Shown here piece by piece: positions 1 to 64,000 of a stretch of DNA of 64,000 nucleotides. This DNA comes from Candidatus Heimdallarchaeota archaeon (lineage in GTDB: Archaea; Asgardarchaeota; Heimdallarchaeia; Heimdallarchaeales; Heimdallarchaeaceae): contig DAOVER010000005.1 in assembly GCA_030668875.1 (NCBI GenBank), forward strand, positions 26,597-90,596, read 5' to 3'. The notes beneath the pieces are model-generated. The model did no database searches. It was given only the letters and a program-made list of their open reading frames with translations, and was not told where the DNA came from. The stretch's first letter is position 1. Each line of letters begins with the position of its first letter. The translations under genes were made by a program, and so were the position numbers.

Positions 1-1268
1 CTGGACAAAAATTTGGAACTTATAACTCAAAGCGAGAGAGTTTGGAGCAAGCTGGAGTAACAGTAGTTAATCATCAACATGACCTAATTGAAGCTGTCAA
101 AACAAAACTAGAGAGGTCATATTTTGATGTTGGGGGGTATTATAATAAAATGCAGAAGAAATGGGATGAAAAACCACCTGAAAAAACATGGGGTACTTTG
201 ATAACAAATGCCATGCCTAACAACTTGATAATAAGAGGTTACCCACTACAAGATATTATTGCAAAAAAAGGACTGTTAGAAACATCTTATCTTTTACAAG
301 TTGGAGAATTTCCAGATGTATCAACATTAGTTGAGCTAGAAAAAATAGCCATGGATGCAGCAAAACAACCGTTTGTAAACCAGAATGCAGTTCCCTCAAG
401 TCCAGATATCTCAAAGATGTTAGGAACTTATCTCTTGATTGATACTAGCCTATCTAACTACATTAGTTCGACTAGTGATATAGCGAAAATTGCTTCGTTT
501 AGTTTAGGAAGAATGTTACGGTATCTGGCAATACTCTTAGGAACCACAGATATGCTTGAGAATGCAAGTAATGAAAATACTTCTTTCAGAAAAATGATAT
601 ATCTTGGACTTGTTGGAGAAGAACAACCAGATTTATTAAAAGTGAAGTTACTTGAATCCTTGGTAACAGCTTGTGTTGATCACGGCATAACACCCCCATC
701 TGCTCAAGCAACATTGATATTAGCATCTACTCGTGCAAATTTTGAGGTAGCAATGTCTGCTGGTCTTCAAGCGATTACTGATGTTCATGGAGGAGCAGGG
801 CAAAAAGCTGCTGGTTTCTTCTTGTCTATAGCAAAGAAAGCTAAAGAAGAGAATATTGATCTTGATGAAGCAACATTTGAATTAATTCGTAATACAATCA
901 AAGCAGGTAAAAGAATAGAGGGTTTAGGTCACCGTATACATACTCAAGACCCTAGAAGAGATGTTCTTTGGCAACTTGCTGAGGAAGCAGGTTACGCAAA
1001 AGAATGTGTTGCTATTTCAAAAATAGTAAGCGATGTTTTCTACAGAGTAAGAGGTATGAATCTTCCCATCAATGTAGACGGAGTGATAGCTGCAATTGTT
1101 GCGGATATGAAATTAGATCCAAAACTAGCTAAGGCAATTTTCGTGTTTGGAAGAACAGCAGGATTGGCAGCCCATTACTACGAAGAAATTAGTACACAAC
1201 CGCAAATGAGACGACTAGCATTTGATAAAGCTGTATACAAAGGATCTTCTATACGAGAGGTAAAATAA
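1..1268 (+). CDS. ATP-citrate lyase / citryl-CoA lyase family protein, citrate-synthase-like domain (5' end runs off the window; frame open from base 3)
   Basis: Citrate synthase signature GHRIHTQDPR. The upstream in-frame residues resemble the C-terminus of a succinyl-CoA-synthetase-alpha-like domain (..K..L.QAGVTVV). Confidence 0.5.
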   Translation, partial: GQKFGTYNSKRESLEQAGVTVVNHQHDLIEAVKTKLERSYFDVGGYYNKMQKKWDEKPPEKTWGTLITNAMPNNLIIRGYPLQDIIAKKGLLETSYLLQVGEFPDVSTLVELEKIAMDAAKQPFVNQNAVPSSPDISKMLGTYLLIDTSLSNYISSTSDIAKIASFSLGRMLRYLAILLGTTDMLENASNENTSFRKMIYLGLVGEEQPDLLKVKLLESLVTACVDHGITPPSAQATLILASTRANFEVAMSAGLQAITDVHGGAGQKAAGFFLSIAKKAKEENIDLDEATFELIRNTIKAGKRIEGLGHRIHTQDPRRDVLWQLAEEAGYAKECVAISKIVSDVFYRVRGMNLPINVDGVIAAIVADMKLDPKLAKAIFVFGRTAGLAAHYYEEISTQPQMRRLAFDKAVYKGSSIREVK

Positions 1269-1283
1269 CAACTCTAAACCTAA

Positions 1284-2129
1284 TTGAAGATGTCATCATC
1301 TTCAATTAAAAACAACTTGTTGGAGATAAGAATGAAAGCTTTAGCATTTGAAATAATCGGGAGTATTTTGATTATAAGAGATTCAGCTAATGATAGAGAT
1401 CTAAAAGAATTTGCGGAAAAAAAGATGAAGAGACATCCATATATCCAGACAGTTATGTTACAAACCTCAAAAATCCAAGGTCAGAAGAGAACTCGAGAGC
1501 TGAAATTTCTTCTTGGGAATAAAAACTTTGAAACAATTCACAGAGAACATGGTAATCAATACATACTCAACCCCCTAGACACCTTTTTTTCACCTAGATT
1601 AAGCTTCGAAAGACAGAGAATAGCTGGTCTAGTCAAAGAAAGCGAAGTAATTCTTAATTTCTTTGCGGGGGTTGGACCCTTCAGTATTGCAATTGCCAAA
1701 AAACAACCAAATTGCTTAATTCACAGTATCGAAATAAATAAAAAATCATGCAATTACATGCGAAAAAATATTGAACTAAATAATTGTGAAGACAATATTA
1801 TTGTCTATTGTGGAGATGTTTTTGATATTGCTCCTCACAGATTTCTAAATTCTTCAAATAGAGTGATACTTCCGCTTCCCCTTGAATCAAAACGTTCCTT
1901 ACCTTTGGCTTTTAAATGCTTAAAAGATGGTAAGGGTACTATTCACTGGCAAATAACAGATCATTTGAGTTCAAAGGTTGTCGACTTGAATGTAGTAGCC
2001 ACAAGTATAGAGGAGATATTTGCAAGAGAGAAAATTTCAACCGAACATAGTATTAGTGAGCATCGTGTTGTTAGATGGATTGCTCCTCATATTGCACACA
2101 TTGCAATAGATATTGAGTTAGGACAATGA
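1284..2129 (+). CDS. tRNA methyltransferase of Trm5/TYW2 (Met-10+) family
   Basis: Class I SAM-MTase motif FAGVGPFSIAIA, characteristic of Trm5/Taw2. Confidence 0.55.
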   Translation: MKMSSSSIKNNLLEIRMKALAFEIIGSILIIRDSANDRDLKEFAEKKMKRHPYIQTVMLQTSKIQGQKRTRELKFLLGNKNFETIHREHGNQYILNPLDTFFSPRLSFERQRIAGLVKESEVILNFFAGVGPFSIAIAKKQPNCLIHSIEINKKSCNYMRKNIELNNCEDNIIVYCGDVFDIAPHRFLNSSNRVILPLPLESKRSLPLAFKCLKDGKGTIHWQITDHLSSKVVDLNVVATSIEEIFAREKISTEHSISEHRVVRWIAPHIAHIAIDIELGQ

Positions 2130-2540
2130 AAATTCGCTTACGTAATCAGCAATCTGAACTAGTTCTTCAATAAGCTCTTCACTTGTAAAAATAATTTCAT
2201 TTTTTGATTTTATTTGTTCTATTATTTTGATAAAATCTTTTATTGAAACTTGACTAAAATTCAGAAAAAGATCAATGTTAGCTACTAATATTGTCCAATT
2301 GTTGGTTGAAAACAAGCTCTTCAAGGCAGCTAACCCAAGTTTCATAATTTCTGTTTTATTAATAATCCGGATCTGGAAATGGGTGTGTTCCTCTAGGCTC
2401 TTAATCCAACTGTAACTATCATTGAAAATAATAAGTATGGTTTCAAGAGAGTGCCCTTCTGACCTAATAATTGTACCTAAGCCTGTTTCAAAAGCCTTTA
2501 TCTTATCTCCAAAATAGAAATGAACTAAACCTGGCATCAA
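2118..2540 (-). CDS. hypothetical protein
   Basis: 140-aa ORF with no recognisable motif. Confidence 0.3.
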   Translation of the reverse strand: MMPGLVHFYFGDKIKAFETGLGTIIRSEGHSLETILIIFNDSYSWIKSLEEHTHFQIRIINKTEIMKLGLAALKSLFSTNNWTILVANIDLFLNFSQVSIKDFIKIIEQIKSKNEIIFTSEELIEELVQIADYVSEFSLS

Positions 2541-2558
2541 TCATTCCATCTTAAAAAT

Positions 2559-3911
2559 CTATTTTTTAATTTTCTTAATATATCTCCTATAACCATCTAA
2601 TGTGTCTTCAATTCTTAGAACATGTTTTTCTGCCTTAATTCTGAGTTCTTGCCATTCATCTTCATCAATCTTTTCAGAATTCAACGCTTGTTCGAGTTGT
2701 TGAATGCGTTCCAAGGCTTTTTGTCTCTTCGATTCTAAATGGGTGATAATATTCTGTATATCTTCAGATTGTACAGGAGATTTCTCCGTTTCACCTGATT
2801 CTGCTTCAATCATTTTTGTTAGAGCGGATTTTTCTTCTGGTTCAATATCTTTTTCCTCGGAAACATGAGCTATTGTTCTTTTGATAGATGAAACGAATTG
2901 TGCAGCATCTTCTTCTTCCGGTGCGGAAAGAACGCCACCTAAACGCGACACTGAAGCTCTAAAAGCATGTACTTCTTCCAGTTCTTCGTCTGTAAGTCCT
3001 TCATCAATTATCATTTCTTGTTCTGTCACAGAGGGGGAGTCATCGCCTAAGGTCAGTAATTTTTCAGTCAATGGTGATATTACGGAATCGTCCCCAGGAT
3101 CTAGGGCTGTTAAGAGACTAGCCAGTTTCTTTAGAGATTCTTGCTCAGATTCCAGAGTTTGTATAAATGGTTCTTGTTTGAATTCATACTGGGAAGCCAG
3201 TTCTATTCCTTCAATCAATTCTTTCGCGTCTGATGAAACATCTTCCTTTTCCTTAATTACAATTTCACCCTTCACTTCTGGCTCAGTTTCTATTTCAGTA
3301 GTATCAAGCTCCTCATCCGCATCTTCTTCTTTCATTTCTTCATCGAAAATCTCAATTTCAGATGGGATTACTTTTATTTCTTCTTCCTTTTCTTTATCAT
3401 CAATTTCAGGAATAACTTCAACTTTTTCAACTTCTTTCTCTGTTACTGTTTCCTCTTCGATGACTTCACCTTTTGGCAATTTTGATGTTTTTGACTTGAT
3501 TTTCTTTATTTCTTCATTTAAAGAATGGAAACTCAATTCCAAAGACTCAAGTTTCGCATTCAAATATTGGAGTGCATCATTATCAACAGCTGCAGATCGT
3601 TGATATTCAATCTGCAACATATTAGCATGAGTTATGACATTGTAAACTGTATCTGTCATTTCAGGTAATTCGCGGAACCAAGGCCCTGCACTATCAAATT
3701 TTAGTAATACATCCTTTGCTTTTTGAAAATGTTTCTCATATTCTTCTTGTTGTTCAAGGGGCAGAAATGATTTTGCAAAAGAGGTTAAAGTTGCAAGATT
3801 TGTTATCAAGTGTGCTTTGACGTTTTCTTCCTCATCAGGATTGTATTCCCCCTTCAGGACACCCCAAAACATCTTTTTTATTTCTTCAATGGCTTCTTCA
3901 AGATTCATCAT
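2559..3911 (-). CDS. highly acidic (Glu-rich) coiled-coil protein, function unknown
   Basis: 450-aa ORF with long E/K/I-rich low-complexity middle. Confidence 0.4.
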   Translation of the reverse strand: MMNLEEAIEEIKKMFWGVLKGEYNPDEEENVKAHLITNLATLTSFAKSFLPLEQQEEYEKHFQKAKDVLLKFDSAGPWFRELPEMTDTVYNVITHANMLQIEYQRSAAVDNDALQYLNAKLESLELSFHSLNEEIKKIKSKTSKLPKGEVIEEETVTEKEVEKVEVIPEIDDKEKEEEIKVIPSEIEIFDEEMKEEDADEELDTTEIETEPEVKGEIVIKEKEDVSSDAKELIEGIELASQYEFKQEPFIQTLESEQESLKKLASLLTALDPGDDSVISPLTEKLLTLGDDSPSVTEQEMIIDEGLTDEELEEVHAFRASVSRLGGVLSAPEEEDAAQFVSSIKRTIAHVSEEKDIEPEEKSALTKMIEAESGETEKSPVQSEDIQNIITHLESKRQKALERIQQLEQALNSEKIDEDEWQELRIKAEKHVLRIEDTLDGYRRYIKKIKK

Positions 3912-4924
3912 TAAAACCCTAAATTAATAGTTCTTCGCTTTGTAAAATCTGGAGGAAGAGATGGTTCTATAAAAACTGCTTCAGCACTTAAGTCCTCTCT
4001 CATTTGATTAACAGATTCTAGTTTGTCAGCTGATGAAACATTCCAGAAATACAAAGAATATTTCATACCAGAACTTGAATAATCCTTGAGAACTTCAAGT
4101 GATGAAAGTATTTGTTGATACTCTGGTGTTCCTCGTGAAGGGAAGGATTCACTCCAAGGGTTAACATGAATAACGAAATTGTTTGTTACTTTAGCCAATT
4201 CAGTAATATTTTGCCCAAAATACTCATCAGCTCCAACAAGAAAACCTGTCTCTTTATCAGTCTTTACTGTAATTGCAATATCAATGTTTTTTAGATTCTT
4301 TATTGAGTCTGTTATTTCCCTTAAAGTTTGATTTATGTAAGTTGCCCGCGATTCCTTCCACTCTGCTAATAAGTCTCTAGATTCAAGGAAATCTGAACTA
4401 AAATCTCGTTCCACATTCCATTTAGCAGCAAAAATTCTGCGACATCGGTCACAAAAACAAGTTTCTTTGCTTGGAAACATTAATCCATCAAGCACAAGAG
4501 ATTCGATTGGATATTGCGCAACTTCTAGAGCAATTGATGCAATATATTTACTGAAATGCTCCTGACTTGGGCATGCATATGATGGCACAACTCCACCCTC
4601 GCTACTAATGATTCGAAAATCTGCATTTTGTGATAGAAAATTATCTTCATGATTGTAAATGAATGCGTTAACTTTGATCCCCATGTTATCTGCTATTGTG
4701 CAGAAGGAGTGGAAGAACACACCATTGAATTTATCTTTAGGAGCACTGTTGCTCTGGTAAAAAGTGAAACCAGACCTTCCTTTTGCAACTAAAGCAATTG
4801 TATCTAAAATATGACCATAATGATCAAGAAAATCATCAGGGTTTGTGTCAATGATAGTAGGATTAACAACCAGTATTGCTCCGCTTTCAAGTATTTCCTG
4901 AATAATGTCTGCCAAAGTAATCAC
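3911..4924 (-). CDS. hypothetical protein with CxCxxC cysteine cluster
   Basis: 337-aa ORF abutting the upstream gene. Confidence 0.35.
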   Translation of the reverse strand: MITLADIIQEILESGAILVVNPTIIDTNPDDFLDHYGHILDTIALVAKGRSGFTFYQSNSAPKDKFNGVFFHSFCTIADNMGIKVNAFIYNHEDNFLSQNADFRIISSEGGVVPSYACPSQEHFSKYIASIALEVAQYPIESLVLDGLMFPSKETCFCDRCRRIFAAKWNVERDFSSDFLESRDLLAEWKESRATYINQTLREITDSIKNLKNIDIAITVKTDKETGFLVGADEYFGQNITELAKVTNNFVIHVNPWSESFPSRGTPEYQQILSSLEVLKDYSSSGMKYSLYFWNVSSADKLESVNQMREDLSAEAVFIEPSLPPDFTKRRTINLGF

Positions 4925-5003
4925 ATTGATATTTTATTTAATATGATAAACGATTTTTCCTTATTAAACGTTTGTTCAAAGGCCTCGATCTTACCTTCAG
5001 TTC

Positions 5004-5441
5004 TTACTGTAGGTTCAAGAGATTAAGATTGAATTCCTCATCTTTTTTTCTAGTTATTGTAGAATTAATTTCGAAGATTGTAAACTCACCTGTGACACTA
5101 ATGATTGTACCAGGAAGTACGTGACCTCCAAATGTATTTCCCTTGATATCGCCTATAATCATATGAATGTGGGGGATATAGTCATTTGTTTCTTCATTTT
5201 TTGAGATATTACCAGTACAGCATAAAACCTCAGCATTGAAATCGAATTTATTTTCTAAATATGTTTTTTTATCCAGATCATAATATCCAAGTGATGCCGT
5301 GCTTACCGCACCTAAGCCATAGATTGCCCCAGAAGTGAGATTTTTTTCTTTGCAATATTCAATAACGCTTTTTAACACATCTTCACCCCTCATTAAACGT
5401 AAGAAGTGAACACCCTTCAATTCATCAAATTTTGATTGCAT
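5004..5441 (-). CDS. PPC/DUF296-domain protein (putative DNA-binding)
   Basis: GxxGxxAVS..LG pattern and size typical of the PCC domain. Confidence 0.4.
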   Translation of the reverse strand: MQSKFDELKGVHFLRLMRGEDVLKSVIEYCKEKNLTSGAIYGLGAVSTASLGYYDLDKKTYLENKFDFNAEVLCCTGNISKNEETNDYIPHIHMIIGDIKGNTFGGHVLPGTIISVTGEFTIFEINSTITRKKDEEFNLNLLNLQ

Positions 5442-5629
5442 AATCTATCACCAGTTTGTCATTAAATGTTTTTAAATTATATATTATTCTTAAGCTACTT
5501 ATACAAAAATGTTCTAGTAAATCAAAAAGAGAAGAAAATATTTGGGAATCTTAACCATTTAACAACAAATATTATATTTGTATGTTTTAATATCCCTCAA
5601 ATAATAATAATTTTAGAGTTATTGATATT

Positions 5630-8368
5630 ATGAATTCCAATCTTACTAAATTTCTATCTGAAAATTCAAAAAAAGACAACCCGAATATTCAGAATCAGAC
5701 TAATAAAGTTAATAATAGTAATTTTCCAGATGATGAAGAGGATAATCATATGTTTATTGCAAATCATGGAAAACAAACTCTTGAGGATAAAGGGAAGGAT
5801 TACATTCAAATTGCCCCTGACAACCTACCACCTTCAATTCTAATAGACGTAAAATATGATGGTAAGAATGAGCAAGCATATGCTAAATTGTTCAATCTTG
5901 AGGATGGAAGAGTTTACCGTTGGTATGACAATACAAACCATCTACCGTATCTATTAACAACTTTAAGCAAAACTCAAGTTGAAGCTCAATTAAAAAATGA
6001 GAAGGAATTCATAGGTTGTGAGATAGTAAAGAGACATAATTTGTTAAATGATAAAACCATAAATTTAACTAAGGTTCTAGCAACTAATCCTTTAGCAATT
6101 GGTGGTAAAAACAACAGTTACAGAGACCAACTGTCTCCCTCTTTTGAGTCCAATATTCGCTACCATCTTAACTATATTTATGACCGCCATTTAGTTCCAG
6201 GTACCTATTATAAAATTCAAAACGGGGAGTTGATAAGTGAGGAACCTACAATTAGTTTAGAAGTACAAGAAGGTATTCTTGAAATTTTTAAGGGACAATC
6301 ACAAGAAATTGCGAGATTAGTTAAACAAAACATGCCTCTATTCTTTGCACCTATTCCTAATATCAAACGTTGTTCTGTTGATATTGAACTTCATAGTGAA
6401 CCAAACAAAATCCCCGACCCAAATGCAGCGATTGAAAAGGTAATCTCAATAGGAATTTCAGATACTGATGGGGATACTTGTGTTTATGTGCTTAATGAAG
6501 AAGGTAAGCAAATTGACAAAATTAAAGCAATTAGTAAGTTCATTGAATTCAAGGACGAAGCTGAATTGCTTAAAGCAGTTTTCAAAAAAATTGGAGAATA
6601 TCCGGTTGTTATTACATTCAATGGAGACAATTTCGACTTTCTATATTTGGATAATAGAGCAAAAAAATTAAAAATAGAAGAAACTCTGATTCCTTTCATC
6701 AGAACAAGGACTCAAGACATCTATCTTTCTCATGCAGTTCATATTGATTTGTATCGATTCTTCAGACAACCAGCCATGAGAATTTACGCATTTGGGGGGG
6801 CTTATGAAAGAGTCACCCTAAACGAGCTAGGAAAATCACTTCTTGACAAAGAAAAAGTGAAACTAGATAAAAACATTTGGGATTTAGATTTAGAAGATTT
6901 AATTACATATAATGCACAAGACGCAGAAATAACTCTTGAATTAACTACATTTAGTAATAATCAAGCAATAGAACTCATATTTATGCTGTCCAGAATCACA
7001 AAGATGCCAATAGATGATTTCACAAGATCAAGTGTAAGCATTTGGATTCAGAACTGGATGTACTTTGAACACAGACTCCTAAATTATCTAATCCCAAGAA
7101 AGCAAGATATTCTACAACTGAAAGGTGATACATCTACGGAAGCAATTATCAAAGGTAAAAAGTATCAAGGAGCGATTGTAATCGAACCGCAAGTGGGTGT
7201 ATGGTGGAATGTCTCTGTTTTAGATTTTGCATCACTTTATCCTTCAATTATTAAAACTCGTAATCTATCATATGAAACAATCAATTGTACCCATGCAGAA
7301 TGTAAAGGGAATAAAATTCCTGAGACAAGTCATTGGGTATGTAGCAAGAAGGCAGGTATAAGTTCCATGCTTGTTGGATTTATAAGAGATATTCGTGTTT
7401 ATTGGTTTAAAGATCGAGCAAAAGACCCAAGTTTAAGTGAAAGTGAGAGAAATCAAAGCAATGTGATTCAATCTTCATTAAAAGTTCTTCTCAACGCCTC
7501 ATATGGCGTATTTGGTTCGGATAATTTCGCCCTTTACTGTCCACCTGTAGCAGAATCAACTGCGGCTATAGCCAGAGAAGCTATTTCAAAAACCAAACAG
7601 TACTGTGAACAGAAATTAGGTTTAAAAGTTCTTTATGGCGATACTGACAGTATCTTTGTGCTTAAACCAACGGAAGATAACATAAAAGAACTAGAAAATT
7701 GGAGTATGAAAACTTTTCAAATTGAATTGGGAACAGATTATGTCTTTAGATACTGTGGTCTTTCAGATAGAAAAAAGAATTATTTTGGCATCACAACTAC
7801 AGGAAAACCCATAGTGAAAGGTTTAATGGGTAAAAAGAAAAATACGCCTATTCTTGCTAAACGCCCCTTTGAAAAGGCTCTAGAGATATTATCTGAGGTT
7901 CAGAATCCTGAGGAATTAGAGGTTGCTAAGAAACAAATCATAAAGATAACTAAGAAAGTTGTTCAAGAGATATCGAAGAGAGAATTTAATCTTGAGGATC
8001 TTGCTATCACTGTAACACTATCAAAAAAACTTGAACAATACGATAGTTGGACTCAACCTTTGCAAACAGCCATTCAGTTAATTGTCGCATTTCCAGAAGG
8101 TGAAAGACCATCAGTTGGGAGTTTTGTTAGTTTCATCAAAACCAAACCATTTAAAATTCAAGCAAATGACGTAAAACTGTCTGATAAAATTAACAAGAGT
8201 AGTGAGTGTTCAGTTAAGCCACTTCAATTAGCTAAGAAAATAGATGTAGATATACCTAAAATTAAAGAACTACTCAAAACAACATTAGTACAATTGTTTG
8301 ACACCATTGGAATTTCATGGGATGAGTCTGTCGAAGGACAAAAATCATTAGATAATTGGTTCAAATAG
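5630..8368 (+). CDS. polB: DNA polymerase family B
   Basis: Exo I DIE, Exo II FNGDNFDFLYL, Exo III YNAQDAE, Pol A DFASLYPSII and Pol C YGDTDS motifs. The N-terminal ~100 aa is N/Q-rich low-complexity. Confidence 0.9.
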   Translation: MNSNLTKFLSENSKKDNPNIQNQTNKVNNSNFPDDEEDNHMFIANHGKQTLEDKGKDYIQIAPDNLPPSILIDVKYDGKNEQAYAKLFNLEDGRVYRWYDNTNHLPYLLTTLSKTQVEAQLKNEKEFIGCEIVKRHNLLNDKTINLTKVLATNPLAIGGKNNSYRDQLSPSFESNIRYHLNYIYDRHLVPGTYYKIQNGELISEEPTISLEVQEGILEIFKGQSQEIARLVKQNMPLFFAPIPNIKRCSVDIELHSEPNKIPDPNAAIEKVISIGISDTDGDTCVYVLNEEGKQIDKIKAISKFIEFKDEAELLKAVFKKIGEYPVVITFNGDNFDFLYLDNRAKKLKIEETLIPFIRTRTQDIYLSHAVHIDLYRFFRQPAMRIYAFGGAYERVTLNELGKSLLDKEKVKLDKNIWDLDLEDLITYNAQDAEITLELTTFSNNQAIELIFMLSRITKMPIDDFTRSSVSIWIQNWMYFEHRLLNYLIPRKQDILQLKGDTSTEAIIKGKKYQGAIVIEPQVGVWWNVSVLDFASLYPSIIKTRNLSYETINCTHAECKGNKIPETSHWVCSKKAGISSMLVGFIRDIRVYWFKDRAKDPSLSESERNQSNVIQSSLKVLLNASYGVFGSDNFALYCPPVAESTAAIAREAISKTKQYCEQKLGLKVLYGDTDSIFVLKPTEDNIKELENWSMKTFQIELGTDYVFRYCGLSDRKKNYFGITTTGKPIVKGLMGKKKNTPILAKRPFEKALEILSEVQNPEELEVAKKQIIKITKKVVQEISKREFNLEDLAITVTLSKKLEQYDSWTQPLQTAIQLIVAFPEGERPSVGSFVSFIKTKPFKIQANDVKLSDKINKSSECSVKPLQLAKKIDVDIPKIKELLKTTLVQLFDTIGISWDESVEGQKSLDNWFK

Positions 8369-8380
8369 AAGTTGATGTAG

Positions 8381-9094
8381 ATGTTAAGAACAACTATGAT
8401 AAGAATTTCGCAGAAATCGTTGAACATAGATACCTTAGATGAGTTTTACTCTTCTTTAGATGATGAATCTATAACAATTAAGCGTATTTTTGACCCACGA
8501 TATTCATTTTCAGGAGATGATCTCATCATAGAAGGGGATATCGATAAGGTTCTTACAAAACTTACACATGATTTACCCAAGGTTATTTCAGTTCGTTATA
8601 ATTTCGATGAATTTGAGGACCTCTTTGATCCTATAACAGCTCTCAATATTCAACATGGAGAAACTAAGATATACTTTGGAACAACTATGGTTGATTATGA
8701 AAACCTGTATGATAGATTACGCGTTAATGATAAGAAAAAGATATTTGCATTATTATTTAGAACACAACTTGGAAGCCAATTTATCTCACTTATGCCAGTA
8801 AAGATAAAGGGTGTTGTAGTAACGAATCTGTCAAATGGAAGTATTGAATTTATATTACCAACTCAAAGATTGGAAACTTTGAAAGTCTGGCTACAAAAAC
8901 TTATAGAAGTACGAACTGTGAATTTTGATACACTGGTTGATATTTACCGCGAAACTGACCCAGACATGAGAAGGAAAATGGAAGAAACAATGATTTGGGT
9001 CAACGGTCAATTACCGGATATTGTAGCGAAATCAACTGTTGTGGAAGATATTGACATAGTAAGAGCATACCAAAATACCTTAGCACTCATGTGA
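8381..9094 (+). CDS. hypothetical protein, co-oriented 13 nt downstream of polB
   Basis: 237-aa ORF with no recognisable motif. Confidence 0.4.
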   Translation: MLRTTMIRISQKSLNIDTLDEFYSSLDDESITIKRIFDPRYSFSGDDLIIEGDIDKVLTKLTHDLPKVISVRYNFDEFEDLFDPITALNIQHGETKIYFGTTMVDYENLYDRLRVNDKKKIFALLFRTQLGSQFISLMPVKIKGVVVTNLSNGSIEFILPTQRLETLKVWLQKLIEVRTVNFDTLVDIYRETDPDMRRKMEETMIWVNGQLPDIVAKSTVVEDIDIVRAYQNTLALM

Positions 9095-9144
9095 CTTTTT
9101 TTCTTGGTTTCATTAAGACATAAAGAGTTAAAGTTAAAAATAAA

Positions 9145-9864
9145 GTGTTTTTATGCATTCAAGGAGAAAACAAAATGAAAAAGATGAAACTAATAATTCC
9201 ATTAATCTTAGTTGTAGTGTTACCTATTTTTGTCTTACCAACAGATGCTTTCATACCTGAAGATCAAGTTTTGATATTAGATCAACAATACTTCACAAGG
9301 GAAGCTGTTGAAGGAGAAAATATTACTATTGGAATTATTGTTAAGAATTTCTTTAATTACACAATTACAGACGTAAACATCTCATTAGACCTTACTGAAG
9401 AGGTCAACGCACTAAGATTTACTTCTTGTGATTTTGGTTCCCTCTCCAAGGAAAATGTTACTCTTAATTCAACAATGCAATCATCTGATGAAAACGAGTT
9501 CACTTCCACAAACATAACTTATGGTTATATGACAGAAAGTCATCTCACTTTCAATGTTTCACAGATATTGAATGGAACCCAAGCAATTTTTTATTATAAT
9601 GTGACTTCAGATGAAGATAGGTCAGCACAAGTTCCATATGTAAGAATGTCTTATTATGATAATTGGGAAGATCTTCAGGAAATTCAGAGTCAAAACCTAT
9701 TATTACTCAATTTCTTACCAGCTAATCCCCTAAAAGATCCAGTTTTACCCTGTTGGGAGTGTGGTGAATCCTTGCCAAATGTTTGGGGCTGGATTATTAT
9801 AGGGTTAGCACCAATATTATTTGGAGCTATAATTTCCTCTGTTTTATACATACGCAGAAGATAA
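9145..9864 (+). CDS. secreted surface protein with C-terminal TM anchor and many N-glycosylation sequons
   Basis: N-terminal signal-like hydrophobic stretch, about 9 NxS/T sequons, and a C-terminal hydrophobic helix followed by RRR. Confidence 0.45.
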   Translation: MFLCIQGENKMKKMKLIIPLILVVVLPIFVLPTDAFIPEDQVLILDQQYFTREAVEGENITIGIIVKNFFNYTITDVNISLDLTEEVNALRFTSCDFGSLSKENVTLNSTMQSSDENEFTSTNITYGYMTESHLTFNVSQILNGTQAIFYYNVTSDEDRSAQVPYVRMSYYDNWEDLQEIQSQNLLLLNFLPANPLKDPVLPCWECGESLPNVWGWIIIGLAPILFGAIISSVLYIRRR

Positions 9865-9893
9865 AGTGATCTTCTGAGTTCCTCTTCTATTTT

Positions 9894-10754
9894 TCATTTA
9901 TCATAGATATAGAAGCCTTCTCTTGTTTTCTTTCCCAGCTTTCCCTCATTCACTAATTTACTGAGAATTTTAGCTGGTTTGTAACTCACACCTAGTTGTT
10001 CTTCCAGATATTGACCAATATCTAAAATAACATCTAAGCCTATGTAGTCAGATAACTCAAATGGCCCCATAGGATGATTAAGCCCAAGTTTAATTGCAGA
10101 GTCGATAAATTCTTTATCAGAAATACCATTTTCAAACAATTTGTAAGCTTCATTCAAGAAGGGCCAAAGTAAACGATTTACTATGAAACCAGGTGCCTCA
10201 TTTGATGGTACTGCAATTTTACCTAACCTGGTACATAAAGCAATTATGTCTTCTACTACTGACTCACTTGTTCTTCTCCCTTTAATAATTTCAACAAGTT
10301 TCATGAGTTGTGGAGGATTAAAGAAATGCATCCCTAGAAACTTGGAAGGTCTGTTAGTTACATCAGCTAAACTGCTAATACTTAAGGCAGAAGTATTACT
10401 AGCAAATATTACTTCATCAGAGCAAATTGAATCCAATTCTATAAACAGGTTCTTTTTGGCACTCTCATTTTCAATAATTGCCTCGATTACTAGTTGAATA
10501 TCTTTGGTAGCTTCTTCTAAATTAGTGCTCAGAATAACACGTTTAAGAATCTCTTTAGATTCATTTGGAGTTATTTTTTCTTTTTCTATACTTCTTTTAA
10601 GAAACTTCTTTATGTGTTCAAGTCCTCTATCAAGATACTTCTGTTCAACATCTACTAAAACAACTTCAATTTTTGCTTGTGCAAAAACAAGAGCTATTCC
10701 ACTCCCCATAGTTCCGGAACCAATAACTGCTATTCGGTTAATATCTGTGATCAT
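9894..10754 (-). CDS. 3-hydroxyacyl-CoA / 3-hydroxybutyryl-CoA dehydrogenase
   Basis: N-terminal Rossmann motif IAVIGSGTMGSGIA and the overall HBD-family pattern. Confidence 0.8.
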   Translation of the reverse strand: MITDINRIAVIGSGTMGSGIALVFAQAKIEVVLVDVEQKYLDRGLEHIKKFLKRSIEKEKITPNESKEILKRVILSTNLEEATKDIQLVIEAIIENESAKKNLFIELDSICSDEVIFASNTSALSISSLADVTNRPSKFLGMHFFNPPQLMKLVEIIKGRRTSESVVEDIIALCTRLGKIAVPSNEAPGFIVNRLLWPFLNEAYKLFENGISDKEFIDSAIKLGLNHPMGPFELSDYIGLDVILDIGQYLEEQLGVSYKPAKILSKLVNEGKLGKKTREGFYIYDK

Positions 10755-10943
10755 ATAACCAATTTATCTCCTTAATATATTTAAGAATTAAGCAACAAAA
10801 GTTTTCTAGTAGTTAACTAAATGTGAGTTTGATATAGTTCTGCTTGATGGAAGTTGTGAATGTAATGTATTTTCTCTCGTAACCTCTTAGTATTACATCG
10901 CCTTTTATTCGTTTTTATGAATTTTTAACTGGGTGCCTTATAG

Positions 10944-11495
10944 ATGAACCCACATGTTGAAGTGAAATTTAGAGATTATGATATCTATAAACTAGTTATT
11001 TGTGGTCCCGGTAAATCAGGTAAAACATCTATTTGTAAAAGATTAACTCAGAATACTTTTCAAAAGAAGTATCAACCAACTTGTGGGGCTGAATTTCACA
11101 GTTATTCATTCAAAACATCTAAAGGTAAAGCAGTGGCTCTTTTCTACGATATGGCAGGACAAAAGCGTTTTGGTGTTGTAAGGAATCTTCTCTATTCAGG
11201 TACTAATGCTGCAGCAATTGTTTTTGACATATCAAACAAAGAATCCTTTCGAGAATGTGCAAAATGGATCAGAGAACTAAGAACTCAAAACAAAGAATTA
11301 GACATCACTATTGTAGGGAATAAAACAGATTCTACGCGAGATGTTGAGAAAATTGATGCTGAGAGAATTAGTCGCAGACTTGGTTGTAGATACGTTGAAA
11401 CTTCAGCTTTAACCGGCGATGGTATAGGAGATTTAGTTAAAACTTTGGTAAGTTCTGCTATTATTAGTTCTAATAAGAAATTTGTAGGGAGATAA
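10944..11495 (+). CDS. Ras/Rab-like small GTPase
   Basis: G1 GPGKSGKT, G3 DMAGQ, G4 GNKTD and G5 ETSAL motifs. Confidence 0.8.
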   Translation: MNPHVEVKFRDYDIYKLVICGPGKSGKTSICKRLTQNTFQKKYQPTCGAEFHSYSFKTSKGKAVALFYDMAGQKRFGVVRNLLYSGTNAAAIVFDISNKESFRECAKWIRELRTQNKELDITIVGNKTDSTRDVEKIDAERISRRLGCRYVETSALTGDGIGDLVKTLVSSAIISSNKKFVGR

Positions 11496-11575
11496 TATCT
11501 GACAATTTTCTTCAACACACCGATTATTTTTCACAAAGAAGCGAAATATTTTTCAAAGTTCAAAGTATTTGTAAG

Positions 11576-12007
11576 TTGATGAGTAGTAAAAGTAAACTAA
11601 CCTCCAATATTCGAATATATATCATTCAGTATGCTATATTTATCTTTGGTGGCATACTTGCAATCGCGGGAATATATATGATTAATCTTGAGGGATTAGC
11701 AGCTGCAGGATTTATTCTCCTGAGCTTAGGTTCCGTTTTTATTGTTTTATCTTATATATATGCGAGGTATGGTGCTAGGGTAATTGGTACAAATTGTCCT
11801 TTCTGCTATGGAGTAGGTTATACTGATAAAGGAAAAATGGGAGCAAAAGAACTCTGCCCTGTCTGTGAAGGATCAGGAAAAATGTATTCCAAATCTCAAC
11901 AACATCTCATGGAAGAACAAAGGAGAAAAGAAATAACGAAAAGTGAAACTTCACGCAGAGTAGAACTTACTGAAGAAGAACGTGATGAAAATTCCAAAAA
12001 CCAATAG
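11576..12007 (+). CDS. membrane protein with C-terminal DnaJ-type CxxCxGxG zinc finger
   Basis: Two N-terminal TM helices, then CPFCYGVGY...CPVCEGSG. Confidence 0.45.
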   Translation: MMSSKSKLTSNIRIYIIQYAIFIFGGILAIAGIYMINLEGLAAAGFILLSLGSVFIVLSYIYARYGARVIGTNCPFCYGVGYTDKGKMGAKELCPVCEGSGKMYSKSQQHLMEEQRRKEITKSETSRRVELTEEERDENSKNQ

Positions 12008-12105
12008 AAATTGATCGAAGATATAAAAACACTTGAAAAAATTGAGTGTGAACCTAACTCTGTGAAAACTCTTAAGAACATTGAAAATCATATAGAATCA
12101 ACTAT

Positions 12106-12612
12106 ATGACTTCTTTAACTGTAATATATGGTGATGGAAGAGGAAAAACTAGTTCTGCTATTGGTTACTTATATCGCAAAATTACTGAAGAAAAAAACAT
12201 AATTGTTGCTCAATTTTTGAAAACTGGAAAAAATTGTGGTGAATGCAATTTCTTTGAGTCTTTTCCTAACGTCATGTGGTTTTGTTTTGGAAAAAAAGAA
12301 TTTTATCATGAAAAGAATAAAAAAGAATTTCAGGAAATTATAGAAGTTGGTTTTCAACAATTAAAAGAAACAGTAAATCATGGAAAGGTTGATATCTTAA
12401 TTCTAGATGAAGTTGGTATTGCTTTATTCTTTGATTTAATAGATTGGAGAGAGATAGAATGCCTCTTTCAATTCGTGAAGGAGGAAGTTATAATCACAGG
12501 CAGAAAAATCCCCGATATTGCTCTTCGAGATGCTAGCACTTCCATATATATAAAAGAAATAAAACATCCTTACAAAGCTGGGATTCAAGCAAGAAAAGGT
12601 ATCGACTATTAA
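12106..12612 (+). CDS. ATP:cob(I)alamin adenosyltransferase (CobO/CobA/BtuR family)
   Basis: P-loop GDGRGKTSSAIG ... VAQFLK, characteristic of the family. Confidence 0.6.
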   Translation: MTSLTVIYGDGRGKTSSAIGYLYRKITEEKNIIVAQFLKTGKNCGECNFFESFPNVMWFCFGKKEFYHEKNKKEFQEIIEVGFQQLKETVNHGKVDILILDEVGIALFFDLIDWREIECLFQFVKEEVIITGRKIPDIALRDASTSIYIKEIKHPYKAGIQARKGIDY

Positions 12613-12794
12613 TTGTAATAACTAACAAGAATTATACAATTATCACTCATCACCTTAATAAAGAACAAGGCTAGATTTCAGTTGAATTACTTTTGAAGAA
12701 GGGTCTCCCTACGAAGAAGTTAAATTGACTTAGAGTATAGCTTAAACTGAGTATTGTCTTTATATACTCTAACCTCTTCGGTCAAGTAGCAAAG

Positions 12795-14111
12795 GTGTAT
12801 AGTATGAGCAAAAATAAGCAGGAGAAGACGGTTGAGCCTGAAATAAAGGAAGTTGAGGAACAATATGAAGAGCTCCTTATAGAAGAAGCTAGAAAAGAGA
12901 TGGTTGAATCAGATGAGATAGTCTCAATTTTAGAAATAAAGGATGTTCCTGGTTTAGGCAAAAAAAGTCAAGATGTCTTAGCTGATAATAATATATTAAC
13001 GATTGATCAATTGATGACAACAAGATTAATTGAATTGCAAGCAATGGGATTACAACGTGCTACGATCAAAAAAGCCCGTGCTGTAATCTCCAAATCAGTT
13101 GCAAAATACAAATATTTTAAGGAAGAATTGGGACTCGAGGATCTTCCAGGAGTTGGAAAATCAACTGCGGACATGTTACGCGAAAAGGGTTTGAATGTCT
13201 ACCTTCTTGAAACAACTCCTATTCGTGAACTAGAAGATAAGTATGGAATTACAGAAACTGCTTCAAAGAAGTATAAGGAAGGGTTAAGCGAGTTAAGAGG
13301 AGGGATTGACTTTGTTAGTGCTTTTGAAATAATGGAAAAACAAACGGACGCTCCCTCTTTCACCTATGGAATAAAGGCTTTAGATGCATTAACTACCATT
13401 GAGGAACTTGATGTATCGGGTGTGAGGCTAGGAGAAACATTAGAACTTTTTGGCCCGTTTAGATCTGGCAAATCACAGATCTGCCATCAACTTTGTGTAA
13501 CAGTACAATTGCCAACTGAATTAGGGGGGGTAGGAAAGAAAGCAGTTTTTATTGATACTGAAGGAACTTTCTCACCTAGTAGAATTAAGGCTGTTCATGC
13601 TAGATTACAGAGTGAACTCGGTTGGGAAAAGAGCTTTGAAGATGTCCTTAAGGACATAACTTATGCAAGAGCTTACAACTCAGACCATCAAATGAGTTTA
13701 GTAGAAAGACTACTTGAATTGTTCTACAATCATAAGGATGAGTATGGTTTTGTAGCTGTAGATTCAGCAACCGCACATTTCAGAGCTGAATATGCAGGCA
13801 GAGGAACGTTAGCTGAAAGACAACAAACAATCAATCATCATTTAGGCATATTAGGTAGACTAGCTGACACATACACTGTTGCTGTTGCAATAACGAATCA
13901 AGTTCAGTCAAATCCTGCAGCCTTCTTCGGTGATCCGACACAAGCTATTGGCGGGAATATTTTAGGTCATTGGGCAGTAACAAGATTTTATTTGAGAAAA
14001 TCAAAAGGTGAAAAACGAATAATAAGAATATATGATTCGCCGTATTTACCTGAATCAGAAGCAGTTTTCGCAATTACTCCAGAAGGCTGCATCGATGTAG
14101 AAGGCGGTTAA
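12795..14111 (+). CDS. radA: DNA repair and recombination protein RadA (duplicated N-terminal HhH region); likely true start is ATG at 12804
   Basis: Walker A GPFRSGKSQ within the RecA core, preceded by two HhH-like segments. Confidence 0.9.
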   Translation: MYSMSKNKQEKTVEPEIKEVEEQYEELLIEEARKEMVESDEIVSILEIKDVPGLGKKSQDVLADNNILTIDQLMTTRLIELQAMGLQRATIKKARAVISKSVAKYKYFKEELGLEDLPGVGKSTADMLREKGLNVYLLETTPIRELEDKYGITETASKKYKEGLSELRGGIDFVSAFEIMEKQTDAPSFTYGIKALDALTTIEELDVSGVRLGETLELFGPFRSGKSQICHQLCVTVQLPTELGGVGKKAVFIDTEGTFSPSRIKAVHARLQSELGWEKSFEDVLKDITYARAYNSDHQMSLVERLLELFYNHKDEYGFVAVDSATAHFRAEYAGRGTLAERQQTINHHLGILGRLADTYTVAVAITNQVQSNPAAFFGDPTQAIGGNILGHWAVTRFYLRKSKGEKRIIRIYDSPYLPESEAVFAITPEGCIDVEGG

Positions 14112-14117
14112 CTTTTT

Positions 14118-14768
14118 TTATTGAGTGTTGCCACAATTACCACAAAACTTCCAATTGATATTAATTGTTGAACCGCAATTCGGACACTTACCGAGATATT
14201 TACGAGGAATAGAGGTAAGATTCATTTTAGAGGGACCATATTTTGTTAAAGGAGACACACCTATCATTTCAGTTGGTTCGGAGACATAATCCTGTAATAC
14301 ATCTAAATCACTTCCTTCGGATGAAGAAACATCATTAAAGTGATACGATTTATGTGGGGGAGATTGTGATATGGAACTACCAAATAAGTTCGTTATATCG
14401 ATGTCGTCATTATCAATATCAACTCTCTCTACATATGCTTTGTTCGGTTCAGGTTGAAAATTAACTGAAAGTTGGTTTAAAGCATCAAACTGTGTCTCCA
14501 GAGTCGAGGGTGATGTGTTTGATTCAATCTCACAAGCAGGATTAGAATGGAGTTTATCGTAAATTTTACAATAGGCTGACATTGAACAAGTTTTTTCCCC
14601 AACTTTAATATTTGGAGACTGGTCAATAAATGATCTTCCAATCAATAGTGTACCATTAAGAGAATGAACTTTAAGACCTTGTTCAATAAGAGCTCGAAGG
14701 ATGTCCTTTGGATCGAATTTCAATCCATTGATCTCAACAATCCCCTTAACTTCATTAAGATTCATCAT
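14118..14768 (-). CDS. hypothetical protein with C-terminal double zinc ribbon
   Basis: CPNCGS...CGNCG at the C-terminus. Confidence 0.35.
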   Translation of the reverse strand: MMNLNEVKGIVEINGLKFDPKDILRALIEQGLKVHSLNGTLLIGRSFIDQSPNIKVGEKTCSMSAYCKIYDKLHSNPACEIESNTSPSTLETQFDALNQLSVNFQPEPNKAYVERVDIDNDDIDITNLFGSSISQSPPHKSYHFNDVSSSEGSDLDVLQDYVSEPTEMIGVSPLTKYGPSKMNLTSIPRKYLGKCPNCGSTININWKFCGNCGNTQ

Positions 14769-14854
14769 TTATCAAGATGACATTAACTTTGATAGGTTAA
14801 AAAATAAGTATCATATCAATATGGATGAGGGTATTACTTTTATATTTTTCAAAC

Positions 14855-15538
14855 TTATTGATATTTTAAGTGAATAGCTTTGGTAACCCTCTCTAACCAA
14901 TCATCTAATTTAGAAATAAGCTCGCTGTGAATATCTGGTAGAAGAATGTCCCCTTCTGGCATTTTTCCAACTCTCTTAACCCAAGAATTGAGTTCATAAA
15001 GCATTGGAGACATGCCCACTTGAGTTTCTACTTCAGCTCTTAAATCTTCAAGCATCTTTCCAATGTTACCACAACTAGATTGTGGGGTTATCATTTGACT
15101 TATATGTTTGAATTTACTTGAGACAGCATTAAAAGCTGCATCGGCTCCATTTGATGCATCAAATGAAGGATCCTTCTCTTCAAGAGCTGGTGAAACATAT
15201 TCTTCCTTAGGTTTTTCAGGCTCTTTAACCTCCGCAGGAGCAGCATATTCTTTTTTCTTTCCTGACTTCTTTGCTGGAGCAGCAACTACTGAGTTTGATA
15301 ATCCATCTATTTTTGAAGCTAAATCGGCGATCATACCTTTCATATTTGGAATATCACCTACTTTTAGACCAACTTCAGAAACCTGTGATTCGACATTTGA
15401 AAAACCGATCATCTTTGTATCTAATTGAGTGATCTGGGTCGACAATTTAGTAATGGCTTCATTCACATTTTGAACTAAGTTAGACAATTTATTTATTGAG
15501 TTGATTAGTTGAACTAACATTTCCTCTGGATTACTCAT
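14855..15538 (-). CDS. hypothetical coiled-coil protein
   Basis: 227-aa ORF with an N-terminal heptad-like region. Confidence 0.35.
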   Translation of the reverse strand: MSNPEEMLVQLINSINKLSNLVQNVNEAITKLSTQITQLDTKMIGFSNVESQVSEVGLKVGDIPNMKGMIADLASKIDGLSNSVVAAPAKKSGKKKEYAAPAEVKEPEKPKEEYVSPALEEKDPSFDASNGADAAFNAVSSKFKHISQMITPQSSCGNIGKMLEDLRAEVETQVGMSPMLYELNSWVKRVGKMPEGDILLPDIHSELISKLDDWLERVTKAIHLKYQ

Positions 15539-15690
15539 ATAATCTCACAGTTGTAAAGAATACATCGAATTTAAAAAGAGTTTTGGAAGAGGTTATCAAT
15601 TTTCATAATAGAAACTATATAAAACATTCTAAGTCACTAGAGCATTAGTAATGTTAATAAATCTAACTCGCTTTTCTTAAATGACAGCTA

Positions 15691-15855
15691 ATGAGTGAAA
15701 GAGACATTGTCGAATTACTAGTAAGGTGGCGTTCGCTAGCAATGATGCTTGAAAGAGAGGAATTCAAAAGAATAGCAGGGGATCAAAAGGGTCTAATTGC
15801 AGCCGTTCTTATGATATTACTAGAGATGCAACAAAACTCGTCTGGAGGATACTAA
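15691..15855 (+). CDS. small ORF (54 aa) ending ...SSGGY, 43 nt upstream of the E2 gene; below the ORF-track cutoff
   Basis: ATG at 15691, stop TAA at 15853, translation worked out by hand. Coding status uncertain. Confidence 0.2.
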   Translation: MSERDIVELLVRWRSLAMMLEREEFKRIAGDQKGLIAAVLMILLEMQQNSSGGY

Positions 15856-15898
15856 ACTTAATCTCAATTAGTCAAATCTAAAGGAAGGATTTGAACAA

Positions 15899-16366
15899 AT
15901 GTTAGCAGAAGAAGAGTTCTGGCCAAGGATAGCAATTGAAGCTAATGAATTGAAAAAAGAGCTTCCAACATTTAAACCAGTGGACAATAATACTTTGTTT
16001 TGGAGAGGATTCATTTTTGGAGCTGGGTTATATGAAGAAGGAGTATTTGTTCTTGAAATTGAAATTCCCAGAGAATATCCCTTCAAACCACCAAAAGTCA
16101 AAATGTTAACAAAAGTATTCCACGCAAATGTTTTCGATACAAGAATATGCGTAGGAGTATTAGGAGTAGATTGGACACCTGCTAATAACCTAGTAGATGT
16201 AATTGAATCAATAAGGTTCATACTTAGCAATCCAAATCCAGATGATCCTTTGAACTCTACGGCTGCTAATTTGATGAAACGTGATCCAAAGGAATATTCC
16301 CGCAAAGTAAGAGAATATGTTGAGAAGTATGCTACTTTTGAGCAGATAGGCAAATATTCGTTGTAG
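15899..16366 (+). CDS. ubiquitin-conjugating enzyme E2 (UBC fold)
   Basis: Full UBC pattern: YPFKPPKVKM, HANV...RICVGVL...WTPA, NPNPDDPLN. Confidence 0.85.
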   Translation: MLAEEEFWPRIAIEANELKKELPTFKPVDNNTLFWRGFIFGAGLYEEGVFVLEIEIPREYPFKPPKVKMLTKVFHANVFDTRICVGVLGVDWTPANNLVDVIESIRFILSNPNPDDPLNSTAANLMKRDPKEYSRKVREYVEKYATFEQIGKYSL

Positions 16367-16432
16367 AAAAGTGTTTATGCTAAAATATCAACAGAGGGAA
16401 TTTTTATTTATCTACAGGCTTAAGATAAATTA

Positions 16433-17242
16433 ATGCCACCAGGTTATATTCAAGAAATATTCTCCAGTTTTCAAGGTGAAGGAGCTTCTATTGAAGGAAG
16501 TTGCTATGGTTTAAGACAAATTTTCGTTCGGTTTTCAGGATGTCCTCTTGCTCTAGGAGTACATGGAACCAAAGGATGCATTTGGTGTGATTCTCCCAAA
16601 GCTAAAATAGCAAAACAAGAAACATGTTACATTGAAACAGATGCGGGAAATCAAGAATTTAGAGAAGAGAAAAATCCAATAAGCCCAGAAAACATCATAA
16701 AAATTATTCAGAACTTGACAACCAAAGACTTACACACCATTAGTTTGACAGGAGGAGAACCACTTTATCAACCTCAATTTCTTGAAGAGCTTCTCAATCA
16801 ACTCAAAACTGAAAGTTATAAAATATTCCTGGAAACAGCTTTCACTGATGATTTCAAGTTTCTTGAAAAAATTGCAAGTAAGATAGATTATGCTTGCGTA
16901 GATTTAAAGGATAGAACTGCAGGTGCATCAACCAATTGGGAACAGCTCATTGAGGAGGAAAGCAAAATGGTGAAAATTTTGAAAAATGCTGGGACTAAGG
17001 TTTTTGCAAAAACTGTAATAACTAAATCCTCAAAAAAAGAAGATTTTGAAGTAATCACAAAGAAATGCTCAGAAAATGATGTTCCAATTGTAATCCAGAT
17101 TGTAACGCCCATTAGGGGAACAAAAATATTACAACCAACGTGGAATCAAATCAAAGAATTCTCTGAATTAGCCGGAAAATATTTACCTCCCGAAAAGATT
17201 GGTATTTCTGTCCAGATGCACAAAAGTATAAACATACTATAG
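16433..17242 (+). CDS. queE: 7-carboxy-7-deazaguanine synthase QueE (radical SAM)
   Basis: IQEIFSSFQGEG start and a Cx11CxxC cluster as in non-canonical QueE. Confidence 0.7.
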   Translation: MPPGYIQEIFSSFQGEGASIEGSCYGLRQIFVRFSGCPLALGVHGTKGCIWCDSPKAKIAKQETCYIETDAGNQEFREEKNPISPENIIKIIQNLTTKDLHTISLTGGEPLYQPQFLEELLNQLKTESYKIFLETAFTDDFKFLEKIASKIDYACVDLKDRTAGASTNWEQLIEEESKMVKILKNAGTKVFAKTVITKSSKKEDFEVITKKCSENDVPIVIQIVTPIRGTKILQPTWNQIKEFSELAGKYLPPEKIGISVQMHKSINIL

Positions 17243-17254
17243 AGGCCCATAAAA

Positions 17255-18226
17255 ATGAAAGTTAAAAATGACAAACTATCTGATGTTCAATCCGATCCAT
17301 CAAGGATACAAATAGGAATTCGAAGAGTAGGAATCAGCGATATTCCTAAAATTATAAGACGAAAAAGATTCGGAGTATATAATGAATTATCAGCTAAAAT
17401 AGATGTTTATGTGGATCTTTTGCCCTCAAAAAGAGGTATTCACATGTCAAGGAATATTGAAGCAATAAATGAAGTTATTGCAACACTTACTGGAGAAGTA
17501 ATAACAGATTGTGAAGAGCTCTGTGCAAAAATTGCTGAGAAGGTAATTACAATTCAACCTGGAGCACGTTATGCAGAAGTTAGTTTAATAGCGGATTATG
17601 AGATGGAAACATTTTCAAATGCTATTTCTAGGAAAAAATCCAGCGTTCACAAGCTACGTGCTGGTGCATATGCCAAAAAAAAGGAGAATAAAATTACAAT
17701 AACAAAAGTTATTGGTGCAGAAGTTGAAGGTACAACTGTATGTCCATGCTCACAAGAACTTTCAAGAGATATATCTAAAGAGAGATTATTAAAAGAAGGA
17801 TTTTCCGAAGAACAAATCAAGAAAGTTATTGAAAATGTTCCAATGGCAGCTCATAATCAACGATCAAAATCTATACTTTTGTTCGAGCAACCTAGAGATG
17901 CAAAAAGAATAGAACTTGAAGATATCATTGAAATACTTGAAACATCAATGAGCGCTCCAATCCATGAAGTATTGAAAAGGAGAGATGAACTCGCAGTAGT
18001 ACTGTACGCCCATCAACATCCAGTTTTTGTTGAAGATGTTGTTCGAATCATATTGCGTAAAGTAAGTAAAAAATTTGTAAAGCAACCCCAAAATACTATT
18101 GTATCAGTAAAGCAGATAAATTATGAAAGCATACATCAACATAATGCAGTTGCTGAGGTTAAAACAACACTTGAAAGCCTAGATAAGCAATTAAACGGAT
18201 ATGAAAAGAATGAAAATACAGAATAA
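17255..18226 (+). CDS. GTP cyclohydrolase FolE2/MptA family
   Basis: Family pattern VGISDIP...LPSKRGIHMSR, in a que-gene context. Confidence 0.7.
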   Translation: MKVKNDKLSDVQSDPSRIQIGIRRVGISDIPKIIRRKRFGVYNELSAKIDVYVDLLPSKRGIHMSRNIEAINEVIATLTGEVITDCEELCAKIAEKVITIQPGARYAEVSLIADYEMETFSNAISRKKSSVHKLRAGAYAKKKENKITITKVIGAEVEGTTVCPCSQELSRDISKERLLKEGFSEEQIKKVIENVPMAAHNQRSKSILLFEQPRDAKRIELEDIIEILETSMSAPIHEVLKRRDELAVVLYAHQHPVFVEDVVRIILRKVSKKFVKQPQNTIVSVKQINYESIHQHNAVAEVKTTLESLDKQLNGYEKNENTE

Positions 18227-18830
18227 AGGCAATTATTCTATTATAATTGAAGACTTGAAAAAATCAACAACTTATGATGGATCTCAGCTTTCAAGTCAGT
18301 TTACATCACAAAATTACAATGTAATAGGAAACTCAATCCTGGTTTTCAGAGGAGGGATGAAATTATCTCCAAAAGAGATGGTAGATATAAAAGATATTCA
18401 AAGAGAATCACACTTGAGTGATATTTTAATTAGTTCAGATGACAGTATACACTTTATCATAGAAGAATTTGACATTCAACCTCCAAACATGGAAATTGAA
18501 TATTATAGATTAAGAGTACTTACACAGCTAGTTATAGAATTTCTAAGGTCTAGAGGGATATCAACAACAAGAAAAGGTACAGACATATACATTCATGATA
18601 GGAAACTAAATGTAGGAATTGCAAGTATTAGTGTATCTAGTAGCAAAATACACTTTGGAATAAATCTGAGTTGTACAGGTTTTCCACAACATGTTAAAGC
18701 AACTTGTTTATTTGATTTGGACGTAAAAGAAGAGGAAATAGAAGGAATTGTTGTTCAAATAATAGAGAGATATGTGGAGGAAATACAACGAATAAAGGAA
18801 GATGTTGCAAAAACACGTTACATACATTAG
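18201..18830 (+). CDS. BPL/LplA/LipB-fold protein (LipB-like octanoyltransferase?) embedded in the que cluster
   Basis: RGG and DRKLNVGIAS...HFGINLSC resemble the LipB RGG / RKIAAIG / HGLALN motifs. Size of 209 aa fits LipB. Confidence 0.3.
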   Translation: MKRMKIQNKGNYSIIIEDLKKSTTYDGSQLSSQFTSQNYNVIGNSILVFRGGMKLSPKEMVDIKDIQRESHLSDILISSDDSIHFIIEEFDIQPPNMEIEYYRLRVLTQLVIEFLRSRGISTTRKGTDIYIHDRKLNVGIASISVSSSKIHFGINLSCTGFPQHVKATCLFDLDVKEEEIEGIVVQIIERYVEEIQRIKEDVAKTRYIH

Positions 18831-18838
18831 GTGATTAA

Positions 18839-19294
18839 ATGAAATTGAGGATTTCTGGAGACAAACTTACAATCGCGTGTGCCCATATGCTTTCGAAACA
18901 CGATAAATGCGCTCGTGTGCATGGTCACAATTATCAAATTGAAGTTGAAATAGAAGGAGAGATTAATGAGAGTAATATGATTATTGATTTTGGCCTCTTC
19001 AAAAAAGGTGTGAGCGAGATCCTTAAAGAATTGGATCATAAAACTTTACTACCGGAAAATAGCAAAGATTTTAACATTAAAACTAACAAAAAAGAAGTAA
19101 TAATTTCAACATGTGATGATAAAAGATATAGATTCCCTAGAGAAGATGTCAAGTTACTACCAATAGAAGCAACTACTGCTGAACTTATGTCCGTGTATTT
19201 TCATGATTTAATCAAAAAACAATTTCCAGAATTTAAAATCACAGTAATTATGTCGGAAACTCCTACGAGTAAGGTCATCTATACAGGTGATTGA
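18839..19294 (+). CDS. queD: 6-carboxy-5,6,7,8-tetrahydropterin synthase QueD
   Basis: CAHML...HGHNY motif. Confidence 0.75.
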   Translation: MKLRISGDKLTIACAHMLSKHDKCARVHGHNYQIEVEIEGEINESNMIIDFGLFKKGVSEILKELDHKTLLPENSKDFNIKTNKKEVIISTCDDKRYRFPREDVKLLPIEATTAELMSVYFHDLIKKQFPEFKITVIMSETPTSKVIYTGD

Positions 19295-19316
19295 TTTTCG
19301 ATAATACGAAAATAAT

Positions 19317-20075
19317 ATGTTGAACCTACATGTCATTAAGCGAAGAGGATTAAAAATGGTTATAGCAATAATATTATTCTCTGGAGGATTAGATTCTTCT
19401 GCCTGTCTTTATTGGGCTATTGAACGATATGATAGGATAATACTATTAAGTTTCAAATATGGTAGCAAAGAAGATGAAGTTATCAAAAGATTAAATCTGA
19501 AATTTGCAAATTTTTACAATTTGGAAAGCAAAATTATCTCTCTAGATTTCCTTGAAGAACTCTCCTTAAAAAGAGGTTCAAAACTCGCATCGGTTGAATC
19601 GGAACCTCCTGAATTTTCTAGTTTTAAGCAACTTGATGAGAGTAAATTGACAAAAGAGACAGCAAATCAAGTATGGGTTCCAGCAAGAAACATACTATTC
19701 ATATCCGCAGCTTCAGCTGTTGCGGATAGTTACAAGGAACCGGTTCATATCTTATTTGGTGCAAACAAAGAAGAAGCAACAACATTTCCAGATAATACTC
19801 CTGAGTTTGTAGAACGGATGAATGGTGCTATTAGTTTAGGTTGCTTAAACGAGGTTTCTGTTCTCGCACCTTTCAATACACAAATTAAAAGTGAGATCAT
19901 TGAATTTTTGATTGAAAAGAAGGCAAAATTTGAGTATATGTCTTCTTGTTATCAGGTCAAAGAATGGACAAAGGAAGGATATCCGATCCATTGTGGAATT
20001 TGTGAGTCATGCCAAAGAAAAAAGAGAGCTTTTCAAGAATCGGGGGTTTCGGATCCAACATTTTATAAGAAATAA
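19317..20075 (+). CDS. queC: 7-cyano-7-deazaguanine synthase QueC
   Basis: PP-loop SGGLDS and a C-terminal Cx..CxxC zinc site. Confidence 0.8.
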   Translation: MLNLHVIKRRGLKMVIAIILFSGGLDSSACLYWAIERYDRIILLSFKYGSKEDEVIKRLNLKFANFYNLESKIISLDFLEELSLKRGSKLASVESEPPEFSSFKQLDESKLTKETANQVWVPARNILFISAASAVADSYKEPVHILFGANKEEATTFPDNTPEFVERMNGAISLGCLNEVSVLAPFNTQIKSEIIEFLIEKKAKFEYMSSCYQVKEWTKEGYPIHCGICESCQRKKRAFQESGVSDPTFYKK

Positions 20076-20129
20076 GGTAATTTGAAAGCAAATAGTTTTT
20101 ATTTGTAGTTCACCTTCGTATACAATGGG

Positions 20130-20783
20130 GTGAAATGTATGGGTCTACGTATCTTTTCAGTTAATAAAGATGGTAGTTTTTTCGAGGTTCCATCAGAGAA
20201 AGAGAGTTTTCTTCGCGGTGATGGAGCTTATTTGATTGTAGATAGAAAAGAAAAGAAGATATTCATCTATCGAAAAATGGGCATATCAAGTGCTTTAGCA
20301 TATTCAGCCGCTAGAGCAGCAACCAACCTTAATACACATAAGGGTTCTAGATACAAAATCATTAACATAGAGGAGGAAGAGAAGGATCGTATACTTCCAT
20401 CACTTTATCAGAGGCTAGATGTTTCGATTCCAAGTGAGATTAAAGAAAGTAAAGAAACTGCGATTGCCTCGAGAAATATTGTTTATGGTGAAACAACCAT
20501 TCCAGTTTTTGAAACAAAAAACTATTCTTCAAGCGTCCAAACTAAGAAAGAAGAGAGAGAAATACAACCTGTAAGAAAAATTCTTCAAATAGAGAAAGAG
20601 AAGGAGAGTTACAAAACTCAAAATATTGATGAGTTAGTTAAAACTTTGGCAAATCAGATTCTTTTTGAAACTAAATTAGACAAAGCCAAAAAAATGAATA
20701 AGCCAGCAAGACATATTCTGAAAGCTGAAATGGTTAAAAAGATAGATTCGTTATTAGATAATATCTATGAAGAGGACAACTAA
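20130..20783 (+). CDS. gelsolin-like domain protein with Lys/Glu-rich C-terminal extension
   Basis: FLRGDGAYLIVDRKEKKIFIYRKMGISSALAYSAARAA matches the gelsolin-repeat consensus (D.YiLD...iy.W.G..ss..E...A). Confidence 0.45.
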   Translation: MKCMGLRIFSVNKDGSFFEVPSEKESFLRGDGAYLIVDRKEKKIFIYRKMGISSALAYSAARAATNLNTHKGSRYKIINIEEEEKDRILPSLYQRLDVSIPSEIKESKETAIASRNIVYGETTIPVFETKNYSSSVQTKKEEREIQPVRKILQIEKEKESYKTQNIDELVKTLANQILFETKLDKAKKMNKPARHILKAEMVKKIDSLLDNIYEEDN

Positions 20784-22150
20784 TTACCCTCTTTCTGTAT
20801 TTTCGCAATGAAAAAACCTTCAGTTTCATGAAGGTGAGGATATAATTCTTGAGCTTTATTTTCCAATAGATTAGATTCTATGCCAATCATTGGTGAGGCT
20901 AGCATTAATGAAAAGTTTGAGTTGTTCTTGAGAAACTGTGAAATAATCTCATGATTTTCGTCTTCAAAGAGTGAACAAGTTGAATAAACAATACACCCAC
21001 CCACTTCAAGAAGCTTGGAGGCTTCATCAAGCAAAGCATTCTGTAGTTTAATATACCAATTAAGATCTCTCTGTTTCATTCTCCATTTAATATCAGGTCT
21101 TGAAGAATAAGTTCCTGATCCAGAGCATGGGGGATCAAGTAGAATTTTGTCAAAAGTTGATTTAACAGTTTTTTTTAGAGTTCTCGCGTCTGCTGATAAA
21201 ATTTTAACTTCTTCAGCACCTAACAATTTTAATCGATCAGTTAATATTTTCACTCTTTCCTTGTTTAAATCAACAGCCAAGATATTTTTTGCTGTACCAG
21301 CTTGAGCTACAATATGTGAAGTTTTTCCCCCTGGTGATGCGCACATATCGAGTATTTCCTCGCCTAGTTGTGGATTCAGAACTAGTGAAACCAAGGCAGA
21401 AGCTTTTTGCTGTATAACAAGCTTGCCTTCCTTAAATTCATCTAAACGTGGAATTGGTACAGGTGTTTCATCAATGCGTATAAGATTTGGTATAATTTCA
21501 ACAGGGGTGTACTTTATCTCATAGGTTGCAAGATTGTCAACAATCTCATCAAAAGATGCTTTTAGGGTATTAATTCTTACATACATCGGGATACTTTCAA
21601 GTAAGGATTGCAAAACTTTCTCTGTGAAATCTACTCCCCATTGTTTGATGAATTTCCTAATTATCCAAGTATAAGTAAAATACTTCAGAGAATATTTTGA
21701 GGGTAAATCTTCGCGATTCTCAAAGAGATTTTCTTCAGTTACTGATTGGATTAATTCTAACAAAGTGTCAAAAGACATTTGAGCAACGGAGCGATAGTAG
21801 GGTTCAAGCATAGTAACTACTTCGTCAACTGGTTTATTATTTACTTTCAACATGTGTGTAGCTATGCGTAATAGTGCTCTCATATCACTCTTTATTTTTT
21901 TCAGAGAGAAATTTGATGAGCTTGTTTTTATAAAAAGATCAATCCAGTTAAGTTTTCTATAAATCTCATTAGTATAATAATATAGAGTAGATTCTTCTTC
22001 TCTATCTAAATTATATTGATTAACGTGAAAACGTAAAACATTACGTAAAGATTTCCCATTATCTATATCTTCTAATGCAGACATAACTATAGGAATAATA
22101 GAATCCATCACATCCCAACTCTCTCTTCTGGAGTCATTGTCTCTTTTCAC
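20780..22150 (-). CDS. NOP2/Sun-family RNA (cytosine-C5)-methyltransferase
   Basis: DMCASPGGKT and DPPCSGSG catalytic motifs, with a NusB-like N-terminus. Confidence 0.8.
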   Translation of the reverse strand: MKRDNDSRRESWDVMDSIIPIVMSALEDIDNGKSLRNVLRFHVNQYNLDREEESTLYYYTNEIYRKLNWIDLFIKTSSSNFSLKKIKSDMRALLRIATHMLKVNNKPVDEVVTMLEPYYRSVAQMSFDTLLELIQSVTEENLFENREDLPSKYSLKYFTYTWIIRKFIKQWGVDFTEKVLQSLLESIPMYVRINTLKASFDEIVDNLATYEIKYTPVEIIPNLIRIDETPVPIPRLDEFKEGKLVIQQKASALVSLVLNPQLGEEILDMCASPGGKTSHIVAQAGTAKNILAVDLNKERVKILTDRLKLLGAEEVKILSADARTLKKTVKSTFDKILLDPPCSGSGTYSSRPDIKWRMKQRDLNWYIKLQNALLDEASKLLEVGGCIVYSTCSLFEDENHEIISQFLKNNSNFSLMLASPMIGIESNLLENKAQELYPHLHETEGFFIAKIQKEGN

Positions 22151-22161
22151 TATATATTGGT

Positions 22162-22968
22162 TTAGTTGGTTAAATCATTAACAGAAATCCAGTTTACTAT
22201 CTCTTGCGGATAGAAAATTACTTTCTGCTCTACTTTCATTTGTAATAACTGTGAAAACTTTCTAAGAGCGACATTACAGAAATCTTGAATAGGGATAAAT
22301 AGGAAATTCATTTTGTTTTGTTTGTATTCCTTTAATCGTTTTGAATCTAAATTGAAACTAACCACTGTAGTTACTCCTTCCTTCTTGAGTTTCTTTAGTT
22401 CTTCTGACGATAATTCTTGCTTTTCCAGTACAAAACATTCAGGTTTATCATCGGATGTGTTGTTAAAAGCTATCCATTTCTTTGTGAGATGTGAAAGATT
22501 TGCTAGGAAATCTTTGAAAGAAATTTCGCTAGCATTCCAGCGAGAAATGTTGTTACCTGGAGATACGGAAACTTTGTCTTGTTTAAATCGATTGACACCA
22601 AGTGTTTGTAGAAAGTATGCAAAAGCACCATTTTTTGAGTATAACCAGTTATTTGATAGGCTCATTGTTTTGATATTATTGGTAGTTAAAGAGCGTAATA
22701 ATTCAAAATCTCGCTCAGATAATGGAAAACCATTTTCGATAATAGATAATGGCAGAATAGTGATAACCAGATTAGATTTGTTATCATTCATCGAGTGTGT
22801 AAGTCTAAGATTAGCAAATGTGGAAACGAAGATCGTTTTTACTATAGTAGATTTTGTAACCTTTTCTGCATAAGTTCCAAATTCAAGCCCAAAATCCTTA
22901 TTTCGTATGACATCTTTATCACACATTGAGCTAAGTAATTTCAATATCTCGTCTAAAGTTTTTGTCAT
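22162..22968 (-). CDS. hypothetical protein
   Basis: 268-aa ORF with no recognisable motif. Confidence 0.35.
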   Translation of the reverse strand: MTKTLDEILKLLSSMCDKDVIRNKDFGLEFGTYAEKVTKSTIVKTIFVSTFANLRLTHSMNDNKSNLVITILPLSIIENGFPLSERDFELLRSLTTNNIKTMSLSNNWLYSKNGAFAYFLQTLGVNRFKQDKVSVSPGNNISRWNASEISFKDFLANLSHLTKKWIAFNNTSDDKPECFVLEKQELSSEELKKLKKEGVTTVVSFNLDSKRLKEYKQNKMNFLFIPIQDFCNVALRKFSQLLQMKVEQKVIFYPQEIVNWISVNDLTN

Positions 22969-23183
22969 TCTAACGACGTTTGTGATTACAACTTAAAAAA
23001 GGATTTGGGGGCTTTGCTGAAAGTAAAATACCTCAAAAATGAAGAAAAGAAAAAATAGTTCTTACTTCTTTAGGAACAATGGTATTAGTGTATATCATCG
23101 GTTGGAATAAAGCTAAAAGAAAAGTTTAAAACAAAAGTAAGGAAGGAAAGACGTAAGCTTGATTTGTAAGATTTACAGAGAAT

Positions 23184-23268
23184 GCCAGGATATCCAAGCG
23201 GCTACGGAGATGCATTGGAAATGCATTGCCCTTGTGGCGCCGGGGTTCGAATCCCCGTCCTGGCTCCA
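23184..23268 (+). tRNA. tRNA-Ser (anticodon GGA), type II with 14-nt variable arm, CCA encoded
   Basis: Folded by hand: acceptor GCCAGGA/TCCTGGC, anticodon stem ATGCA/TGCAT with loop TTGGAAA, T-arm CGGGG-TTCGAAT-CCCCG. Confidence 0.8.
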
Positions 23269-23491
23269 TATTTTCTTAAACATGTTTATTTGACTAATGA
23301 ATATGTTTTTCTCTATTAAGCAAATACTTAAAAAAATCTTATCTGCATCCTTCTTGAAGTCATTGGTATCTTCTACATATAGATGCTAGGCGAAGCTCGC
23401 TGGAGATAGATGTCTCCCTTTCTACAAACTTGTAGAACGATGAGCTCCACAACTCCGGGTTGTGGAAGAAAAAACGAACAAAAGTGATAAT

Positions 23492-23938
23492 ATGTCATTT
23501 CGCCATTTAGTTAGGATAAAGTCTACCGATTTAGAGGGTCATTTACCTGTTTCTTTAGGACTTTCTAAAATCGGAGGTGTTAACAGAAGGTTAGCACAGA
23601 CAATTGTAAAAACATTGAATATTCCTTATACTGAACGTATCGGTACTCTTACCGATGTTAAAGTTAAGGAAATAGAAAGCGTTATTTCTGATCCCGTTGC
23701 TGCAGGTATCCCTGTGTGGATGATTAATCGAAGAAAAGATCGTCAAACTGGTGATAATTTACACATAACAGAGGCCAAACTCATTCTTCAGACAAAACAA
23801 GATATTGAAAGATATATCAAGATTCGATGCCGTCGAGGAATTCGCCATCAGTTCAAATTAAAAGTCAGAGGTCAAAAGACCCGAACTCATGGTGGTACTG
23901 GTACGACTGTAGGCGTATCTAAGAGAAGACAAAGGTAA
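23492..23938 (+). CDS. rps13: 30S ribosomal protein S13 (uS13)
   Basis: MSFRHLVRI...NRRKD...G.RH motifs. The track ORF starts earlier, at a GTG at 23462. Confidence 0.9.
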   Translation: MSFRHLVRIKSTDLEGHLPVSLGLSKIGGVNRRLAQTIVKTLNIPYTERIGTLTDVKVKEIESVISDPVAAGIPVWMINRRKDRQTGDNLHITEAKLILQTKQDIERYIKIRCRRGIRHQFKLKVRGQKTRTHGGTGTTVGVSKRRQR

Positions 23939-23943
23939 TTATT

Positions 23944-25221
23944 ATGGGTGGAATTAAGAGAAAAAGAAAGAAAATCGAAACGCCAGGTCATCCTTATGAT
24001 AAAGCTCGCTTAGAGAGAGAACTCCCTCTTGTTGGTGCTTATGGTTTAAGAAACAAGCGCGAATTATGGAAAGCAAGAACTATTCTTTCTACAGCTAGAC
24101 AACAAGCTAGAGGCTTACTAGCTCTTGACCCTGAAATTAGAAAAGTTAGAGAACAAGAACTTCTTTCAAGACTCTCTCGTTTTGGTATGTTATCTCAGAA
24201 TAGCAATCTTGACTCTGTTTTAGCACTTGAAATTAAAGTCATTCTTGAAAGAAGACTTCAAACAATTGTATTCAGAAAAGGTTTAGCATCCTCTCCGTAC
24301 CAAGCTCGTCAATTTATTGCTCACAGACACATAGCTATTGGAACTGGTGTTGCAACATCTCCTAGCAGATTAATCACAATAGCTGAAGAGGAGATAGTCA
24401 ACTACGCTCCCCGTTCTCCACTGAATGATCAAACTCATCCTTCGCGACCTCAAGCACCTCCTGCTTTTGATGCGGGGCAACCTGAGAAAAGGGAAGAACA
24501 TAAGCGTGAAAGAACTGGAAGAGATGGCAAACCTAGAAGGAAAGAAGCTCCAAAGAAGGAAACTAAACCAGGAGTTAAACCAAAACCAGAGGTAAAGAAG
24601 GAAACTCCAAAGAAAGAAGCTCCAAAGAAGGAAACTAAACCAGGAGTTAAACCAAAACCAGAGGTAAAGAAGGAAACTCCAAAGAAAGAAGTTCCAAAGA
24701 AGGAAACTCCAAAACCAGAGGTAAAGAAGGAAACTCCAAAGAAAGAAGTTCCAAAGAAGGAAACTCCAAAACCAGAGGTAAAGAAGGAAACTCCAAAACC
24801 AGAGGTAAAAAAGGAAACTCCAAAACCAGAGGTTAAAACAAAGCCAGAAGTGAAGAAAGAGGTTCCAAAGAAGGAAACTAAACCAGAAGTTAAAACAAAG
24901 CCAGAGGTAAAGAAGGAAACTCCAAAACCAGAGGTAAAGAAGGAAACTCCAAAACCAGAGGTTAAAACAAAGCCAGAAGTAAAGAAAGAAGCTCCAAAGA
25001 AGGAAACTAAAATCTCTGACCTTGACATCTCTTTGATAAAAGGTATTGGTGCAAAAACTGCCATGCTTCTCAAAGAAAATGGCTTTGATACTGTTGGTAA
25101 GATTGCTAAGGCAACTACTGAAGAACTTTCCAAAGTTCCAGGTGTTGGTCCCGCTACTGCATCAGCTATGAATAGTGAAGCTAAAGTTTTGCTTTCAAAG
25201 AAAGCTGAGGATAAGAAGTAG
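23944..25221 (+). CDS. rps4: 30S ribosomal protein S4 (uS4) with ~245-aa C-terminal extension: Lys-rich KPEVKKETPK repeats plus a helix-hairpin-helix module
   Basis: Canonical archaeal S4 N-terminus MGGIKRKRKKIETPGHPYD...GLRNKRELWK, then repeats, then IKGIGAKTA...VPGVGPATA HhH. Confidence 0.85.
   Translation: MGGIKRKRKKIETPGHPYDKARLERELPLVGAYGLRNKRELWKARTILSTARQQARGLLALDPEIRKVREQELLSRLSRFGMLSQNSNLDSVLALEIKVILERRLQTIVFRKGLASSPYQARQFIAHRHIAIGTGVATSPSRLITIAEEEIVNYAPRSPLNDQTHPSRPQAPPAFDAGQPEKREEHKRERTGRDGKPRRKEAPKKETKPGVKPKPEVKKETPKKEAPKKETKPGVKPKPEVKKETPKKEVPKKETPKPEVKKETPKKEVPKKETPKPEVKKETPKPEVKKETPKPEVKTKPEVKKEVPKKETKPEVKTKPEVKKETPKPEVKKETPKPEVKTKPEVKKEAPKKETKISDLDISLIKGIGAKTAMLLKENGFDTVGKIAKATTEELSKVPGVGPATASAMNSEAKVLLSKKAEDKK
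24541..25010 (+). repeat. in-frame tandem repeat (30/60/72-nt units) encoding KPEVKKETPK-type Lys/Pro/Glu-rich repeats inside the S4 gene
   Basis: Repeated ccaaaaccagaggtaaagaaggaaactccaaag units are visible directly. Confidence 0.7.
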
Positions 25222-25228
25222 GTGAAGT

Positions 25229-25714
25229 ATGATGAGTAAAAAAGAAGAAACTAAAGTTAAATCTGAAGAAAAGTCTGAAGAAAAAACTGAAACAACAGAA
25301 TCTTCGCGACCTGAGCGACCAAGAAGAAGAGAATCTAAACACGGGATAGCACATATCTTTTCAAGCTATAATGACACAATCATCCACATAACAGACATCT
25401 CTGGAGCTGAAACATTCAGCCGTAAAAGTGGAGGAATGTTTGTGAAAGCAGACAGAAATGAATCAAGTCCTTATGCAGCAATGAAAGCAGCAAACGCAGC
25501 AGCACAAGAATCGCAAGCAAAAGGAATATATCAACTGTATGTAAGATATAGGGCACCAGGAGGACATAAAAATAGAACTCCAGGACCAGGAACACAAGCA
25601 GCATTACGTGCACTGAAAAGATCAGGAATGAGAATAATAAGACTAGAAGATGTAACTCCATTGCCACACAATGGTTGTAGGAGAAAGGGTGGCCGTAGAG
25701 GCCGTAGAATGTAG
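25229..25714 (+). CDS. rps11: 30S ribosomal protein S11 (uS11) with ~30-aa K/E-rich N-terminal extension
   Basis: GIAHIF.S.NDTIIH...[22 protein letters not shown]. Confidence 0.9.
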
Positions 25715-25805
25715 TTTTCATCTTTTTCCATTTCCTTATTTTTACTTTCATTTTTGTAATGTTTGGGTTTATATCCCATTTTCTTTATTATAATTTGAAG
25801 AGTTT

Positions 25806-26252
25806 ATGACAATTACTAAAGCTAAAATATTTGCATGTGAAATCTGTGGGAAAGAGTTTGGAAGAAAGGACAATCTAGGAAGGCACAAAATAACAGTTCA
25901 TTCCAAATCACAGAAGCATAAATGTCCAAAGTGCAATTTTTCTTCAACAAGAAAAGATAGTCTTGATAAACATATCAAAGAAGTTCACAGTGAAGTAAAG
26001 CAATATTCTTGTAAAATGTGTGGAGAAAGGTTCACACAAAAAGGGAGTATGGAAAGGCATATAGATTCCTCTCATAAAGACGTTTTTTCTTTTGCATGTC
26101 CCAAATGCAATTCAATTTTCTCAAGAAAAGATAGCTTGTTACGACATATCAGAAGTGTGCACGAAGGTATAAGACCTCACAAATGTTCAGAATGTGGTAA
26201 AAGCTTTCAACATAAACATCATCTGAAGGATCACCTAATTTTAGGTCATTGA
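25806..26252 (+). CDS. tandem C2H2 zinc-finger protein (5 fingers)
   Basis: Five C-x2-C-x12-H-x4-H units, e.g. CEICGKEFGRKDNLGRHKITVH. Confidence 0.8.
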   Translation: MTITKAKIFACEICGKEFGRKDNLGRHKITVHSKSQKHKCPKCNFSSTRKDSLDKHIKEVHSEVKQYSCKMCGERFTQKGSMERHIDSSHKDVFSFACPKCNSIFSRKDSLLRHIRSVHEGIRPHKCSECGKSFQHKHHLKDHLILGH

Positions 26253-26261
26253 GGGAAGGAA

Positions 26262-27425
26262 ATGAGTAACTCGGAAAAAATAATAATGCGACCAACTTGT
26301 GAAATCTGCGGTCTTAGTTTTTCAAGAAAAGACAGTTTGTATAGACACAAACGATCAGTTCATTCAGAGTCAAAGAAATATAGCTGTACAGAATGCAATC
26401 TCACATTTTCTCGTAAAGATACACTGGATCGTCACATCAATGATGTCCACAAACAAATAAGGAAATATATTTGTACCATATGTGACGAGAAGTTCAAACA
26501 AGCGGGTGCTCTAAAAAGACATATCCAAACAATGCATGAGAAGAATATTAGTTATGAATGTCCAAACTGTGATGCAGCATTCCCGCGTAAAGACAACCTA
26601 GACAGACACATAAATGCCGTTCATTTAAACCTCCGACCCCACATTTGCCAGGAATGTGGTGCAGCTTTCAAACTACCTGATCACCTTAAGCAGCACATTA
26701 TTTCCATACATACTGACCGGCGTCAATATGTTTGTGATGAATGTGGTTTTGCTTTCAAACTTCGTCAACATCTAAATGATCATGTCAAAGTTGTTCACCT
26801 AGGTCTTCGTTCTTATGCTTGTGAGGAATGTGATTCTTCTTTTGCTCATGCTCGTGCTCTTAAGCAACACATTATTTCTGTTCATACCGATGAACTTCCT
26901 TATGTTTGCGAGAAATGTAAGAGAGGATTTGCAGATCCTAGTCATCTATATAGGCATGAAAAAGCTGAAGCTTGTTGGTTTACAACTACTACTGCCTACA
27001 AATGGGAAGAGCTTTGTAAAGAGATAGCTGAGATTCTTTTAGAGGAAAAGAATTGGGAGTGGAAACCTACTATAGAAACACCTGAGTTGGTTGAACAGAC
27101 TAGAGTGCAGCCTGAGATTGTTATCTATAATGATGATGGTACGATGGATTTTATCGATGCTAAGAGGTCTACTTATGCTATTTTCAAGGAGAAGGATCTG
27201 GTAGTTTATCCTAAGGTGGCTAGGAGGGTGGAGTTCTGGTGCCTCTACGGTAAAACCAAGGGGATATTTGAAGAGGAGGAAGGGGTGGAAGCGAAATCAA
27301 GTGAAGAAATCATTGGCAAACTAGAAAAGGAAGATTCGCATGATGGACAGAGAGTAAGGAATCTAATAATGAAGATTAGTTTATTGAAAAAGGGAATAAG
27401 ATTTGAAGGACAACAGACACTGTAG
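26262..27425 (+). CDS. tandem C2H2 zinc-finger protein (~9 fingers) with ~140-aa non-finger C-terminal domain
   Basis: Repeated C-x2-C-x12-H-x4-H units through to ~aa 240. Confidence 0.8.
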   Translation: MSNSEKIIMRPTCEICGLSFSRKDSLYRHKRSVHSESKKYSCTECNLTFSRKDTLDRHINDVHKQIRKYICTICDEKFKQAGALKRHIQTMHEKNISYECPNCDAAFPRKDNLDRHINAVHLNLRPHICQECGAAFKLPDHLKQHIISIHTDRRQYVCDECGFAFKLRQHLNDHVKVVHLGLRSYACEECDSSFAHARALKQHIISVHTDELPYVCEKCKRGFADPSHLYRHEKAEACWFTTTTAYKWEELCKEIAEILLEEKNWEWKPTIETPELVEQTRVQPEIVIYNDDGTMDFIDAKRSTYAIFKEKDLVVYPKVARRVEFWCLYGKTKGIFEEEEGVEAKSSEEIIGKLEKEDSHDGQRVRNLIMKISLLKKGIRFEGQQTL

Positions 27426-27464
27426 TCATAGAAAAACAGATTGTACAATAAAGTCTTAAAGAAC

Positions 27465-28283
27465 TCAATACCCATACCTTGAGGGTAAGCTTGATCTGTA
27501 ATCATAACTTCTAAACAAGTTTTCAATTAACCGAGGGATAGATTCGCCCCTAAAATCTCTAACTGTGTCTATTATATCGTCATCTTTACCCTCTAACAGC
27601 TTCAACCAAAGCTGAGGTTTGTATCTTACAATGTTGGAAAGCATCCAAGAACCTACAAATGCATCAAATGGGTTATAACTTCCTATCACATCAACAAATG
27701 AAGGAACAGATCTCTTTTCCAAATAATCAGAAATATTTGGAAAGCCCTTGAGATTGTCTTCAGCTAAAAGAAGTAGTAAGCTGTAAAAAACACCTTTATC
27801 ATAGACTTTAGCATGCATATACGGTCTGTTTTCTACATATTTGCCTTTTTTCGAAAGACCATGATGAGTGAAGAAAAACACCTCGTCTTTCATTTCATAT
27901 TCAAGACAGAACACTCCTTTGACACATTGTAATAATGCATAGTATTCAACAAGTGGGCTAGAGTTTTCATCCATTTTTAAGGCAGTTTTAAACATCTCAT
28001 AGATCTGTTGAAAATAGATACTAGAATAAATAGCTATTTCAGTATAATCGATTTCAAAATCCCTAGTTTTCACTAGATTTGCTTTCTTATGGATATTTTC
28101 TAGAAGATTAATTTTTGCATCTTTACGCTCTCTTTCAGTCTTATGGATTCTTCTAGATTTCATTTGCTCTTCTTTTGAATCACAGGTTGGATTGAACCTG
28201 GTAATCAATTTTTTCTTAAGATAATATGGAATAGAGTATTTCTCAAGATTATAGAGAACGATTTGGTGATACTTGTCAATCAT
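27465..28283 (-). CDS. hypothetical protein, distal gene of a two-gene operon with the PLD nuclease (2-nt spacing)
   Basis: 272-aa ORF with no recognisable motif. Confidence 0.35.
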   Translation of the reverse strand: MIDKYHQIVLYNLEKYSIPYYLKKKLITRFNPTCDSKEEQMKSRRIHKTERERKDAKINLLENIHKKANLVKTRDFEIDYTEIAIYSSIYFQQIYEMFKTALKMDENSSPLVEYYALLQCVKGVFCLEYEMKDEVFFFTHHGLSKKGKYVENRPYMHAKVYDKGVFYSLLLLLAEDNLKGFPNISDYLEKRSVPSFVDVIGSYNPFDAFVGSWMLSNIVRYKPQLWLKLLEGKDDDIIDTVRDFRGESIPRLIENLFRSYDYRSSLPSRYGY

Positions 28284-28285
28284 TA

Positions 28286-29068
28286 TTAAACCTCAGTTTT
28301 ATTAATTTTCAATCGGATTGGTTTCAGTTGTCTATAGCAAGAACGGCAGGCAGGTTTATTTGTTGAAATACTTACCTCAGCTCCACATATGTGACAATAA
28401 TTTCCCTTAACAAAACCTCTTCTCTTATCTTTCCAACAATCCTTACACCTTATAACGTGGGTCTCTATTGCATCAAGAGCTATTTTTTTCTTGCAAACTA
28501 TGCAAAAACCCAGTTCTTCTTGATTTTCAGCATAAACAGTAAAGTGTTCTCCTTCTTGTTTGAATTGTAGCTCAATCGCCTGTTTACCATTATCAATAGC
28601 TCTAATTTCTTCTCCATTTCTAACAAGAACTGAGATATATTTATCAATCAATTCTAAGTTAGGCAAATCGTCTTCACCTTCGAAATCGACTCCAATCTCA
28701 AAGTTATCCTTTAGTGAATGGTAATAAAGATTCATTGAAGTAGTTAATGCTCTATCTCCATTATAATAACACTTTGCATGAAGATTAGGTACAAGCCAAA
28801 TTTCATCAGAATAATCGTATAGCTTATCTCTTATAGCTTGTGTTTTCGTCAACCTTTTCTCAGCTGATTTATCATCTGGTTTTCTTGTAATAAAGACAAT
28901 TTGCAGATCTTTGTTTTGTTCTATTAAACTATCCATTAACCTAGACCACTGACCATCTTTTTTTTCAAGTTGAATATAGGGGCTAACTATATGTATGTGT
29001 TTAGTAGCCCTTTCAACTATTTCCTCTATAGCCCCAAATATAGAGCCAGTGCTTGTTAGAATTTTCAC
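28286..29068 (-). CDS. phospholipase-D-family (HKD) nuclease with C-terminal zinc ribbons
   Basis: LHAKCYYNGDRALTTSMNL is a HxK...D...S.N HKD motif. C-terminus has CIVCKK..C..C...C.ICG...C..C. Confidence 0.55.
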   Translation of the reverse strand: MKILTSTGSIFGAIEEIVERATKHIHIVSPYIQLEKKDGQWSRLMDSLIEQNKDLQIVFITRKPDDKSAEKRLTKTQAIRDKLYDYSDEIWLVPNLHAKCYYNGDRALTTSMNLYYHSLKDNFEIGVDFEGEDDLPNLELIDKYISVLVRNGEEIRAIDNGKQAIELQFKQEGEHFTVYAENQEELGFCIVCKKKIALDAIETHVIRCKDCWKDKRRGFVKGNYCHICGAEVSISTNKPACRSCYRQLKPIRLKINKTEV

Positions 29069-29122
29069 TTCTTTTCACTTCCCATCCAAGCAAATAATTA
29101 AATAAACTATAAAAGTTTTTAG

Positions 29123-29139
29123 GGGATTTATTGTTTGAT
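29123..29139. repeat. left 17-bp direct repeat GGGATTTATTGTTTGAT flanking the IS
   Basis: Identical copy at 30142-30158. Confidence 0.6.
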
Positions 29140-30141
29140 GTTAACTCAACTAAGATCGGTTACACTTTTGGGCAGGATATCTTTGGGAGGTTGGTTCATA
29201 AATCTTTCACCTGGAGTTTGGAGGTTGATTCCTTGATGAGGGCGGAAGAAGTTGTAATAGTCCCTATAGCGCCGGAGGTCAGCGTTACAATAAGCTAATC
29301 CCAGCCGCTTCAGCTCTCTGACGGTTGTACCATGCTGGCGCTCTACTTTCCCACAAGTCTCAGGGTGGAAGAAACGGCTGCGGATATGCTTTATTCCTTC
29401 CTGAGCGAGCACGCGGGTGAAGGTACTTGTCCCTCCTCGCATAGAGTGGAACTGTGCTCCATTGTCTGTTAGTACTTGCTGGGGACGCCTATAAAGCTGG
29501 AAGCAGTGGTGTAACCTTGTCAAGATCTCTTGCTGGCTAATAGGATGGGTGTAGAGTCTACTCTCCAGGAGGAAGCGGGAGTGGTCATCAATGATGGTTA
29601 AAAGATAAAGGTGTTGTCCTTGCTCTTCCACCCAGAAGGGACCTTTGATATCCAGTTGCCAGAGGTCATTGGGTTTGGGTCGTTCGAATCTCTTTCTCGC
29701 CTTCTTCTTGTACGGTTTCTTTCTCCAAGGAGGTTCTCCTTCTCGTTGGAGAGTCTTCCAGATGGTGGTGTGGGAGAGCACCAAGCCTTTCCTCTTGAAC
29801 CATTGCTCAGTCTGCATGATGTTCAAGCCATAGGCTCGTCTCAAGGTGAGGATCTTCTTCTTTATCTGTGGTGTTACCTTTCTCCTTATGCATCTTGGTC
29901 GTCGAGAGCGTTCTTCCCACCATTTTCCCTTGGGGTTCTCACGATAACGTCTTAACCAGGTGTAGACGAATTTTCTTGAGACCATGTACTGTCGAGCAAG
30001 GTGGGTGATAGGTGTTCTTTTCAAAGCCTTTTTAACTACGCGTTTCCTTATAAGTGTCGGGTTACTGTTCGGGTTCATTTAACTCATTTACCCACGGTAA
30101 CCCCTCTTATTTAACTGTCACCAATGTGGGTGGAGTTAACA
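29139..30141 (-). mobile_element. IS481-like insertion sequence (~1.0 kb), GC-rich relative to its surroundings
   Basis: Terminal inverted repeats TGTTAACTCAAC (29139-) and its complement GTGGAGTTAACA (-30141). Single DDE transposase ORF inside. Flanked by 17-bp direct repeats. Confidence 0.7.
29146..30078 (-). CDS. DDE transposase, IS481 family (HTH + rve integrase core)
   Basis: WQLDIKG...IIDDHSR...LTDNGAQF rve-core motifs. Confidence 0.8.
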   Translation of the reverse strand: MNPNSNPTLIRKRVVKKALKRTPITHLARQYMVSRKFVYTWLRRYRENPKGKWWEERSRRPRCIRRKVTPQIKKKILTLRRAYGLNIMQTEQWFKRKGLVLSHTTIWKTLQREGEPPWRKKPYKKKARKRFERPKPNDLWQLDIKGPFWVEEQGQHLYLLTIIDDHSRFLLESRLYTHPISQQEILTRLHHCFQLYRRPQQVLTDNGAQFHSMRGGTSTFTRVLAQEGIKHIRSRFFHPETCGKVERQHGTTVRELKRLGLAYCNADLRRYRDYYNFFRPHQGINLQTPGERFMNQPPKDILPKSVTDLS

Positions 30142-30158
30142 GGGATTTATTGTTTGAT
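30142..30158. repeat. right 17-bp direct repeat GGGATTTATTGTTTGAT flanking the IS
   Basis: Identical copy at 29123-29139. Confidence 0.6.
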
Positions 30159-30175
30159 TAATGAAAAGTTCTGTA

Positions 30176-31246
30176 TCATCGTTGTCTTATAACATAATTT
30201 ACAATTGTTTCAACCTCTTTTGAAGAAAATGTTTCTTCGAAATAAGAGATATAATTCACTATTTCTTTAAGTGAAAGAACTTTCACAAACTGAAATTGCT
30301 CTTTAGGTTTAGCATTAGTCATTAGAAGCACACTACGAATAGCGATTTTCTTTTTTCCCCAATGATGAGAACTAAGACGAAGAGAACCACTAGAAACAGA
30401 GCTATTTAGAAGAGTGAAAAGAGCAAAATTTGCACGTCTAATTTGTTTAACTGGTGAAAACAGGTTCAGATTTTGTAGAGATTTCTCGCTCCAGTTTTTA
30501 GTTTCAAGTAAAAACACTCCTGAAGGACCAACAACAAGATGGTCAACTTGTATAGATAATATTTTATCATTTTCTTTTCTATTGCAAATTGGACGATTAA
30601 AAGACATCTGAAGATCATTGATAACAGTGAATGTATCTGGAAGTTTCTTTAGTTCTTCAGTAACTTGTTGTTCTCCTATGGTTCCAGAAATTAGGGTGTA
30701 GTTATCATCTAAAATTCTATTTATGAGATTGATTCGGTTAGTATAATTTTGAGATCGTTTTGATATTAAGGTTTCAAAGTTGGTTTCACGATAGGTTACA
30801 TCGCGTTCTAGATTCTTAATTTTCTTGGAAAGATGACGAAAGGGTTTTTCAACTTCATCTATAAAATAGTGTGTCAACTTGTCAAGTCTTTTAGAAAGTT
30901 GATTGAGTTTAATTTTGTAAAATAGGAGCTTGAAAGGATTCTTAGTCGATGAGGAATATTGAATGATCTTAGAAGGGATTAGTTCTTTTTCTTCATTAAG
31001 TAATTTTGTTTGATTAGATATCATCTCTTGATATTGATTTGTGAGTAGAGTATAATCGGATTTAAGTTGACTAATTTCAGCAAGAAGTTTCTCTTTTTGC
31101 TGTTCTTGATGCTGTGAAATAGAATTTTTCCAAGTTTTCTTAAAAGTCTGTATTGATTCAAGAGTTGAAAACTCTCTGATGTTATTTTGTTTTAAGACAT
31201 ATAGAAGATGATTAAGAGAACTAGAATTACCATATATGCGAGCCAA
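30176..31246 (-). CDS. NERD (nuclease-related domain) protein with N-terminal coiled coil
   Basis: The C-terminal half, IQVDHLVVGPSGVFLLETKNW, fits the NERD domain. Confidence 0.55.
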   Translation of the reverse strand: MARIYGNSSSLNHLLYVLKQNNIREFSTLESIQTFKKTWKNSISQHQEQQKEKLLAEISQLKSDYTLLTNQYQEMISNQTKLLNEEKELIPSKIIQYSSSTKNPFKLLFYKIKLNQLSKRLDKLTHYFIDEVEKPFRHLSKKIKNLERDVTYRETNFETLISKRSQNYTNRINLINRILDDNYTLISGTIGEQQVTEELKKLPDTFTVINDLQMSFNRPICNRKENDKILSIQVDHLVVGPSGVFLLETKNWSEKSLQNLNLFSPVKQIRRANFALFTLLNSSVSSGSLRLSSHHWGKKKIAIRSVLLMTNAKPKEQFQFVKVLSLKEIVNYISYFEETFSSKEVETIVNYVIRQR

Positions 31247-31400
31247 AGAAATACCTCCATTCCAACGGAATATTCAATCAAACAATCTTAATAAAACTTG
31301 TTATGAACAGGTATTCGTCCATTTTATAATTTAGACCGTAGAATGTAGTTTTACTCATTCACATTTTTCTTTTATTTTTGTAATATTCTTATATACTGAA

Positions 31401-31859
31401 ATGTTAGACTGTTTCTCAATGGGTCTCAACATCGATTTATCCAAACTTGATTACGCCTTTCATCGTAAACCTTTGCTTATAGGTGGGAAAGTTATGGAAT
31501 ATTATAATCTACGTAAAGCAGGTGATGATGTAGACTTTGTTGTAGCTTTAGAAGACTATGAAGGCTTAAAAGAAGCCTATCCAGAACCAGAATACCAGAG
31601 GGGCTTATTTGGTGATCTTGGAGTAACAGTTGATGAATCAGAGGTTTGGAAATGTATATGTCTTTTCGAATATAAATTCTTATCAGAAAAAGCATTAGAA
31701 ATGGAAGAATATCTAATCATATCATTAGAGAAATTGCTCTTTTTGAAAGTTTTAGCAATGCACAAAAGAAAATATCGAAAAGATGTAAAACTGATAAGGC
31801 AAAAGATTCTGGACAATAAATATGATGACGAAGAGTGGAAGGAGAAATATATGAAATAA
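31401..31859 (+). CDS. putative minimal nucleotidyltransferase (Pol-beta superfamily)-like protein
   Basis: LIGGKVMEYYNLRKAGDDVDFVV fits hGG-x12-DhDh. Confidence 0.3.
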   Translation: MLDCFSMGLNIDLSKLDYAFHRKPLLIGGKVMEYYNLRKAGDDVDFVVALEDYEGLKEAYPEPEYQRGLFGDLGVTVDESEVWKCICLFEYKFLSEKALEMEEYLIISLEKLLFLKVLAMHKRKYRKDVKLIRQKILDNKYDDEEWKEKYMK

Positions 31860-31885
31860 CATTGTAGAAAGGAGCTTACTTCTTC

Positions 31886-32335
31886 TCAATTCTCCTTTAT
31901 CGTACCGGTCAATTCGAGTAATTGTTCATATTGCCAAACGCGTTCCTTAGTATCAACTTTAGCAGCATAATTTGCTGCATGAACAGCGTGCCCTGCAACA
32001 TGGACAGTAGCAGTTGCATGACCAGCTGCACGTGCAACTGTACAAGCTACAGCGTTATCAACTTCTCTAGCCGCGGCATGAGCAGCAAATGCTGCAGAGC
32101 GTACCTTACCTACAGAGATCTCCCCATATGTCCATGAATGTGCTGCTTCTATCGCTTTCCTCGGTCGGTCATCATTGGGAAATTTATCTTCAAAATAGGA
32201 TAACACATGTTCCACACAATAAATCGCCCAGATCACCAATGATCTTTTTTCCATTTTGCTTGTAATCTCTGCAATCTTCTTCTTAAGGTCGCTCTCGGAA
32301 TTAAGGGCAGAACTATCCTCACTCATACTTACCAT
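31886..32335 (-). CDS. Ala/His-rich helical protein, function unknown
   Basis: AAHAAAREV...AARAAGHATATVHVAGHAVHAANYAA. Confidence 0.3.
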   Translation of the reverse strand: MVSMSEDSSALNSESDLKKKIAEITSKMEKRSLVIWAIYCVEHVLSYFEDKFPNDDRPRKAIEAAHSWTYGEISVGKVRSAAFAAHAAAREVDNAVACTVARAAGHATATVHVAGHAVHAANYAAKVDTKERVWQYEQLLELTGTIKEN

Positions 32336-32502
32336 CTGAATGGTTGTTTAAAGCAGATAAATAAACGATGTATTTAGTTCATTTAAATCTAAGCAAAATG
32401 CAAGAAAATGATAAGCTTGTCTGATAAAGATAAATCCATCTTACCAAATTTAGCCATAAGTTTTTTCTAATAGCAACATTTTTGTCAACTTAGGTACAAT
32501 CG

Positions 32503-33333
32503 ATGTCTATTGAGAAAGTTAAGGATAATGTTTATGCAATTACTGATGGTAGCACACGCGGGAATGTAGCTGCTTATGTTTTACCTACACAGATTGTCTT
32601 TGTTGATTCAGGTATGCACATTCCTTTAATAAAGAAATTTAGGGAGTATATTGAAAAAGAAACTGGAAAAAAGGCTTCTACTCTTTTTATAACACATGAG
32701 CATGGAGATCATGTTTTCGGCAATCAAATTTTTGAAGACTGTGAGATAATTACATCAGAATTAGCAAATGAAGCCATGATAAAATCAAAACAAAATGATT
32801 GGACACCAATAAATATAGAAGAATGGAAGAAAAATGCAGAAGATCCAACTGCATTAGAAGGGTTACAAATTGTTTTCCCCAATAAAACCTTTGCAGATGA
32901 GTATGAGATGGTAGATGGGGATGTAAAAATCATAGTTAAAAGAACAGGCGGTCATACTGAAGGTTCAAGTTATGTTTATTGTCCAAACTACAAAGTAATG
33001 TTCGGTGGTGACAATTTATTCAACCACAGTTTTCCTTGGGGTGGAACACCTACTGCCGACCCTTTAAAATGGATTAAAGCCTTAGAAGAATACCTCTCAC
33101 TTGACGTGGAGCATTATATTCCCGGACATGGTTCAACATCTGACAAGAAACCTTTAGAGGAATTTCGTGCATATCTGAACAAGGTTGTTACTCTTATGCA
33201 AGATATGTTTGTTGAAGGAAAGAGTGAAGAAGAAATTCTTGAAGCAGCAGATAAAATAGGATATTACCCACCTAGAAGGGAGCAATGGAAGGCTCTAACG
33301 TTAAAGAGATGGTATGATGTTGTGTTAAATTAA
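32503..33333 (+). CDS. metallo-beta-lactamase-fold hydrolase
   Basis: THEHGDH (HxHxDH) motif. Confidence 0.75.
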   Translation: MSIEKVKDNVYAITDGSTRGNVAAYVLPTQIVFVDSGMHIPLIKKFREYIEKETGKKASTLFITHEHGDHVFGNQIFEDCEIITSELANEAMIKSKQNDWTPINIEEWKKNAEDPTALEGLQIVFPNKTFADEYEMVDGDVKIIVKRTGGHTEGSSYVYCPNYKVMFGGDNLFNHSFPWGGTPTADPLKWIKALEEYLSLDVEHYIPGHGSTSDKKPLEEFRAYLNKVVTLMQDMFVEGKSEEEILEAADKIGYYPPRREQWKALTLKRWYDVVLN

Positions 33334-33610
33334 TCTGATTTGTCTCCTTTTATTCTTTATAATTATTTTTTCGCGGAGATAATTCTTAGAAAAAAACTCT
33401 TTTTGTCAGAATATTCTTTGTTGTCTTTTAGTATTAGTTTTCATAGAAACTATGCTTAGTTAAAAGTGATGCAAAAGAATGACCCTAAAGAAGAGGACCA
33501 ATGAAGCATCCTTTCCCTTCAGCAACCCATAATGGGGGTCCTCTTCCTTCTTCCACTTTAACAAAATCTTAAATAATTGTAAGATAGGTCGATTTTATTC
33601 GTGGTAATCT

Positions 33611-34360
33611 ATGTATAATATAACATTTGTACCTAAAATTAACGAAATCGGTCTCGATGAGAAAATCAAATTCTCTTCGCTTATTGATTATATGCAACAT
33701 GCAGCATATATGCATGCAGATCAATTGGGGGTGGGGCACCATCAGATTTTTCATAAAAATTTAACTTGGTTGCTTCTAAGATATGCAGTAGAAGTTCTTC
33801 GTCATCCCACATTAGATGAAAAACTTAGGGTAGTCACATGGGTAGCTGAATCTGAAAGCCCGAAATTCACCTTAAGAGATTTTGAAATCTATGATGAGAG
33901 GGATAATATCATTTGCAAAGCAACAACAAGCTGGTTGCTATATAATTACAGAAAAAGACAAATTGTGAATTTCGTAGATTATTGGTCAAATTACGATGCA
34001 AGAGAAAAAAGAGCTTTAGATTATGATTTTCCAAAACTAGGATTACCTGAAAAAGTTTCTACAAAGAGAACCATAAAGGTCAGACTACATGATTTAGATA
34101 TTAATCAGCATGTAAATCATCGAATGTATATAGAGTGGATAATAGAGGGATTACCACAGAAAATATTCAAAAAATATGAATTGGAAAAACTGGAAATTAG
34201 TTTTAAGGATCAAGCGCTCTATGAAGATGAAGTTCTGGTGGAAACCGAAGCAGAAAAAATAAAGGGCACAGGACAAATTAAAGCGATTCATCAAATCACA
34301 AAAGGAAAGAAAAAGAGCCTTGTTTCCAAAGCTGTTACCTATTGGGGAGCGCAGAAATGA
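33611..34360 (+). CDS. acyl-ACP thioesterase-like (double hotdog) protein
   Basis: Family-like pattern and size. Confidence 0.45.
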   Translation: MYNITFVPKINEIGLDEKIKFSSLIDYMQHAAYMHADQLGVGHHQIFHKNLTWLLLRYAVEVLRHPTLDEKLRVVTWVAESESPKFTLRDFEIYDERDNIICKATTSWLLYNYRKRQIVNFVDYWSNYDAREKRALDYDFPKLGLPEKVSTKRTIKVRLHDLDINQHVNHRMYIEWIIEGLPQKIFKKYELEKLEISFKDQALYEDEVLVETEAEKIKGTGQIKAIHQITKGKKKSLVSKAVTYWGAQK

Positions 34361-34421
34361 AGAGAAAAGACTCCTAACTAGTTTGAAGTAGATTTATATT
34401 ATAGATTGTCATAAACAAGTT

Positions 34422-36215
34422 ATGGGGTACGAAGCAGTCACTTTTCTATTATTTGCCGCTTATTTGCCGCTTGTTTGGATTCCAATCCGTTTAGCAATCA
34501 AGAAACAAACAGGATACAAAATCGCTCCTGTAGTTCTTGCTCTCTTTCTGATGAGTGTATGGATAGTCGGTTTTATCGGTCGAACAATATTAGTTACAGC
34601 TGTTGAGCATTTAATTTTCGCAGGATCGCTCTCTATTATAGCAGTAATTGTCTTCGAGATAGTTCGAGGTAAAACTAGGTTTCTTAGGAAATTCAAGACA
34701 AGAAGACGTTTGACAGGACTTATCATAATTGTTCTTATCATTGTTGTTGGTGGGAATTCATTATTGGGTATAAACAAAACCATGCAAAGTGCAAGATATT
34801 TTGAGAATATGGTAACCTATGATTCTACCAATTTGCCATTTATTGTTCTTGATGAAGTAAATGAGATAGATAAGAATATGCGACTTGTTACTAAAGAATT
34901 TGCAATAAGCAAAGCAGAACAAAACAAGGCAGTTTTTGGTTCTAACGCTGAATTAATGGAAGCTAATGTCATACTGGTTAACGATTCTATTTACTGGTGT
35001 ATGATTTACGCACCTAAAAGTTCAGCACAATTCTGGACTCCAGGACAATTTAACCATGCTTGGGGATTGATATTGGTTGAAGTTAACAACCCAAACGCTG
35101 AACCTGTAACAATTAATTTTCCAGAAGGAGAGTTTAATTATGCTGATGGTTTATGGCGCAACCACGATATTGTTCTTAAGAATTACCGCCGGGACCAAGG
35201 AGCAAAATACTGGCGTTCATATCCAGCTTGGACAGGTACTGAATGGGTTTACGTTGTTACTCGAACTACAAGAGATGTTTATGGAGCATGGTATTCCGAT
35301 GGGATAGACATTCTTGATATTAAAACAGGCGGTTTAATCACGCATTATACAGCTGAGGAATTAGACACAACCCCCAACTATATCATGCAGATTTATTCTG
35401 AAAGATTGGTTGAAGAAAAATGGATCTGGAACTGGGGTGATAAGAGAGATACGACAGCAGAAGGCAACATACGTTTCTTTAGTGGTTTTCCATATTATAG
35501 TTCAGATAGGATTGGTTTTTATGGAGACGGAGTTGAAGATATCCGTTATGTGAAATATCAAAATTCTACAATAGCTTTCTTTGCCACACATCCTTTTGAT
35601 TCTTCAGAGACTCTCGCAGGTATTGGTGTAATGACAAAAAATGATGTTACGTTTTATGACCTTAGAAAACGAGGATTCATTTCAGCTAATACAGCAGCTA
35701 CGCTAGCTGAGGGGCAGCTTACTGCACCAAATGAAGGTGGTTACATTGTTCAAATGCCAGTACCATATACACTTAACACTTCTATCGGATTGAGATTATC
35801 TTGGTTCATACCCATCTATTGGCAAAGTGGCGCCATACAAAGATTATCTCACGTCTGTGTTATTGATGCCTTAGACTCAAGTTATGTAGCTATAGCTGAA
35901 GCAGAGGGACTATCGGGTTCTCAAGTAGTAAAAGAAGCACGCTTACAATTCAAGTCCTTTTTCACAAGTGAAATTGTCGAAGACCAATATGAAATTGCAC
36001 AAATAGAAGATGTTGGAAGCTACGTAGAAAATGGCGATAGTATTTTTGTTTATCAATTGAATGATAGTCGAACAATACGTTGTTCACAAGATTATCTGAA
36101 TGCAACTCATTGGAATCAAGTTGTTCTAGCGGATATAGGAGACGATATACGATATACATTCACTGAAGATGACGAAGGAATATTTTGGGCAACAGAGTTC
36201 TTTATTTTAACTTAA
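34422..36215 (+). CDS. membrane protein with large extracytoplasmic domain
   Basis: Four N-terminal hydrophobic helices, then a ~480-aa soluble domain rich in W/Y/N. Confidence 0.4.
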   Translation: MGYEAVTFLLFAAYLPLVWIPIRLAIKKQTGYKIAPVVLALFLMSVWIVGFIGRTILVTAVEHLIFAGSLSIIAVIVFEIVRGKTRFLRKFKTRRRLTGLIIIVLIIVVGGNSLLGINKTMQSARYFENMVTYDSTNLPFIVLDEVNEIDKNMRLVTKEFAISKAEQNKAVFGSNAELMEANVILVNDSIYWCMIYAPKSSAQFWTPGQFNHAWGLILVEVNNPNAEPVTINFPEGEFNYADGLWRNHDIVLKNYRRDQGAKYWRSYPAWTGTEWVYVVTRTTRDVYGAWYSDGIDILDIKTGGLITHYTAEELDTTPNYIMQIYSERLVEEKWIWNWGDKRDTTAEGNIRFFSGFPYYSSDRIGFYGDGVEDIRYVKYQNSTIAFFATHPFDSSETLAGIGVMTKNDVTFYDLRKRGFISANTAATLAEGQLTAPNEGGYIVQMPVPYTLNTSIGLRLSWFIPIYWQSGAIQRLSHVCVIDALDSSYVAIAEAEGLSGSQVVKEARLQFKSFFTSEIVEDQYEIAQIEDVGSYVENGDSIFVYQLNDSRTIRCSQDYLNATHWNQVVLADIGDDIRYTFTEDDEGIFWATEFFILT

Positions 36216-36327
36216 TCGTTTGAGAGTAACGATTATTTTTTCTTTTTTCTTATCACTTAACTCTTTTATATTTCTAATTTAAATTAAACCATAGAAAGCA
36301 TTAACAAAGTAGGGTGTTTGAAAATCG

Positions 36328-37350
36328 ATGAACAAGGAAAAAAAGACGTTTGATTTAGTAAGTCTTGGTTCTTGCACTATGGATATGATTGTTTCCGTTG
36401 AAGACGTATTGAGAATGGAACTTGTAGATAAGAACCTAATTGATAAAAAATATTTAGCAATCGAGCATTCTTCAAAATTGAATGTTAGCAACATCAAATT
36501 TCATCCTGGTGGTTCAGCAGCAAATATCTCCTGTGATCTATCCAGCATTGGTTTTAATACGGCATATATAGGGGGAGTTGGAGAAGACTTCAATGGTAAA
36601 GCATGTTTAGAAGATATGCAAAACCATGGAGTAGATACTTCAGGTGTTAAAATATTTGGTGAGGATGTAACAGCTATTTCTGTGATTATACTAACGCCTT
36701 GGGGTAGAGATAGTTCAATATTAGCATACAAAGGAGCAAACAACCTCTTCTCTGAAGAACACATACTAGATGAGATGTTATTATCTACAAGGTGTTTTGT
36801 TTGGACATCATTAACTTCTAACAACGGCATTAAAGCAATAGAAAAATGCATAAAACTAGCTAAATCAATTAATGGTTTAATTGTTGGGGCACCATCGATT
36901 TCAATCATAAAAAATCGTTCAGAGGAAGTAATTAACTTGCTTCGACAAAGCGATATTACAAGTTTAAATGAAGAAGAACTTATTGCTCTCACTAATGAAA
37001 CTGATATAAAAAAAGGAATGGAGAAATTATTTGATTTAGGCATTAATATTGTTAATGTCACATTTGGAAAAGAAGGTCAGTGGTTGAGCGATGGAAAGAC
37101 AATTATAAAGACCAAGCCTCCAAAGGTCTTTGCAGCTGATACAACAGGTGCTGGTGACGCAACTATCAGCGGCATCATTTATGGTATATTAGAGGAAAAG
37201 AGTATTGTAGAAACAGCTAGAATAGCTGCTTCATTAAGCGCAATGGAAATTGAATCTCCAGGTGTGAGAGTAGGAACACCAGTAAAATATACAGAATTAG
37301 AGGAATTCATGAAAAAGCATCCAATCACTCAGACAATAGTTGATTTCTGA
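36328..37350 (+). CDS. PfkB-family carbohydrate/nucleoside kinase
   Basis: GGSAAN and DTTGAGDA motifs. Confidence 0.75.
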   Translation: MNKEKKTFDLVSLGSCTMDMIVSVEDVLRMELVDKNLIDKKYLAIEHSSKLNVSNIKFHPGGSAANISCDLSSIGFNTAYIGGVGEDFNGKACLEDMQNHGVDTSGVKIFGEDVTAISVIILTPWGRDSSILAYKGANNLFSEEHILDEMLLSTRCFVWTSLTSNNGIKAIEKCIKLAKSINGLIVGAPSISIIKNRSEEVINLLRQSDITSLNEEELIALTNETDIKKGMEKLFDLGINIVNVTFGKEGQWLSDGKTIIKTKPPKVFAADTTGAGDATISGIIYGILEEKSIVETARIAASLSAMEIESPGVRVGTPVKYTELEEFMKKHPITQTIVDF

Positions 37351-37392
37351 ATGAAGAATATTTGTGTGAATCCTATTGCATTTTCAATGCAT

Positions 37393-38121
37393 TCAGCTTC
37401 CAGGGAACAGATTCATTAAATCTACAAGTGATGAAATTATAAAATCAGGACTTTCTAGCTCAAGTCTAGATCGAGTGAAATCTCCTAGATCCCCTAAGAT
37501 CCCCACAGTTTTTGTTCCTCCAGCTTTACCAGCTCTGATATCTTGAGGAAAATCCCCAATCATAGCACACATTGAGGGATCCTTACCTAGTTCCATACAC
37601 GCTAGCAATAAAGATTCTGGATAAGGTTTGATTTTCTTAACTTTATTTCGTGTAATTATGACATCAAAGTTATTTAAGAATTCAATATGTTTCTTAACTT
37701 TGTTAACAGTCTTGTCACCAGCATTTGTAACAATGGCTAAATCGTAACCTCGGGAATGAAGAACTTCCAAAATATCATTTACACCATCAAGTGGAACTAT
37801 GTTTCTAAAAGCCATTGGATCAGATTTAACATTTCTTAACACCTTAACAACATCAATAAGAGATAGTTTCAATGCTCGGGCTGACTTCCACACCATTTGT
37901 AGTTTTAATAGTTTTGAACTACCTTGTGAGGTTTCCATTACTTGAGTTATCATGTCTTCTAGAACCTCTTGCCGTTTTTGTTTATCATAATCTGGTTTAA
38001 CCTTGTCAAAAGCTCTTATGAATGGATACCACCATCTTTCACCAAGATCAATAAGTGTACCATCCATATCAAAAAGCAGAGCATCCACTTCATCTATTGG
38101 AATCATATCTAACTGCACCAA
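37393..38121 (-). CDS. HAD-superfamily hydrolase
   Basis: DMDGTLID motif I and the downstream HAD motifs. Confidence 0.7.
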   Translation of the reverse strand: MVQLDMIPIDEVDALLFDMDGTLIDLGERWWYPFIRAFDKVKPDYDKQKRQEVLEDMITQVMETSQGSSKLLKLQMVWKSARALKLSLIDVVKVLRNVKSDPMAFRNIVPLDGVNDILEVLHSRGYDLAIVTNAGDKTVNKVKKHIEFLNNFDVIITRNKVKKIKPYPESLLLACMELGKDPSMCAMIGDFPQDIRAGKAGGTKTVGILGDLGDFTRSRLELESPDFIISSLVDLMNLFPGS

Positions 38122-38212
38122 AAGTATGATTATAATAATGTTATTAATCTATCAAAATCATCTGATTTGTTAACCAGAAGTCTTTTTAGATAACGCTATT
38201 TGTGTTGTAACA

Positions 38213-38833
38213 ATGAAAGTCTTTATTCTAATAGGGTTGCAAATAAGTGGCAAATCATCTCATGGCTATAGATTAAGAGAAGAAGAAGGAATACCAATGG
38301 TAGAGACCGGGCACGCGGTTTATCATGAGCTGAAACGATTGAATTTAGAAGTTAATCATGAGAATAGTAGCAAAGTTATAATTGGTTTGTTAGCCCAAGA
38401 CCCTACAGCTTTTACTCGTACAATACTAGATTATGAAAAAAAAACCTATGAGGGAGCTAAGTGTCTTATTTTAAATGGCGTAAAATCACCAGCAGAAGTT
38501 GAGTATACACAGAGTCGATTCGGTAAAGAGAACGTAACAGTCTTTGGATTTCATTGCAGTCAACAGACACGTTTTAGCAGAGTAACTAACCCTGATAGGT
38601 TCGAGGTATCGGGTCAATTTCACGAAAAAACACAAGAAGATCAAGATTTGGCAAAATGGGAGAACTTCAAGAGTAGAGATTTAAGAGAGATTGGCTTAGG
38701 GATAGGAAATGCTCTCGCTTTTGCGAATGAAATAATCTGTACAGAGGATAATTTTTGGCCATATAATTCATTTGAGAGTTCATATAAACAGTTTCATAAG
38801 CATATTTTTGATAGACTAACAAAGTCTACTTAG
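38213..38833 (+). CDS. P-loop nucleotide kinase-like protein (UPF0200-like)
   Basis: LIGLQISGKSS P-loop, conserved R.DLREIGLGIG. Confidence 0.4.
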   Translation: MKVFILIGLQISGKSSHGYRLREEEGIPMVETGHAVYHELKRLNLEVNHENSSKVIIGLLAQDPTAFTRTILDYEKKTYEGAKCLILNGVKSPAEVEYTQSRFGKENVTVFGFHCSQQTRFSRVTNPDRFEVSGQFHEKTQEDQDLAKWENFKSRDLREIGLGIGNALAFANEIICTEDNFWPYNSFESSYKQFHKHIFDRLTKST

Positions 38834-38854
38834 CGCTTTCATTATCTGCAATTG

Positions 38855-41389
38855 CTATTTTTTTGGAGAGCTTGGATAAGTTCCGATTGGCATTAGCACT
38901 CGCTTTACACTAGAGACTATACCGTGTTCCTTTTCAGGAAGAGTTATTGCATCAATCTGTGCTTCACCTAATGCAACCAATTCATTCTTCAAGGTATAAA
39001 TCGCTACCATGTCGCCTGCTTTGAATTCTTCTGAATACCTTGAAACACCTGGTAAAGCTAATGGGGCACCATGACAGATAGTATTAACCGCACTGTCTTT
39101 GATAATAACTTGTGGTATATGTCTCACCCCATATTCCATAGGTAGAATAATGTTTCGTAAGGGATTTTCATCTTTTTCTTCTCTATACCATGCAAAAGCA
39201 TCATATAAATCATGGAGAGTGGATAAGAAATCATTTTCCGAAAATGGTCCAGAGCGCGTTCGTCTAAGTTCCTTCATATGAGCGCCACACGATAAACTTT
39301 GTCCAATATCATGGCAATTAGAAGACACAAAACCTGTTTCAATGAGAAAATTATGAGTTTTTGGTACAGTCATATCATAAACATAACCAGTACTTTGGAC
39401 ATTCTCAATTGATTCTATTTTTTCAATAATGAAATCATCCAGTTCTGGTAACATTATGTGTGTAGAAGCAGTTTTGTAGAACCCTCGCGTCATAGGGATA
39501 TTTTCTTTTAAAATTCTATCCAAATTTCCACCCATTATTTTTTTCAATTCTGTTTTATGGGAAATTAAATAATTCGCAAAATGAAAACCAATATGATATT
39601 TATCTCCATATTCATGATCAGAATTCAGTTCTTCGAACTCAGTGAATTTTCTGATTTTCTCTGGATGGTTAGAACCAATTTCATTGATGAATTTCAACTC
39701 TGCACCTATCGTACCAACAGACACTATATACATTGTAGTGATATAATTCTTAAAATTAACTTCTCTTGAAAAAATAGTATTTTCAATTTCTAATTTAAGT
39801 AGTAATTTATGAAGTATTATTGCTTCACTTCTGTTAACCGTGTATAAAGAAATACGAGATTTAACACTATGAGAATATGTTTTTATTTGTACAGACCCAT
39901 CCCCATCAAAATAACCTCGTAAGTAGGAACAAATCAATTTAGGTTCAAGTTGGAGCAAAGGAGAAAAATCAGCATTCTTTTTTGGGCTTCTTATTCCTAA
40001 AGATGCTGCTATAGTAGCAAGAAGAGAGTTTGTAAGAGATACACCCCAAACACCATTTTTATCTTGATTAACCGAATAATGTGAATTTGGGAATAATTCT
40101 TTGTAAATTTCAACATACTTATCAATTAGTTCCTTATTTGTATTATTAAAAATTAATCTTGTATAACGTACTGTATTTTTCTCTTTTGAATTATTTCCAT
40201 CTGAAGCAATTAATCCTAAAAGATAAAATAAAGATTCATTTAGCTCTCTTAGCTTAATGATTTGACCTTTTACTTGCTTAAATCTATAAATTTGTTCTTT
40301 AACATCTTCATATATTCCAGCTAGTTTAAGATGTTTTATTTTTATCGAGTAAGAAGAGTTTGAAACAAATGGCTGCCTACTAACATCTAGTTTTCTGCTC
40401 ATTTCTCTAATACTACCATATTTTTTAATGAAGGCGTTTTTACATTTTTCCTTTATTTCATCTTGTTCTATAAGGTACTCATCATCCAAAAGATCTGACA
40501 CAATTAGTTTTTTACTAGTTAAGTTTGGTTTAAAACTTTTAACTAAAAAATCACCAACTCTTAATTTTCTAGCTTCAGTCATATTATAACCAACATCTGT
40601 AGATTTCAACATTTCATGGTCTGGTGTAATAATTATTGAAATACCAGTTTTCATTTTTAGTTTAATTAAAACTGGAGGGGAAGGGATGGTTTGAACTGCA
40701 GATGGATCTTTTTGATCTATTTTTCCATCAACAAAAGAAAAGATTGTTTTTGGACTTTCAACGAAATCTTTAGCTGAAACTGATCCTTCAGCTGTAAGAA
40801 TCTGAGTATTAGGATGTAAACAATATTTTCTAACATAAAATCCTGCTTGAGAGCTTATCCTAAAAAGAACTTCTCTTTCCCTTATATCAAGAATCTCTGA
40901 ATTATAGATGGTTCGAATTCTTAATACTCTTTTTACACTTGCCCTTAATGGGGGTCTTTGATACAAATCACCAACATAATCACCAACAATAGATCTTATT
41001 CTTTCTTCATCAATATCGGCGTGTAATCGCATATTTCCAACGTATTCCTTTCCAGCGAGGAGAAGTGTATCCAATATTCGAGTTGCTTTTCCTAAAGCCG
41101 TAGGAAGAACACCGGTTACCTGTGGGTCCAAGGTTCCAGAATGACCCGCTTTTGGAATGCCAAGAATCTTTTTTACATAACTAACTACTTCATGGCTAGT
41201 TGGATTAGGAGGTTTGTCCAAGTTGATGATACCATAATTCAATAATTCTGCAATTGTTCGATTTGAAGGCTTTTTTCCCCATTTAAAATCAGTTGTATCT
41301 CTGGAAAGTATCTTTAAGGGGTACTTATTGTCATCAAATGATAACTTTGGGGTGGAAAAAACTAATGTCATGATATCATCACGGAGCAC
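38855..41389 (-). CDS. cbf5: tRNA pseudouridine synthase Cbf5/TruB interrupted by a large intein
   Basis: TruB motif GHSGTLDP, C-terminal PUA domain, and the conserved Y.R..CHDIG split by 502 aa. Confidence 0.85.
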   Translation of the reverse strand: MLRDDIMTLVFSTPKLSFDDNKYPLKILSRDTTDFKWGKKPSNRTIAELLNYGIINLDKPPNPTSHEVVSYVKKILGIPKAGHSGTLDPQVTGVLPTALGKATRILDTLLLAGKEYVGNMRLHADIDEERIRSIVGDYVGDLYQRPPLRASVKRVLRIRTIYNSEILDIREREVLFRISSQAGFYVRKYCLHPNTQILTAEGSVSAKDFVESPKTIFSFVDGKIDQKDPSAVQTIPSPPVLIKLKMKTGISIIITPDHEMLKSTDVGYNMTEARKLRVGDFLVKSFKPNLTSKKLIVSDLLDDEYLIEQDEIKEKCKNAFIKKYGSIREMSRKLDVSRQPFVSNSSYSIKIKHLKLAGIYEDVKEQIYRFKQVKGQIIKLRELNESLFYLLGLIASDGNNSKEKNTVRYTRLIFNNTNKELIDKYVEIYKELFPNSHYSVNQDKNGVWGVSLTNSLLATIAASLGIRSPKKNADFSPLLQLEPKLICSYLRGYFDGDGSVQIKTYSHSVKSRISLYTVNRSEAIILHKLLLKLEIENTIFSREVNFKNYITTMYIVSVGTIGAELKFINEIGSNHPEKIRKFTEFEELNSDHEYGDKYHIGFHFANYLISHKTELKKIMGGNLDRILKENIPMTRGFYKTASTHIMLPELDDFIIEKIESIENVQSTGYVYDMTVPKTHNFLIETGFVSSNCHDIGQSLSCGAHMKELRRTRSGPFSENDFLSTLHDLYDAFAWYREEKDENPLRNIILPMEYGVRHIPQVIIKDSAVNTICHGAPLALPGVSRYSEEFKAGDMVAIYTLKNELVALGEAQIDAITLPEKEHGIVSSVKRVLMPIGTYPSSPKK
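39317..40822 (-). other. intein (502 aa) with LAGLIDADG homing-endonuclease domain inside cbf5
   Basis: Starts with Cys (CLHPNTQIL), ends ...GFVSSN before the +1 Cys of CHDIG. Carries LLGLIASDGN and LRGYFDGDGS LAGLIDADG blocks. Confidence 0.7.
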
Positions 41390-41421
41390 TAAGAAAAATA
41401 GAGATATAAGGTTTGAGGAAA

Positions 41422-41703
41422 TTAAATCTGTGGAACTACGACTTCTTCCATGAATTCCTTAAAACCCGCTTCATTGATAGCAGCAGAAACATCGTCATCA
41501 TTAGCATCTCGTTTTACTGAAACTAGTTTATCGGTTGGTTCTAAATGCATAACATTGCATTTTCTTCTTCTAACTGATGTTAGTTCTTTTGGACCTGTAA
41601 CTAAAACATAATTTTGATTAATTAAATCCACGATCACAGCTTTCTTTCCTGCTTCTCTTCCGTTTGTTTTTACTATAATTCTTCCAATTTGAATTGCAGT
41701 CAC
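41422..41703 (-). CDS. rpl14e: 50S ribosomal protein L14e (eL14)
   Basis: KOW-like IGRIIVKTNGREAGKKAVIV. Confidence 0.8.
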   Translation of the reverse strand: MTAIQIGRIIVKTNGREAGKKAVIVDLINQNYVLVTGPKELTSVRRRKCNVMHLEPTDKLVSVKRDANDDDVSAAINEAGFKEFMEEVVVPQI

Positions 41704-41705
41704 TT

Positions 41706-42245
41706 TTATTCACCTTTTGTTATTTTCTTAACTGATGCCATTATTATATCAACACACTCAGCTGCATCATATTTTTTTGTGTTGATTATTACATCATAGA
41801 TGGACAAATCAGAGATGTCAATATTATAGAGTTTTTGATATCTGTCTCTTTCTGATTCTTCTCTCATCAACGTCTCTTTTTTGATTTCTTCTATAGATCT
41901 GTTTTCTCTTTCAGCAATGCGTTGAATTCTTGTCTTTACAGGTGCTGTAATGTAGATTATCAAATCAGCAACCTTTCTTAGAACCCATCCACCTAATTGA
42001 GCGTCAACTATAATGCCATTTTCTACTTTTGCAAGTTCTACAGTTTTATTGTCTATGTATGTATCAATTTCATTGTTGGTTTCTGCAAGCTTGCTAAATT
42101 CTTCAATGGTCATGCCTTTTTCTTTAGCCATTTCTCTAAACAGTTGTCCAGCTGATACGTATGTATAATTCAACAACTCTGCTACAGTTTTTGCAGCTGT
42201 GCTTTTCCCTGAACCATGTGGACCAGAAATAGCTATTATAGGCAA
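41706..42245 (-). CDS. cmk: cytidylate kinase (archaeal type)
   Basis: IAISGPHGSGKST P-loop and DISDLSIYD motifs, in the expected synteny position. Confidence 0.8.
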   Translation of the reverse strand: MPIIAISGPHGSGKSTAAKTVAELLNYTYVSAGQLFREMAKEKGMTIEEFSKLAETNNEIDTYIDNKTVELAKVENGIIVDAQLGGWVLRKVADLIIYITAPVKTRIQRIAERENRSIEEIKKETLMREESERDRYQKLYNIDISDLSIYDVIINTKKYDAAECVDIIMASVKKITKGE

Positions 42246-42259
42246 AATCGTTACTTCCC

Positions 42260-42517
42260 TTAGCTTCGAACATCCGCTTTAATTGCACTTTTTAAACATC
42301 GAGAGCATAAATGACCCGCATGTTGTCTACTAGGGAGATGTTCAGAACGGGACATTTTTCTTACTTTATTCTGAGATCCAAATGCAACACCATGGAGGAT
42401 AGCCCCACATTGTGAGCAATGAGGTTTTTTAGTTCGCTTGGAAATTTTCTTTAATCTAGTTTCAGATGGGGTTCGTACTAGTCTTGTTTTTGAAACACGT
42501 AATGATGGTCTAACCAT
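42260..42517 (-). CDS. rpl34e: 50S ribosomal protein L34e (eL34); start taken as internal Met (MVRPSLR...), track ORF extends to 42565
   Basis: VRTPSE...CSQCGAILHGV zinc-ribbon pattern. Confidence 0.75.
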   Translation of the reverse strand: MVRPSLRVSKTRLVRTPSETRLKKISKRTKKPHCSQCGAILHGVAFGSQNKVRKMSRSEHLPSRQHAGHLCSRCLKSAIKADVRS

Positions 42518-42527
42518 AAATATCTCC

Positions 42528-43247
42528 TCATTTGTTTGTCTTAGATTGAGGTTTGTTCTTTGCAAGTTGTTCTTTTTTAGAAACAGTTGCTGTCTTTAAA
42601 GGTTCAATTTTTTTGCTCTTTTTCTTTGTATGAGTTGCTCCAGAGGGAGTTGCTCCAAATATTCTACTAAGCAATGAACCAAAAGCAAAAGATACCATAA
42701 AATACCAGAGAGTAAAAGGCGCTTTTGAGTATCCATGATATTTTAGGGGTAAAGTTGTATCCACTACACCAGATGGGTATGATATACCAGATACTTGGAA
42801 CCATGGATTTCCTATCCAGGGAAAATCACCCAGATTAAAGGGTAACCATGCATAGTTATGATCAGTTGTAAAAGCGGTTCTAAGTATAGCAAATAAAATC
42901 AAGAAGGGAATGGTTGTGATAAGCATTGGTTTCATTCTTTTGAACATCATGGAGGATTGTAATTTCTTTACTCTTTCTTCATCTCTTTTGACACTCAACC
43001 ATAATTTCTTATCAGCGGTTTGCATTGCTGTTTTTCTCTTTTGATTCCAATCGTTAACTTTCTGCATACTTTCTTTTAATGCATCAGTATCAAGTATCAA
43101 TCGAGTAGCCAGTGTAGATATGCTTGCAAGCATGATTGAAGTTAGGGCTATAAATAGTGCAGAGTTAGGAAGTTGATTCCATCCCATACTAGTTATCCAT
43201 TCTGCAATTCCTGTAAACCATGGGTCCCAAAATGCCATATAAATCAC
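42528..43247 (-). CDS. DUF106-family membrane protein (Oxa1/YidC-superfamily insertase-like) with Lys-rich tail
   Basis: Three TM helices, in the expected synteny position. Confidence 0.55.
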   Translation of the reverse strand: MIYMAFWDPWFTGIAEWITSMGWNQLPNSALFIALTSIMLASISTLATRLILDTDALKESMQKVNDWNQKRKTAMQTADKKLWLSVKRDEERVKKLQSSMMFKRMKPMLITTIPFLILFAILRTAFTTDHNYAWLPFNLGDFPWIGNPWFQVSGISYPSGVVDTTLPLKYHGYSKAPFTLWYFMVSFAFGSLLSRIFGATPSGATHTKKKSKKIEPLKTATVSKKEQLAKNKPQSKTNK

Positions 43248-43323
43248 TTCTTTTGCTTACTTACTCCACAAATAACTCACTTTTAAAAGCTTTTGTAACT
43301 AGAGTTTTTAATAATCTAATTCT

Positions 43324-44124
43324 TTAGATGTTGGGGAGAGAATCTTTTTTCAGTAAAACAAAGAAGTTATCTTTTCCACCTTTCCCACCGCATATTGAGA
43401 GATCAATTATGTTCAGATTAGTTTTCTCTAATATAGAAACAAGTTCTCTTTTGGTGAAAAGATGGTAAAATCTCTTTGCAATGATATTTCTATTTTCATC
43501 GCGCCAGGGGAGATAAATATCACCATGTCGCCAATCCTTATTTTTCAATTTCATAATAGGGTAGATTAAGAAATCGCCAATCAATTTTTTTCTAGTATCT
43601 GGCTTCCATCTTCTCCAGCAAGATAAAATAAGATATCCATCTTCTTTTAGCAAGGTTGACAGATGTTTAAGACATGAAACTGTTTCTTCCTTCACTCGTA
43701 GATGATGTATAGTCGCAATAGATAAAACTAAGTTGGCAAAATTGCTACGCAAACTTAAAGATTTCATATCGTTATTTATTGTGAAATGATTCCCTGCTTG
43801 AATATCAACTGAAGCTTGTAATAATTCTAAGGATATATCAGTGGCAATGAATTGTAAACTAGAACTATCAAAATGAAGAAGGTTTCTGCTGTTACCTGCA
43901 CCAATATCAACAAGGATACCTGAGGAAGGCAAAGAATGTATTTTGGAAATCTTATTCATGTACGTTTGAAAATCTTTCCAAGGCTTTCTTTTTACTCGTG
44001 CATACTTTGGAGAGATTTTCTTATAAGCTTCTATTAGCTCCTTATCACTATTCTTGTTACTAGTAAACAATGCATAGAATTTAGATATACAAAGTATATC
44101 AATTTTCTTCTTATTTCTGAACAT
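43324..44124 (-). CDS. class I SAM-dependent methyltransferase, Trm9-like
   Basis: VDIGAGNS motif I, SIATIHHL motif. Confidence 0.55.
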   Translation of the reverse strand: MFRNKKKIDILCISKFYALFTSNKNSDKELIEAYKKISPKYARVKRKPWKDFQTYMNKISKIHSLPSSGILVDIGAGNSRNLLHFDSSSLQFIATDISLELLQASVDIQAGNHFTINNDMKSLSLRSNFANLVLSIATIHHLRVKEETVSCLKHLSTLLKEDGYLILSCWRRWKPDTRKKLIGDFLIYPIMKLKNKDWRHGDIYLPWRDENRNIIAKRFYHLFTKRELVSILEKTNLNIIDLSICGGKGGKDNFFVLLKKDSLPNI

Positions 44125-44240
44125 TAAACAATGATTTTTATACTCTATAAAAAATCAAAATTTGTGTTTATGTTTGTGTTTATGTTGAAGGCAAAAATGC
44201 TTATAAATAGAAGCACACCTATCACATTAAAGCCACACCG

Positions 44241-45695
44241 GTGAATTACATGGTTTCAAAGTTCTTGATGCTATTCAAACCGTTTCAACGTTTTACCTTT
44301 GAGGTAAAGAAGCCAGCAAGAAAACCTTCTTTTAAAAGAAAGTTAGCTTGGACCTTCGGAATCCTAGCCCTCTATTTAGCTATGCTAAATATTCCTATTT
44401 TCGGTATACCTGAATCAGGTGGAACCGATCCCTTCTTCGCCATGAGGGCAATATTAGCTTCACAAAGAGGAAGCTTAGCAGAATTAGGTATAGGACCTAT
44501 TGTAACTGCTGGTTTGATTATGCAGTTACTTGTGGGATCACAAATTATCAAAGTTGATTTTACTAATCCTGAAGAACGTGCTCTATACACCGGAACACAA
44601 AAAATACTTGCTATATTGATGACCCTATTCGAAGCTTTAGCATATATTCTTGGTGGAGCTTATGGAGAGTTAGGTTTCCAAGCACAAATGATTGTATTAT
44701 TGCAATTAATTGTTGCAGGTTTTACCATTCTTCTTATGGATGAAGTTATCCAGAAAGGTTATGGACTTGGAAGCGGTATTAGTTTATTCATTGCTGCAAG
44801 TGTTTCATATACTATCTTTGATGGCATGTTCAGTTTAACGCAAGAAAGAATTGGAGGTTTTGATTGGTACAGAGGTTGCGTTCTCGCATTCTTTCAAGGT
44901 ATCTTCAAAGAAAATCCAGACATACTAACACCACTCAGTAGACCTGGTAGAACCCCCGATGTAATTGGTTTACTGGCAACAATAGTTGTTTTTGCAATGG
45001 TTATCTATGTAGACTCTATGAAAATTGAGATACCTGTCCAACACAGCCAATATAAGATGCCAGCCAGATATCCAATAAAATTCTTATATACGTCAAATAT
45101 CCCTGTAATCCTTGTAAGCGCCTTATTTGCAAACATCTACTTCGTTTCAAACCTAATGCACAACTCTTGGAGTGATATAACAACGGGTTATCAAGGATTC
45201 TTGGTCGACTTTTTCGGTAGATGGGATACGATAGAAGGCACGGAACAACTAACTCCAGTTTCGGGGCTAGCAGCTTTTACAACGGCACCGTATGGACCTG
45301 AACAAATTGCGGAGCAACCGTGGCATGCCCTAGTGTATTTACTATTAATGGTTGCACTTTGTGGTATCTTCTCGCGTATTTGGATAGATACGGCTGGGAT
45401 GAGTTCAAAAAATGTTGCGAAACAACTGTTAGATGCAAATATGCAAATACCTGGTTTTAGGCGTAATCCAAGGATTGTAGAAAGATATCTAGAAAGATAC
45501 ATTCCTACAGCAGCCTGGCTCGGAGGTTTCTTTATAGGTGTTCTAGCAGCAGTAGCGGACTTTCTGGGAGCTCTTGGTACGGGTACTGGTATTCTGTTAA
45601 CAACGGGTATTCTCCGTCAGTACTATGAAATCTTCGCTAGTGAACAAATTAGTGAAACTGTTCCAGCTTTAGCTGGAATGTTAGGAATAAAATAA
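44241..45695 (+). CDS. secY: preprotein translocase SecY (canonical copy)
   Basis: NIPIFGIP...GIGPIVTAGLIMQLLVGSQI plug/TM2 region, 10 TM segments. Confidence 0.9.
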   Translation: MNYMVSKFLMLFKPFQRFTFEVKKPARKPSFKRKLAWTFGILALYLAMLNIPIFGIPESGGTDPFFAMRAILASQRGSLAELGIGPIVTAGLIMQLLVGSQIIKVDFTNPEERALYTGTQKILAILMTLFEALAYILGGAYGELGFQAQMIVLLQLIVAGFTILLMDEVIQKGYGLGSGISLFIAASVSYTIFDGMFSLTQERIGGFDWYRGCVLAFFQGIFKENPDILTPLSRPGRTPDVIGLLATIVVFAMVIYVDSMKIEIPVQHSQYKMPARYPIKFLYTSNIPVILVSALFANIYFVSNLMHNSWSDITTGYQGFLVDFFGRWDTIEGTEQLTPVSGLAAFTTAPYGPEQIAEQPWHALVYLLLMVALCGIFSRIWIDTAGMSSKNVAKQLLDANMQIPGFRRNPRIVERYLERYIPTAAWLGGFFIGVLAAVADFLGALGTGTGILLTTGILRQYYEIFASEQISETVPALAGMLGIK

Positions 45696-45735
45696 AATTC
45701 CTCCCCCTTTTTTTACTTTTATTTTAGTATCCCTA

Positions 45736-46686
45736 CTAAAGATGTAGGTCTATCACTTTGTTTGTCTCGATACTTTCGATAGATGCGAGAGCAATCTTTA
45801 AAGCTTTAAGCCCATCGACCGAAGTTACAACAGGTTGTTTATTTTCTAAACATGCTTCCGCGAAAGAATTCATTTCTCTGCTTAATGGTTCTTGCCAAGT
45901 TGATTTTGTATTTCGTAACCACTCATCGTCTTCAATGATATATTCTTGTGTGATGTAATCAGCTTCTACTATCCCTTGCTCACAAGTAAGCATCAATTTT
46001 CTATATCTGTGAGGTGTTAAATAATTAGATTCAATGAAACCAGTCAACCCATTATCAAAATCAAGTAATATTTCAGCATAATCAATATAGCTATGACGTA
46101 ATTTTCCTCCACGAGCATACACGGAAATAGGATCTTTTGAAGTTAAATATCTGAAAGCATCAATATCATGGATACTCACATCACGAATAACATCAACATC
46201 TTTTAACCTATCAGGCCAAAATGGGCCTAGCCTTCTTGCACTCAACAATACAAGTTCACCTAGTTCCCCACTCCCTATGAGAGTTAGTGATTTGCCAATT
46301 ATTGGATTGAAACGTTCGATAAAACCTACAGACACAATAACGTTTGAGCTTTTAGCTGCATCAATAATTTTCTCTGCTTCTTCTAAGGTACTTGTCATAG
46401 GCTTCTCTATCATAACATGTTTTCCATGCTCTATAGCTTTGAGCGCTATTTCCCCGTGAGTAGAAGTAGGAGAAGCTATACTAACCGCATCTATTTCATT
46501 TAGACTCAATAGCTCATCTAAATCTGAAAAAGCTCTAGCACGATGTATCACTGCCAACTCTTTAGCCTTTTCAAGCTGAATATCATAAATACCAATAAGG
46601 TTTGTTTTTTCCATTTCTTTAAAAGCTCTTGCGTGGTTTTTACCCCAGCTTCCTACTCCGATAACTGCCATATTGAGTTTTTTCAT
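45736..46686 (-). CDS. Gfo/Idh/MocA-family NAD(P)-dependent oxidoreductase
   Basis: MAVIGVGSWGKNHARAF Rossmann N-terminus, EKP motif. Confidence 0.8.
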   Translation of the reverse strand: MKKLNMAVIGVGSWGKNHARAFKEMEKTNLIGIYDIQLEKAKELAVIHRARAFSDLDELLSLNEIDAVSIASPTSTHGEIALKAIEHGKHVMIEKPMTSTLEEAEKIIDAAKSSNVIVSVGFIERFNPIIGKSLTLIGSGELGELVLLSARRLGPFWPDRLKDVDVIRDVSIHDIDAFRYLTSKDPISVYARGGKLRHSYIDYAEILLDFDNGLTGFIESNYLTPHRYRKLMLTCEQGIVEADYITQEYIIEDDEWLRNTKSTWQEPLSREMNSFAEACLENKQPVVTSVDGLKALKIALASIESIETNKVIDLHL

Positions 46687-46808
46687 CGAATCACTACCAA
46701 CTACATAAATTAATTTTACTCGCTTTGAGTAAACATAAGTGAATATTTAAAATTTTTTGTATGATTATTCTAAAAAATGAATTAGAGTAAATAAAAAGAA
46801 AAGAAAAA

Positions 46809-47267
46809 TTAGTTAGAGCTGCTTAGTTGAACTTTGCCACCAGCAGACTCTATTTTCTTAATTGCTCTTTTACTAGCTTCAGCAACTACAATATTCATCG
46901 CAGTGTTGACTTCGCCTTGAGCAAGAAGTTTAGTATAACCAAGCTCTGTCAAATTGACTTCGTATTTAGCACCCTTCTTTGTGACTTTTCCTTCACGTTC
47001 GAGGGTTGTGACCATTGAGTCTAAATGAGAGACATTGATTACAGTGTTGTCTTTTATGGATTCTCGAGGGCGGATGAAACCATGTTTTCCAATTGGAGGA
47101 CGCAAACCTTTAATCGTTTGAATCCAGTGATGTGACTTAGGAGCAGCTTTACCTACTCCCCCGCGCATACCACTTTTTCTGTGGGTTCGTACAACTCCCC
47201 AACCATGGGTTCTGTATCCGCGACGTTTTCCGGTTTTCTTCTTAGTTCTAACTGTCATTTTGATCAC
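46809..47267 (-). CDS. rpl15: 50S ribosomal protein L15 (uL15)
   Basis: GYRTHGWG...RGG.G pattern. Confidence 0.85.
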   Translation of the reverse strand: MIKMTVRTKKKTGKRRGYRTHGWGVVRTHRKSGMRGGVGKAAPKSHHWIQTIKGLRPPIGKHGFIRPRESIKDNTVINVSHLDSMVTTLEREGKVTKKGAKYEVNLTELGYTKLLAQGEVNTAMNIVVAEASKRAIKKIESAGGKVQLSSSN

Positions 47268-47782
47268 GCCATCCTTACAATAAGCTCGTTTATAGCTGAG
47301 CCTCTATAACCTAAATCTCCGCCATCTGCAAAGCTTCTTTTAACAGATTTGTAACCTTTTCTTGCAGGATGTAATCTGAAAAATTTCTTTAGCTTAGGAA
47401 CCTTTTGAATTATAGTTTCTCCTGTCATTAGAGCTTTTGAAAGTGACTTTATGGTTGGATATTCAGTATTTTCCTTAACAAACTTATCAGTCAATCTAAT
47501 TTTTCCTTCAGACTCTCCTCTTTTCCTTAGGACATGTTCTAAAGCTTCTTGGTTTATTTCACCCCAAGTTACATGATCTTTTGCACGCTTTAGCATACCA
47601 AGGGTTGAAGGAGTATTAAGAAATAATGACATATAGTTTGTCTTACGAATGTTTAACATATCCAAATTTTGTTGAACCTTATAGAAGACGTTAATTCTTC
47701 CTCTAATTCTAATAACTGCCAACAATTTTAGAGTATCTTGTTTTTCACTCATGTTAATCACTTTCTTTATCTTCGTGTCCAA
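47264..47782 (-). CDS. rpl30: 50S ribosomal protein L30 (uL30)
   Basis: AVIRIRG...L.ML.. pattern. Confidence 0.8.
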
Positions 47783-48408
47783 TCGTATGGAGCCATGATT
47801 GAATAGGTGTTTTTCAAAGCTTCAAAAGTTGCTTTTGCAAAATTTGAAGTAGTTCGTGTTTCACCAAATGTTTTGCTCCAAACATCAGATATTCCTGCTA
47901 ATTCTAGAACAGTTTTAGCAGTGTTTCCAACGACTAATCCTAAACCTCTGGGTGCTGGATAAAGAATAACCTTTGTAGACCCTACCTTACCTGTTGATTT
48001 GAAAGGAACAGTGTGTGGCCCTCCACAGTTGCATTCCCACGAACCGCATCCTCTACGAACAGGTCTGATGTTCAATTTGGCATTAACCATCGCTTTCTTA
48101 ATAGCTGGACCTATTTCTTTGAGTTTTGCTTCACCTACACCAACATAACCGTTTTTGTTTCCAACAACAACAGTTGCACGGAATTTACGTTTTCGACCCG
48201 CGTCTGTTTGTCTTTGAACAAGGCTTATATCAATCACATCGTCCTCTAGGGTGTCACCAAGCAGAATATCAATTATTTCAGGTTCTGCTAAAGGAAGACC
48301 TTGTTGGAATAGTTCATCGATAGTTGTAATTCTACCATCTTTTACTAATCTTCCAACACGAGTTCGAGGTTCCCATTCTTCTAAATCTAAAAACATTTTA
48401 TTGCTCAT
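47767..48408 (-). CDS. rps5: 30S ribosomal protein S5 (uS5)
   Basis: GRK.KF.A.VVVGN.NGYVG and AKL.I.PV.RG.GS motifs. Confidence 0.9.
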
Positions 48409-48418
48409 CTTTTATACC

Positions 48419-49066
48419 TCATTCCATTGAATCAATTTTTGATTTTGTCTCTTCAAAATACTCGGTTATCTTTTCAGGTTTCTTACTTGCTGCTAAGTAT
48501 TTGGCAAAGTATCTGTTATACTTGTTTTGATCTTCTTTAGCTAAGAGTTTTGCATATGATTGAATATGATCCCCTCTAATTCTATCTTCAGAAGGCAACA
48601 TAGTTTCATTGCAAGGAACATCAACACCTGCGTCAACAACGCCTTTGAGGGTTGCAAAGATTTTTGTTCCAGAGTATGCGGTGTGTGTTCCGATATCCAG
48701 AATAGCATCCTTGATTTTAGCTTTCAAAGCTCTTTTTCCAGCAAGATAGCCTGTAAGGTACGATGCAGGCAAATTGGATGTTGCGATATCCCAACCATAT
48801 TTTTTGAGATCACCTGATGTTATCTGAATGTAAGTTTGATCTCCACCAATTTTTGACATAACAAATTGTATCAATACTTGTTTATTGGATGCTCTTGTTA
48901 CAACCCTTATTTTACCTGATTTCAATAATCTTTTACGCTGACCATAATCAGTTTTAAGCTCTCTTCGTCTTCTAAAAGGCACTCTATACAGAGGTCCTTG
49001 CCTTTTCATCTTTTGTTGTAATTTTCTTCTCTTCTTTGGTCCTCTTTTACTTCTTCGACTTGACAT
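48419..49066 (-). CDS. rpl18: 50S ribosomal protein L18 (uL18)
   Basis: RLVVRASNK-like pattern, synteny. Confidence 0.85.
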   Translation of the reverse strand: MSSRRSKRGPKKRRKLQQKMKRQGPLYRVPFRRRRELKTDYGQRKRLLKSGKIRVVTRASNKQVLIQFVMSKIGGDQTYIQITSGDLKKYGWDIATSNLPASYLTGYLAGKRALKAKIKDAILDIGTHTAYSGTKIFATLKGVVDAGVDVPCNETMLPSEDRIRGDHIQSYAKLLAKEDQNKYNRYFAKYLAASKKPEKITEYFEETKSKIDSME

Positions 49067-49079
49067 AACTTAACACCTC

Positions 49080-49544
49080 TTATAATTCAGGAAGTCTCTT
49101 CTTAGAGAGACCGTGTTCGGCTATATAATTTCGGAGATATCTCACAGAACGGAATAAACCACCTTTTGACTGTAAATACAGTTTTCGGTAGGTTGTAGTA
49201 TCAATGTATCCTTCGTCCCTTAATTTCTTCAAGAACTTTCTCTGGGCACGGATTTTCCCAATCCATCTATCTTTCTTTGAAAGTCTGGAATATTTTGGAC
49301 CTTTACGGCTACCAGTACCAATTCTTTGACCTCTCCTTTTCTTTGCTGCTACAGCTCGAGCTCGTCCTCTACTAACACCTTGAATTTTCCTTTTCCTAAT
49401 ATCGCCATCATCAATATGACGTTTTACATCTTCTCTAGTAATAGCTAGAGAAAGATCGTATAGGCTATCAGGATCAATTTTAACTCTATTGGATCCAACT
49501 TTGAGGATTTTTGCTGCTAATCTTCTTTGTGTTTTAACGTCCAT
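49080..49544 (-). CDS. rpl19e: 50S ribosomal protein L19e (eL19)
   Basis: QRRLAAKILKVG N-terminus. Confidence 0.85.
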   Translation of the reverse strand: MDVKTQRRLAAKILKVGSNRVKIDPDSLYDLSLAITREDVKRHIDDGDIRKRKIQGVSRGRARAVAAKKRRGQRIGTGSRKGPKYSRLSKKDRWIGKIRAQRKFLKKLRDEGYIDTTTYRKLYLQSKGGLFRSVRYLRNYIAEHGLSKKRLPEL

Positions 49545-49559
49545 AATTCTAACCTCACA

Positions 49560-50105
49560 TTAATTTTCTGCTTTGTCAGAATCTGCTAATTCATCGAGAT
49601 CAAGATCCTCATCTAATTCGAAATCGTCTTCGAAATCGTCACCAATATCATCTTCAAGTAATTCGTATTCTTCCTCAAGCGATGTTGCGTCAAGCATATC
49701 ACCAATTTCATCTATAGTTGCAGGTGGGTTCAAAACCTTAAGTCCCAAATCAGCTGCATTGTCTAGAATCATTTGCCTCTTACGAGCACCAACGGTGTGC
49801 TTAATCATAACTGCTTCAGTTTCTTTATCTATTTCTTCAAGTTCATAGATATTAGCAACATGAACTACTTGATAACCCGAAGGATGCAGACCTCTGACAG
49901 CTTTTGGTCCCCGGTATCCTATGCTGACCATAGCAGGATAACCTTTGCGTTTTTCTTTCATTTTATTATCAATACCCTTAGGTTTACGCCAGCTTTTTTT
50001 TACTCTCTTGTAACGCCAGCTTTCTTGCCTAACAAAGTTAGGTCTACGAGCACTGATTTCTTTACGCTTTTTTAGTAAACGTTTCTTATCGACTGTCATA
50101 GGCAC
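49560..50105 (-). CDS. rpl32e: 50S ribosomal protein L32e (eL32) with ~50-aa acidic C-terminal tail
   Basis: RRPNFVRQESWRYKRV...GYR core. Confidence 0.8.
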   Translation of the reverse strand: MPMTVDKKRLLKKRKEISARRPNFVRQESWRYKRVKKSWRKPKGIDNKMKEKRKGYPAMVSIGYRGPKAVRGLHPSGYQVVHVANIYELEEIDKETEAVMIKHTVGARKRQMILDNAADLGLKVLNPPATIDEIGDMLDATSLEEEYELLEDDIGDDFEDDFELDEDLDLDELADSDKAEN

Positions 50106-50271
50106 TCACAGTAGAATGTTACCTTATTTTGGTTAACCTATCATCTGGCTGTAGTTTTTAATACTTTTTATTGGTAAGAAAAAATGAAGTGAAAAGTTAT
50201 ACTAAACACAAATTTGGGGAAAAAATTAAAAAATTTGCAAAGGTTTAAAATGTTTTAAGAGGAAATCAATA

Positions 50272-51651
50272 ATGGAATCGAAGAAATTGGACTTATTTGA
50301 TTCAATGTCTTCAAGAGTAAGTATCCCATTTAATCTTAAGGTAATTTATACTTCTTTGTTTGCTATTCTTTATCTCATATTTCTAAATATACCCATTTTC
50401 GGCGTGCCTAGTTCAGGAGGAACTGATCCTTTTTTTGCTTTCAGAGTCATTATGGCATCTCAGAGAGGAAGTTTGGCAGAGTTTGGTATTTTTCCGCTTG
50501 TATACGCATCTTTCATTATGCATGTATTGGTGGGGTTAGGAATTTACAAAATGGATTTCACACAAGCAGAGAAGAGAAAGAAGTTTTCGATTATAGTTAC
50601 TATTCTGGGGTTGTTTTTCTCTCTCACATCATCTTTATGTTATGTAATTTTTGGTGCTTATGGAGAGATAAGTGTTGATCAAGGTTTTATAATCATTCCT
50701 CAATTATTGCTTGCTAGTACTCTTATAATAATAATTGACTATTTCATGAGAAAAGGGTACGGATTGAGCTCTGGTGTAAGCTTGTTTATAGTAGTCAGTG
50801 TTTCACGAACTATCTTTGATGGTATGTTCAGTTTAAGTCAATTAAGAGTTGGAGGTTTTGATTGGTACAGAGGTTGTATTCTCGCATTCATTCAAGGTAT
50901 CTTTAAAGAAGACCCAGATATACTGACACCACTCATCAGACCGGGTTTAACACCTGATTTTCTGGGATTCATTTTAGCAATTATAGTGTTTGGAATGACG
51001 ATATTCTTTGTATCCTTTACCATAAAGAGACCATTCTATCAGAGAGATCAAATTACAAAATCATCGATGACAGCTCAATCATTATACAACTATTCTAATT
51101 CCGTAGTAATAACCAGTTCATTTTTTGCAAATATTTCCTTCGTTTCAAATATGATGTTTAATACATGGAGCTCATTTTCAACGGGATTTAGAAGTTTGTT
51201 GGTTAGTTTCTTCGGTAGATGGGAGACGATAGAAGGCACGAATCAGCTAGCTCCAGTTTCGGGGCTAGCGGCTTTTACAACCCCTCCATATGGGGTTGAA
51301 CAAATTACACAACATCCGTGGAATACTTCGGTGTATTTTCTATTTATGATTGTATATAGTATCCTTATGTCTAGATTATTAGTAAAAACATCAGGAAAGG
51401 AAAATGTAAGTATTCTAAAAGGAACAGACATATTTAATCAAGAAAAATATGAAGTCACTAATTTCCCTTTAGCATTATTAGCTGGTTTTTTCATGGGGTT
51501 TTTAGCAGGGTTTTTTAACATCATTTCTCCATTGGGAACAGGAGTAGGTATTCTAATAACAACGTGCATACTGAAACAACTCTTGGACATCATTTCCCAT
51601 GAAAAATCCAAATGGAATGAATCAAGAAAAAATACGGAAATTAATAAATAA
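50272..51651 (+). CDS. divergent SecY paralog (SecY2-like), antisense to the flanking r-protein genes
   Basis: NIPIFGVPSSGGTDPFFAFRVIMASQRGSLAEFGI aligns with canonical SecY, but the plug/TM2 region is divergent (FPLVYASFIMHVLVG). 459 aa. Confidence 0.75.
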   Translation: MESKKLDLFDSMSSRVSIPFNLKVIYTSLFAILYLIFLNIPIFGVPSSGGTDPFFAFRVIMASQRGSLAEFGIFPLVYASFIMHVLVGLGIYKMDFTQAEKRKKFSIIVTILGLFFSLTSSLCYVIFGAYGEISVDQGFIIIPQLLLASTLIIIIDYFMRKGYGLSSGVSLFIVVSVSRTIFDGMFSLSQLRVGGFDWYRGCILAFIQGIFKEDPDILTPLIRPGLTPDFLGFILAIIVFGMTIFFVSFTIKRPFYQRDQITKSSMTAQSLYNYSNSVVITSSFFANISFVSNMMFNTWSSFSTGFRSLLVSFFGRWETIEGTNQLAPVSGLAAFTTPPYGVEQITQHPWNTSVYFLFMIVYSILMSRLLVKTSGKENVSILKGTDIFNQEKYEVTNFPLALLAGFFMGFLAGFFNIISPLGTGVGILITTCILKQLLDIISHEKSKWNESRKNTEINK

Positions 51652-51697
51652 AAAATCAAGAAACATTAAGAAAAATAAAAAAAGAAGAATTGGAAAC

Positions 51698-52258
51698 TTA
51701 TTCGCTTGCCCACTTCCAGATTCCATCCATAAATGTTTCAGGATCTTTCTTTCTCTTACCCCTTAATCTACAGATTTCTTTCATGTTGGTAGTGGTTTGT
51801 CCTACAGCTTCTTTATCGATACCTTCTATGATAACATCATCTTTGTCAACCTTAACAGTTGTATCATCTCCTACAATAGGAACAATCAAAGGTTTTCTTC
51901 CTCCATAGAGGTTCTTGATTGTTATTAGACGTTTCTTGTTATCAGGTTCAACTGTAATTGGAAAATGGCTGAAGATTATTTTTGATCTATAGACATAACC
52001 TTCTGTTACACCTATCATCATGTTTTTGAGATGACCTACAACGGCAAGCATTTTTGCCTTTTTCTTTTTGTCAACGAAATAGGATTTGACATTGATTTTA
52101 TCTTTTGACTTCTTTAGTTCTACCTTGAAACCCTCGAAGTTTTTGATAAGTTTACCTCTTTTACCTTCCATGGTAACTATAGTTCCGTCAATAGTTATCT
52201 TCAAATCCTCAAGTAATTCAACATCTCGTTCAATATATACTTGTTTCATTATCATCAC
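51698..52258 (-). CDS. rpl6: 50S ribosomal protein L6 (uL6)
   Basis: Two-domain L6 pattern, synteny. Confidence 0.85.
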   Translation of the reverse strand: MMIMKQVYIERDVELLEDLKITIDGTIVTMEGKRGKLIKNFEGFKVELKKSKDKINVKSYFVDKKKKAKMLAVVGHLKNMMIGVTEGYVYRSKIIFSHFPITVEPDNKKRLITIKNLYGGRKPLIVPIVGDDTTVKVDKDDVIIEGIDKEAVGQTTTNMKEICRLRGKRKKDPETFMDGIWKWASE

Positions 52259-52648
52259 CTAATATATGTAAGCTAATAGCCTTCCACCTATTCCACGTTC
52301 TTTTGCATCCTCGTGGGTTATTACACCTTCAGATGTTGTCATTACAAGGATACCAAAACCTCTTGCAGGTAGGTACTTTCTTTCTTCATCTTCTAGTTTA
52401 TCATGTTTAACTGGAAATCGAGGTTTGATAACACCACATTTGTTAATCCTGCCCATCAATTGTATTTCGAACATTCCTCCACGATGATCTTCTATATATT
52501 CAAGTTCACCGAGATATCCTGCTCTTTGAACAGTTCTGAAAACGTTCGCAATTATTTTACTAGCGGGTTTAACAGTGACGGTTTTCTTACCTTTTTTTTC
52601 AGCGTTAAGTATTGCAACTAAAGCGTCTGCTAATGGATCCATTTGCAT
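52259..52648 (-). CDS. rps8: 30S ribosomal protein S8 (uS8)
   Basis: DPLADAL..I.NAE N-terminus. Confidence 0.9.
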   Translation of the reverse strand: MQMDPLADALVAILNAEKKGKKTVTVKPASKIIANVFRTVQRAGYLGELEYIEDHRGGMFEIQLMGRINKCGVIKPRFPVKHDKLEDEERKYLPARGFGILVMTTSEGVITHEDAKERGIGGRLLAYIY

Positions 52649-52662
52649 TTTTCTTTACCTCC

Positions 52663-52830
52663 TTAGCCTCCTCGACTTCCTGTTTTCTTGAAGCCGATTT
52701 TGGAATATATTTCTCTAATACAGCGTCTGCAAACATACAAACCACCACGTCTAATGATTGCCTGATGTGTTCCACAGCGTCTGCATTTTCTTGAGCCTTT
52801 TCCATATTTAATTTCTCTTCGTTCTTGCAT
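52663..52830 (-). CDS. rps14: 30S ribosomal protein S14 type Z (uS14), 55 aa; missed by the ORF track (below cutoff)
   Basis: Translated by hand: MQERREIKYGKGSRKCRRCGTHQAIIRRGGLYVCRRCIREIYSKIGFKKTGSRGG. CxxC...CxxC zinc ribbon. Sits between L5 and S8 as expected. Confidence 0.8.
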   Translation of the reverse strand: MQERREIKYGKGSRKCRRCGTHQAIIRRGGLYVCRRCIREIYSKIGFKKTGSRGG

Positions 52831-52839
52831 ATCCGTCAC

Positions 52840-53406
52840 CTAAATTATTTGTACCTCAAACTCTGTTCTAACAAATTCCATAGTTTCAGATGGGGTTAGT
52901 AAGTGCTTCTTTGGTATTTTCTTTCGTTTGTGTTGCCTGTACTTTAACCTATAACCTGGTCTTTCTAACTTAACAACGACATTGAAACCGATTGTTCCTA
53001 GCATTGGATCAAAAGGAGCATTTTCAATATCAACGTGCTCAGTTATACCAAAAGCAAAATTGCCTTGTTGGTCAAAGGAAGATTCCTTCACTTGATAATC
53101 ATGAGCATAAAGAAGACGCTTCAACATTATCTTGGCTTCTTCTCCACGTAATGTTACTAAAGCTGCGATAGACTCTCCTTCTCTTATACCAAAACCTCTT
53201 TCAGATCTTTTAGCTACACGTTCAACTGGTTCGCATTTGGTAATTTGACGAAGAATCTCTTTTGTTCTTTCAAATCTAGGACCTGATTCACCAACACAAC
53301 TATTGATGATTAAAGCCTTCAATCGAGGTTTTCGCATTGGATTCTTTTTCCATTCATCAGCAAATTGCAAAGGAATTGGTTCTTGCTCGATTACTTCGTC
53401 ACTCAT
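52840..53406 (-). CDS. rpl5: 50S ribosomal protein L5 (uL5)
   Basis: Family pattern, synteny. Confidence 0.9.
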   Translation of the reverse strand: MSDEVIEQEPIPLQFADEWKKNPMRKPRLKALIINSCVGESGPRFERTKEILRQITKCEPVERVAKRSERGFGIREGESIAALVTLRGEEAKIMLKRLLYAHDYQVKESSFDQQGNFAFGITEHVDIENAPFDPMLGTIGFNVVVKLERPGYRLKYRQHKRKKIPKKHLLTPSETMEFVRTEFEVQII

Positions 53407-54161
53407 TTCTTATCACCTTCGTTACCAGCAATTGTTACACTTGGAGTATCATTGCCCACAATGAAAATATATCTGAACAGTGTAACGAAAATCTCACCAT
53501 CAGGTGTCTTTATGGTCGCTGTTTTAGTTTTTTGTGTTCCATGAGAACTGATTTCTTCAATAGTTCCATGCTTACCCATCCACCTTCCACTAGTTACAAT
53601 ACCATAATTACCTATTTTCAATTCGTATTTTTCTAAAATCTTTTGATCTGGTAAAGATATCTTAACTGTGTCATGTGTATGGTAAGGAACACTATCGCTT
53701 TCAGATTTCTGTAAGATGATGTTTCTACCATCATGGAGATTTAGTTGTGTTAGACCTCCTTTGAGTGTAGTCTTATTCTTAATTTGGCAGAGTTTAACTT
53801 TTGTTTCATCTTCCTTAATTGGAATTGTCCTTAGACCTTTCTTCGGAGTATATACTAATCTATAATGTTCTTTTATTTTTGGGAAGGAAATAACATCCAT
53901 GAAACCTAGTGGGTATTTTCTGTTTGTTTTTATTTTTCCATCTATGAGAACATTTCTTTCAACCAATATACGTTTAACTTCACTCATGTTTCGAGCTACT
54001 CGGAACATATCACGGAGCATAATGGCCATTGGAATACATTCATGTGCAGCATGAGGACCAGGAGAGGGTTTAACCGTATAAGTATTAGCTTTCTTTTCAA
54101 TAGGTATATGTTTTGAAACAACGAATCTCTTCAGATGTCGTTTTCCACCGCCTTTTGTCAT
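53403..54161 (-). CDS. rps4e: 30S ribosomal protein S4e (eS4)
   Basis: GGKRHLKR N-terminus, KOW region. Confidence 0.9.
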   Translation of the reverse strand: MTKGGGKRHLKRFVVSKHIPIEKKANTYTVKPSPGPHAAHECIPMAIMLRDMFRVARNMSEVKRILVERNVLIDGKIKTNRKYPLGFMDVISFPKIKEHYRLVYTPKKGLRTIPIKEDETKVKLCQIKNKTTLKGGLTQLNLHDGRNIILQKSESDSVPYHTHDTVKISLPDQKILEKYELKIGNYGIVTSGRWMGKHGTIEEISSHGTQKTKTATIKTPDGEIFVTLFRYIFIVGNDTPSVTIAGNEGDKK

Positions 54162-54934
54162 ACTAATTCCTCCTTTTTATCTGTTTTCTCAGAAAGCAAA
54201 TCTTCTGCGTTAGCACTCATAGTTTTTGCTGTACCAGGACCAATACCAGGTACTTTTGAAAGCTCTTCTGAGGTTGCTTTGGCAATCTTATCAACAGTAT
54301 CAAAACCATTTTCTTTGAGAAGCATTGCGGTTTTAGCACCTATGCCCTTAATCATAGATATGTCAAGGTCAGAAACTTTGGTCTCCTCCTTGGGAGCTGC
54401 TTCTACAACATCTTTAGGAGCATCAGTTTCGTCAAGATCTTCGAATTCTTCAAAAATATCCTCTTCAAGATCTTCATCTTCTTCTTCGACATCAGATTCT
54501 TCTAAAGGCTCATCGAATTCATCAAATAGATCTTCAGTTAATTCTTCTTCAGTAAGTTCTTTTCTAGAACGTCTCTTAATGATCTCCCTTCTCTTTTTAT
54601 CACGTAAATTCAGAGAAGTAATTATGATGTTGCTTGGATGAACAGGAAAACTAGAGACTGTACCATCAGCTTTTTCCTTACTATATCCTTCGATATGAAC
54701 TGAATATTTCTGAGGTAAAACACGGATTACTTTACCTTTAATCTCTTGGTCTTCAGATTTAGCTCTGAAAACCAGTACTTTGTCATCTTTATGTACAGGA
54801 AGACGTCGAATACCATATTTATTTCTCAATTCACGTGAGAGAAGAGCAGTCATTTGACGATTGCGAAGATGTAAAGGAGCAGTATAATACCTCTTACGTT
54901 GTTTACGAGGTTGTTTTGTTTTTGTATATCTCAT
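54158..54934 (-). CDS. rpl24: 50S ribosomal protein L24 (uL24) with acidic linker and C-terminal helix-hairpin-helix module
   Basis: KOW DDKVLV..GK..G.V core, then D/E-rich stretch, then IKGIGAKTAMLLKENGFDTV...VPGIGPGTA. Confidence 0.85.
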   Translation of the reverse strand: MRYTKTKQPRKQRKRYYTAPLHLRNRQMTALLSRELRNKYGIRRLPVHKDDKVLVFRAKSEDQEIKGKVIRVLPQKYSVHIEGYSKEKADGTVSSFPVHPSNIIITSLNLRDKKRREIIKRRSRKELTEEELTEDLFDEFDEPLEESDVEEEDEDLEEDIFEEFEDLDETDAPKDVVEAAPKEETKVSDLDISMIKGIGAKTAMLLKENGFDTVDKIAKATSEELSKVPGIGPGTAKTMSANAEDLLSEKTDKKEELV

Positions 54935-54945
54935 TTATATTTCAC

Positions 54946-55362
54946 CTATACTATTATTGAAGCTTGATGTGCAATCTTTGGCCACTTTTCGGCTGCCTCT
55001 TTAGCAATTGGTCCTCGAATTTCGCTTCCGAGAGGATCTCCTACTTCGTTGGTAAGAACAACAGCATTCTCTTCAAATTGTATCCAATCACCAGATCGTC
55101 TACGGTATGGAGAACGTTGTCGAACAACTACTGCTGGAAAAATTTGTTTTCTCCTTTGTGGAGTGCCTTGTTTAACAGAAACGACAACCATGTCAGAAAC
55201 AGAGGCTTTTGGTACTCTGTTTAGTCTTCCTCTATAATTCTTTACGGCAATTATTTGAACTATTCTAGCACCAGAATTATCTGCGCTACGAAGTCTTGTC
55301 CCTACAATTAAGCCCTTTGTAATATGAACTTGTGTTCGTCCTACGGATTTTCTTTTTGCCAT
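54946..55362 (-). CDS. rpl14: 50S ribosomal protein L14 (uL14)
   Basis: ADNSGAR...V pattern. Confidence 0.9.
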   Translation of the reverse strand: MAKRKSVGRTQVHITKGLIVGTRLRSADNSGARIVQIIAVKNYRGRLNRVPKASVSDMVVVSVKQGTPQRRKQIFPAVVVRQRSPYRRRSGDWIQFEENAVVLTNEVGDPLGSEIRGPIAKEAAEKWPKIAHQASIIV

Positions 55363-55371
55363 GATACCACC

Positions 55372-55740
55372 CTAATTTAGTTTTTGAACCACAACAAAAC
55401 TTACTGTTTTTGCAAGTGGTCTGCATTCTGCTGCTAAAACCATATCGCCTTCTTTGACATTAAGGCAAGGGGGGTTGTGTGCAGAAATCTTTCCGTGAGC
55501 ACGTTCATATCTACGAAACTTTTTCACATACTTCAAGAAATCTCTTCTAATTACCACGGTACGTCTCATTTTATCGGAAATAACTTTTCCAGTAAAAATA
55601 CGACCCCTTGTTGGAAGTTGACCATGAAACGGACATCTTGGGTCATCGCACTCAGTAGCGGGAGGTTCGACTCCTTGAATACCTACATTACGTACTTTAC
55701 TCATTTGTTCTTTCACCTCGGTAATGCGTCTTGCACCCAT
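55372..55740 (-). CDS. rps17: 30S ribosomal protein S17 (uS17)
   Basis: CPFHG...GRIFTG.V.S.KM..T.V. Confidence 0.9.
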   Translation of the reverse strand: MGARRITEVKEQMSKVRNVGIQGVEPPATECDDPRCPFHGQLPTRGRIFTGKVISDKMRRTVVIRRDFLKYVKKFRRYERAHGKISAHNPPCLNVKEGDMVLAAECRPLAKTVSFVVVQKLN

Positions 55741-55958
55741 GTTTCCCCATCGTTTAGAAAGGATAGAGGAACAATCTTGGCTCCTTAATCAAGGAGTAAG
55801 ACGTCAATCACCTATAACTGATTCACAGTTATTTTTGTGATATTAGCAATCCTTTCCCCGTTATAATCTTTTTAATACTTTTCATTGTTAAGAGAAAAAT
55901 ATCGCAAGCGAGAAAAAGGGAAATTGTGGAAATGAAGTATCCTAAAGTATTGGTTAGG

Positions 55959-56714
55959 TTAACCAAAAAAGGTAACCATACCCGCTTGAATAAGGAGAAA
56001 TGTAACTAGATAAAGCAGTGCAAGGAAACAAATGTAACCGATAATAACAAGAGGATATCGAACCCAATATCTTATTTTTTTATAATCTTCAACTTTCCTA
56101 TGGGTACTAAACAACTTTGGAAAAAACATTCCGGTATTTAGACGATATTCAACATAATCATCACCAAGTTTCTTTATTAGTTTCCATTCTTCATAGTCTG
56201 ACCAAAAAAATAAGATAATACTAAAAACAGACCAAGAGAGTATGTCGCCAAACCTGATGCCAAGATCAGTTGACCAAGGAACAAAGAGCGAAAGAGACAA
56301 GGAAATGAGAATTAGACCGAGATGTTGGGGGTGACGGATTAATCGATAAGGTCCTTTTTTAACAAGACTCTCTTTTTTAAGGATAGAATTTGCTAAAGAA
56401 ACAATACCATAAACAATGAGAACAAGACCAATTAGAAAAAGTAAGAATTCAAAAACGATTAACACGATGACCCCAGGAGTGTATTCAGTACCCTGTAAAA
56501 CAATCCATGACCAACCCCAGTTTTCGGTATTAAAGAAGAAAACGACTTTCCAAGAAAGTAGAGCAAATGGATAAAGAAAGAACATAGGAGCAAGTATAAT
56601 GATGATGGTACGAAAATAGGACCAAACTATTGTTAACATATACAAAAATCTAGTTATGATATCACTGACTTGCTTCTTAATTGGTTCTGCCATGATGTGA
56701 TTCAATGATATCAC
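55959..56714 (-). CDS. isoprenylcysteine carboxyl methyltransferase (ICMT)/phospholipid-MTase-family membrane protein
   Basis: GPYRLIRHPQHLG motif, multiple TM helices. Confidence 0.55.
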   Translation of the reverse strand: MISLNHIMAEPIKKQVSDIITRFLYMLTIVWSYFRTIIIILAPMFFLYPFALLSWKVVFFFNTENWGWSWIVLQGTEYTPGVIVLIVFEFLLFLIGLVLIVYGIVSLANSILKKESLVKKGPYRLIRHPQHLGLILISLSLSLFVPWSTDLGIRFGDILSWSVFSIILFFWSDYEEWKLIKKLGDDYVEYRLNTGMFFPKLFSTHRKVEDYKKIRYWVRYPLVIIGYICFLALLYLVTFLLIQAGMVTFFG

Positions 56715-56870
56715 ATATTTATATTATTTTATAATAACTATAGTATCTATAAAGTGGCGTAAATAACACCTTGTATGATAGCTGCAATATACAGATGAGG
56801 AGAGTGCCTGAAAAGAGAAGCGTAAGAAAAAACTTTTAAAATAAAGATGCAACGGAACAAATGCTAATAA

Positions 56871-56979
56871 GGGCCATTAGCTCAGTTTGGTTAGAGCGTT
56901 CGGCTGATAGTTTAACCGCTAGAGAGCGTGTAATTTCGAAACCGAAAGGTCCGTGGTTCGAATCCGCGATGGCCCACCA
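56871..56979 (+). tRNA. tRNA-Ile (anticodon GAU) with 31-nt intron at canonical 37/38 position (56910-56940); CCA encoded
   Basis: Folded by hand: acceptor GGGCCAT/ATGGCCC, D-arm GCTC/GAGC, anticodon stem TTCGG/CCGAA, loop CTGATA[intron]A, T-arm CGTGG-TTCGAAT-CCGCG. Confidence 0.8.
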
Positions 56980-57097
56980 TTCTTCTACTTTTAAGATTTA
57001 TCACCACGAGATAGGATATTCAAACTGCTAGCGCGCAGAAGATTTTTATTCCCAAGAGGCATATTATCTATGAATAGATTATTAGTGAGGGAAATTA

Positions 57098-57661
57098 ATG
57101 AAAAAACCACTTTCCTTTGAAGAATTTGAAAAAACCAAAAGTAAAGATATGGCCAACGAATACAATAGATATAGTTGGGTTATCAATAAAGAAGAGGAAT
57201 ATTCTATCAGAGAGATATCAACTCACACAATAACTATGAATCTTTATCATCAAGCTTCTTTGTGCTATATCGAAGGCCTATATCTATCATGTATTTTATC
57301 TATAGGGGCAACCATTGACCAATTTATTAGGCAATTAGTTGACCCGACATACAAACAAAGAAACTGGATAGAAAAAAGTAATCTAGATAATGCTGTAGAA
57401 CAGAAATTTATTGCTCAAGAGCATGAAAAGGAAATTCATGAATTTAAATACTCTATAAGAGATCCTGTTGCACATCCTAAAGTTCCTGTATTTGGAATGC
57501 TAGGTTTACCTTATGACAAGAAAAAAGGTTACTGGGGAGGTGAACATGTTAAACCAGTTTTAACAGGACCTAAACCAAGTGCCGAAAGAGGACTTGAGCT
57601 ATTTTGGAAAGTAGTAAATTATTATTTTTACATATACAAAAAAGGAGCACCATCACAATAG
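57098..57661 (+). CDS. hypothetical protein
   Basis: 187-aa ORF downstream of tRNA-Ile. Confidence 0.3.
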   Translation: MKKPLSFEEFEKTKSKDMANEYNRYSWVINKEEEYSIREISTHTITMNLYHQASLCYIEGLYLSCILSIGATIDQFIRQLVDPTYKQRNWIEKSNLDNAVEQKFIAQEHEKEIHEFKYSIRDPVAHPKVPVFGMLGLPYDKKKGYWGGEHVKPVLTGPKPSAERGLELFWKVVNYYFYIYKKGAPSQ

Positions 57662-57711
57662 TATATGTAAAATATCTAGAACTAGGAAAATAATTTGATT
57701 GAGAGAATATA

Positions 57712-58389
57712 ATGGAAATAAGCAAAGTAATAGAAGAAATTAATACCCTTTTGACAGTGTTATGCAAATATAACAAAGAAACAGATAAAGAACTTGCAAA
57801 AATTCAGTTCCCAAAAGGAGTTATCACATCTGTATACCAATATAAAATAGGAATGCCTTTCATAACAGATGAAGTTCTTCAAAGAAATTTAGCGTATCAT
57901 TGTATGTTAGATGATGTTTTTACTTGGTTACTAAGACATTTTGCATTTTATGCTGTAGTTAAGGAAATGGTAATTAAAATAGCAATTGCAAATATAGGAA
58001 ATATGATGGAAGCAATTACTCAACATATAGTAAAACAATTTCAAAGTGATAAACCAGTGGTTTTGTTTTCAAATATAATAGCGATACTATCAAAACGAAT
58101 CAACTGTTTAAGGAAAAGGAAAAAGGATAGGATAGGCACTCGTAAAGGACTCAGCAAACTAGTTAGTAATAAAATAATTACTAACAATTTAAAGAAGGAA
58201 GTTATGGGGGTATGGGGGGTAAGATGTAAACAGCATCTTGAATCTCTTAAGAAGAGAGAATTCAATATATACAATACAGATGATTATCGTGAAGCTATTA
58301 AAATATGGATAAATTTTAACAAACAGCTTTTTGAATCATGTGAAAAGGATTTGATAAAAGGCTCAGAAAATATTCTTCGAGGTTTTTAA
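57712..58389 (+). CDS. hypothetical protein
   Basis: 225-aa ORF co-oriented with the previous one. Confidence 0.3.
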   Translation: MEISKVIEEINTLLTVLCKYNKETDKELAKIQFPKGVITSVYQYKIGMPFITDEVLQRNLAYHCMLDDVFTWLLRHFAFYAVVKEMVIKIAIANIGNMMEAITQHIVKQFQSDKPVVLFSNIIAILSKRINCLRKRKKDRIGTRKGLSKLVSNKIITNNLKKEVMGVWGVRCKQHLESLKKREFNIYNTDDYREAIKIWINFNKQLFESCEKDLIKGSENILRGF

Positions 58390-58739
58390 GTCCTTTATAA
58401 AATAGTTTTTCCATCTCTATTTATGTTACTTACATCTTAGTGTAAGATAGAGCAAATAAGATACAAATAATCTATTACTTGCTAGAGCTATTCTTTGATT
58501 TGTATGTGTATCTTTTTTTATTATCAATCATTTTGATTAATCGATGAGTACCATCTATTTCTTTTACACTAGCTCTAGGTTTTTCCGTCATTAAATCCTC
58601 AAGATTCAATATTGCCATTCCCTTATCTTGTTTTGAAGCTTGTTTTGTTGCTATCTTTGGTATTGAATCTATTGCTCTTTCTATTTCATCTACCATATTC
58701 TCACAAACCCAATCTATACTAGTAGAACTTGTTTCTCTT

Positions 58740-59261
58740 TTGATTCATTGTATTACTTGGATATTCAATTTGAGATGCAGCAAGGGACAAAAATTTATTA
58801 TAATTGTCTTTCCCTTTTTACTCATGCCTCCTTCCAATGATTCTGAAGAACAAGTTAAAATTGGTGCAGATTTGTTATTGAAGGGTTGGGTGATGCTCAA
58901 TCGCGCATGTCCTACCTGTTATTTACCACTTTACAAAAAACAAGATAGAGTAGTTTGTGTGAAATGTAAGCAAGATTATGTTTTAGTTGATTCACCCTCG
59001 GAAATACCACAACAACAGAGAAATAATGCTCAACAGAAAGTGATCTCAGCTCCATATAGTAATTCTTCACCCCAATCCAATCTATCTTCACTTGACTTTT
59101 CGTCACTCCCTCCAGCATTGGTTGATACAGCTAAAATCTTACTTGAGAAAATAGAAATGCTCAATGTCCAATTAAAGGAAACAACTGATCCTAAAGAAAT
59201 CACGGATATTTCTAACTCTATTCGTTCTCTTGTTGATTCTATTCGTTCTCTGACTTCTTAG
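58740..59261 (+). CDS. zinc-ribbon protein resembling the Sjogren-syndrome/scleroderma autoantigen-1 (p27) family; true start possibly the internal Met near 58824
   Basis: LLLKGWVMLNRACPTCYLPLYKK...CVKC resembles the LL.GA.ML...CP.C..PLF motif. Confidence 0.35.
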   Translation: MIHCITWIFNLRCSKGQKFIIIVFPFLLMPPSNDSEEQVKIGADLLLKGWVMLNRACPTCYLPLYKKQDRVVCVKCKQDYVLVDSPSEIPQQQRNNAQQKVISAPYSNSSPQSNLSSLDFSSLPPALVDTAKILLEKIEMLNVQLKETTDPKEITDISNSIRSLVDSIRSLTS

Positions 59262-61719
59262 AATCTTGTTGAGGTTCAGGCCTTAGACTATCCAACTCCT
59301 CTTTTATTCCACTTAATTCTTTCTCTGCAGTTAGTTCATTATAATCAGCATAGATAAAATCGATAATGTCAGAAGCAATTTTTTCTCCTACTCCTCTTAT
59401 CTCAAAGAAATCTTCTCTGTTTGCAGTTACAATTCCTCTGAACGACCCAAAGTGTTTCAGTAATCGTCGAGAGATTTTATGCTCAATGTGAGGTAGTGCA
59501 GAAACTGCTTCTTCTAGTTGGATTTGTAATCCCAAGCCCTTTCTTTTACCGATAGATAATCTTCTTTTTCTTTCAACTTGTTCTCTTTTTGCAAAAGCAT
59601 ATAGCATTTCAGCTGTTTCTCTTTGATTCTTCGTATGGATTATAGGAATTCGAAAATCAGTAATCAAAGAGGTTAGTGCTCCAGATAAAGCATGAGGATG
59701 CAAGGTTGAACCATGAAGATTAAACTCTCCTTCAATTAATATAACTGGTTTAGCACAATTTTCTACAAGGATTTTTGTTTGAGAGAATAAACGTTTATCC
59801 ATAATAGATTTAACAAAATCATCTTGTGTCTTTCGCTCTACTATAACTTGGTCTGAACAGATATAATCGCCAATTTCTAATCTTTCGAAACCAAGGACAA
59901 CATCTTTTCTCATTAATTCTTTAATAACTGTAGAGTTCCTTTCCCTACTATCACAAATTATTTTTATTTCCCCTTCATCTGCTAATTCTTTGCTCTCATC
60001 AACGTTCTCGTCTTCAATAACTGACAGTGCTTCTACCGCTTCCTCTTTTTCTTCAATTTCTGTTTTTTTGGATGATTCTGTTTCCGCTTCTTTCAGAAAA
60101 TCAAGAATGCCTTTTTGTTGCTCCTTTTTCTTCATGGCTTTTACTGAGGGTGATTTTTCTAATTGTTTCACAATTTTCTTCATTTTCTGAGCCTGTCTCT
60201 TCGACGCCCACATATAAGCTACATCCCTAGTTCCTTCAGCTATCAACATTATTACCTTGCCCTCCTTTCTTCTACCTGTACGACCTTTTCTCTGAATCAA
60301 TCGTATAGCACTAGGAACGGCATCATAAAAAATAACAAGCTCACATTCACCAATATCTAATCCTTCTTCGGCAACACTTGTTGAAACAAGAACATTGTAT
60401 GTTCCATCACGGAATTCTTGCATAATTTCGATCTGTTTTTTCTGAGATAGCCCTTTTTCACCTTTCATTGATGATTGACCCACAAACCAGTGCGCATTTA
60501 TTCCTTCAATTTTATTTATTTCTTTACTGATTATTTTGGCAGCGACTCTGAAATGGGAGAAGATGAGTATTCTATTGTTAGCATTGTTTTCTACTTCTTC
60601 TTGGACTATTTCTTTCAATCGCTCTACTTTGGGATGAATTACCTTTTCCTCTTGTAATATGTGAACAGCTTCAACAACTTTTCTCATTTCATCAGAAAAC
60701 ATCATGTTCTTTAGAGCTCGACTCCCTCTTCCAAACTTAATTTCATTAATATGACCTTCTAGATATTTATTAAGGGAAGGAACACCTTGAGTCTCTATTA
60801 ATTCAATGGCGTGAGATATCCTAATCGAGTTCCCAACAAGAGCCATTGCTTTAAAAAAATCTGTTCTATCTTCATCAGGAGAACTAGAAAATTTCTCATT
60901 TACTCTTCCCCGTAATTTCAATAATTCTCGTCTAGGATTATTTCTAGGAACTGCTGAGTTAATAATGCCGAGCTCCTTTAATCCTTCTAAGATAATTTTA
61001 AAGAAGTCATTTAGTGTCGAGATTATCACACTAAATGCTTCAGAAAGAGGGATGATTTCCCAATTTTCTTGAATCTCGTGGATATATTGTTTAACATCAT
61101 CAGAGCTTTCATCTCTCATTTCCACATTGAAAGCCTTCAAATTTTCTTGTACCTCTTCAATCCTTTCAATATTAGCTCCTGGACTTGCAGTGATGCCAAG
61201 CAGAAGAGGATTTTTTGCCTTCAAGTTATATTGTTCAGCAATGAAAACGTAACTATGGTCACCAACAGCCTTATGAGCTTCATCTAGGCACATAAAAACG
61301 AAATCTTCAAGTTTTACTCTACGTTGGATGATATCGTTTTGAATAGTTTGAGGTGTACAGATGAATACTTGTCCCTCTTCCCAGATTTGTTTTCTTGTAC
61401 TGGGATCAGTTTGACCAGAGATTTGTATGATTTTATCTGAATCAATATTTAAAGAAGATCTAGTAGTTTGTTCATGTTGTTCAAGTAGTGGTTTAGTTGG
61501 AGCGCAAAATACAATTTTTCCCTCGGGAAATTTCTGAATGCGATGTGCAGCAATCATGATAAAAAGGATTGTTTTACCCAAACCCGTTGGTAAAATAACC
61601 AAAGAATTTTCCTTAACGCATGAAGCAAATAATGTCTGCTGGTACAATCTCGCTTCAATTTTATCAGGTTTAATCAGAGGATGGTTAATATATTCTGCTT
61701 GATCCATTGGAAACCACAA
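59239..61719 (-). CDS. hef: Hef-type helicase-nuclease (DEAH helicase + ERCC4/XPF nuclease + HhH2)
   Basis: LPTGLGKT, DEAH, a C-terminal ERCC4 pattern (ICDSRER...ERKT) and a terminal HhH. Confidence 0.85.
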   Translation of the reverse strand: MWFPMDQAEYINHPLIKPDKIEARLYQQTLFASCVKENSLVILPTGLGKTILFIMIAAHRIQKFPEGKIVFCAPTKPLLEQHEQTTRSSLNIDSDKIIQISGQTDPSTRKQIWEEGQVFICTPQTIQNDIIQRRVKLEDFVFMCLDEAHKAVGDHSYVFIAEQYNLKAKNPLLLGITASPGANIERIEEVQENLKAFNVEMRDESSDDVKQYIHEIQENWEIIPLSEAFSVIISTLNDFFKIILEGLKELGIINSAVPRNNPRRELLKLRGRVNEKFSSSPDEDRTDFFKAMALVGNSIRISHAIELIETQGVPSLNKYLEGHINEIKFGRGSRALKNMMFSDEMRKVVEAVHILQEEKVIHPKVERLKEIVQEEVENNANNRILIFSHFRVAAKIISKEINKIEGINAHWFVGQSSMKGEKGLSQKKQIEIMQEFRDGTYNVLVSTSVAEEGLDIGECELVIFYDAVPSAIRLIQRKGRTGRRKEGKVIMLIAEGTRDVAYMWASKRQAQKMKKIVKQLEKSPSVKAMKKKEQQKGILDFLKEAETESSKKTEIEEKEEAVEALSVIEDENVDESKELADEGEIKIICDSRERNSTVIKELMRKDVVLGFERLEIGDYICSDQVIVERKTQDDFVKSIMDKRLFSQTKILVENCAKPVILIEGEFNLHGSTLHPHALSGALTSLITDFRIPIIHTKNQRETAEMLYAFAKREQVERKRRLSIGKRKGLGLQIQLEEAVSALPHIEHKISRRLLKHFGSFRGIVTANREDFFEIRGVGEKIASDIIDFIYADYNELTAEKELSGIKEELDSLRPEPQQDSKKSENE

Positions 61720-61853
61720 TCATGTCATCGTACAATGATGGTTTTTTTACTATTTAAATTTTAATTGTTCTTTGTAATATATTCTCTTTTCTTAATTATT
61801 TTGCACAATTCTTATTAGGGGGGTACATTGAGAAGGATTGTGATTGCTTAGAA

Positions 61854-63350
61854 ATGGACAATGTTACTAACTCTTTGGCTTCATCAGATGCGTCTCTGAA
61901 GGTTCCAATTGTTCAACTTGTTAGTTCAATAGGAATAGGCACTTTCATGGCAACATTAGATGCTTCGATTGTTTTTATTATCACTAATCGGATAAAAGAG
62001 TTCTATGTCGTAACTCCAAACATCGTTCAATGGATAGTGTTAGCTTATCTGTTAGTGATGATGGCCTTTACTGTTATTGCAGGGGACTTAGGAGACAAGT
62101 ATAGTAATAAATTAGTCTTTCAGATTGGCATGGTAATTTTTGCTTTGGGGTCGCTGTTCTGTTACCTTGCTTTGAAATTTCTTGTTAATTCTATTCTTTG
62201 GTTGATTTTTGCTAGAATCATCCAAGCTTTTGGGGCAACAGGTATGGTTAGCAACAGCATGGCTTTAATTACTATGTTCACCACTAAAAAGAATCGAGGA
62301 ACAGCCGTAGGATTCAATAATCTACTCATATCAATTTCCGTAATATTAGGTCCCGTGCTTGGAGCAGTTATTGGTCAATACTGGGAAGTAGGGGGGGTTT
62401 TTCTTATCAATGTTCCAATTGGAATTGTGGGTTTCATAATGGTACATAGGAATATACCTAAAACAAAACCTTTAGAGAAAGGCAGAAAAGCAGATTACAT
62501 AGGATCTATACTGCTCGCAGCAGCTCTATCATCCTTAATATTGAGCGCCAGTTTATTTGTAGATATGGAATTATCAAGCTCAAATATCTGGGCAGCAGTT
62601 TGCCTAGGGATAGGTATTCTGCTTGTTCCTGTATTTCTTGTTTGGGAGAAAAGAGCTCCAAACCCATTAATTGATTTTAAATTGATTAAGAACAGGAAAA
62701 TTTCAATCGGATTATTTACAGCTATAACAAATCATCAAGGGTATATTGTTATTATATATCAGGTTAATCTTTTTCTATTATCATTAACTATTGTTCAAAA
62801 TGAAATCCAAGCTGGTTTGATAATTGCAGGATTACCAGTAGGGATGGCTATATTTGCAGCAATTTCAGGTAAACTGTCTAACACGATTGATGCTAGATAT
62901 CTTTGTACTGTAGCCATGTTTTGTGTTGCTGTGTGTTTAGGGATATTAGCTATATTCATTTCAGCAAGCGCCCCCACTTGGTTGTATGGGGTGATTTCCA
63001 CAATAATTGGAGTTTGTATTGGGTTGTTCCAGTCTCCTAATGCTAACTCTATTATGTCAGCAACGCCAAAAGAAAAACTAGGGATATCAAGTGGTCTTTT
63101 AGGGTTGACAACAAGCATAGCTATAAACTTAGGAATTGCTCTTTCAACCGCAATTTTAACATTTGTAACAACCTATCTTTCCAATTCAAATGGTTTGGAT
63201 CCTTTTGCTTCAAGCAATTATGCAATAGGGTTGAAATGGGTTTTTGCAATATTTGCGGTAGTCACAGCTGCAGGAGCAATCTTATCCTATTTCAGAGGTC
63301 CAGAAGACAGAAAAGAAGAAACACTAACTTTGCGGATGGATACAATATAG
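61854..63350 (+). CDS. MFS transporter (DHA2-like, 14 TMS)
   Basis: 14 hydrophobic segments with MFS motifs. Confidence 0.8.
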   Translation: MDNVTNSLASSDASLKVPIVQLVSSIGIGTFMATLDASIVFIITNRIKEFYVVTPNIVQWIVLAYLLVMMAFTVIAGDLGDKYSNKLVFQIGMVIFALGSLFCYLALKFLVNSILWLIFARIIQAFGATGMVSNSMALITMFTTKKNRGTAVGFNNLLISISVILGPVLGAVIGQYWEVGGVFLINVPIGIVGFIMVHRNIPKTKPLEKGRKADYIGSILLAAALSSLILSASLFVDMELSSSNIWAAVCLGIGILLVPVFLVWEKRAPNPLIDFKLIKNRKISIGLFTAITNHQGYIVIIYQVNLFLLSLTIVQNEIQAGLIIAGLPVGMAIFAAISGKLSNTIDARYLCTVAMFCVAVCLGILAIFISASAPTWLYGVISTIIGVCIGLFQSPNANSIMSATPKEKLGISSGLLGLTTSIAINLGIALSTAILTFVTTYLSNSNGLDPFASSNYAIGLKWVFAIFAVVTAAGAILSYFRGPEDRKEETLTLRMDTI

Positions 63351-63502
63351 GCTTTATATTATTGTTCTAACTAAAGAAACTTAGCGAACTTCTTAATATT
63401 CGTGTAAATAAACCGTTATAAGAAGACGACAAATAATTTTGAGTTAGTAACCACTCAATTTTTAAATTAAGAACAATCGTCCATTACGTCAAGGTGACTT
63501 AA

Positions 63503-64000
63503 TTGAGTAAACGTGACCCTAAATTACCAGAGCGAACATATGACCCGCAGAAACAAGATATTAATCTATTTAATTCTTGGCAAAAAGAGAAGTTATTTCA
63601 TTTCAATAAAGAATCGGGTAAGCCAATTTATAGCATTGATACTCCACCCCCTTATGCAAATGCCCCGTGGCATATGGGAGGAGCGATTCATTATAGTGGC
63701 ATCGATATGATTGCTCGTTATATGAGAATGAAAGGTCATGAAATTTTGTTTCCCATGTGCTTAGATCGCAATGGTTTGCCTATTGAAGTTCAAGCTGAAA
63801 AAGAATTCAGAGTTTCTATGCACGATATTTCACGTGAAGAGTTTCTAAGTATGTGCAAACAAATTCTAGACAGAGTAGGTGACATGATTTTGAACATCTG
63901 TAGGATTCTTGGATTTAGCAATAACTCATTTGAATGGGATGATGTGTATAAAACTGATCAGGAACAATATAGGGCACTCACACAGTCCACTTTCATTAAA
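63503..64000 (+). CDS. valS: valyl-tRNA synthetase, 5' portion (TTG start; continues past the window end)
   Basis: LPERTYDP...IDTPPPYANAPWHMGG...ARYMRMKGHEILFPMCLDRNGLPIEVQAEK matches the archaeal ValRS N-terminus. A TAA stop lies directly upstream of the TTG. Confidence 0.65.
   Translation, partial: MSKRDPKLPERTYDPQKQDINLFNSWQKEKLFHFNKESGKPIYSIDTPPPYANAPWHMGGAIHYSGIDMIARYMRMKGHEILFPMCLDRNGLPIEVQAEKEFRVSMHDISREEFLSMCKQILDRVGDMILNICRILGFSNNSFEWDDVYKTDQEQYRALTQSTFIK

What the first reader, a model, noticed from the sequence alone, without database searches (positions are those of the whole stretch)
23944..25221. Ribosomal protein S4 fused to Lys-rich tandem repeats and a helix-hairpin-helix module; the same HhH module is also fused to L24
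The S4 ORF is ~425 aa, against ~180 aa for typical archaeal S4. After the S4 domain comes ~190 aa of KPEVKKETPK-type repeats (histone-H1-tail-like), then an HhH motif (IKGIGAKTAMLLKENGFDTV...VPGVGPATA). L24 (54158-54934, minus strand) ends with an acidic linker and a ~90% identical HhH module (IKGIGAKTAMLLKENGFDTVDKIAKATSEELSKVPGIGPGTA). The two HhH-coding segments (~25015-25170 and ~54215-54375, inverted) are ~88% identical in DNA. Non-specific nucleic-acid-binding HhH tails on two different r-proteins, kept nearly identical, suggest a lineage-specific ribosome decoration, for example extra rRNA/mRNA tethering or surface interaction.
Basis: seen in the sequence. Interest (0 to 1): 0.6.

Follow-up and report, generated by a model that had tools for sequence, protein, structure and literature searches.

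The report
DNA-repair-type clasp tethered to two ribosomal proteins
In a group of Heimdall archaea, close relatives of eukaryotes, ribosomal proteins uS4 and uL24 each carry a small Rad51-like nucleic-acid-binding domain on a long floppy charged tether, and the uL24 copy has repeatedly been copied from the uS4 one, which points to a selected but still untested ribosome add-on.

Summary
ORF 23944-25221 is a true archaeal uS4. It continues into a ~187-aa disordered Lys/Pro/Glu linker built of 27-nt tandem repeats and ends in a 70-aa (HhH)2 domain. ORF 54158-54934 is a true uL24, with a 61-aa acidic linker (net charge -28) and the same domain.

The domain matches Pfam HHH_5 and folds like the Rad51/RadA N-terminal domain. 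Its nearest ribosomal precedent is the N-terminal HhH domain of haloarchaeal eL32.

Assembly chimerism is excluded, because many independent Heimdallarchaeota assemblies show both architectures.

The uS4 tail is ancestral to a large Heimdallarchaeaceae-type clade. The uL24 tail is patchy and polyphyletic. In each of three lineages it most resembles the uS4 tail of that same lineage, and one pair shares 150 identical nucleotides, so it was copied or converted from the resident uS4 tail at least two or three times.

In this window the two copies are old paralogs (dS 0.92, dN/dS 0.09, 83% DNA identity rather than 88%). Selection, not recent homogenisation, keeps them alike.

Function is inferred: a flexible, sequence-independent duplex-nucleic-acid anchor, possibly linking the two assembly-nucleating r-proteins or their subunits to DNA and transcription. 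I found no published description.

The parts
23944..25221 (+). Complete uS4 gene with tail (425 aa), in the operon uS13-uS4-uS11
   Evidence: ORF. NCBIfam uS4_arch equivalog at 187 bits. The start lies 6 nt after the uS13 stop, and uS11 starts 8 nt after the S4 stop.
23944..24453 (+). uS4 core (aa 1-170)
   Evidence: PRK04051 and uS4_arch models cover aa 1-171 and 1-160. Pfam S4 domain covers aa 103-145.
24454..25014 (+). Disordered Lys/Pro/Glu linker (aa 171-357). The tandem-repeat array KPEVKKETP (27-nt unit) is aa 206-346 (nt 24559-24981).
   Evidence: TRF arrays at 24540-25011. Repeat block has K49, E28, P29 and net charge +21. AF2 pLDDT is ~40 over aa 190-350. Repeat number varies between close relatives, 327-403 aa.
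25015..25221 (+). (HhH)2 module of uS4 (aa 358-425). The HHH_5 match is aa 365-413 (nt 25036-25182).
   Evidence: Pfam HHH_5 at E 4e-13. AF2 pLDDT is 80-92. Foldseek top hits are Rad51/RadA N-terminal domains. Independent assembly is identical.
54158..54934 (-). Complete uL24 gene with tail (258 aa), in the operon uL14-uL24-eS4. Its stop overlaps the eS4 start.
   Evidence: ORF. rplX_A_E equivalog at 125 bits. An identical protein, P0156, is found in NCBI and in Logan contigs.
54569..54934 (-). uL24 core (aa 1-122)
   Evidence: Pfam Ribosomal_L26 covers aa 6-122 at 103 bits.
54386..54568 (-). Acidic linker of uL24 (aa 123-183; D11, E21, net -28)
   Evidence: Composition. The same acidic tail is present in Heimdall uL24s that lack the HhH module.
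54158..54385 (-). (HhH)2 module of uL24 (aa 184-258). The HHH_5 match is aa 191-239 (nt 54364-54218). The module is preceded by 'APKEETKV', a remnant of the uS4-type repeat.
   Evidence: Pfam HHH_5 at E 2e-13. DNA homology to the S4 tail extends upstream into the 'GCTCCAAAGAAGGAAACTAAA' repeat unit.
23462..23938 (+). uS13 gene (context, same operon)
   Evidence: ORF. The orthologous neighbour carries PF00416 in related loci.
25229..25714 (+). uS11 gene (context), with a ~38-aa K/E-rich N-terminal extension
   Evidence: Pfam Ribosomal_S11 covers aa 39-157.

Best explanation
WHAT IT IS (shown). This is a lineage-specific ribosome decoration. A ~70-aa (HhH)2 domain of the Rad51/RadA-N-terminal-domain type hangs from the C-termini of uS4 and uL24 on long, intrinsically disordered, highly charged tethers. 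The uS4 tether is a net-positive Lys/Pro/Glu repeat array. The uL24 tether is a strongly acidic stretch.

EVOLUTION (shown). The uS4 tail is ancestral to a large clade of Heimdallarchaeaceae-type archaea. The uL24 tail was created at least two or three times by copying or converting the tail of the resident uS4 gene into the end of the pre-existing acidic uL24 tail, and occasional gene conversion continues. Both copies are under strong purifying selection.

HOW IT MOST LIKELY WORKS (inferred). The domain keeps both canonical G-h-G hairpins, so it most likely grips the phosphate backbone of duplex nucleic acid without sequence specificity. On a tether of tens of nanometres it would act as a fly-cast anchor. 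I think the most likely target is chromosomal DNA or the transcription complex. That would hold free uS4 and uL24, the proteins that nucleate small- and large-subunit assembly on the 5' domains of nascent rRNA, and later the subunits themselves, close to the template. This would favour co-transcriptional ribosome assembly and/or transcription-coupled translation.

ROUGH ODDS.
- Architecture and evolutionary history: ~0.95.
- 'Duplex nucleic-acid anchor' of any kind: ~0.5.
- The DNA/transcription-coupled version specifically: ~0.3.
The confidence value given for this explanation (0.4) refers to the functional mechanism, not to the architecture.
For: Identity of the parts:
- Equivalog-level matches for uS4 and uL24, with operon context.
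- HHH_5 scores above cut-off in both tails.
- In a 26-sequence tail alignment (A4), G16, G18, K20, T21, A22, M23, P48, G49 and G51 are invariant. These are the two hairpins.
- The AF2 model has pLDDT 80 and superposes on the RadA/Rad51 N-terminal domain at 0.8-1.6 A over 56-61 residues with 33-36% identity. NusA AR and RNAP alpha-CTD follow as more distant hits.
- PDB and NCBIfam sequence matches are to the RadA N-terminal domain and to the long haloarchaeal eL32.
- The linker is predicted disordered.

The feature is real and selected:
- Full-length uS4-HhH occurs in L004, L008, L012, L015 and L019 and in more than 30 protein clusters.
- uL24-HhH occurs in ~24 clusters.
- Both fusions sit on one scaffold in another lineage.
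- dN/dS is 0.05-0.2 in all comparisons.

Copying from uS4 to uL24:
- In the module tree and group distances, each uL24 group is nearest the uS4 group of its own lineage: C 998/1000 bootstraps, B 648/1000, and A tied between A- and E-type uS4. The uL24 groups lie 0.33-0.44 from each other.
- HhH-bearing uL24s form three clades interleaved with HhH-less ones.
- The uL24 module carries a remnant of the uS4 repeat.
- P0248 (uS4) and P0169 (uL24) share 150 nt at 100% identity.
- P0260 is a uS4 with a uL24-type C-terminal end.

Function (inference):
- The same module family is appended to other nucleic-acid machines: Topo VI-A, Rpo6, eL32 and an eL33-like protein.
- uS4 nucleates 30S assembly on the 16S 5' domain, sits at the mRNA entry site, and in bacteria associates with RNAP as a NusA-like rrn antitermination factor (PMC10931766).
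- uL24 is the 'assembly initiator' on domain I of 23S rRNA and helps co-transcriptional folding (PMC13351717).
- eL32 and eL33 are early nucleolar binders in yeast (PMC9932298).
Against: - No binding data exist, and nothing here distinguishes DNA from RNA or from a protein partner.
- Domains of this fold also mediate protein contacts (NusA AR, RNAP alpha-CTD, Rad51 N-terminal domain).
- The uL24 module is net -3 and sits behind a -28 linker, which should disfavour nucleic-acid binding or mask it.
- Many related genomes carry the tail on uS4 only, and some not at all (P0273/P0275 and the outgroups P0284/P0285/P0290). It is therefore dispensable.
- The assembly-initiator argument rests on bacterial data. 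The haloarchaeal eL32 precedent has no known function.
- Whether the tails survive on mature ribosomes is unknown.
Confidence: 0.4

Rival explanations
1. Intra-ribosomal or mRNA tether. The HhH module binds structured RNA: an rRNA helix or expansion segment on the subunit surface (Heimdallarchaeota have an enlarged ES39), or duplex regions of incoming mRNA near the uS4-lined entry channel. It would stabilise the particle or assist unwinding.
For: - HhH-like folds do bind rRNA inside the ribosome. Ribosomal_S13 shares the motif, with a weak cross-hit.
- uS4 lies at the mRNA entry site (PMC10931766).
- Heimdallarchaeota LSU rRNA carries a 115-132-nt ES39 (PMC7594248).
Against: - A ~187-aa disordered tether of variable repeat number (327-425 aa among close relatives) is not what a fixed structural contact needs.
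- No SSU expansion segments were found in Lokiarchaeota, the only SSU statement in PMC7594248.
- The nearest homologues of the module are DNA-handling domains.
- uS4 and uL24 sit on different subunits at distant sites, yet they use the same module.
Confidence: 0.2
2. Protein-docking or self-association module. The two (HhH)2 domains recruit a common partner such as RNAP, a chaperone or a hibernation factor. Alternatively they pair with each other, helped by oppositely charged linkers, to bridge subunits or cluster ribosomes.
For: - uL24 repeatedly takes the resident uS4 module rather than any other HhH in the genome. Selection for identical partner specificity would produce this.
- The linkers have opposite net charge, +21 against -28.
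- NusA AR and RNAP alpha-CTD, which are protein-binding (HhH)2 domains, are structural neighbours.
Against: - Several lineages have the module on uS4 only (P0240 with P0201, and P0252 with P0187; same-contig inference). The function therefore cannot depend on a uS4-uL24 pair.
- Copying from uS4 may simply reflect recombination between GA/AAG-rich low-complexity DNA in two highly expressed genes.
- No partner was identified.
Confidence: 0.2
3. Neutral domain accretion. The tails are tolerated passengers without a specific function, spread by repeat-mediated recombination.
For: - The distribution on uL24 is patchy.
- There are losses and replacements by plain Lys-rich repeats: P0188 and P0212 (uL24), P0273 and P0275 (uS4).
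- Linkers are hypervariable.
Against: - The module is strongly conserved across all lineages, with dN/dS 0.05-0.2 while synonymous sites are near saturation.
- The hairpin residues are invariant.
- The module is retained on uS4 throughout a large clade.
Confidence: 0.05
4. Assembly or annotation artefact. The tails are chimeric joins, or are separated from the cores by undetected frameshifts.
For: - Contigs often break in the repeat array.
- Some public sequences are clearly chimeric or frameshifted there: P0003, P0239, P0244 and P0040.
- The exact 425-aa product is not on record elsewhere.
Against: - There are continuous ORFs for both fusions in many independent assemblies, projects and lineages.
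- Operon spacing is tight, leaving no room for a separate gene.
- Logan contigs are identical for the uL24 gene and for the uS4 3' end.
Confidence: 0.01

Closest known systems
Haloarchaeal eL32 with an N-terminal (HhH)2 domain (H. marismortui 50S entries 1JJ2/1S72; 9L94 series; NCBIfam NF009401 'PRK12766'). Related eL32 forms from metagenomes carry 2-4 copies (P0015, P0039, P0052, P0061).
   Same: - A ribosomal protein carries a homologous HHH_5 domain joined by a charged, presumably disordered linker. The profile match is E 4.6e-6 to 9l94_Q and 1.7e-4 to 1s72_Y; see also NF009401 and Pfam.
- Its function is likewise unknown. From my own recollection, that part of the chain is not modelled in the classic 50S crystal structures.
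   Different: - The host protein differs (eL32 rather than uS4 and uL24), and the domain is N-terminal rather than C-terminal.
- The lineage differs (Halobacteria and others rather than Heimdallarchaeia).
- There is no evidence there for the same module on a second r-protein, or for intragenomic copying.
N-terminal domain of Rad51/RadA recombinases
   Same: It is the best sequence and structure match: 1pzn at E 9e-7, and rmsd 0.8-1.6 A with 33-36% identity. It is a five-helix (HhH)2 fold, known from the literature (my knowledge) to contact DNA and partner proteins.
   Different: - There is no RecA-type ATPase core behind it.
- The window's own RadA (12795-14111) has a separate, only weakly similar N-terminal region. 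The tail is therefore not a recent copy of the resident recombinase domain.
Histone-H1-like Lys-rich extensions on ribosomal proteins (mosquito RpS6 and RpL23a), and KKE/D Lys-rich IDRs of snoRNP proteins
   Same: These are low-complexity Lys-rich tails appended to ribosomal or ribosome-assembly proteins. They evolved independently and are of variable length (references listed in PMC11764897; PMC11528048).
   Different: - Those tails carry no folded domain at their end.
- The uS4 linker here is a K/E/P polyampholyte, not an Ala/Lys-rich H1 tail, and it gave no H1-type or HC2-type Pfam match.
HhH arrays used as processivity or salt-tolerance anchors on DNA enzymes (Topo V; here also Topo VI-A and Rpo6 fusions)
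   Same: The design principle is the same: sequence-independent HhH units appended to a nucleic-acid machine. Topo VI-A with 4-7 units (P0007, P0021) and Rpo6 with 2 units (P0022) were found with the same profile. The Topo V precedent is from my own knowledge.
   Different: Those hosts act on DNA, so the target is obvious. A ribosomal host has no obvious DNA substrate.
Bacterial NusA AR domains and RNAP alpha-CTD in transcription-translation coupling and rrn antitermination
   Same: They are (HhH)2 domains on flexible linkers that connect transcription complexes with partners, and they are structural neighbours of the module (8y5l_NA, 5lm9, 3gfk_B). Bacterial uS4 is itself a NusA-like factor on RNAP (PMC10931766).
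   Different: The similarity is distant (19-26% identity, rmsd 2.7-4.6 A). These are bacterial systems. No evidence links the archaeal tails to RNAP.

Membership tests
Archaeal uS4 (ribosomal protein S4/S9) | Full-length match to the archaeal uS4 equivalog model above its curated cut-off | tested here: met
   TIGR01018 uS4_arch at 187.3 bits (cut-off 82.25) and NF003139 at 213.5 bits (cut-off 138), covering aa 1-171. Pfam S4 domain at 40.6 bits (cut-off 22.8). The N-terminal Pfam model scores just below its cut-off, 20.4 against 23.
Archaeal uS4 (ribosomal protein S4/S9) | Conserved operon position uS13-uS4-uS11 | tested here: met
   The same order is seen in related loci L001, L028, L033 and L036.
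Archaeal/eukaryotic uL24 (L24P/L26) | Match to the equivalog and Pfam models above cut-off, and position uL14-uL24-eS4 | tested here: met
   TIGR01080 at 124.8 bits (cut-off 47.65). PF16906 at 103.4 bits (cut-off 28.8). Neighbours are shown.
(HhH)2 domain, Pfam HHH_5 (PF14520) | Score above the gathering threshold, and two G-h-G hairpins each flanked by helices | tested here: met
   50.0 and 51.2 bits against a cut-off of 27. G16, G18, G49 and G51 are invariant in the 26-sequence tail alignment. The helix pattern appears in the AF2 models.
(HhH)2 domain, Pfam HHH_5 (PF14520) | Five-helix fold superposable on solved (HhH)2 domains | tested here: met
   Foldseek against the PDB gives Rad51/RadA N-terminal domains at TM (query) 0.67-0.75 and rmsd 0.8-1.6 A. 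E-values are modest (3.6e-3) because the domain is short.
(HhH)2 domain, Pfam HHH_5 (PF14520) | Sequence-independent binding of duplex nucleic acid | not testable with these tools
   Needs gel-shift, NMR or structural work.
Rad51/RadA recombinase | RecA-type ATPase core following the N-terminal domain | tested here: not met
   Only model positions ~3-60 of the RadA equivalogs are matched, far below cut-off (28-34 bits against 259-361). The genuine RadA lies elsewhere in the window, at 12795-14111.
r-protein + HHH_5 fusions (haloarchaeal long eL32 type) | A homologous HHH_5 module covalently joined to a bona fide ribosomal protein through a charged linker | tested here: met
   The host protein and the terminus differ, so this is the same kind of fusion but not the same family.
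Histone H1 / HC2-type Lys-rich tail | Recognisable homology to H1 C-terminal-domain or HC2 models | tested here: not met
   The window's S4 gave no such Pfam match at E <= 0.1. The resemblance is compositional only. One related uL24 (P0188) does carry PF07382 in the precomputed list.

The most novel reading that the evidence does not exclude
The tails form a prokaryotic forerunner of nucleolus-like organisation. The two proteins that nucleate small- and large-subunit assembly carry a DNA-gripping domain. They also carry block-charged disordered regions, a K/E-rich one on uS4 and a D/E tract on uL24 (and on eL32). Together these would concentrate nascent ribosome assembly on, or next to, transcribing rDNA/chromatin, possibly through charge-driven condensation, in the archaeal lineage closest to eukaryotes.
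Probability: 0.07. Interest if true: 0.9.

Novelty: new variant of a known kind. Interest (0 to 1): 0.55.

Why it matters
Ribosomal proteins are among the most conservative proteins known, so a folded DNA-repair-type domain added to two of them is unusual. That holds all the more because it was added repeatedly and is under purifying selection.

The carriers are Heimdallarchaeia, the closest known archaeal relatives of eukaryotes. Their ribosomes already show eukaryote-like rRNA expansion.

If the domain ties ribosomal subunits, or the assembly-nucleating proteins uS4 and uL24, to DNA or to the transcription machinery, it would be a new physical link between transcription and ribosome biogenesis or translation in archaea. 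It would also give a function to the long-unexplained HhH domain of haloarchaeal eL32.

Two practical points follow:
- The repeat-plus-module cassette is a recurrent cause of contig breaks and chimeric proteins in Asgard metagenome assemblies.
- It is a clean natural example of intragenomic domain copying and gene conversion between unlinked essential genes.

Tried and rejected
1. Chimeric assembly or hidden frameshift. Rejected: many independent assemblies give continuous ORFs, and Logan contigs are identical. However, the exact repeat count of this window could not be corroborated.

2. Recent gene conversion as the reason the two copies look alike in this window. Rejected: dS is 0.92, with 24 synonymous differences among the 58 codons whose amino acid is the same. 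Conversion is seen in another lineage. It is only hinted at in the window's own lineage, where P0166 and P0238 share GCT-AAT and GTC codons.

3. The tail is a copy of the resident RadA N-terminal domain. Rejected: only 8/24 identities in a single hairpin.

4. Further copies of the module in the window. None were found. The weak hit at 12876-13130 is the RadA N-terminal region.

5. A single origin of the uL24 fusion. Not supported by the module tree, the group distances or the uL24 core tree. A full bootstrap neighbour-joining run timed out and was replaced by a group-distance bootstrap. Lineage B support is only 65%.

6. The antisense ORF 24450-25133 and the terminator-like hits on the minus strand within the repeats. 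These are low-complexity by-products of the repeat array, not features.

7. Literature. Eight full-text searches and several targeted reads found no description of HhH tails on Heimdall uS4 or uL24, and no functional study of the eL32 HhH domain. Absence from this library is not proof of absence.

8. The first, word-index protein search with the tail alone returned only six fragments. The exhaustive profile search and the full-length searches were needed.
Full report
**Observation**

- ORF 23944-25221 (+) encodes 425 aa.
  - Residues 1-171 match the archaeal uS4 equivalog models well above cut-off, and the S4 domain is found by Pfam.
  - The gene sits between uS13 and uS11, with 6- and 8-nt spacers.
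- ORF 54158-54934 (-) encodes 258 aa.
  - Residues 6-122 are Ribosomal_L26/rplX_A_E.
  - The gene lies between uL14 and eS4, and its stop overlaps the eS4 start.
- Both proteins end in a Pfam HHH_5 domain (E 4e-13 and 2e-13).
- The uS4 linker is a tandem-repeat array with a 27-nt unit and higher-order 57-, 72- and 129-nt units at 24540-25011.
  - The repeat block holds 49 Lys, 28 Glu and 29 Pro in 141 aa, with net charge +21.
- The uL24 linker is 61 aa with 32 acidic residues, net charge -28.
- The two tails hit each other at E 3e-34, and the window has no third copy.

**The feature is not an artefact**

A profile of the tail found 19 loci in species-representative genomes, all labelled Candidatus Heimdallarchaeota.
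- Five carry complete uS4-linker-HhH genes and three carry complete uL24-acidic-linker-HhH genes. One pair is on a single contig of MAG 7H_bin003.
- Protein searches added more than 30 uS4-HhH clusters and about 24 uL24-HhH clusters.
- The window's uL24 is present identically in NCBI and in Logan short-read contigs.
- The uS4 3' end and the junction to uS11 are reproduced at 100% by a Logan contig that stops inside the repeats.
- Contigs frequently break in the repeat array, and a few public proteins are visibly chimeric or frameshifted there (P0003, P0239, P0244, P0040).
- The exact 425-aa product is not on record. It is the longest among close relatives (327-403 aa). The architecture is therefore secure, but the repeat count is not.

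**What the module is**

- AlphaFold predicts the last ~70 residues confidently, both without an alignment (pLDDT ~90) and with a 26-sequence alignment (pLDDT 80). The linker is predicted disordered (pLDDT ~40).
- Foldseek places the module on the N-terminal domain of Rad51/RadA (rmsd 0.8-1.6 A over 56-61 residues, 33-36% identity). NusA AR domains and the RNAP alpha-CTD are more distant neighbours.
- Sequence searches agree. The best PDB match is the P. furiosus Rad51 N-terminal domain, followed by the N-terminal region of haloarchaeal eL32. NCBIfam shows partial matches to RadA and to the long 'PRK12766' eL32 model.
- Both G-h-G hairpins and the residues after the first hairpin (K-T-A-M) are invariant across 26 tails.
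- The window's own RadA (12795-14111) has a different, only weakly similar N-terminal region. The tail is not a recent copy of it.

**Wider context**

An exhaustive profile search of 1.84 billion representative proteins found the same module type appended to many archaeal hosts:
- Topo VI subunit A, with 4-7 copies.
- RNA polymerase subunit Rpo6.
- eL32, with 1-4 copies.
- A protein that I read by eye as eL33-like (not confirmed by Pfam).
- uS4 and uL24.

An HhH domain on a ribosomal protein is therefore a known kind of fusion; haloarchaeal eL32 has sat in the PDB since the first 50S structures. The uS4 and uL24 hosts, the C-terminal position and the tether design are new as far as I could find. 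Eight full-text searches and targeted reading found no description of them, including a 2023 paper on Asgard r-protein clusters, the Asgard expansion-segment paper and a 2026 Asgard review.

**Evolution**

*uS4.* On a uS4 core tree, the HhH-bearing proteins form one large clade.
- Most tail-less members of that clade are partial sequences cut by contig ends.
- P0273 and P0275 are true exceptions: they keep a Lys-rich tail without the module.
- The outgroups P0284, P0285, P0290 and P0293 have short tails only.

*uL24.* All Heimdall-type uL24s have the acidic tail, but only three separate clades (A, which includes the window, plus B and C) carry the module. HhH-less relatives are interleaved, and P0188 and P0212 carry Lys-rich repeats instead.

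*The uL24 modules are not each other's relatives.* Each is nearest the uS4 module of its own lineage:

| uL24 group | Nearest uS4 group | Mean p-distance | Bootstrap support |
|---|---|---|---|
| C | C | 0.18 | 998/1000 |
| B | B | 0.31 | 648/1000 |
| A | A and E, tied | 0.25 | 505 / 487 of 1000 |

Between uL24 groups the distance is 0.33-0.44.

*Further signs of copying:*
- The junctions differ between lineages.
- The window's uL24 module still carries a piece of the uS4 repeat ('APKEETKV', DNA homology).
- In lineage C, one uS4 (P0248) and one uL24 (P0169) share 150 nt at 100% identity plus 36 nt upstream.
- By contrast, a same-scaffold pair in a related genome is only 65-71% identical.
- One uS4 (P0260) ends with a uL24-type C-terminus.
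- In the window's own lineage, P0166 (uL24) shares genome-specific codons with its uS4. This is suggestive only.

*This window.* The two copies are old paralogs under purifying selection, not recently homogenised: 42/50 amino acids identical, dS 0.92, dN 0.083, dN/dS 0.09.

*Conclusion.* The uS4 tail is ancestral. The uL24 tail arose by copying or conversion from the resident uS4 tail at least two or three times, and exchange in both directions continues sporadically.

**How it probably works (inference)**

- The preserved hairpins argue that the module still grips a phosphate backbone.
- The long, variable, disordered tethers argue for a reach-and-hold role rather than a fixed structural contact.
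- The same module family is used by DNA enzymes and RNA polymerase.
- uS4 nucleates 30S assembly on the 16S 5' domain and lines the mRNA entry site. In bacteria it also rides on RNAP as a NusA-like rrn antitermination factor (PMC10931766).
- uL24 is the 'assembly initiator' on domain I of 23S rRNA and aids co-transcriptional folding (PMC13351717).
- The other r-protein hosts, eL32 and eL33, are early binders in yeast (PMC9932298).

The reading I favour is a DNA- or transcription-complex anchor that keeps these early binders, and later the subunits, near the template.

Weak points:
- The uL24 copy is embedded in a strongly acidic context.
- Many genomes manage with the uS4 copy alone or with none.
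- (HhH)2 domains can also be protein-binding modules.
- The assembly-initiator data are bacterial.

The rivals remain open: RNA binding on the ribosome or on mRNA, and protein docking or self-association. Neutral accretion is unlikely given the selection signal.

**Verdict**

This is a real, selected and apparently undescribed decoration of the ribosome in a Heimdallarchaeaceae-type clade. It is a new variant of a known kind of fusion (r-protein + HhH). Its history of repeated intragenomic copying is unusual, and its function is testable but unproven.

Noticed in passing
window 25806-26252 and 26262-27425 (+): Two genes directly downstream of uS11 encode arrays of classical C2H2 zinc fingers (Pfam zf-C2H2 at E 3e-27 and 2e-43). 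They occupy the position where archaea usually have rpoD. A C2H2 zinc-finger gene also follows uS11 in a distant relative (L028), so the linkage looks conserved.
   Followed up: partly
window 49560-50105 (-): eL32 carries a ~50-aa strongly acidic C-terminal tail. Together with uL24, that makes two large-subunit proteins with D/E tracts, while the small-subunit proteins uS4 and uS11 carry K/E-rich extensions.
   Followed up: partly
window 25229-25714 (+); L001 364-1113: uS11 has a ~38-aa K/E/S-rich N-terminal extension. In another Heimdall MAG (GCA_021399335) the uS11 gene is 249 aa long.
   Followed up: no
window 12795-14111 (+): The RadA/Rad51 homologue is 438 aa. It has an unusually long N-terminal region holding two degenerate HhH-like units before the ATPase core. 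A related representative (P0091) has two clear HHH_5 units.
   Followed up: partly
window 50272-51651 (+): A SecY-like gene (Sec61 plug domain) lies on the opposite strand inside the r-protein cluster, between uL6 and eL32. The same inversion next to uL6 is seen in lineage C (L030).
   Followed up: no
P0007, P0021, P0022 (metagenome representatives): Topoisomerase VI subunit A proteins carry 4-7 N-terminal (HhH)2 units, and an RNA polymerase Rpo6 carries two C-terminal units. Their source organisms are unknown.
   Followed up: partly
P0003, P0239, P0040, P0244: Some public protein records join the uS4 tail to unrelated sequence: antisense of uS11, a bacterial outer-membrane efflux protein, or a UvrD-like fragment. 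Another (P0244) runs out of frame through the module. The repeat-plus-module cassette seeds chimeras and frameshifts in metagenome assemblies.
   Followed up: partly
P0188, P0212 (uL24); P0273, P0275 (uS4); P0013, P0268, P0271 (uS4): The tails are highly plastic. Some uL24s carry 'PTAKK' or 'APKAKTPK' Lys-rich repeats instead of the module. Some uS4s keep only Lys-rich repeats. Some uS4 linkers contain an additional acidic block.
   Followed up: partly
window 20780-22150 (-): An RsmB/NOP2-type rRNA methyltransferase with an N-terminal NusB-like domain lies about 1.3 kb upstream of the uS13-uS4-uS11 operon.
   Followed up: no

Follow-up and report, generated by a model that had tools for sequence, protein, structure and literature searches.

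The segment from position 27465 to 31246 of the 64,000 nucleotides of Candidatus Heimdallarchaeota DNA analyzed here (the window) is best interpreted as a small chromosomal gene slot of variable content in a Heimdallarchaeota (Asgard) archaeon. The explanation we favor for the locus as a whole, and consider likely, is that the slot holds independent nuclease genes and has recently received a neutral insertion sequence (IS). ORF calls gave four units on the minus strand, comprising a coiled-coil NERD gene, an IS481-type element, a gene for a PLD-domain protein with zinc ribbons (PLD-ZnR), and a YaaC-like gene; they reproduced the ORF coordinates of an earlier note on this DNA. The features are listed below in the order of their positions.

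27465–28283, minus strand: YaaC-like protein (PF14175), 272 aa, mostly alpha-helical with a putative HEPN-like core fold; start separated from the PLD stop codon by 2 nt
28286–29068, minus strand: PLD-ZnR, 260 aa, single-HKD nuclease-type PLD domain (PLDc_2, 9.6e-07) and two C-terminal CxxC...CxxC zinc ribbons (DZR_2, 8.5e-04)
29094–29114, minus strand: putative archaeal core promoter of the PLD and YaaC-like genes, read by eye (TTTTATA at 29108–29114; TTTATTTAATTA at 29094–29105)
29123–29138, no strand: target-site duplication, copy 1, 16 bp, GGGATTTATTGTTTGA on the plus strand; exact direct repeat, single copy in the IS-free contig L004
29139–30141, minus strand: IS481-family insertion sequence, 1003 bp, with inverted repeat; GC 0.477; ends taken from five other copies
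29146–30078, minus strand: transposase, 310 aa, HTH and rve DDE domain (Pfam: rve 2.7e-15, HTH_28, rve_3), full length and apparently intact
30142–30157, no strand: target-site duplication, copy 2, 16 bp; exact direct repeat
30176–31246, minus strand: coiled-coil and NERD (PD-(D/E)xK-type) protein, 356 aa (PF08378, 1.1e-13, 52.1 bits, cutoff 22.1)

The slot is bordered by a conserved S13-S4-S11-C2H2-zinc-finger cluster on one side and by a conserved 152-aa gene on the other. Within these borders, the YaaC-like gene lies next to the C2H2 zinc-finger gene, a position that is conserved in synteny. The window and the metagenome contig L004 carry YaaC-like, PLD, and NERD genes. In L012, the slot contains PLD, an unrelated 298-aa gene on the reverse strand, and NERD, and the YaaC-like gene is absent. 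The contigs L005–L008 combine the YaaC-like gene with unrelated genes of 185 and 90 aa, and a search of their slot for PLD or NERD remnants found none. The same syntenic slot thus holds different gene sets in related Heimdall MAGs, as expected of the accessory island that had been proposed for this region. The three co-oriented genes, encoding a coiled-coil NERD nuclease, a stand-alone PLD-ZnR, and a YaaC-like protein with a putative HEPN-like fold, would accordingly be evolutionarily separable. Judged by association, the nuclease genes of the slot are probably defensive.

PLD-ZnR matches PLDc_2 with 29.1 bits (Pfam cutoff 27). Its sequence contains one HxK, four CxxC motifs, and no transmembrane segment, and the HKD catalytic motif reads H97-A-K99...D105...S111-M-N113. 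Among the residues that do not vary in an alignment of 24 family members are H97, K99, and N113, along with six of the eight cysteines of the zinc ribbons (C189, C192, C225, C228, C241, and C244). The protein had been expected to be a Nuc-like PLD with a single HKD rather than a cardiolipin synthase, which agrees with its soluble, Nuc/DrmC-like character and with a score of 13.5 bits for the cardiolipin-synthase model (cutoff 787). Single-HKD PLD proteins carry one HxK...D/N motif per chain, so that the active site requires a dimer. PLD-ZnR shares this property, the solubility, and the size of approximately 130–150 aa with Nuc of pKM101, BfiI, and Zucchini as well as with DrmC of DISARM, DpdK of Dpd, and MkoC of Mokosh. 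Models of the latter three (PADLOC, NCBIfam) match its PLD domain, and the PADLOC DrmC models reach 4.9e-11 over this domain only. However, PLD-ZnR stays far under the membership cutoffs of DrmC (NF038319, 27.6 vs. 133 bits) and DpdK (19.2 vs. 100), and assignment to DISARM DrmC was rejected. Besides the PLD-domain models, the PADLOC scan of the six islet proteins gave no match to a DISARM, Dpd, or Mokosh component or to any other model. In contrast to the known PLD nucleases, PLD-ZnR possesses an invariant C-terminal double zinc ribbon, which, judged from the sequence, sets it apart as an uncharacterized stand-alone family of approximately 240 aa.

This family is widespread and has no fewer than 557 relatives on metagenome contigs. 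Its neighborhoods were surveyed in 80 metagenome loci, for which 78 immediate neighbors were scanned. Gaps and neighbors vary; three loci contained a NERD gene and none a YaaC-like gene. The immediate neighbors include Mrr_cat (three), HNH (three to four), GmrSD (two), McrBC, ResIII, a type I REase, AbiEi, AbiLi, and PADLOC PDC candidates, and many others are housekeeping or metabolic proteins (ILVD, amidohydrolase, EF-Tu). Restriction or Abi-type proteins make up about one fifth of the immediate neighbors, as a raw count. Family chemistry and neighborhoods suggest that PLD-ZnR is most likely a homodimeric HKD nuclease that acts as a single-gene anti-MGE or restriction-like effector. Its putative substrate is nucleic acid, in view of the one HKD, the lack of a transmembrane segment, and the nucleic acid-type zinc ribbons, which would bind nucleic acid.

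The 272-aa protein had been regarded as unknown, but it reaches 42.4 bits with the Pfam family YaaC (PF14175; gathering score 27), and precomputed PF14175 matches are present on 12 of 12 close homologues. A profile of the subfamily retrieves distant canonical YaaC proteins of 340–380 aa, whereas the YaaC-like proteins are shorter (approximately 270–300 aa) and form a rare subfamily. Its core bundle of helices can be superposed on HEPN domains (UPF0332 AF0298 and sacsin HEPN), so that the HEPN fold is a tentative assignment for the protein of the window. The catalytic HEPN RNase motif Rx4-6H was rejected, because the YaaC-like protein has an invariant R220-Y-x-P-x-x-W226 and no histidine at +5 to +7. 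A sequence-level link to HEPN was found neither in Pfam nor by hhalign against the AbiV neighbor of one homologue, and YaaC is not mentioned in the HEPN review (PMC3710099). The homologues of the YaaC-like protein lie next to HEPN_AbiV (36 nt downstream, L176), NYN (divergent, L011), or an MmeI-type RM enzyme (convergent, L009). The spacing of 2 nt to the PLD gene is kept in L004 and could mean a lineage-specific functional coupling.

The NERD domain noticed earlier at 30176–31246 was recovered with PF08378, and the residues D235, E248, and K250 of its D...ExK signature are invariant in an alignment of six sequences. The protein resembles NERD-domain nucleases in these respects and differs from them in an N-terminal coiled-coil region of about 185 aa. 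No defense-system model matched it; the only NCBIfam match was MADS6 with 22.7 bits (cutoff 460). Given the rarity of the NERD domain, its occurrence next to PLD-ZnR is more frequent than anticipated, and the term "independent genes" may overstate the separation.

Judged from the 2-nt spacing, the PLD and YaaC-like genes are probably co-transcribed here, and the earlier note had seen in them a two-gene defense module. The HEPN-like protein could then serve the PLD nuclease as a sensor, regulator, or antitoxin, which would fit its HEPN-like core and the nucleic-acid enzymes that adjoin its homologues elsewhere. In L004, the shared strand is preserved together with the spacing, and both genes are 96% identical to those of the window, compared to only 79% for NERD. 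The gene distribution, however, largely refutes the pair as a conserved system. A YaaC-like ORF is present in 0 of the 80 PLD-ZnR loci, and in L012 the zinc-finger gene comes directly after the PLD gene (51% identity), without any remnant of a YaaC-like gene. Conversely, the YaaC-like gene of L005–L008 (49% identity) has exactly the same place in the synteny, where a PLD remnant is missing, and four further YaaC-like lineages (L009–L011, L175, and L176), making five in all, are likewise without PLD. The YaaC-like protein also had no PADLOC match, and we regard a dedicated two-gene module as very improbable. A combination of coiled-coil NERD and PLD-ZnR as a two-nuclease system, which the IS would have split and uncoupled in expression, appears quite unlikely. 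The two genes are neighbors in three Heimdall lineages (window, L004, and L012) with PLD identities of 51%–96% and in 3 of the 80 loci, which are very distant; two of these NERD proteins have the full coiled-coil and NERD architecture, and 3 among 78 immediate neighbors clearly exceeds the number that would be anticipated for so rare a domain. Yet NERD is absent from the other 77 loci, and the orientation varies from co-directional in the window to divergent in L093 and convergent in L029 and L076. In L012 the two are interrupted by the unrelated gene on the reverse strand, the divergence between the window and L004 is much faster for NERD than for PLD, and nucleases of the Mrr, HNH, and GmrSD types occur as neighbors just as often, pointing to a defense-island effect.

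Ordinary gene flux of non-defensive genes, with housekeeping or other cellular roles of PLD-ZnR and the YaaC-like protein in nucleic-acid or lipid turnover, is hardly plausible. It would be consistent with the fixed position of the YaaC-like gene, which in several Heimdall MAGs adjoins ribosomal and zinc-finger genes, with the many metabolic genes among the PLD-ZnR neighbors, and with the absence of PLD-ZnR from phage records and the restriction of plasmid matches to the PLD domain on two plasmids. The canonical Bacillus YaaC is not known to be a defense gene, either. Against this reading, both genes vary in presence among close relatives, the single HKD, the missing transmembrane segment, and the cardiolipin-synthase score all speak against a lipid enzyme, and the share of restriction or Abi-type neighbors is about one fifth. 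PLD-ZnR could instead be the effector of an unnamed anti-MGE system that is widespread in both bacteria and archaea, acting by itself or together with an optional coiled-coil NERD protein, for which the Heimdall lineage recruited an HEPN-like YaaC-family protein as a modular regulator; the YaaC-like family would then pair with other nucleases elsewhere (AbiV, NYN). We consider this extended scheme unlikely and prefer the variable slot of independent nuclease genes.

The mobile element in this slot is of the IS481 type, as had been proposed. The best NCBIfam match of its transposase is IS481 (NF033577; 7.7e-60, 202.8 bits, just under the curated cutoff of 224) over positions 2–284 of the 284 in the profile, and the runner-up, IS3, reached only 87.5 bits. 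Length, the single ORF, the TGT...ACA termini, and short inverted repeats are those of IS481 elements (0.95–1.3 kb). The ends TGTTAACTC...GAGTTAACA form imperfect inverted arms of 29 nt and include the imperfect terminal repeats TGTTAACTCAAC and GTGGAGTTAACA reported before. They are conserved in five other copies, and the first base is T and the last A in all copies compared. The window itself contains a single copy. In its DDE region, the transposase has the conserved segments LWQLD, LTDNG, and GKVER; its relatives also have 310 aa, whereas bacterial IS481 relatives have approximately 385 aa. Its DDE domain shares no more than 35% identity with the named ISs used for comparison and scores best against a sub-lineage with variable or long target duplications (ISCje1, 13 bp; ISBxe3, 7 bp; ISBrsp4, 9 bp; ISA0963-1, 15 bp). 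The element resembles the long-duplication sub-lineage in its size of about 1 kb, the single HTH and DDE ORF, the termini, the short imperfect inverted repeats, and a duplication of 15–16 bp. TGT...ACA termini and 15/16-bp duplications are also known from the eukaryotic IS481EU/Banshee elements of parabasalids (PMC10045372). However, their DDE domains reach at most 56 bits against this element, compared to 69–86 bits for several bacterial and archaeal IS481 members, and the comparison of DDE-domain scores gave no support for a special Asgard–eukaryote link.

The exact 17-mer GGGATTTATTGTTTGAT is present at 29123–29139 and 30142–30158, as the earlier note had stated. Since the IS ends are T and A in every copy, the duplicated target is 16 bp and the 17th base coincidental. 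A third exact copy does not occur in the window, where the sole other match has three mismatches, which is the chance level. The contig L004 (91% nucleotide identity) carries the NERD, PLD, and 272-aa genes with one target copy and no IS, and it is collinear with the window after removal of the IS and one repeat copy. This empty site and the absence of further exact 17-mers in the window verify the presumed target-site duplication; the same IS junction was found in the contigs L001–L003 from three other samples. The DDE transposase would cut the two strands with an offset of 16 nt, and repair of the gaps would then give rise to the 16-bp duplication. IS481 duplications range from 2 to 15 bp, with a recognized subgroup near 15 bp that includes the archaeal ISA0963-1 and ISMac4 (PMC10045372); the bacterial ISAar28 and ISBli20 also have 15 bp. 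The duplication is one bp over the quoted maximum, yet it fits the 15–16-bp class. Sister copies have perfect duplications of 15 bp (L173) and 16 bp (L172), and an internally deleted copy (L016) has a decayed one (12 of 16 positions). The length is normal for this clade (15–16 bp); contrary to what had been supposed, it is not unusual for IS481.

Because the duplication is perfect and an empty site exists in L004, the insertion is regarded as recent. The element would have transposed into the spacer of 94 nt between NERD and PLD, where it lies 34 nt past the NERD ORF and 70 nt before the start codon of PLD; the 77 nt given previously hold for the transposase stop codon and not for the IS end. 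The putative promoter, located 25–45 nt ahead of the GTG start, has the same sequence in the IS-free L004 and is untouched by the insertion. A disruption of the operon, which had been considered, is not indicated by this arrangement: as the element lies downstream of the NERD ORF and upstream of the intact, conserved TATA-like stretch, a neutral insertion is the most likely case. The largest effect to be expected would be additional read-through transcription from the transposase gene, which has the same orientation.

The GC content is 0.49–0.51 inside the IS and 0.29–0.35 around it, and that of the whole IS (0.477) exceeds the value for the rest of the window (0.347). The GC excess reported earlier is real, but the recent horizontal arrival deduced from it does not follow: the excess is common to all diverged copies of the Heimdall clade (approximately 0.46–0.48, with flanks of 0.30–0.32 in every host) and does not date the arrival. 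All organism-named relatives with at least 50% identity to the transposase, a minority of the close matches, are from Heimdallarchaeota, and the next relatives beyond this clade are bacterial IS481 transposases with 33%–40% identity. As a separate and weaker novelty, the locus adds an IS481 clade that is known up to now from Heimdallarchaeota alone and whose GC content stays approximately 15 points above that of its AT-rich hosts.

Sequence comparisons give good support to a reading of the islet as a variable slot that holds separable nuclease-type genes and a recent, probably neutral insertion of an IS481-type element (IS); the part of this reading that concerns the IS is essentially shown. 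The four minus-strand units described in the earlier note were borne out by the ORF list and by profile searches:

30176-31246, minus strand: NERD protein, 356 aa (C-terminal NERD domain, PF08378, 1.1e-13)
29146-30078, minus strand: transposase, 310 aa, HTH and rve domains (best family model NCBIfam IS481)
28286-29068, minus strand: PLD-ZnR protein, 260 aa (PLDc_2 domain and double zinc ribbon)
27465-28283, minus strand: YaaC-like protein, 272 aa (start 2 nt past the PLD stop codon)

In the NERD protein, ~185 residues of coiled-coil-like sequence precede the C-terminal domain. The transposase matched the NCBIfam IS481 model over the whole profile (7.7e-60, 202.8 bits, slightly below the curated cutoff of 224), whereas the IS3 model gave 87.5 bits only. 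Rfam families were not detected in window 26000-33000, and the islet borders carry no tRNA, the sole tRNA being located at 23184-23268.

The ends of the IS were defined as TGTTAACTC...GAGTTAACA by an alignment of its copies. Because the terminal T and A are part of the IS in every copy, the element measures 1003 bp (29139-30141), which leaves a duplicated target of 16 bp. The 17-mer GGGATTTATTGTTTGAT, previously taken as a perfect direct repeat, is indeed found exactly at both IS flanks and nowhere else in the window, but its 17th base is a coincidence. An IS-free relative of the locus was identified in L004, a Logan contig of a different sample, which shares 91% nucleotide identity with the window over the PLD, YaaC-like, and zinc-finger genes. 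Its gene order is NERD-PLD-YaaC-like with a 94-nt spacer, which contains one copy of the target and no IS, and the window aligns collinearly to it once the IS and one repeat copy are removed. The empty site with a single target copy identifies the repeat as a genuine target-site duplication, and since L004 is both IS-free and collinear, the insertion postdates the separation of the two strains. The junction of the window recurs in three contigs of other samples (L001-L003); these end ~30 nt into the IS, which is to be expected if the element is repeated or polymorphic.

The duplication had been considered unusually long for IS481, an assessment that does not hold for the group to which this element belongs. 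A sister copy with 82% nucleotide identity (L173) is flanked by a perfect 15-bp duplication, and the copy of Ca. Heimdallarchaeum endolithica (L172, closed genome, CP084167; 54% amino acid identity) by a perfect 16-bp duplication. An internally deleted, MITE-like derivative of 565 bp (L016, 1913-2477) shows a decayed duplication (12/16). Duplications of IS481 elements range from 2 to 15 bp and are mostly 6 bp long; "not a few" have ~15 bp, including those of the archaeal ISA0963-1 and ISMac4, and the eukaryotic IS481EU elements generate 15/16-bp duplications (PMC10045372). DDE domains were compared by BLAST scores without a tree, using sequences from the supplement of PMC10045372 that represent a subset of its alignment. 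The best scores of the Heimdall transposase (67-86 bits) were obtained with ISCje1, ISBxe3, ISBrsp4, ISA0963-1, and ISAar28, all five of which belong to the variable or long-duplication sub-lineage, whereas IS481 itself and IS481EU scored lower (≤56 bits). Since the sister copies, the IS481 literature, and the DDE scores agree, the long duplication is a trait of this IS clade and no oddity. The Heimdall IS was also considered as the closest prokaryotic relative of IS481EU; this was rejected, as bacterial and archaeal members score higher within the alignment subset compared by BLAST. One full copy near a contig end (L174, 1137-2140) has flanks without a matching direct repeat, which could be due to an assembly chimera or an IS-mediated rearrangement.

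The transposases of 310 aa form a compact clade in protein searches. A protein-guided scan in which each species was represented by a single genome detected five related IS loci, all in Heimdallarchaeota MAGs. Transposases with at least 50% identity that carry an organism name are likewise all from Heimdallarchaeota, most of the close matches being unnamed, and the next relatives are bacterial IS481 transposases with 33-40% identity. An exact-sequence look-up of the window transposase returned no record. Truncated derivatives are present in other Heimdall MAGs (L017, 1937-2400; L018, 1937-2315) and show, together with the deleted one, that the IS clade has been resident and decaying there. With its ends, duplication length, empty site, and deleted derivative, the element represents a defined and apparently active IS of Asgard (Heimdall) archaea. 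Since contigs of an assembly end at this IS, its definition is of help in annotating fragmented Asgard MAGs.

The GC contrast noted before is real: GC amounts to 0.49-0.51 within the IS and 0.29-0.35 outside, and the GC3 of the transposase gene is 0.54 compared to 0.21-0.30 in the neighboring genes. The recent arrival deduced from it, however, does not follow from composition by itself, as the contrast is common to diverged copies. The copies in the window, L014, L015, L173, and L174 have a GC of 0.46-0.48 against 0.30-0.32 in their flanks despite a nucleotide divergence of up to 18%, and the more distant L172 copy has 0.40 against 0.25. The offset is a lasting characteristic of an IS clade that resides in this lineage. 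Conspicuous as they are, the long repeat and the GC-rich patch thus constitute the ordinary signature of one IS481 subgroup.

The IS follows the NERD ORF at a distance of 34 nt and precedes the GTG start codon of the PLD gene by 70 nt; the 77 nt of the earlier note had been counted from the transposase stop codon. The stretch that separates the duplication from the start codon, CTAAAAACTTTTATAGTTTATTTAATTATTTGCTTGGATGGGAAGTGAAAAGAA, contains TATA-like elements at 25-45 nt before the start and is identical in the IS-free L004. We infer that the putative core promoter of the PLD and YaaC-like genes is intact, which argues against the proposed disruption of the operon and for a nearly neutral insertion. 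Read-through from the co-oriented transposase gene would be possible.

The earlier note proposed PLD-ZnR and its partner, 2 nt apart, as a candidate two-gene defense module, but a comparison of related loci argues against conservation of the pair. Four MAG contigs (L005-L008) have a YaaC-like gene (49% identity) at the identical position, where it converges with the C2H2 zinc-finger gene beside S11 and S4; unrelated genes for proteins of 185 and 90 aa lie upstream, and no remnant of PLD or NERD was found. Conversely, L012 encodes a PLD-ZnR protein with 51% identity and no YaaC-like protein, the zinc-finger gene following 20 nt later and an unrelated reverse-strand gene (298 aa) being situated between NERD and PLD. 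Four further YaaC-like lineages are devoid of PLD (L009, L011, L175, and L176), which raises the number of such lineages to five, and none of 80 PLD-ZnR metagenome loci (461 kb) contained a YaaC-like ORF. These presence/absence patterns give good support to a reading of the islet as a set of independent genes; tight gene spacing on its own does not define a defense system.

The PLD-ZnR protein of the window lacks hydrophobic segments; it has four CxxC pairs and a single HxK motif (H97-A-K99...D105, followed by S111-M-N113). The large family of ~240-aa proteins to which it belongs as a divergent member occurs in bacteria and archaea, with 149 matches in the protein search and at least 557 metagenome stretches in the scan. 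In 24 members, H97, K99, and N113 do not vary, nor do six of the eight zinc-ribbon cysteines. In the PADLOC and NCBIfam checks of the islet, the PLD domain resembled the DrmC, DpdK, and MkoC models, but with scores far under the membership cutoffs, and other components of these systems were absent from the six islet proteins scanned. PLD-ZnR genes mostly have their own spacers and highly variable neighbors. Recurrent Pfam/PADLOC families among 78 immediate neighbors were housekeeping enzymes and restriction/Abi-type proteins (Mrr_cat three times, NERD three times, HNH three to four times, GmrSD and ResIII twice each), the latter group accounting for about one fifth in a rough count without matched control. 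This restriction/Abi-type group further comprised McrBC, AbiEi, AbiLi, a type I REase, and a number of PADLOC candidate families. Two of the three NERD neighbors have the full coiled-coil and NERD architecture of the window protein (~22% identity), and their orientation relative to PLD varies. No PLD-ZnR protein was found in phage records, and plasmids yielded two partial matches only; 73 viral or proviral contigs (L099-L171) encode relatives of the PLD domain (query residues ~1-134) without zinc ribbons. PHROG 9329, of no known function, matches the PLD domain (3.1e-12). A PDB sequence search with PLD-ZnR gave nothing significant, and neither the family nor the PLD/YaaC-like pair is named in titles, abstracts, and term counts of the literature on NERD/PLD/zinc-ribbon proteins and Asgard defense systems. 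Domain chemistry and neighborhoods suggest a putative defense function, and PLD-ZnR, possibly with a facultative coiled-coil NERD neighbor, is a credible candidate for an undescribed defense effector. This uncharacterized yet widespread PLD and double-zinc-ribbon family is a reasonable single-gene candidate for defense screens.

The 272-aa protein, regarded as unknown in the earlier note, matches Pfam YaaC above threshold. Its subfamily (~270-300 aa) is rare, as 1.84 billion proteins yielded 146 representatives at E ≤ 1e-3, and is distantly linked to canonical YaaC proteins of 340-380 aa. Neighbors of YaaC-like genes include an MmeI-type RM enzyme (L009), an NYN protein (L011), and nothing recognizable in L175; in L176 (4678-6258), a HEPN_AbiV gene (1.3e-20) follows 36 nt downstream. 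The YaaC-like profile was unrelated to this HEPN neighbor in hhalign. A PDB sequence search with the YaaC-like protein was without significant result, Foldseek of its model against PDB and BFVD gave no match at E ≤ 1e-3, the scan of viral contigs detected no YaaC-like protein, and searches of the literature on PF14175 and on YaaC with PLD, defense, or HEPN retrieved nothing relevant. Modeling gives a first structural hint at a HEPN-like core of YaaC-family proteins that lacks the RNase motif, and YaaC-like proteins could be of HEPN origin and serve as accessory proteins of nuclease genes.

Across window 26200-31300, divergence from L004 jumps at the NERD-PLD spacer: the PLD, YaaC-like, and zinc-finger genes are 91% identical in nucleotides (96% in amino acids), the NERD gene 82% (79%), which suggests recombination or faster evolution of NERD. 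At the islet border, an Imm5_like immunity-type protein (2.9e-39) is encoded at 31886-32335 (minus strand, local GC 0.44-0.47), and its gene is conserved beside NERD in L012. The 152-aa gene between Imm5_like and NERD (31401-31859, plus strand) has no family match and is 71% identical to a gene of L005. On the other side, two C2H2 zinc-finger proteins are encoded directly after S11 (25806-26252 and 26262-27425, plus strand), the larger one with eight fingers (zf-C2H2, 2.2e-43) and a non-finger C-terminal half; every related Heimdall locus has both conserved at the corresponding place. The ribosomal protein S4 gene (23944-25221, plus strand) encodes a K/P/E-rich tandem repeat of ~200 aa (KPEVKKETPKKE...) and a C-terminal helix-hairpin-helix (Pfam S4 and HHH_5), which also terminates S4 in related MAG loci. 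A Cbf5/TruB-type pseudouridine synthase (DKCLD, TruB_N, PUA; 38855-41389, minus strand) is split by an intein with a LAGLIDADG endonuclease domain.

Follow-up and report, generated by a model that had tools for sequence, protein, structure and literature searches.

The Cbf5 gene of this Heimdall-group Asgard archaeon very probably carries a canonical class 1 intein of the "large" kind, a HINT domain with a two-motif LAGLIDADG endonuclease and two helical domains, which would be removed by protein splicing and propagated by homing. The element lies in a stretch of 64,000 nucleotides of contig DAOVER010000005.1 (positions 26,597 to 90,596), called the window here, to which all positions below refer. 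An earlier note, made from the sequence without database searches, had placed at 38855-41389 a Cbf5/TruB pseudouridine synthase interrupted by an intein. Translation of this segment gives one uninterrupted ORF of 844 codons starting with GTG. The coordinates of the note were correct, and the strand, which it had left out, is the minus strand, the plus-strand translation having stops throughout. The features of the locus are the following:

38855-41389, minus strand: Cbf5 precursor ORF, 844 codons from the GTG at 41389; TAG stop at 38855-38857
40823-41389, minus strand: N-extein, with DKCLD and the TruB_N catalytic domain, ending in the conserved GFYVRKY
39317-40822, minus strand: intein, 502 aa (CLHPNTQ...GFVSSN), delimited by blastn, family alignment and colinearity of the spliced gene
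40532-40822, minus strand: HINT-N, intein aa 1-97; block A with Cys1, block B with TPDH at aa 66-69 (40616-40627)
40238-40531, minus strand: helical middle domain, intein aa 98-195, with the helix-turn-helix-like segment KKYGSIREMSRKL
39668-40237, minus strand: LAGLIDADG endonuclease core, intein aa 196-385; motif 1 LLGLIASDG (40196-40222), motif 2 LRGYFDGDG (39896-39922)
39443-39667, minus strand: second helical domain, intein aa 386-460, between endonuclease core and HINT-C; model helices at 387-453
39317-39442, minus strand: HINT-C, intein aa 461-502; block F YVYDMTVPKTHNFLIE, block G TGFVSSN
38855-39316, minus strand: C-extein, with the +1 Cys first (CHDIGQSLSCGAHM), TruB_C_2, PUA and the stop codon

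The Cbf5 host gene and the limits of the insert

By its sequence the host protein is Cbf5, the H/ACA RNP pseudouridine synthase of the TruB family. All four Pfam domains scored above their cut-offs, DKCLD (ORF residues 21-69) and TruB_N (73-186) in the N-extein, TruB_C_2 (692-755) and PUA (759-832) in the C-extein, and the NCBIfam Cbf5 equivalogs NF003280 (399.5 bits, cut-off 242) and TIGR00425 (398.3 bits, cut-off 238) matched in two stretches each. Solved Cbf5 structures in the PDB match at an E value of 2.5e-95, the alignment being broken at query 190/688, which corresponds to chain 184/180; residues 26-184 of 2aus_C aligned to query 32-190 in the N-extein, and residues 184-332 of 3lwo_A to query 692-840 in the C-extein. 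The catalytic Asp is ORF residue 88, within HSGTLDPQVTG, and aligns with the same motif (G-T-L-D-P) of the solved structures. The exteins are under clear purifying selection. An ATG at 41369-41371, residue 7 of the GTG ORF, is likely the true start of the precursor, which would then have 838 aa, since the database copy (838 aa) and the intein-free relatives of 336 aa begin there.

The insert of 502 aa was delimited exactly by the earlier note and spans ORF residues 190-691 (184-685 from the ATG). The peptides on which that reading was based, GFYVRKY / CLHPNTQ...GFVSSN / CHDIGQSLSCGAHM, are all present in the minus-strand translation, so that the insert begins with Cys, ends with Asn and is followed by a +1 Cys (...SSN/C), and both LAGLIDADG blocks, LLGLIASDGN and LRGYFDGDGS, are found in the ORF. 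The comparison with intein HMMs that had been suggested gave matches above the curated cut-offs for Intein_splicing (5.9e-16), LAGLIDADG_3 (2.3e-13), TIGR01445 intein_Nterm (ORF 190-261) and TIGR01443 intein_Cterm (ORF 669-692), the LAGLIDADG model PF14528 matching in two stretches with 50.7 bits (cut-off 22.5). Together with the Cbf5 matches, these scores lie well outside chance expectation. Blocks A, B, F and G, on whose presence the note had made its reading depend, were all located in the insert. Structure modelling predicted a homing-endonuclease intein fold with high confidence, with beta strands at aa 7-96, and the endonuclease core is predicted to adopt the pseudo-dimeric alpha-beta-beta-alpha-beta-beta-alpha fold of the monomeric two-motif type. 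The helical domain at aa 98-195 is a putative accessory DNA-binding domain, and that at aa 386-460 may, by position only, be equated with the "stirrup" domain of PI-PfuI and PI-PkoII. No other 1.5-kb stretch of the window has a GC content as low as that of the intein (29.2%; window mean 35.0 +/- 2.1), although its amino-acid composition, rich in Lys, Asn and Ile, could partly explain this rather than a foreign origin; GC3 is 17% in the intein and 25-27% in the exteins.

Removal of residues 190-691, a test also proposed beforehand, restores a contiguous Cbf5 gene of 1011 nt without indels. Four alleles without the intein, at syntenic loci (L083-L086), are equally long; the spliced gene is 88.9% identical to them in nucleotides and 92-93% in amino acids, and the junction peptide, SQAGFYVRKY/CHDIGQSLSC, is identical in the spliced gene and in the empty alleles. 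Profile and structure alignments of Cbf5 likewise resume at the adjacent residue across the insert, and in blastn against the intein-free L083 positions 39319-40819 of the window form the sole gap within the Cbf5 gene. The neighbourhood is syntenic with that of the intein-free relatives, with 87-90% nucleotide identity over 14 kb, and no target duplication was found at the insert. Neither was there a sign of a co-conversion tract: in windows of 60 nt the identity of the exteins to the empty allele varied between 0.82 and 0.95, and the junction was unremarkable. The empty alleles already have the +1 Cys, as do 85 of the 120 intein-free Cbf5 relatives, and judged from these sequences this nucleophile is a native Cbf5 residue.

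The insertion point is three residues past the Arg in G-x-Y-[IV]-R, a conserved motif that published work places in the active site of TruB/Cbf5, and the site is therefore presumed to be catalytically critical. The description of the site as highly conserved was borne out, G-T-Y-x-R-K upstream and C-x-D-x-G downstream being at least 90% conserved. Other kinds of element (a group I or group II intron, an IS element, a fusion of two genes) were considered and rejected, the insert being translated in frame with both flanks, containing blocks A, B, F and G and lacking a target duplication. Rfam searches at gathering thresholds gave no RNA families within the window, and when the family HMM was run against the six-frame ORFs of at least 50 aa in the window, for a second intein or a free-standing relative, only the Cbf5 ORF was matched.

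The intein family, its class and the proposed splicing pathway

Around 105 homologous full-length inteins (counted as sequence clusters), all of 491-545 aa, occupy the identical site in Cbf5, and no mini-intein was found among them. Their hosts are Heimdall-group, Hodarchaeal, Promethearchaeotal, Woese-/Nanoarchaeotal, Bathy- and Hadarchaeotal sequences, and the closed chromosome CP084167.1 is one of the more than 100 sequences with the same architecture. The proteins are deposited under names such as "LAGLIDADG family homing endonuclease", "PUA domain-containing protein" or "hypothetical protein". In an alignment of 14 family sequences, C1, T66, D68 and H69 are invariant, as are V481, D483, T485, H490, N491, F492, E495, S501 and N502 in the C-terminal part; most of the residues invariant in this alignment, including Cys1, T66, H69 and N502, stay so in 95 sequences. 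The LAGLIDADG motifs are invariant in the 14-sequence alignment and at least 90% conserved in that of 95. Every full-length member ends in ...SSN/C.

The traits of class 1 inteins are present, namely a HINT domain with blocks A, B, F and G, Cys as residue 1 (ORF Cys190), T66-P-D-H69, and Asn502 followed by the +1 Cys. The penultimate His (G:6) typical of the class is the exception, Ser501 being found in its place. In block F, Asp483 corresponds to F:4 and His490 to F:13, and in block G Ser501 is penultimate and Asn502 terminal. The two LAGLIDADG helices of the endonuclease terminate in putative catalytic acids, D208 (LLGLIASD208G) and D308 (LRGYFDGD308G). Class 3 inteins, which form their branched intermediate on the Cys of block F, are defined by the WCT motif (Cys at F:4, Trp at B:12, Thr at G:5), usually without Cys1 or Ser1, and this class was discarded because Asp483 occupies F:4 and the intein begins with Cys. 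Class 2 was discarded as well, since its members lack the residue-1 nucleophile and Cys1 is present here.

From these residues we infer that the Cbf5 intein carries out protein splicing and DNA cleavage. The precursor (838 or 844 aa, depending on the start) would fold and undergo an N-S acyl shift at Cys1, helped by Thr66 and His69 of block B, and the thioester would be attacked by the +1 Cys to give a branched intermediate. Cyclisation of Asn502 would then free the intein (around 58 kDa), and an S-N shift would leave a normal Cbf5 of 336 aa with the native ...YVRKY-CHDIG... sequence, the predicted ligated junction peptide being KYCHDIGQSLSCGAHMK. A penultimate His normally helps Asn cyclisation, and because the family has Ser where His is usual, this step would be aided by Asp483 and His490 of block F, which could possibly compensate for Ser at G:6. 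Inteins with a residue other than His at G:6 make up around 5% of functional inteins (PMC4031507). The penultimate Ser, which had been pointed out beforehand for this copy, is not peculiar to it: it is invariant in the approximately 105 family members and extends to more distant relatives in other host proteins. This family-wide invariance indicates that Ser is a trait of the family and not a sign of decay.

Mobility and alternative readings

On the extein neighbour-joining tree, intein-containing and intein-free alleles are intermingled. The window allele is nested among the intein-free P0122-P0125, and sister pairs consist of one allele with and one without the element (P0004/P0136 and P0005/P0160, the intein-containing one given first). 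A homing element would be expected to show such a patchy distribution, discordant with phylogeny. In pairwise comparisons inside the Heimdall clade the inteins are less alike than the exteins (75 vs 88%; around 60 vs 70%), but between phyla they are more alike (52-57 vs 46-51%); for P0098 and P0005 identity is only 44% in the inteins against 72% in the exteins. The scattered presence and absence, the GC content, the lowest in the window, and the higher identity of inteins than of exteins between phyla all point to homing and horizontal transfer. In the proposed cycle the endonuclease would cleave Cbf5 alleles that lack the intein, around GGATTTTATGTGAGAAAGTAT/TGTCACGATATTGGACAAAG, and the intein would be copied in during repair; we infer that the element spreads, or has spread, in this way.

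Whether the endonuclease of the window copy remains active appears to us a roughly even question. At the protein level this copy and its nearest intein relative share 75% identity. The copy departs from family positions conserved at 90% or more at 6-7 of around 101 sites, the median for other members being 2. Among these departures, D148S and K150Q fall in the HTH-like segment, and K224I, F236Y and F300Y in the endonuclease core; D148S, K150Q and K224I, among others, could reflect relaxed selection on DNA recognition. It is plausible, if somewhat short of probable, that the intein still splices while its endonuclease is already inactive, so that the element would be fixed in this lineage and at the start of the decay that follows in the homing cycle; with the same tentativeness, it could persist solely because imprecise loss would destroy an essential enzyme. 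The concentration of the changes in the HTH segment and the endonuclease core agrees with this, as does the fact that the closest relatives by extein are intein-free, which gives no sign of the window intein currently sweeping. On the other hand, both LAGLIDADG motifs, with the acidic residues D208 and D308, are preserved, as is the conserved G-S-N-H-P-x-K segment, the element has full family length without any frameshift, stop or deletion, and the conservative Y/F changes are unlikely to be inactivating.

Conditional splicing has been documented in other archaeal inteins (reviewed in PMC4031507), and a Cys1/Cys+1 disulfide, or a temperature or redox step, might hold Cbf5 inactive and gate H/ACA-guided pseudouridylation. 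The intein adjoins active-site residues, so the precursor should be inactive, both cysteines are present and invariant, and the full element is kept in all of the approximately 105 members across several archaeal phyla. We nevertheless consider regulation of this kind quite improbable, as relatives with exteins 92-93% identical live without the intein, the patchiness is the pattern of a selfish element, and the sequence has no specific sign of a switch, the +1 Cys being merely the residue native to Cbf5. The broader proposal, that the element is not just parasitic and works as a post-translational switch, is highly improbable; here conditional splicing, for instance through a redox-sensitive Cys1/Cys+1 pair with a family-fixed, Ser-based Asn cyclisation, would control ribosome biogenesis as well as H/ACA-guided pseudouridylation in the Asgard and DPANN groups.

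There is a very slim chance that the insertion is dead, with splicing lost and Cbf5 reduced to a pseudogene or to a fusion of altered function. The missing penultimate His would be in line with such a loss, but the invariance of Ser in around 105 homologues and in distant relatives is unlike decay, all other catalytic residues are invariant, the exteins are under purifying selection with a junction identical to that of functional-looking empty alleles, and a frame of 844 codons is intact in a genome of 35% GC. An assembly or binning artefact, in which Cbf5 and an endonuclease gene of foreign origin would have been put together in a chimeric contig, might be suspected from an intein GC clearly below the rest of the window, but has practically no chance of being correct given that the identical 838-aa protein (P0001) and its neighbourhood are found in the NCBI contig (104 kb) and in two independent Logan assemblies (SRR26080963, SRR26080962), that the insertion is precisely in frame at codon boundaries, and that over 100 independent sequences, CP084167.1 among them, are built in the same way.

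Relation to known inteins and significance

The closest sequence relatives of the Cbf5 intein outside Cbf5 are inteins in V-type ATPase subunit B (L022-L028, from Acetothermia, Armatimonadetes, Rubrobacteraceae and Woesearchaeota), in a Caldarchaeum protein (L021) and in a TPP enzyme (P0120). Across all 502 residues they are 25-29% identical to the Cbf5 intein, with their domains arranged in the same order and with ...[VI]SN/C and the penultimate Ser at the C-terminal junction, but are located in other host genes and sites (e.g. TDMTNY/C...SN/CEALRE) and are far more divergent from the Cbf5 inteins than these are among themselves. Among characterised elements, the Thermococcales VMA inteins (TliVMA, PDB 7qss/7qsu; PhoVMA, 7qst) are hosted by V-ATPase subunit A and are only 16-22% identical; the Cbf5 intein exceeds them in size, with the HTH-like helical domain at aa 98-195 as an addition, and its penultimate residue is Ser instead of the usual His. 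PI-PkoII of Thermococcus kodakarensis (PDB 2cw7/2cw8; 410 residues align) and PI-PfuI (1dq3), both with 16-20% identity, reside in DNA polymerase B and ribonucleotide reductase, respectively, that is, in replication and nucleotide metabolism, and their endonuclease activity has been established experimentally, whereas that of the Cbf5 intein is predicted. The yeast PI-SceI (VMA1) is eukaryotic, has a penultimate His and a beta-rich DNA-recognition region, unlike the putative helical one of the Cbf5 intein. The functional inteins without His at G:6 are scattered individuals with various substitutions that splice (PMC4031507), whereas in the Cbf5 family Ser is fixed and widely distributed.

Inteins are strongly concentrated in proteins of replication, repair and nucleotide metabolism. 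To our knowledge, InBase has no Cbf5 or TruB entry. The main-text tables of archaeal host proteins in a 2016 survey include no pseudouridine synthase, and the survey describes core transcription and translation components as holding few inteins (PMC4760082). Full-text literature searches with Cbf5, TruB, pseudouridine synthase, Heimdallarchaeum and Asgard archaea found no description of an intein in Cbf5/TruB. This, together with the absence from those main-text tables, indicates that the Cbf5 intein is probably an uncatalogued intein allele.

We regard the element as a real intein of an ordinary sort, one of a textbook class of mobile elements in a host and at a site that have apparently not been described before, and it leaves the understanding of inteins unchanged. 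It is nonetheless common in environmental archaea, with around 105 clusters, and as Cbf5 is in use as a marker in phylogenetics, masking of the intein is advisable. With its family-wide penultimate Ser, this natural collection of inteins lends itself to the study of how Asn cyclises when G:6 is not His, which is of use in protein engineering, and the presence/absence polymorphism among genomes around 89% identical, combined with the similarity of inteins across phyla, provides a means of tracing gene flow between Asgard and DPANN archaea.

The interrupted Cbf5 gene and its empty alleles

A Cbf5 gene with a 502-aa intein at 38855-41389 had been proposed in the earlier note, and this was borne out: the interval is a single frame of 844 uninterrupted codons, read from the minus strand (stop codons abound in the plus-strand translation), all the peptides quoted are found in it, and the insert spans Cys190 to Asn691 as numbered from the GTG.

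39317-40822, minus strand, intein, 502 aa (ORF residues Cys190-Asn691)

An ATG six codons further on, at 41371, is more likely to be the true start: P0001, the database copy of the precursor (838 aa, 100% identical), starts there, as do the 336-aa intein-free relatives at the equivalent position. The profile matches leave no doubt that the frame has two components. The Cbf5 equivalog models NF003280 (399.5 bits, cut-off 242) and TIGR00425 (398.3 bits, cut-off 238) each match the precursor in two stretches, the Pfam domains DKCLD, TruB_N, TruB_C_2 and PUA are found, and Intein_splicing, LAGLIDADG_3 (in two stretches), intein_Nterm and intein_Cterm each exceed their cut-offs. Solved Cbf5 structures are also matched (E ~1e-95), with an alignment that breaks at query residue 190 and restarts at 692, both at residue 184 of the chain, and the insert therefore lies between two residues that are neighbours in Cbf5.

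A search with the spliced extein (host-protein) sequence identified P0122-P0125 (336 aa, 92-93% identity) as the closest intein-free Cbf5 proteins, followed by matches 77% and then around 70% identical, several of them source-named Heimdallarchaeota. The gene order L30, L15, oxidoreductase, SecY, methyltransferase, EMC3-like, L34e, Cmk, L14e, Cbf5, 206-aa ORF, HAD, PfkB is common to the window and to the contigs of P0124/P0125 (NCBI assemblies GCA_018238545.1, GCA_018238645.1 and GCA_018238585.1, and one JGI metagenome). With one of these intein-free relatives, locus L083, the window is colinear over 14 kb at 87-90% DNA identity, and the sole gap within the Cbf5 gene (window 39319-40819) is the intein. 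Its removal restores a contiguous Cbf5, as had been anticipated: without the 1506 nt the gene measures 1011 nt, the length of the four empty (intein-free) alleles, to which it is 88.9% identical with zero indels. The junction-spanning peptide SQAGFYVRKY/CHDIGQSLSC (the slash marks the insertion point) is the same in the spliced gene and the empty alleles, so that the +1 Cys is a native Cbf5 residue. Among the intein-free proteins P0122-P0241, the residue equivalent to +1 (window 39314-39316) is C in 85 of 120, V in 15, A in 9, I in 6 and T in 5, and V, A or I may be found even in the Heimdall-type context GFYVRKY. Empty alleles with no nucleophile there may be refractory to productive invasion, because splicing could not be supported.

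Apart from the intein, the only indel in the 14-kb syntenic block is a 237-aa ORF with no Pfam/NCBIfam match, which in relatives with ~89% nucleotide identity separates the 206-aa ORF from the HAD hydrolase gene and which the window lacks (window 38122-38212 versus L083 7671-8419, by DNA comparison). Other features of the window are as follows.

2559-3911, minus strand, 450-aa ORF, no Pfam/NCBIfam family at the thresholds used
5630-8368, plus strand, family-B DNA polymerase, 912 aa, without intein
12795-14111, plus strand, RadA/Rad51 homologue, 438 aa, with extra N-terminal helix-hairpin-helix matches (IMS_HHH)
23184-23268, plus strand, tRNA-Ser(GGA), single
34422-36215, plus strand, 597-aa ORF, no Pfam/NCBIfam family at the thresholds used
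38213-38833, plus strand, 206-aa ORF, no Pfam/NCBIfam family at the thresholds used
44241-45695, plus strand, canonical SecY (NF006341, 423.6 bits, cut-off 300)
50272-51651, plus strand, divergent SecY paralogue (190 bits, under the cut-off; only the plug domain detected by Pfam)
59239-61719, minus strand, Hef-type helicase-ERCC4 nuclease, 826 aa

The two SecY-like genes are less than 7 kb apart, and the divergent one adjoins the ribosomal-protein cluster. The 597-aa and 206-aa ORFs are kept in syntenic relatives, the latter, which adjoins Cbf5, beginning with a P-loop-like GLQISGKSS. RadA is a classical intein host; the homologue found here exceeds the usual length and contains no intein. No Rfam family reached the gathering score across the whole 64 kb.

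Splicing residues and state of the intein

Of the 126 proteins retrieved with the intein alone as query, almost every one was a Cbf5 of ~800-850 aa. The ~105 full-length members share one insertion site, G-T-Y-[IV]-R-K-x / C ... S-S-N / C-H-D-x-G, with inteins of 491-545 aa and no mini-intein seen among them. In an alignment of 14 inteins spanning 33-75% identity, the blocks A, B, F and G expected from the earlier reading are represented by invariant residues, namely Cys1, T66-x-D68-H69 (block B), V481, D483, T485, H490, N491, F492 and E495 (block F) and S501-N502 (block G), as are both LAGLIDADG blocks (G-L-x-A-S-D-G at 203-209 and G-Y-F-D-G-D-G at 303-309); most of these residues stay invariant in 95 sequences. 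The penultimate Ser in place of His, also pointed out previously, is a fixed character of the family and of its distant relatives. This position (G:6) is not His in ~5% of functional inteins, and catalysis in inteins is aided by Asp at F:4 and His at F:13 (review PMC4031507); the equivalents here, D483 and H490, are both invariant in the family.

The AlphaFold2 model built on the 95-sequence alignment (pLDDT 94.5, pTM 0.92) predicts five parts.

Intein aa 1-97, HINT-N (splicing domain)
Intein aa 98-195, helical domain
Intein aa 196-385, LAGLIDADG core, motif helices 196-208 and 294-308
Intein aa 386-460, second helical domain
Intein aa 461-502, HINT-C

By the standard class-1 pathway, splicing would start with an N-S shift at Cys1 aided by Thr66 and His69, followed by trans-thioesterification onto Cys+1, cyclisation of Asn502 with the assistance of Asp483 and His490, His G:6 being absent, and an S-N shift yielding native Cbf5. 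The frame is intact and every catalytic motif is present, although the window intein deviates at 6-7 of ~101 family positions conserved at 90% or more, the median of other members being 2.

39317-40822, minus strand, deviating intein residues 59, 148, 150, 183, 224, 236, 300

In the HTH-like domain, D148S and K150Q fall within a conserved segment, L-D-R-K; K224I is located in the endonuclease core. Such changes may mean that selection on DNA recognition has begun to relax, or that specificity has shifted. Given the intact motifs and these deviations, the intein is very likely competent for splicing, while the chances that its endonuclease is currently active are about even.

Distribution and probable transfer

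Spread of the element would involve cleavage of empty alleles by the endonuclease, followed by gene conversion. In a neighbour-joining tree of exteins, intein-containing (+) and intein-free (-) alleles are interspersed inside the Heimdall clade: the allele of the window branches among P0122-P0125(-), whose sister is P0002(+), and near sister pairs of mixed state are formed by P0004(+)/P0136(-) and P0005(+)/P0160(-). Inside this clade intein identity is lower than extein identity (75 vs 88%; ~60 vs 70%), whereas in comparisons with Woese-/Nanoarchaeota-type and Hodarchaeal alleles the intein is the more similar of the two (52-57% vs 46-51%); between P0098 and P0005, exteins are 72% and inteins only 44% identical. 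Transfer between lineages would be expected to leave such discordance, assessed here from distances only. The GC content of the intein (29.2% vs 35.0 +/- 2.1) is also lower than that of any other 1.5-kb stretch in the window, and its GC3 is 17% vs 25-27% in the exteins. Among species-representative genomes, the closed chromosome of Ca. Heimdallarchaeum endolithica carries a family member (61% identity), and others are present in Promethearchaeota, Woesearchaeota, Nanoarchaeota, Bathyarchaeia and Hadarchaeota, as well as in MAGs with the label Methanosarcinales or Thermoplasmatales.

More distant relatives (loci L022-L028 and L021, proteins P0120/P0121), 25-29% identical over the full length, share the domain order, the SN/C end and the penultimate Ser. 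Their hosts are V-type ATPase subunit B (TDMTNY/C...SN/CEALRE), both in Woesearchaeota and in the bacterial groups Acetothermia, Armatimonadetes and Rubrobacteraceae, as well as a TPP-dependent enzyme and a protein of Caldarchaeum. Judging from these bacterial and archaeal hosts, the clade crosses domains. Scanning 1.84 billion representatives without filters gave 528 proteins at E <= 0.001 and 20 at E <= 1e-30; the nine best matches (E <= 1e-56) cover all the Cbf5 inteins of that table identified earlier except the fragment P0119 (E 7.8e-34), and long proteins with several matching stretches enter from ~E 1e-38.

Novelty and meaning

Full-text literature searches on inteins in Cbf5/TruB pseudouridine synthases and in Heimdallarchaeum or Asgard archaea turned up no account of this element. 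The main-text host tables of a 2016 survey include no pseudouridine synthase, and the survey reports few inteins in core components of translation and transcription (PMC4760082). Host and site thus appear to be new. More than 100 Cbf5-intein proteins are already in public databases, so the sequence is undescribed rather than new; they are named inconsistently, as 'LAGLIDADG family homing endonuclease', 'PUA domain-containing protein', 'hypothetical protein' or 'tRNA pseudouridine(55) synthase' (P0007, P0008, P0014, P0021, P0022, P0025 and others). NCBIfam 'exception' models for intein-containing proteins exist for Tes and RtcB, with none for Cbf5.

The interpretation of the insert as an intein is supported. 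By its sequence, the element is a class-1 intein with a LAGLIDADG homing endonuclease, and all the defining features that can be tested in silico are present save the penultimate His, which is not obligatory. It is genuine, well preserved and ordinary in type, and it is the host gene that is unusual. The insertion point is three residues past the Arg in G-x-Y-[IV]-R, a motif that lines the active site in published TruB/Cbf5 structures; because of this proximity, the unspliced precursor should be inactive and precise splicing obligatory, the classic situation for intein persistence.
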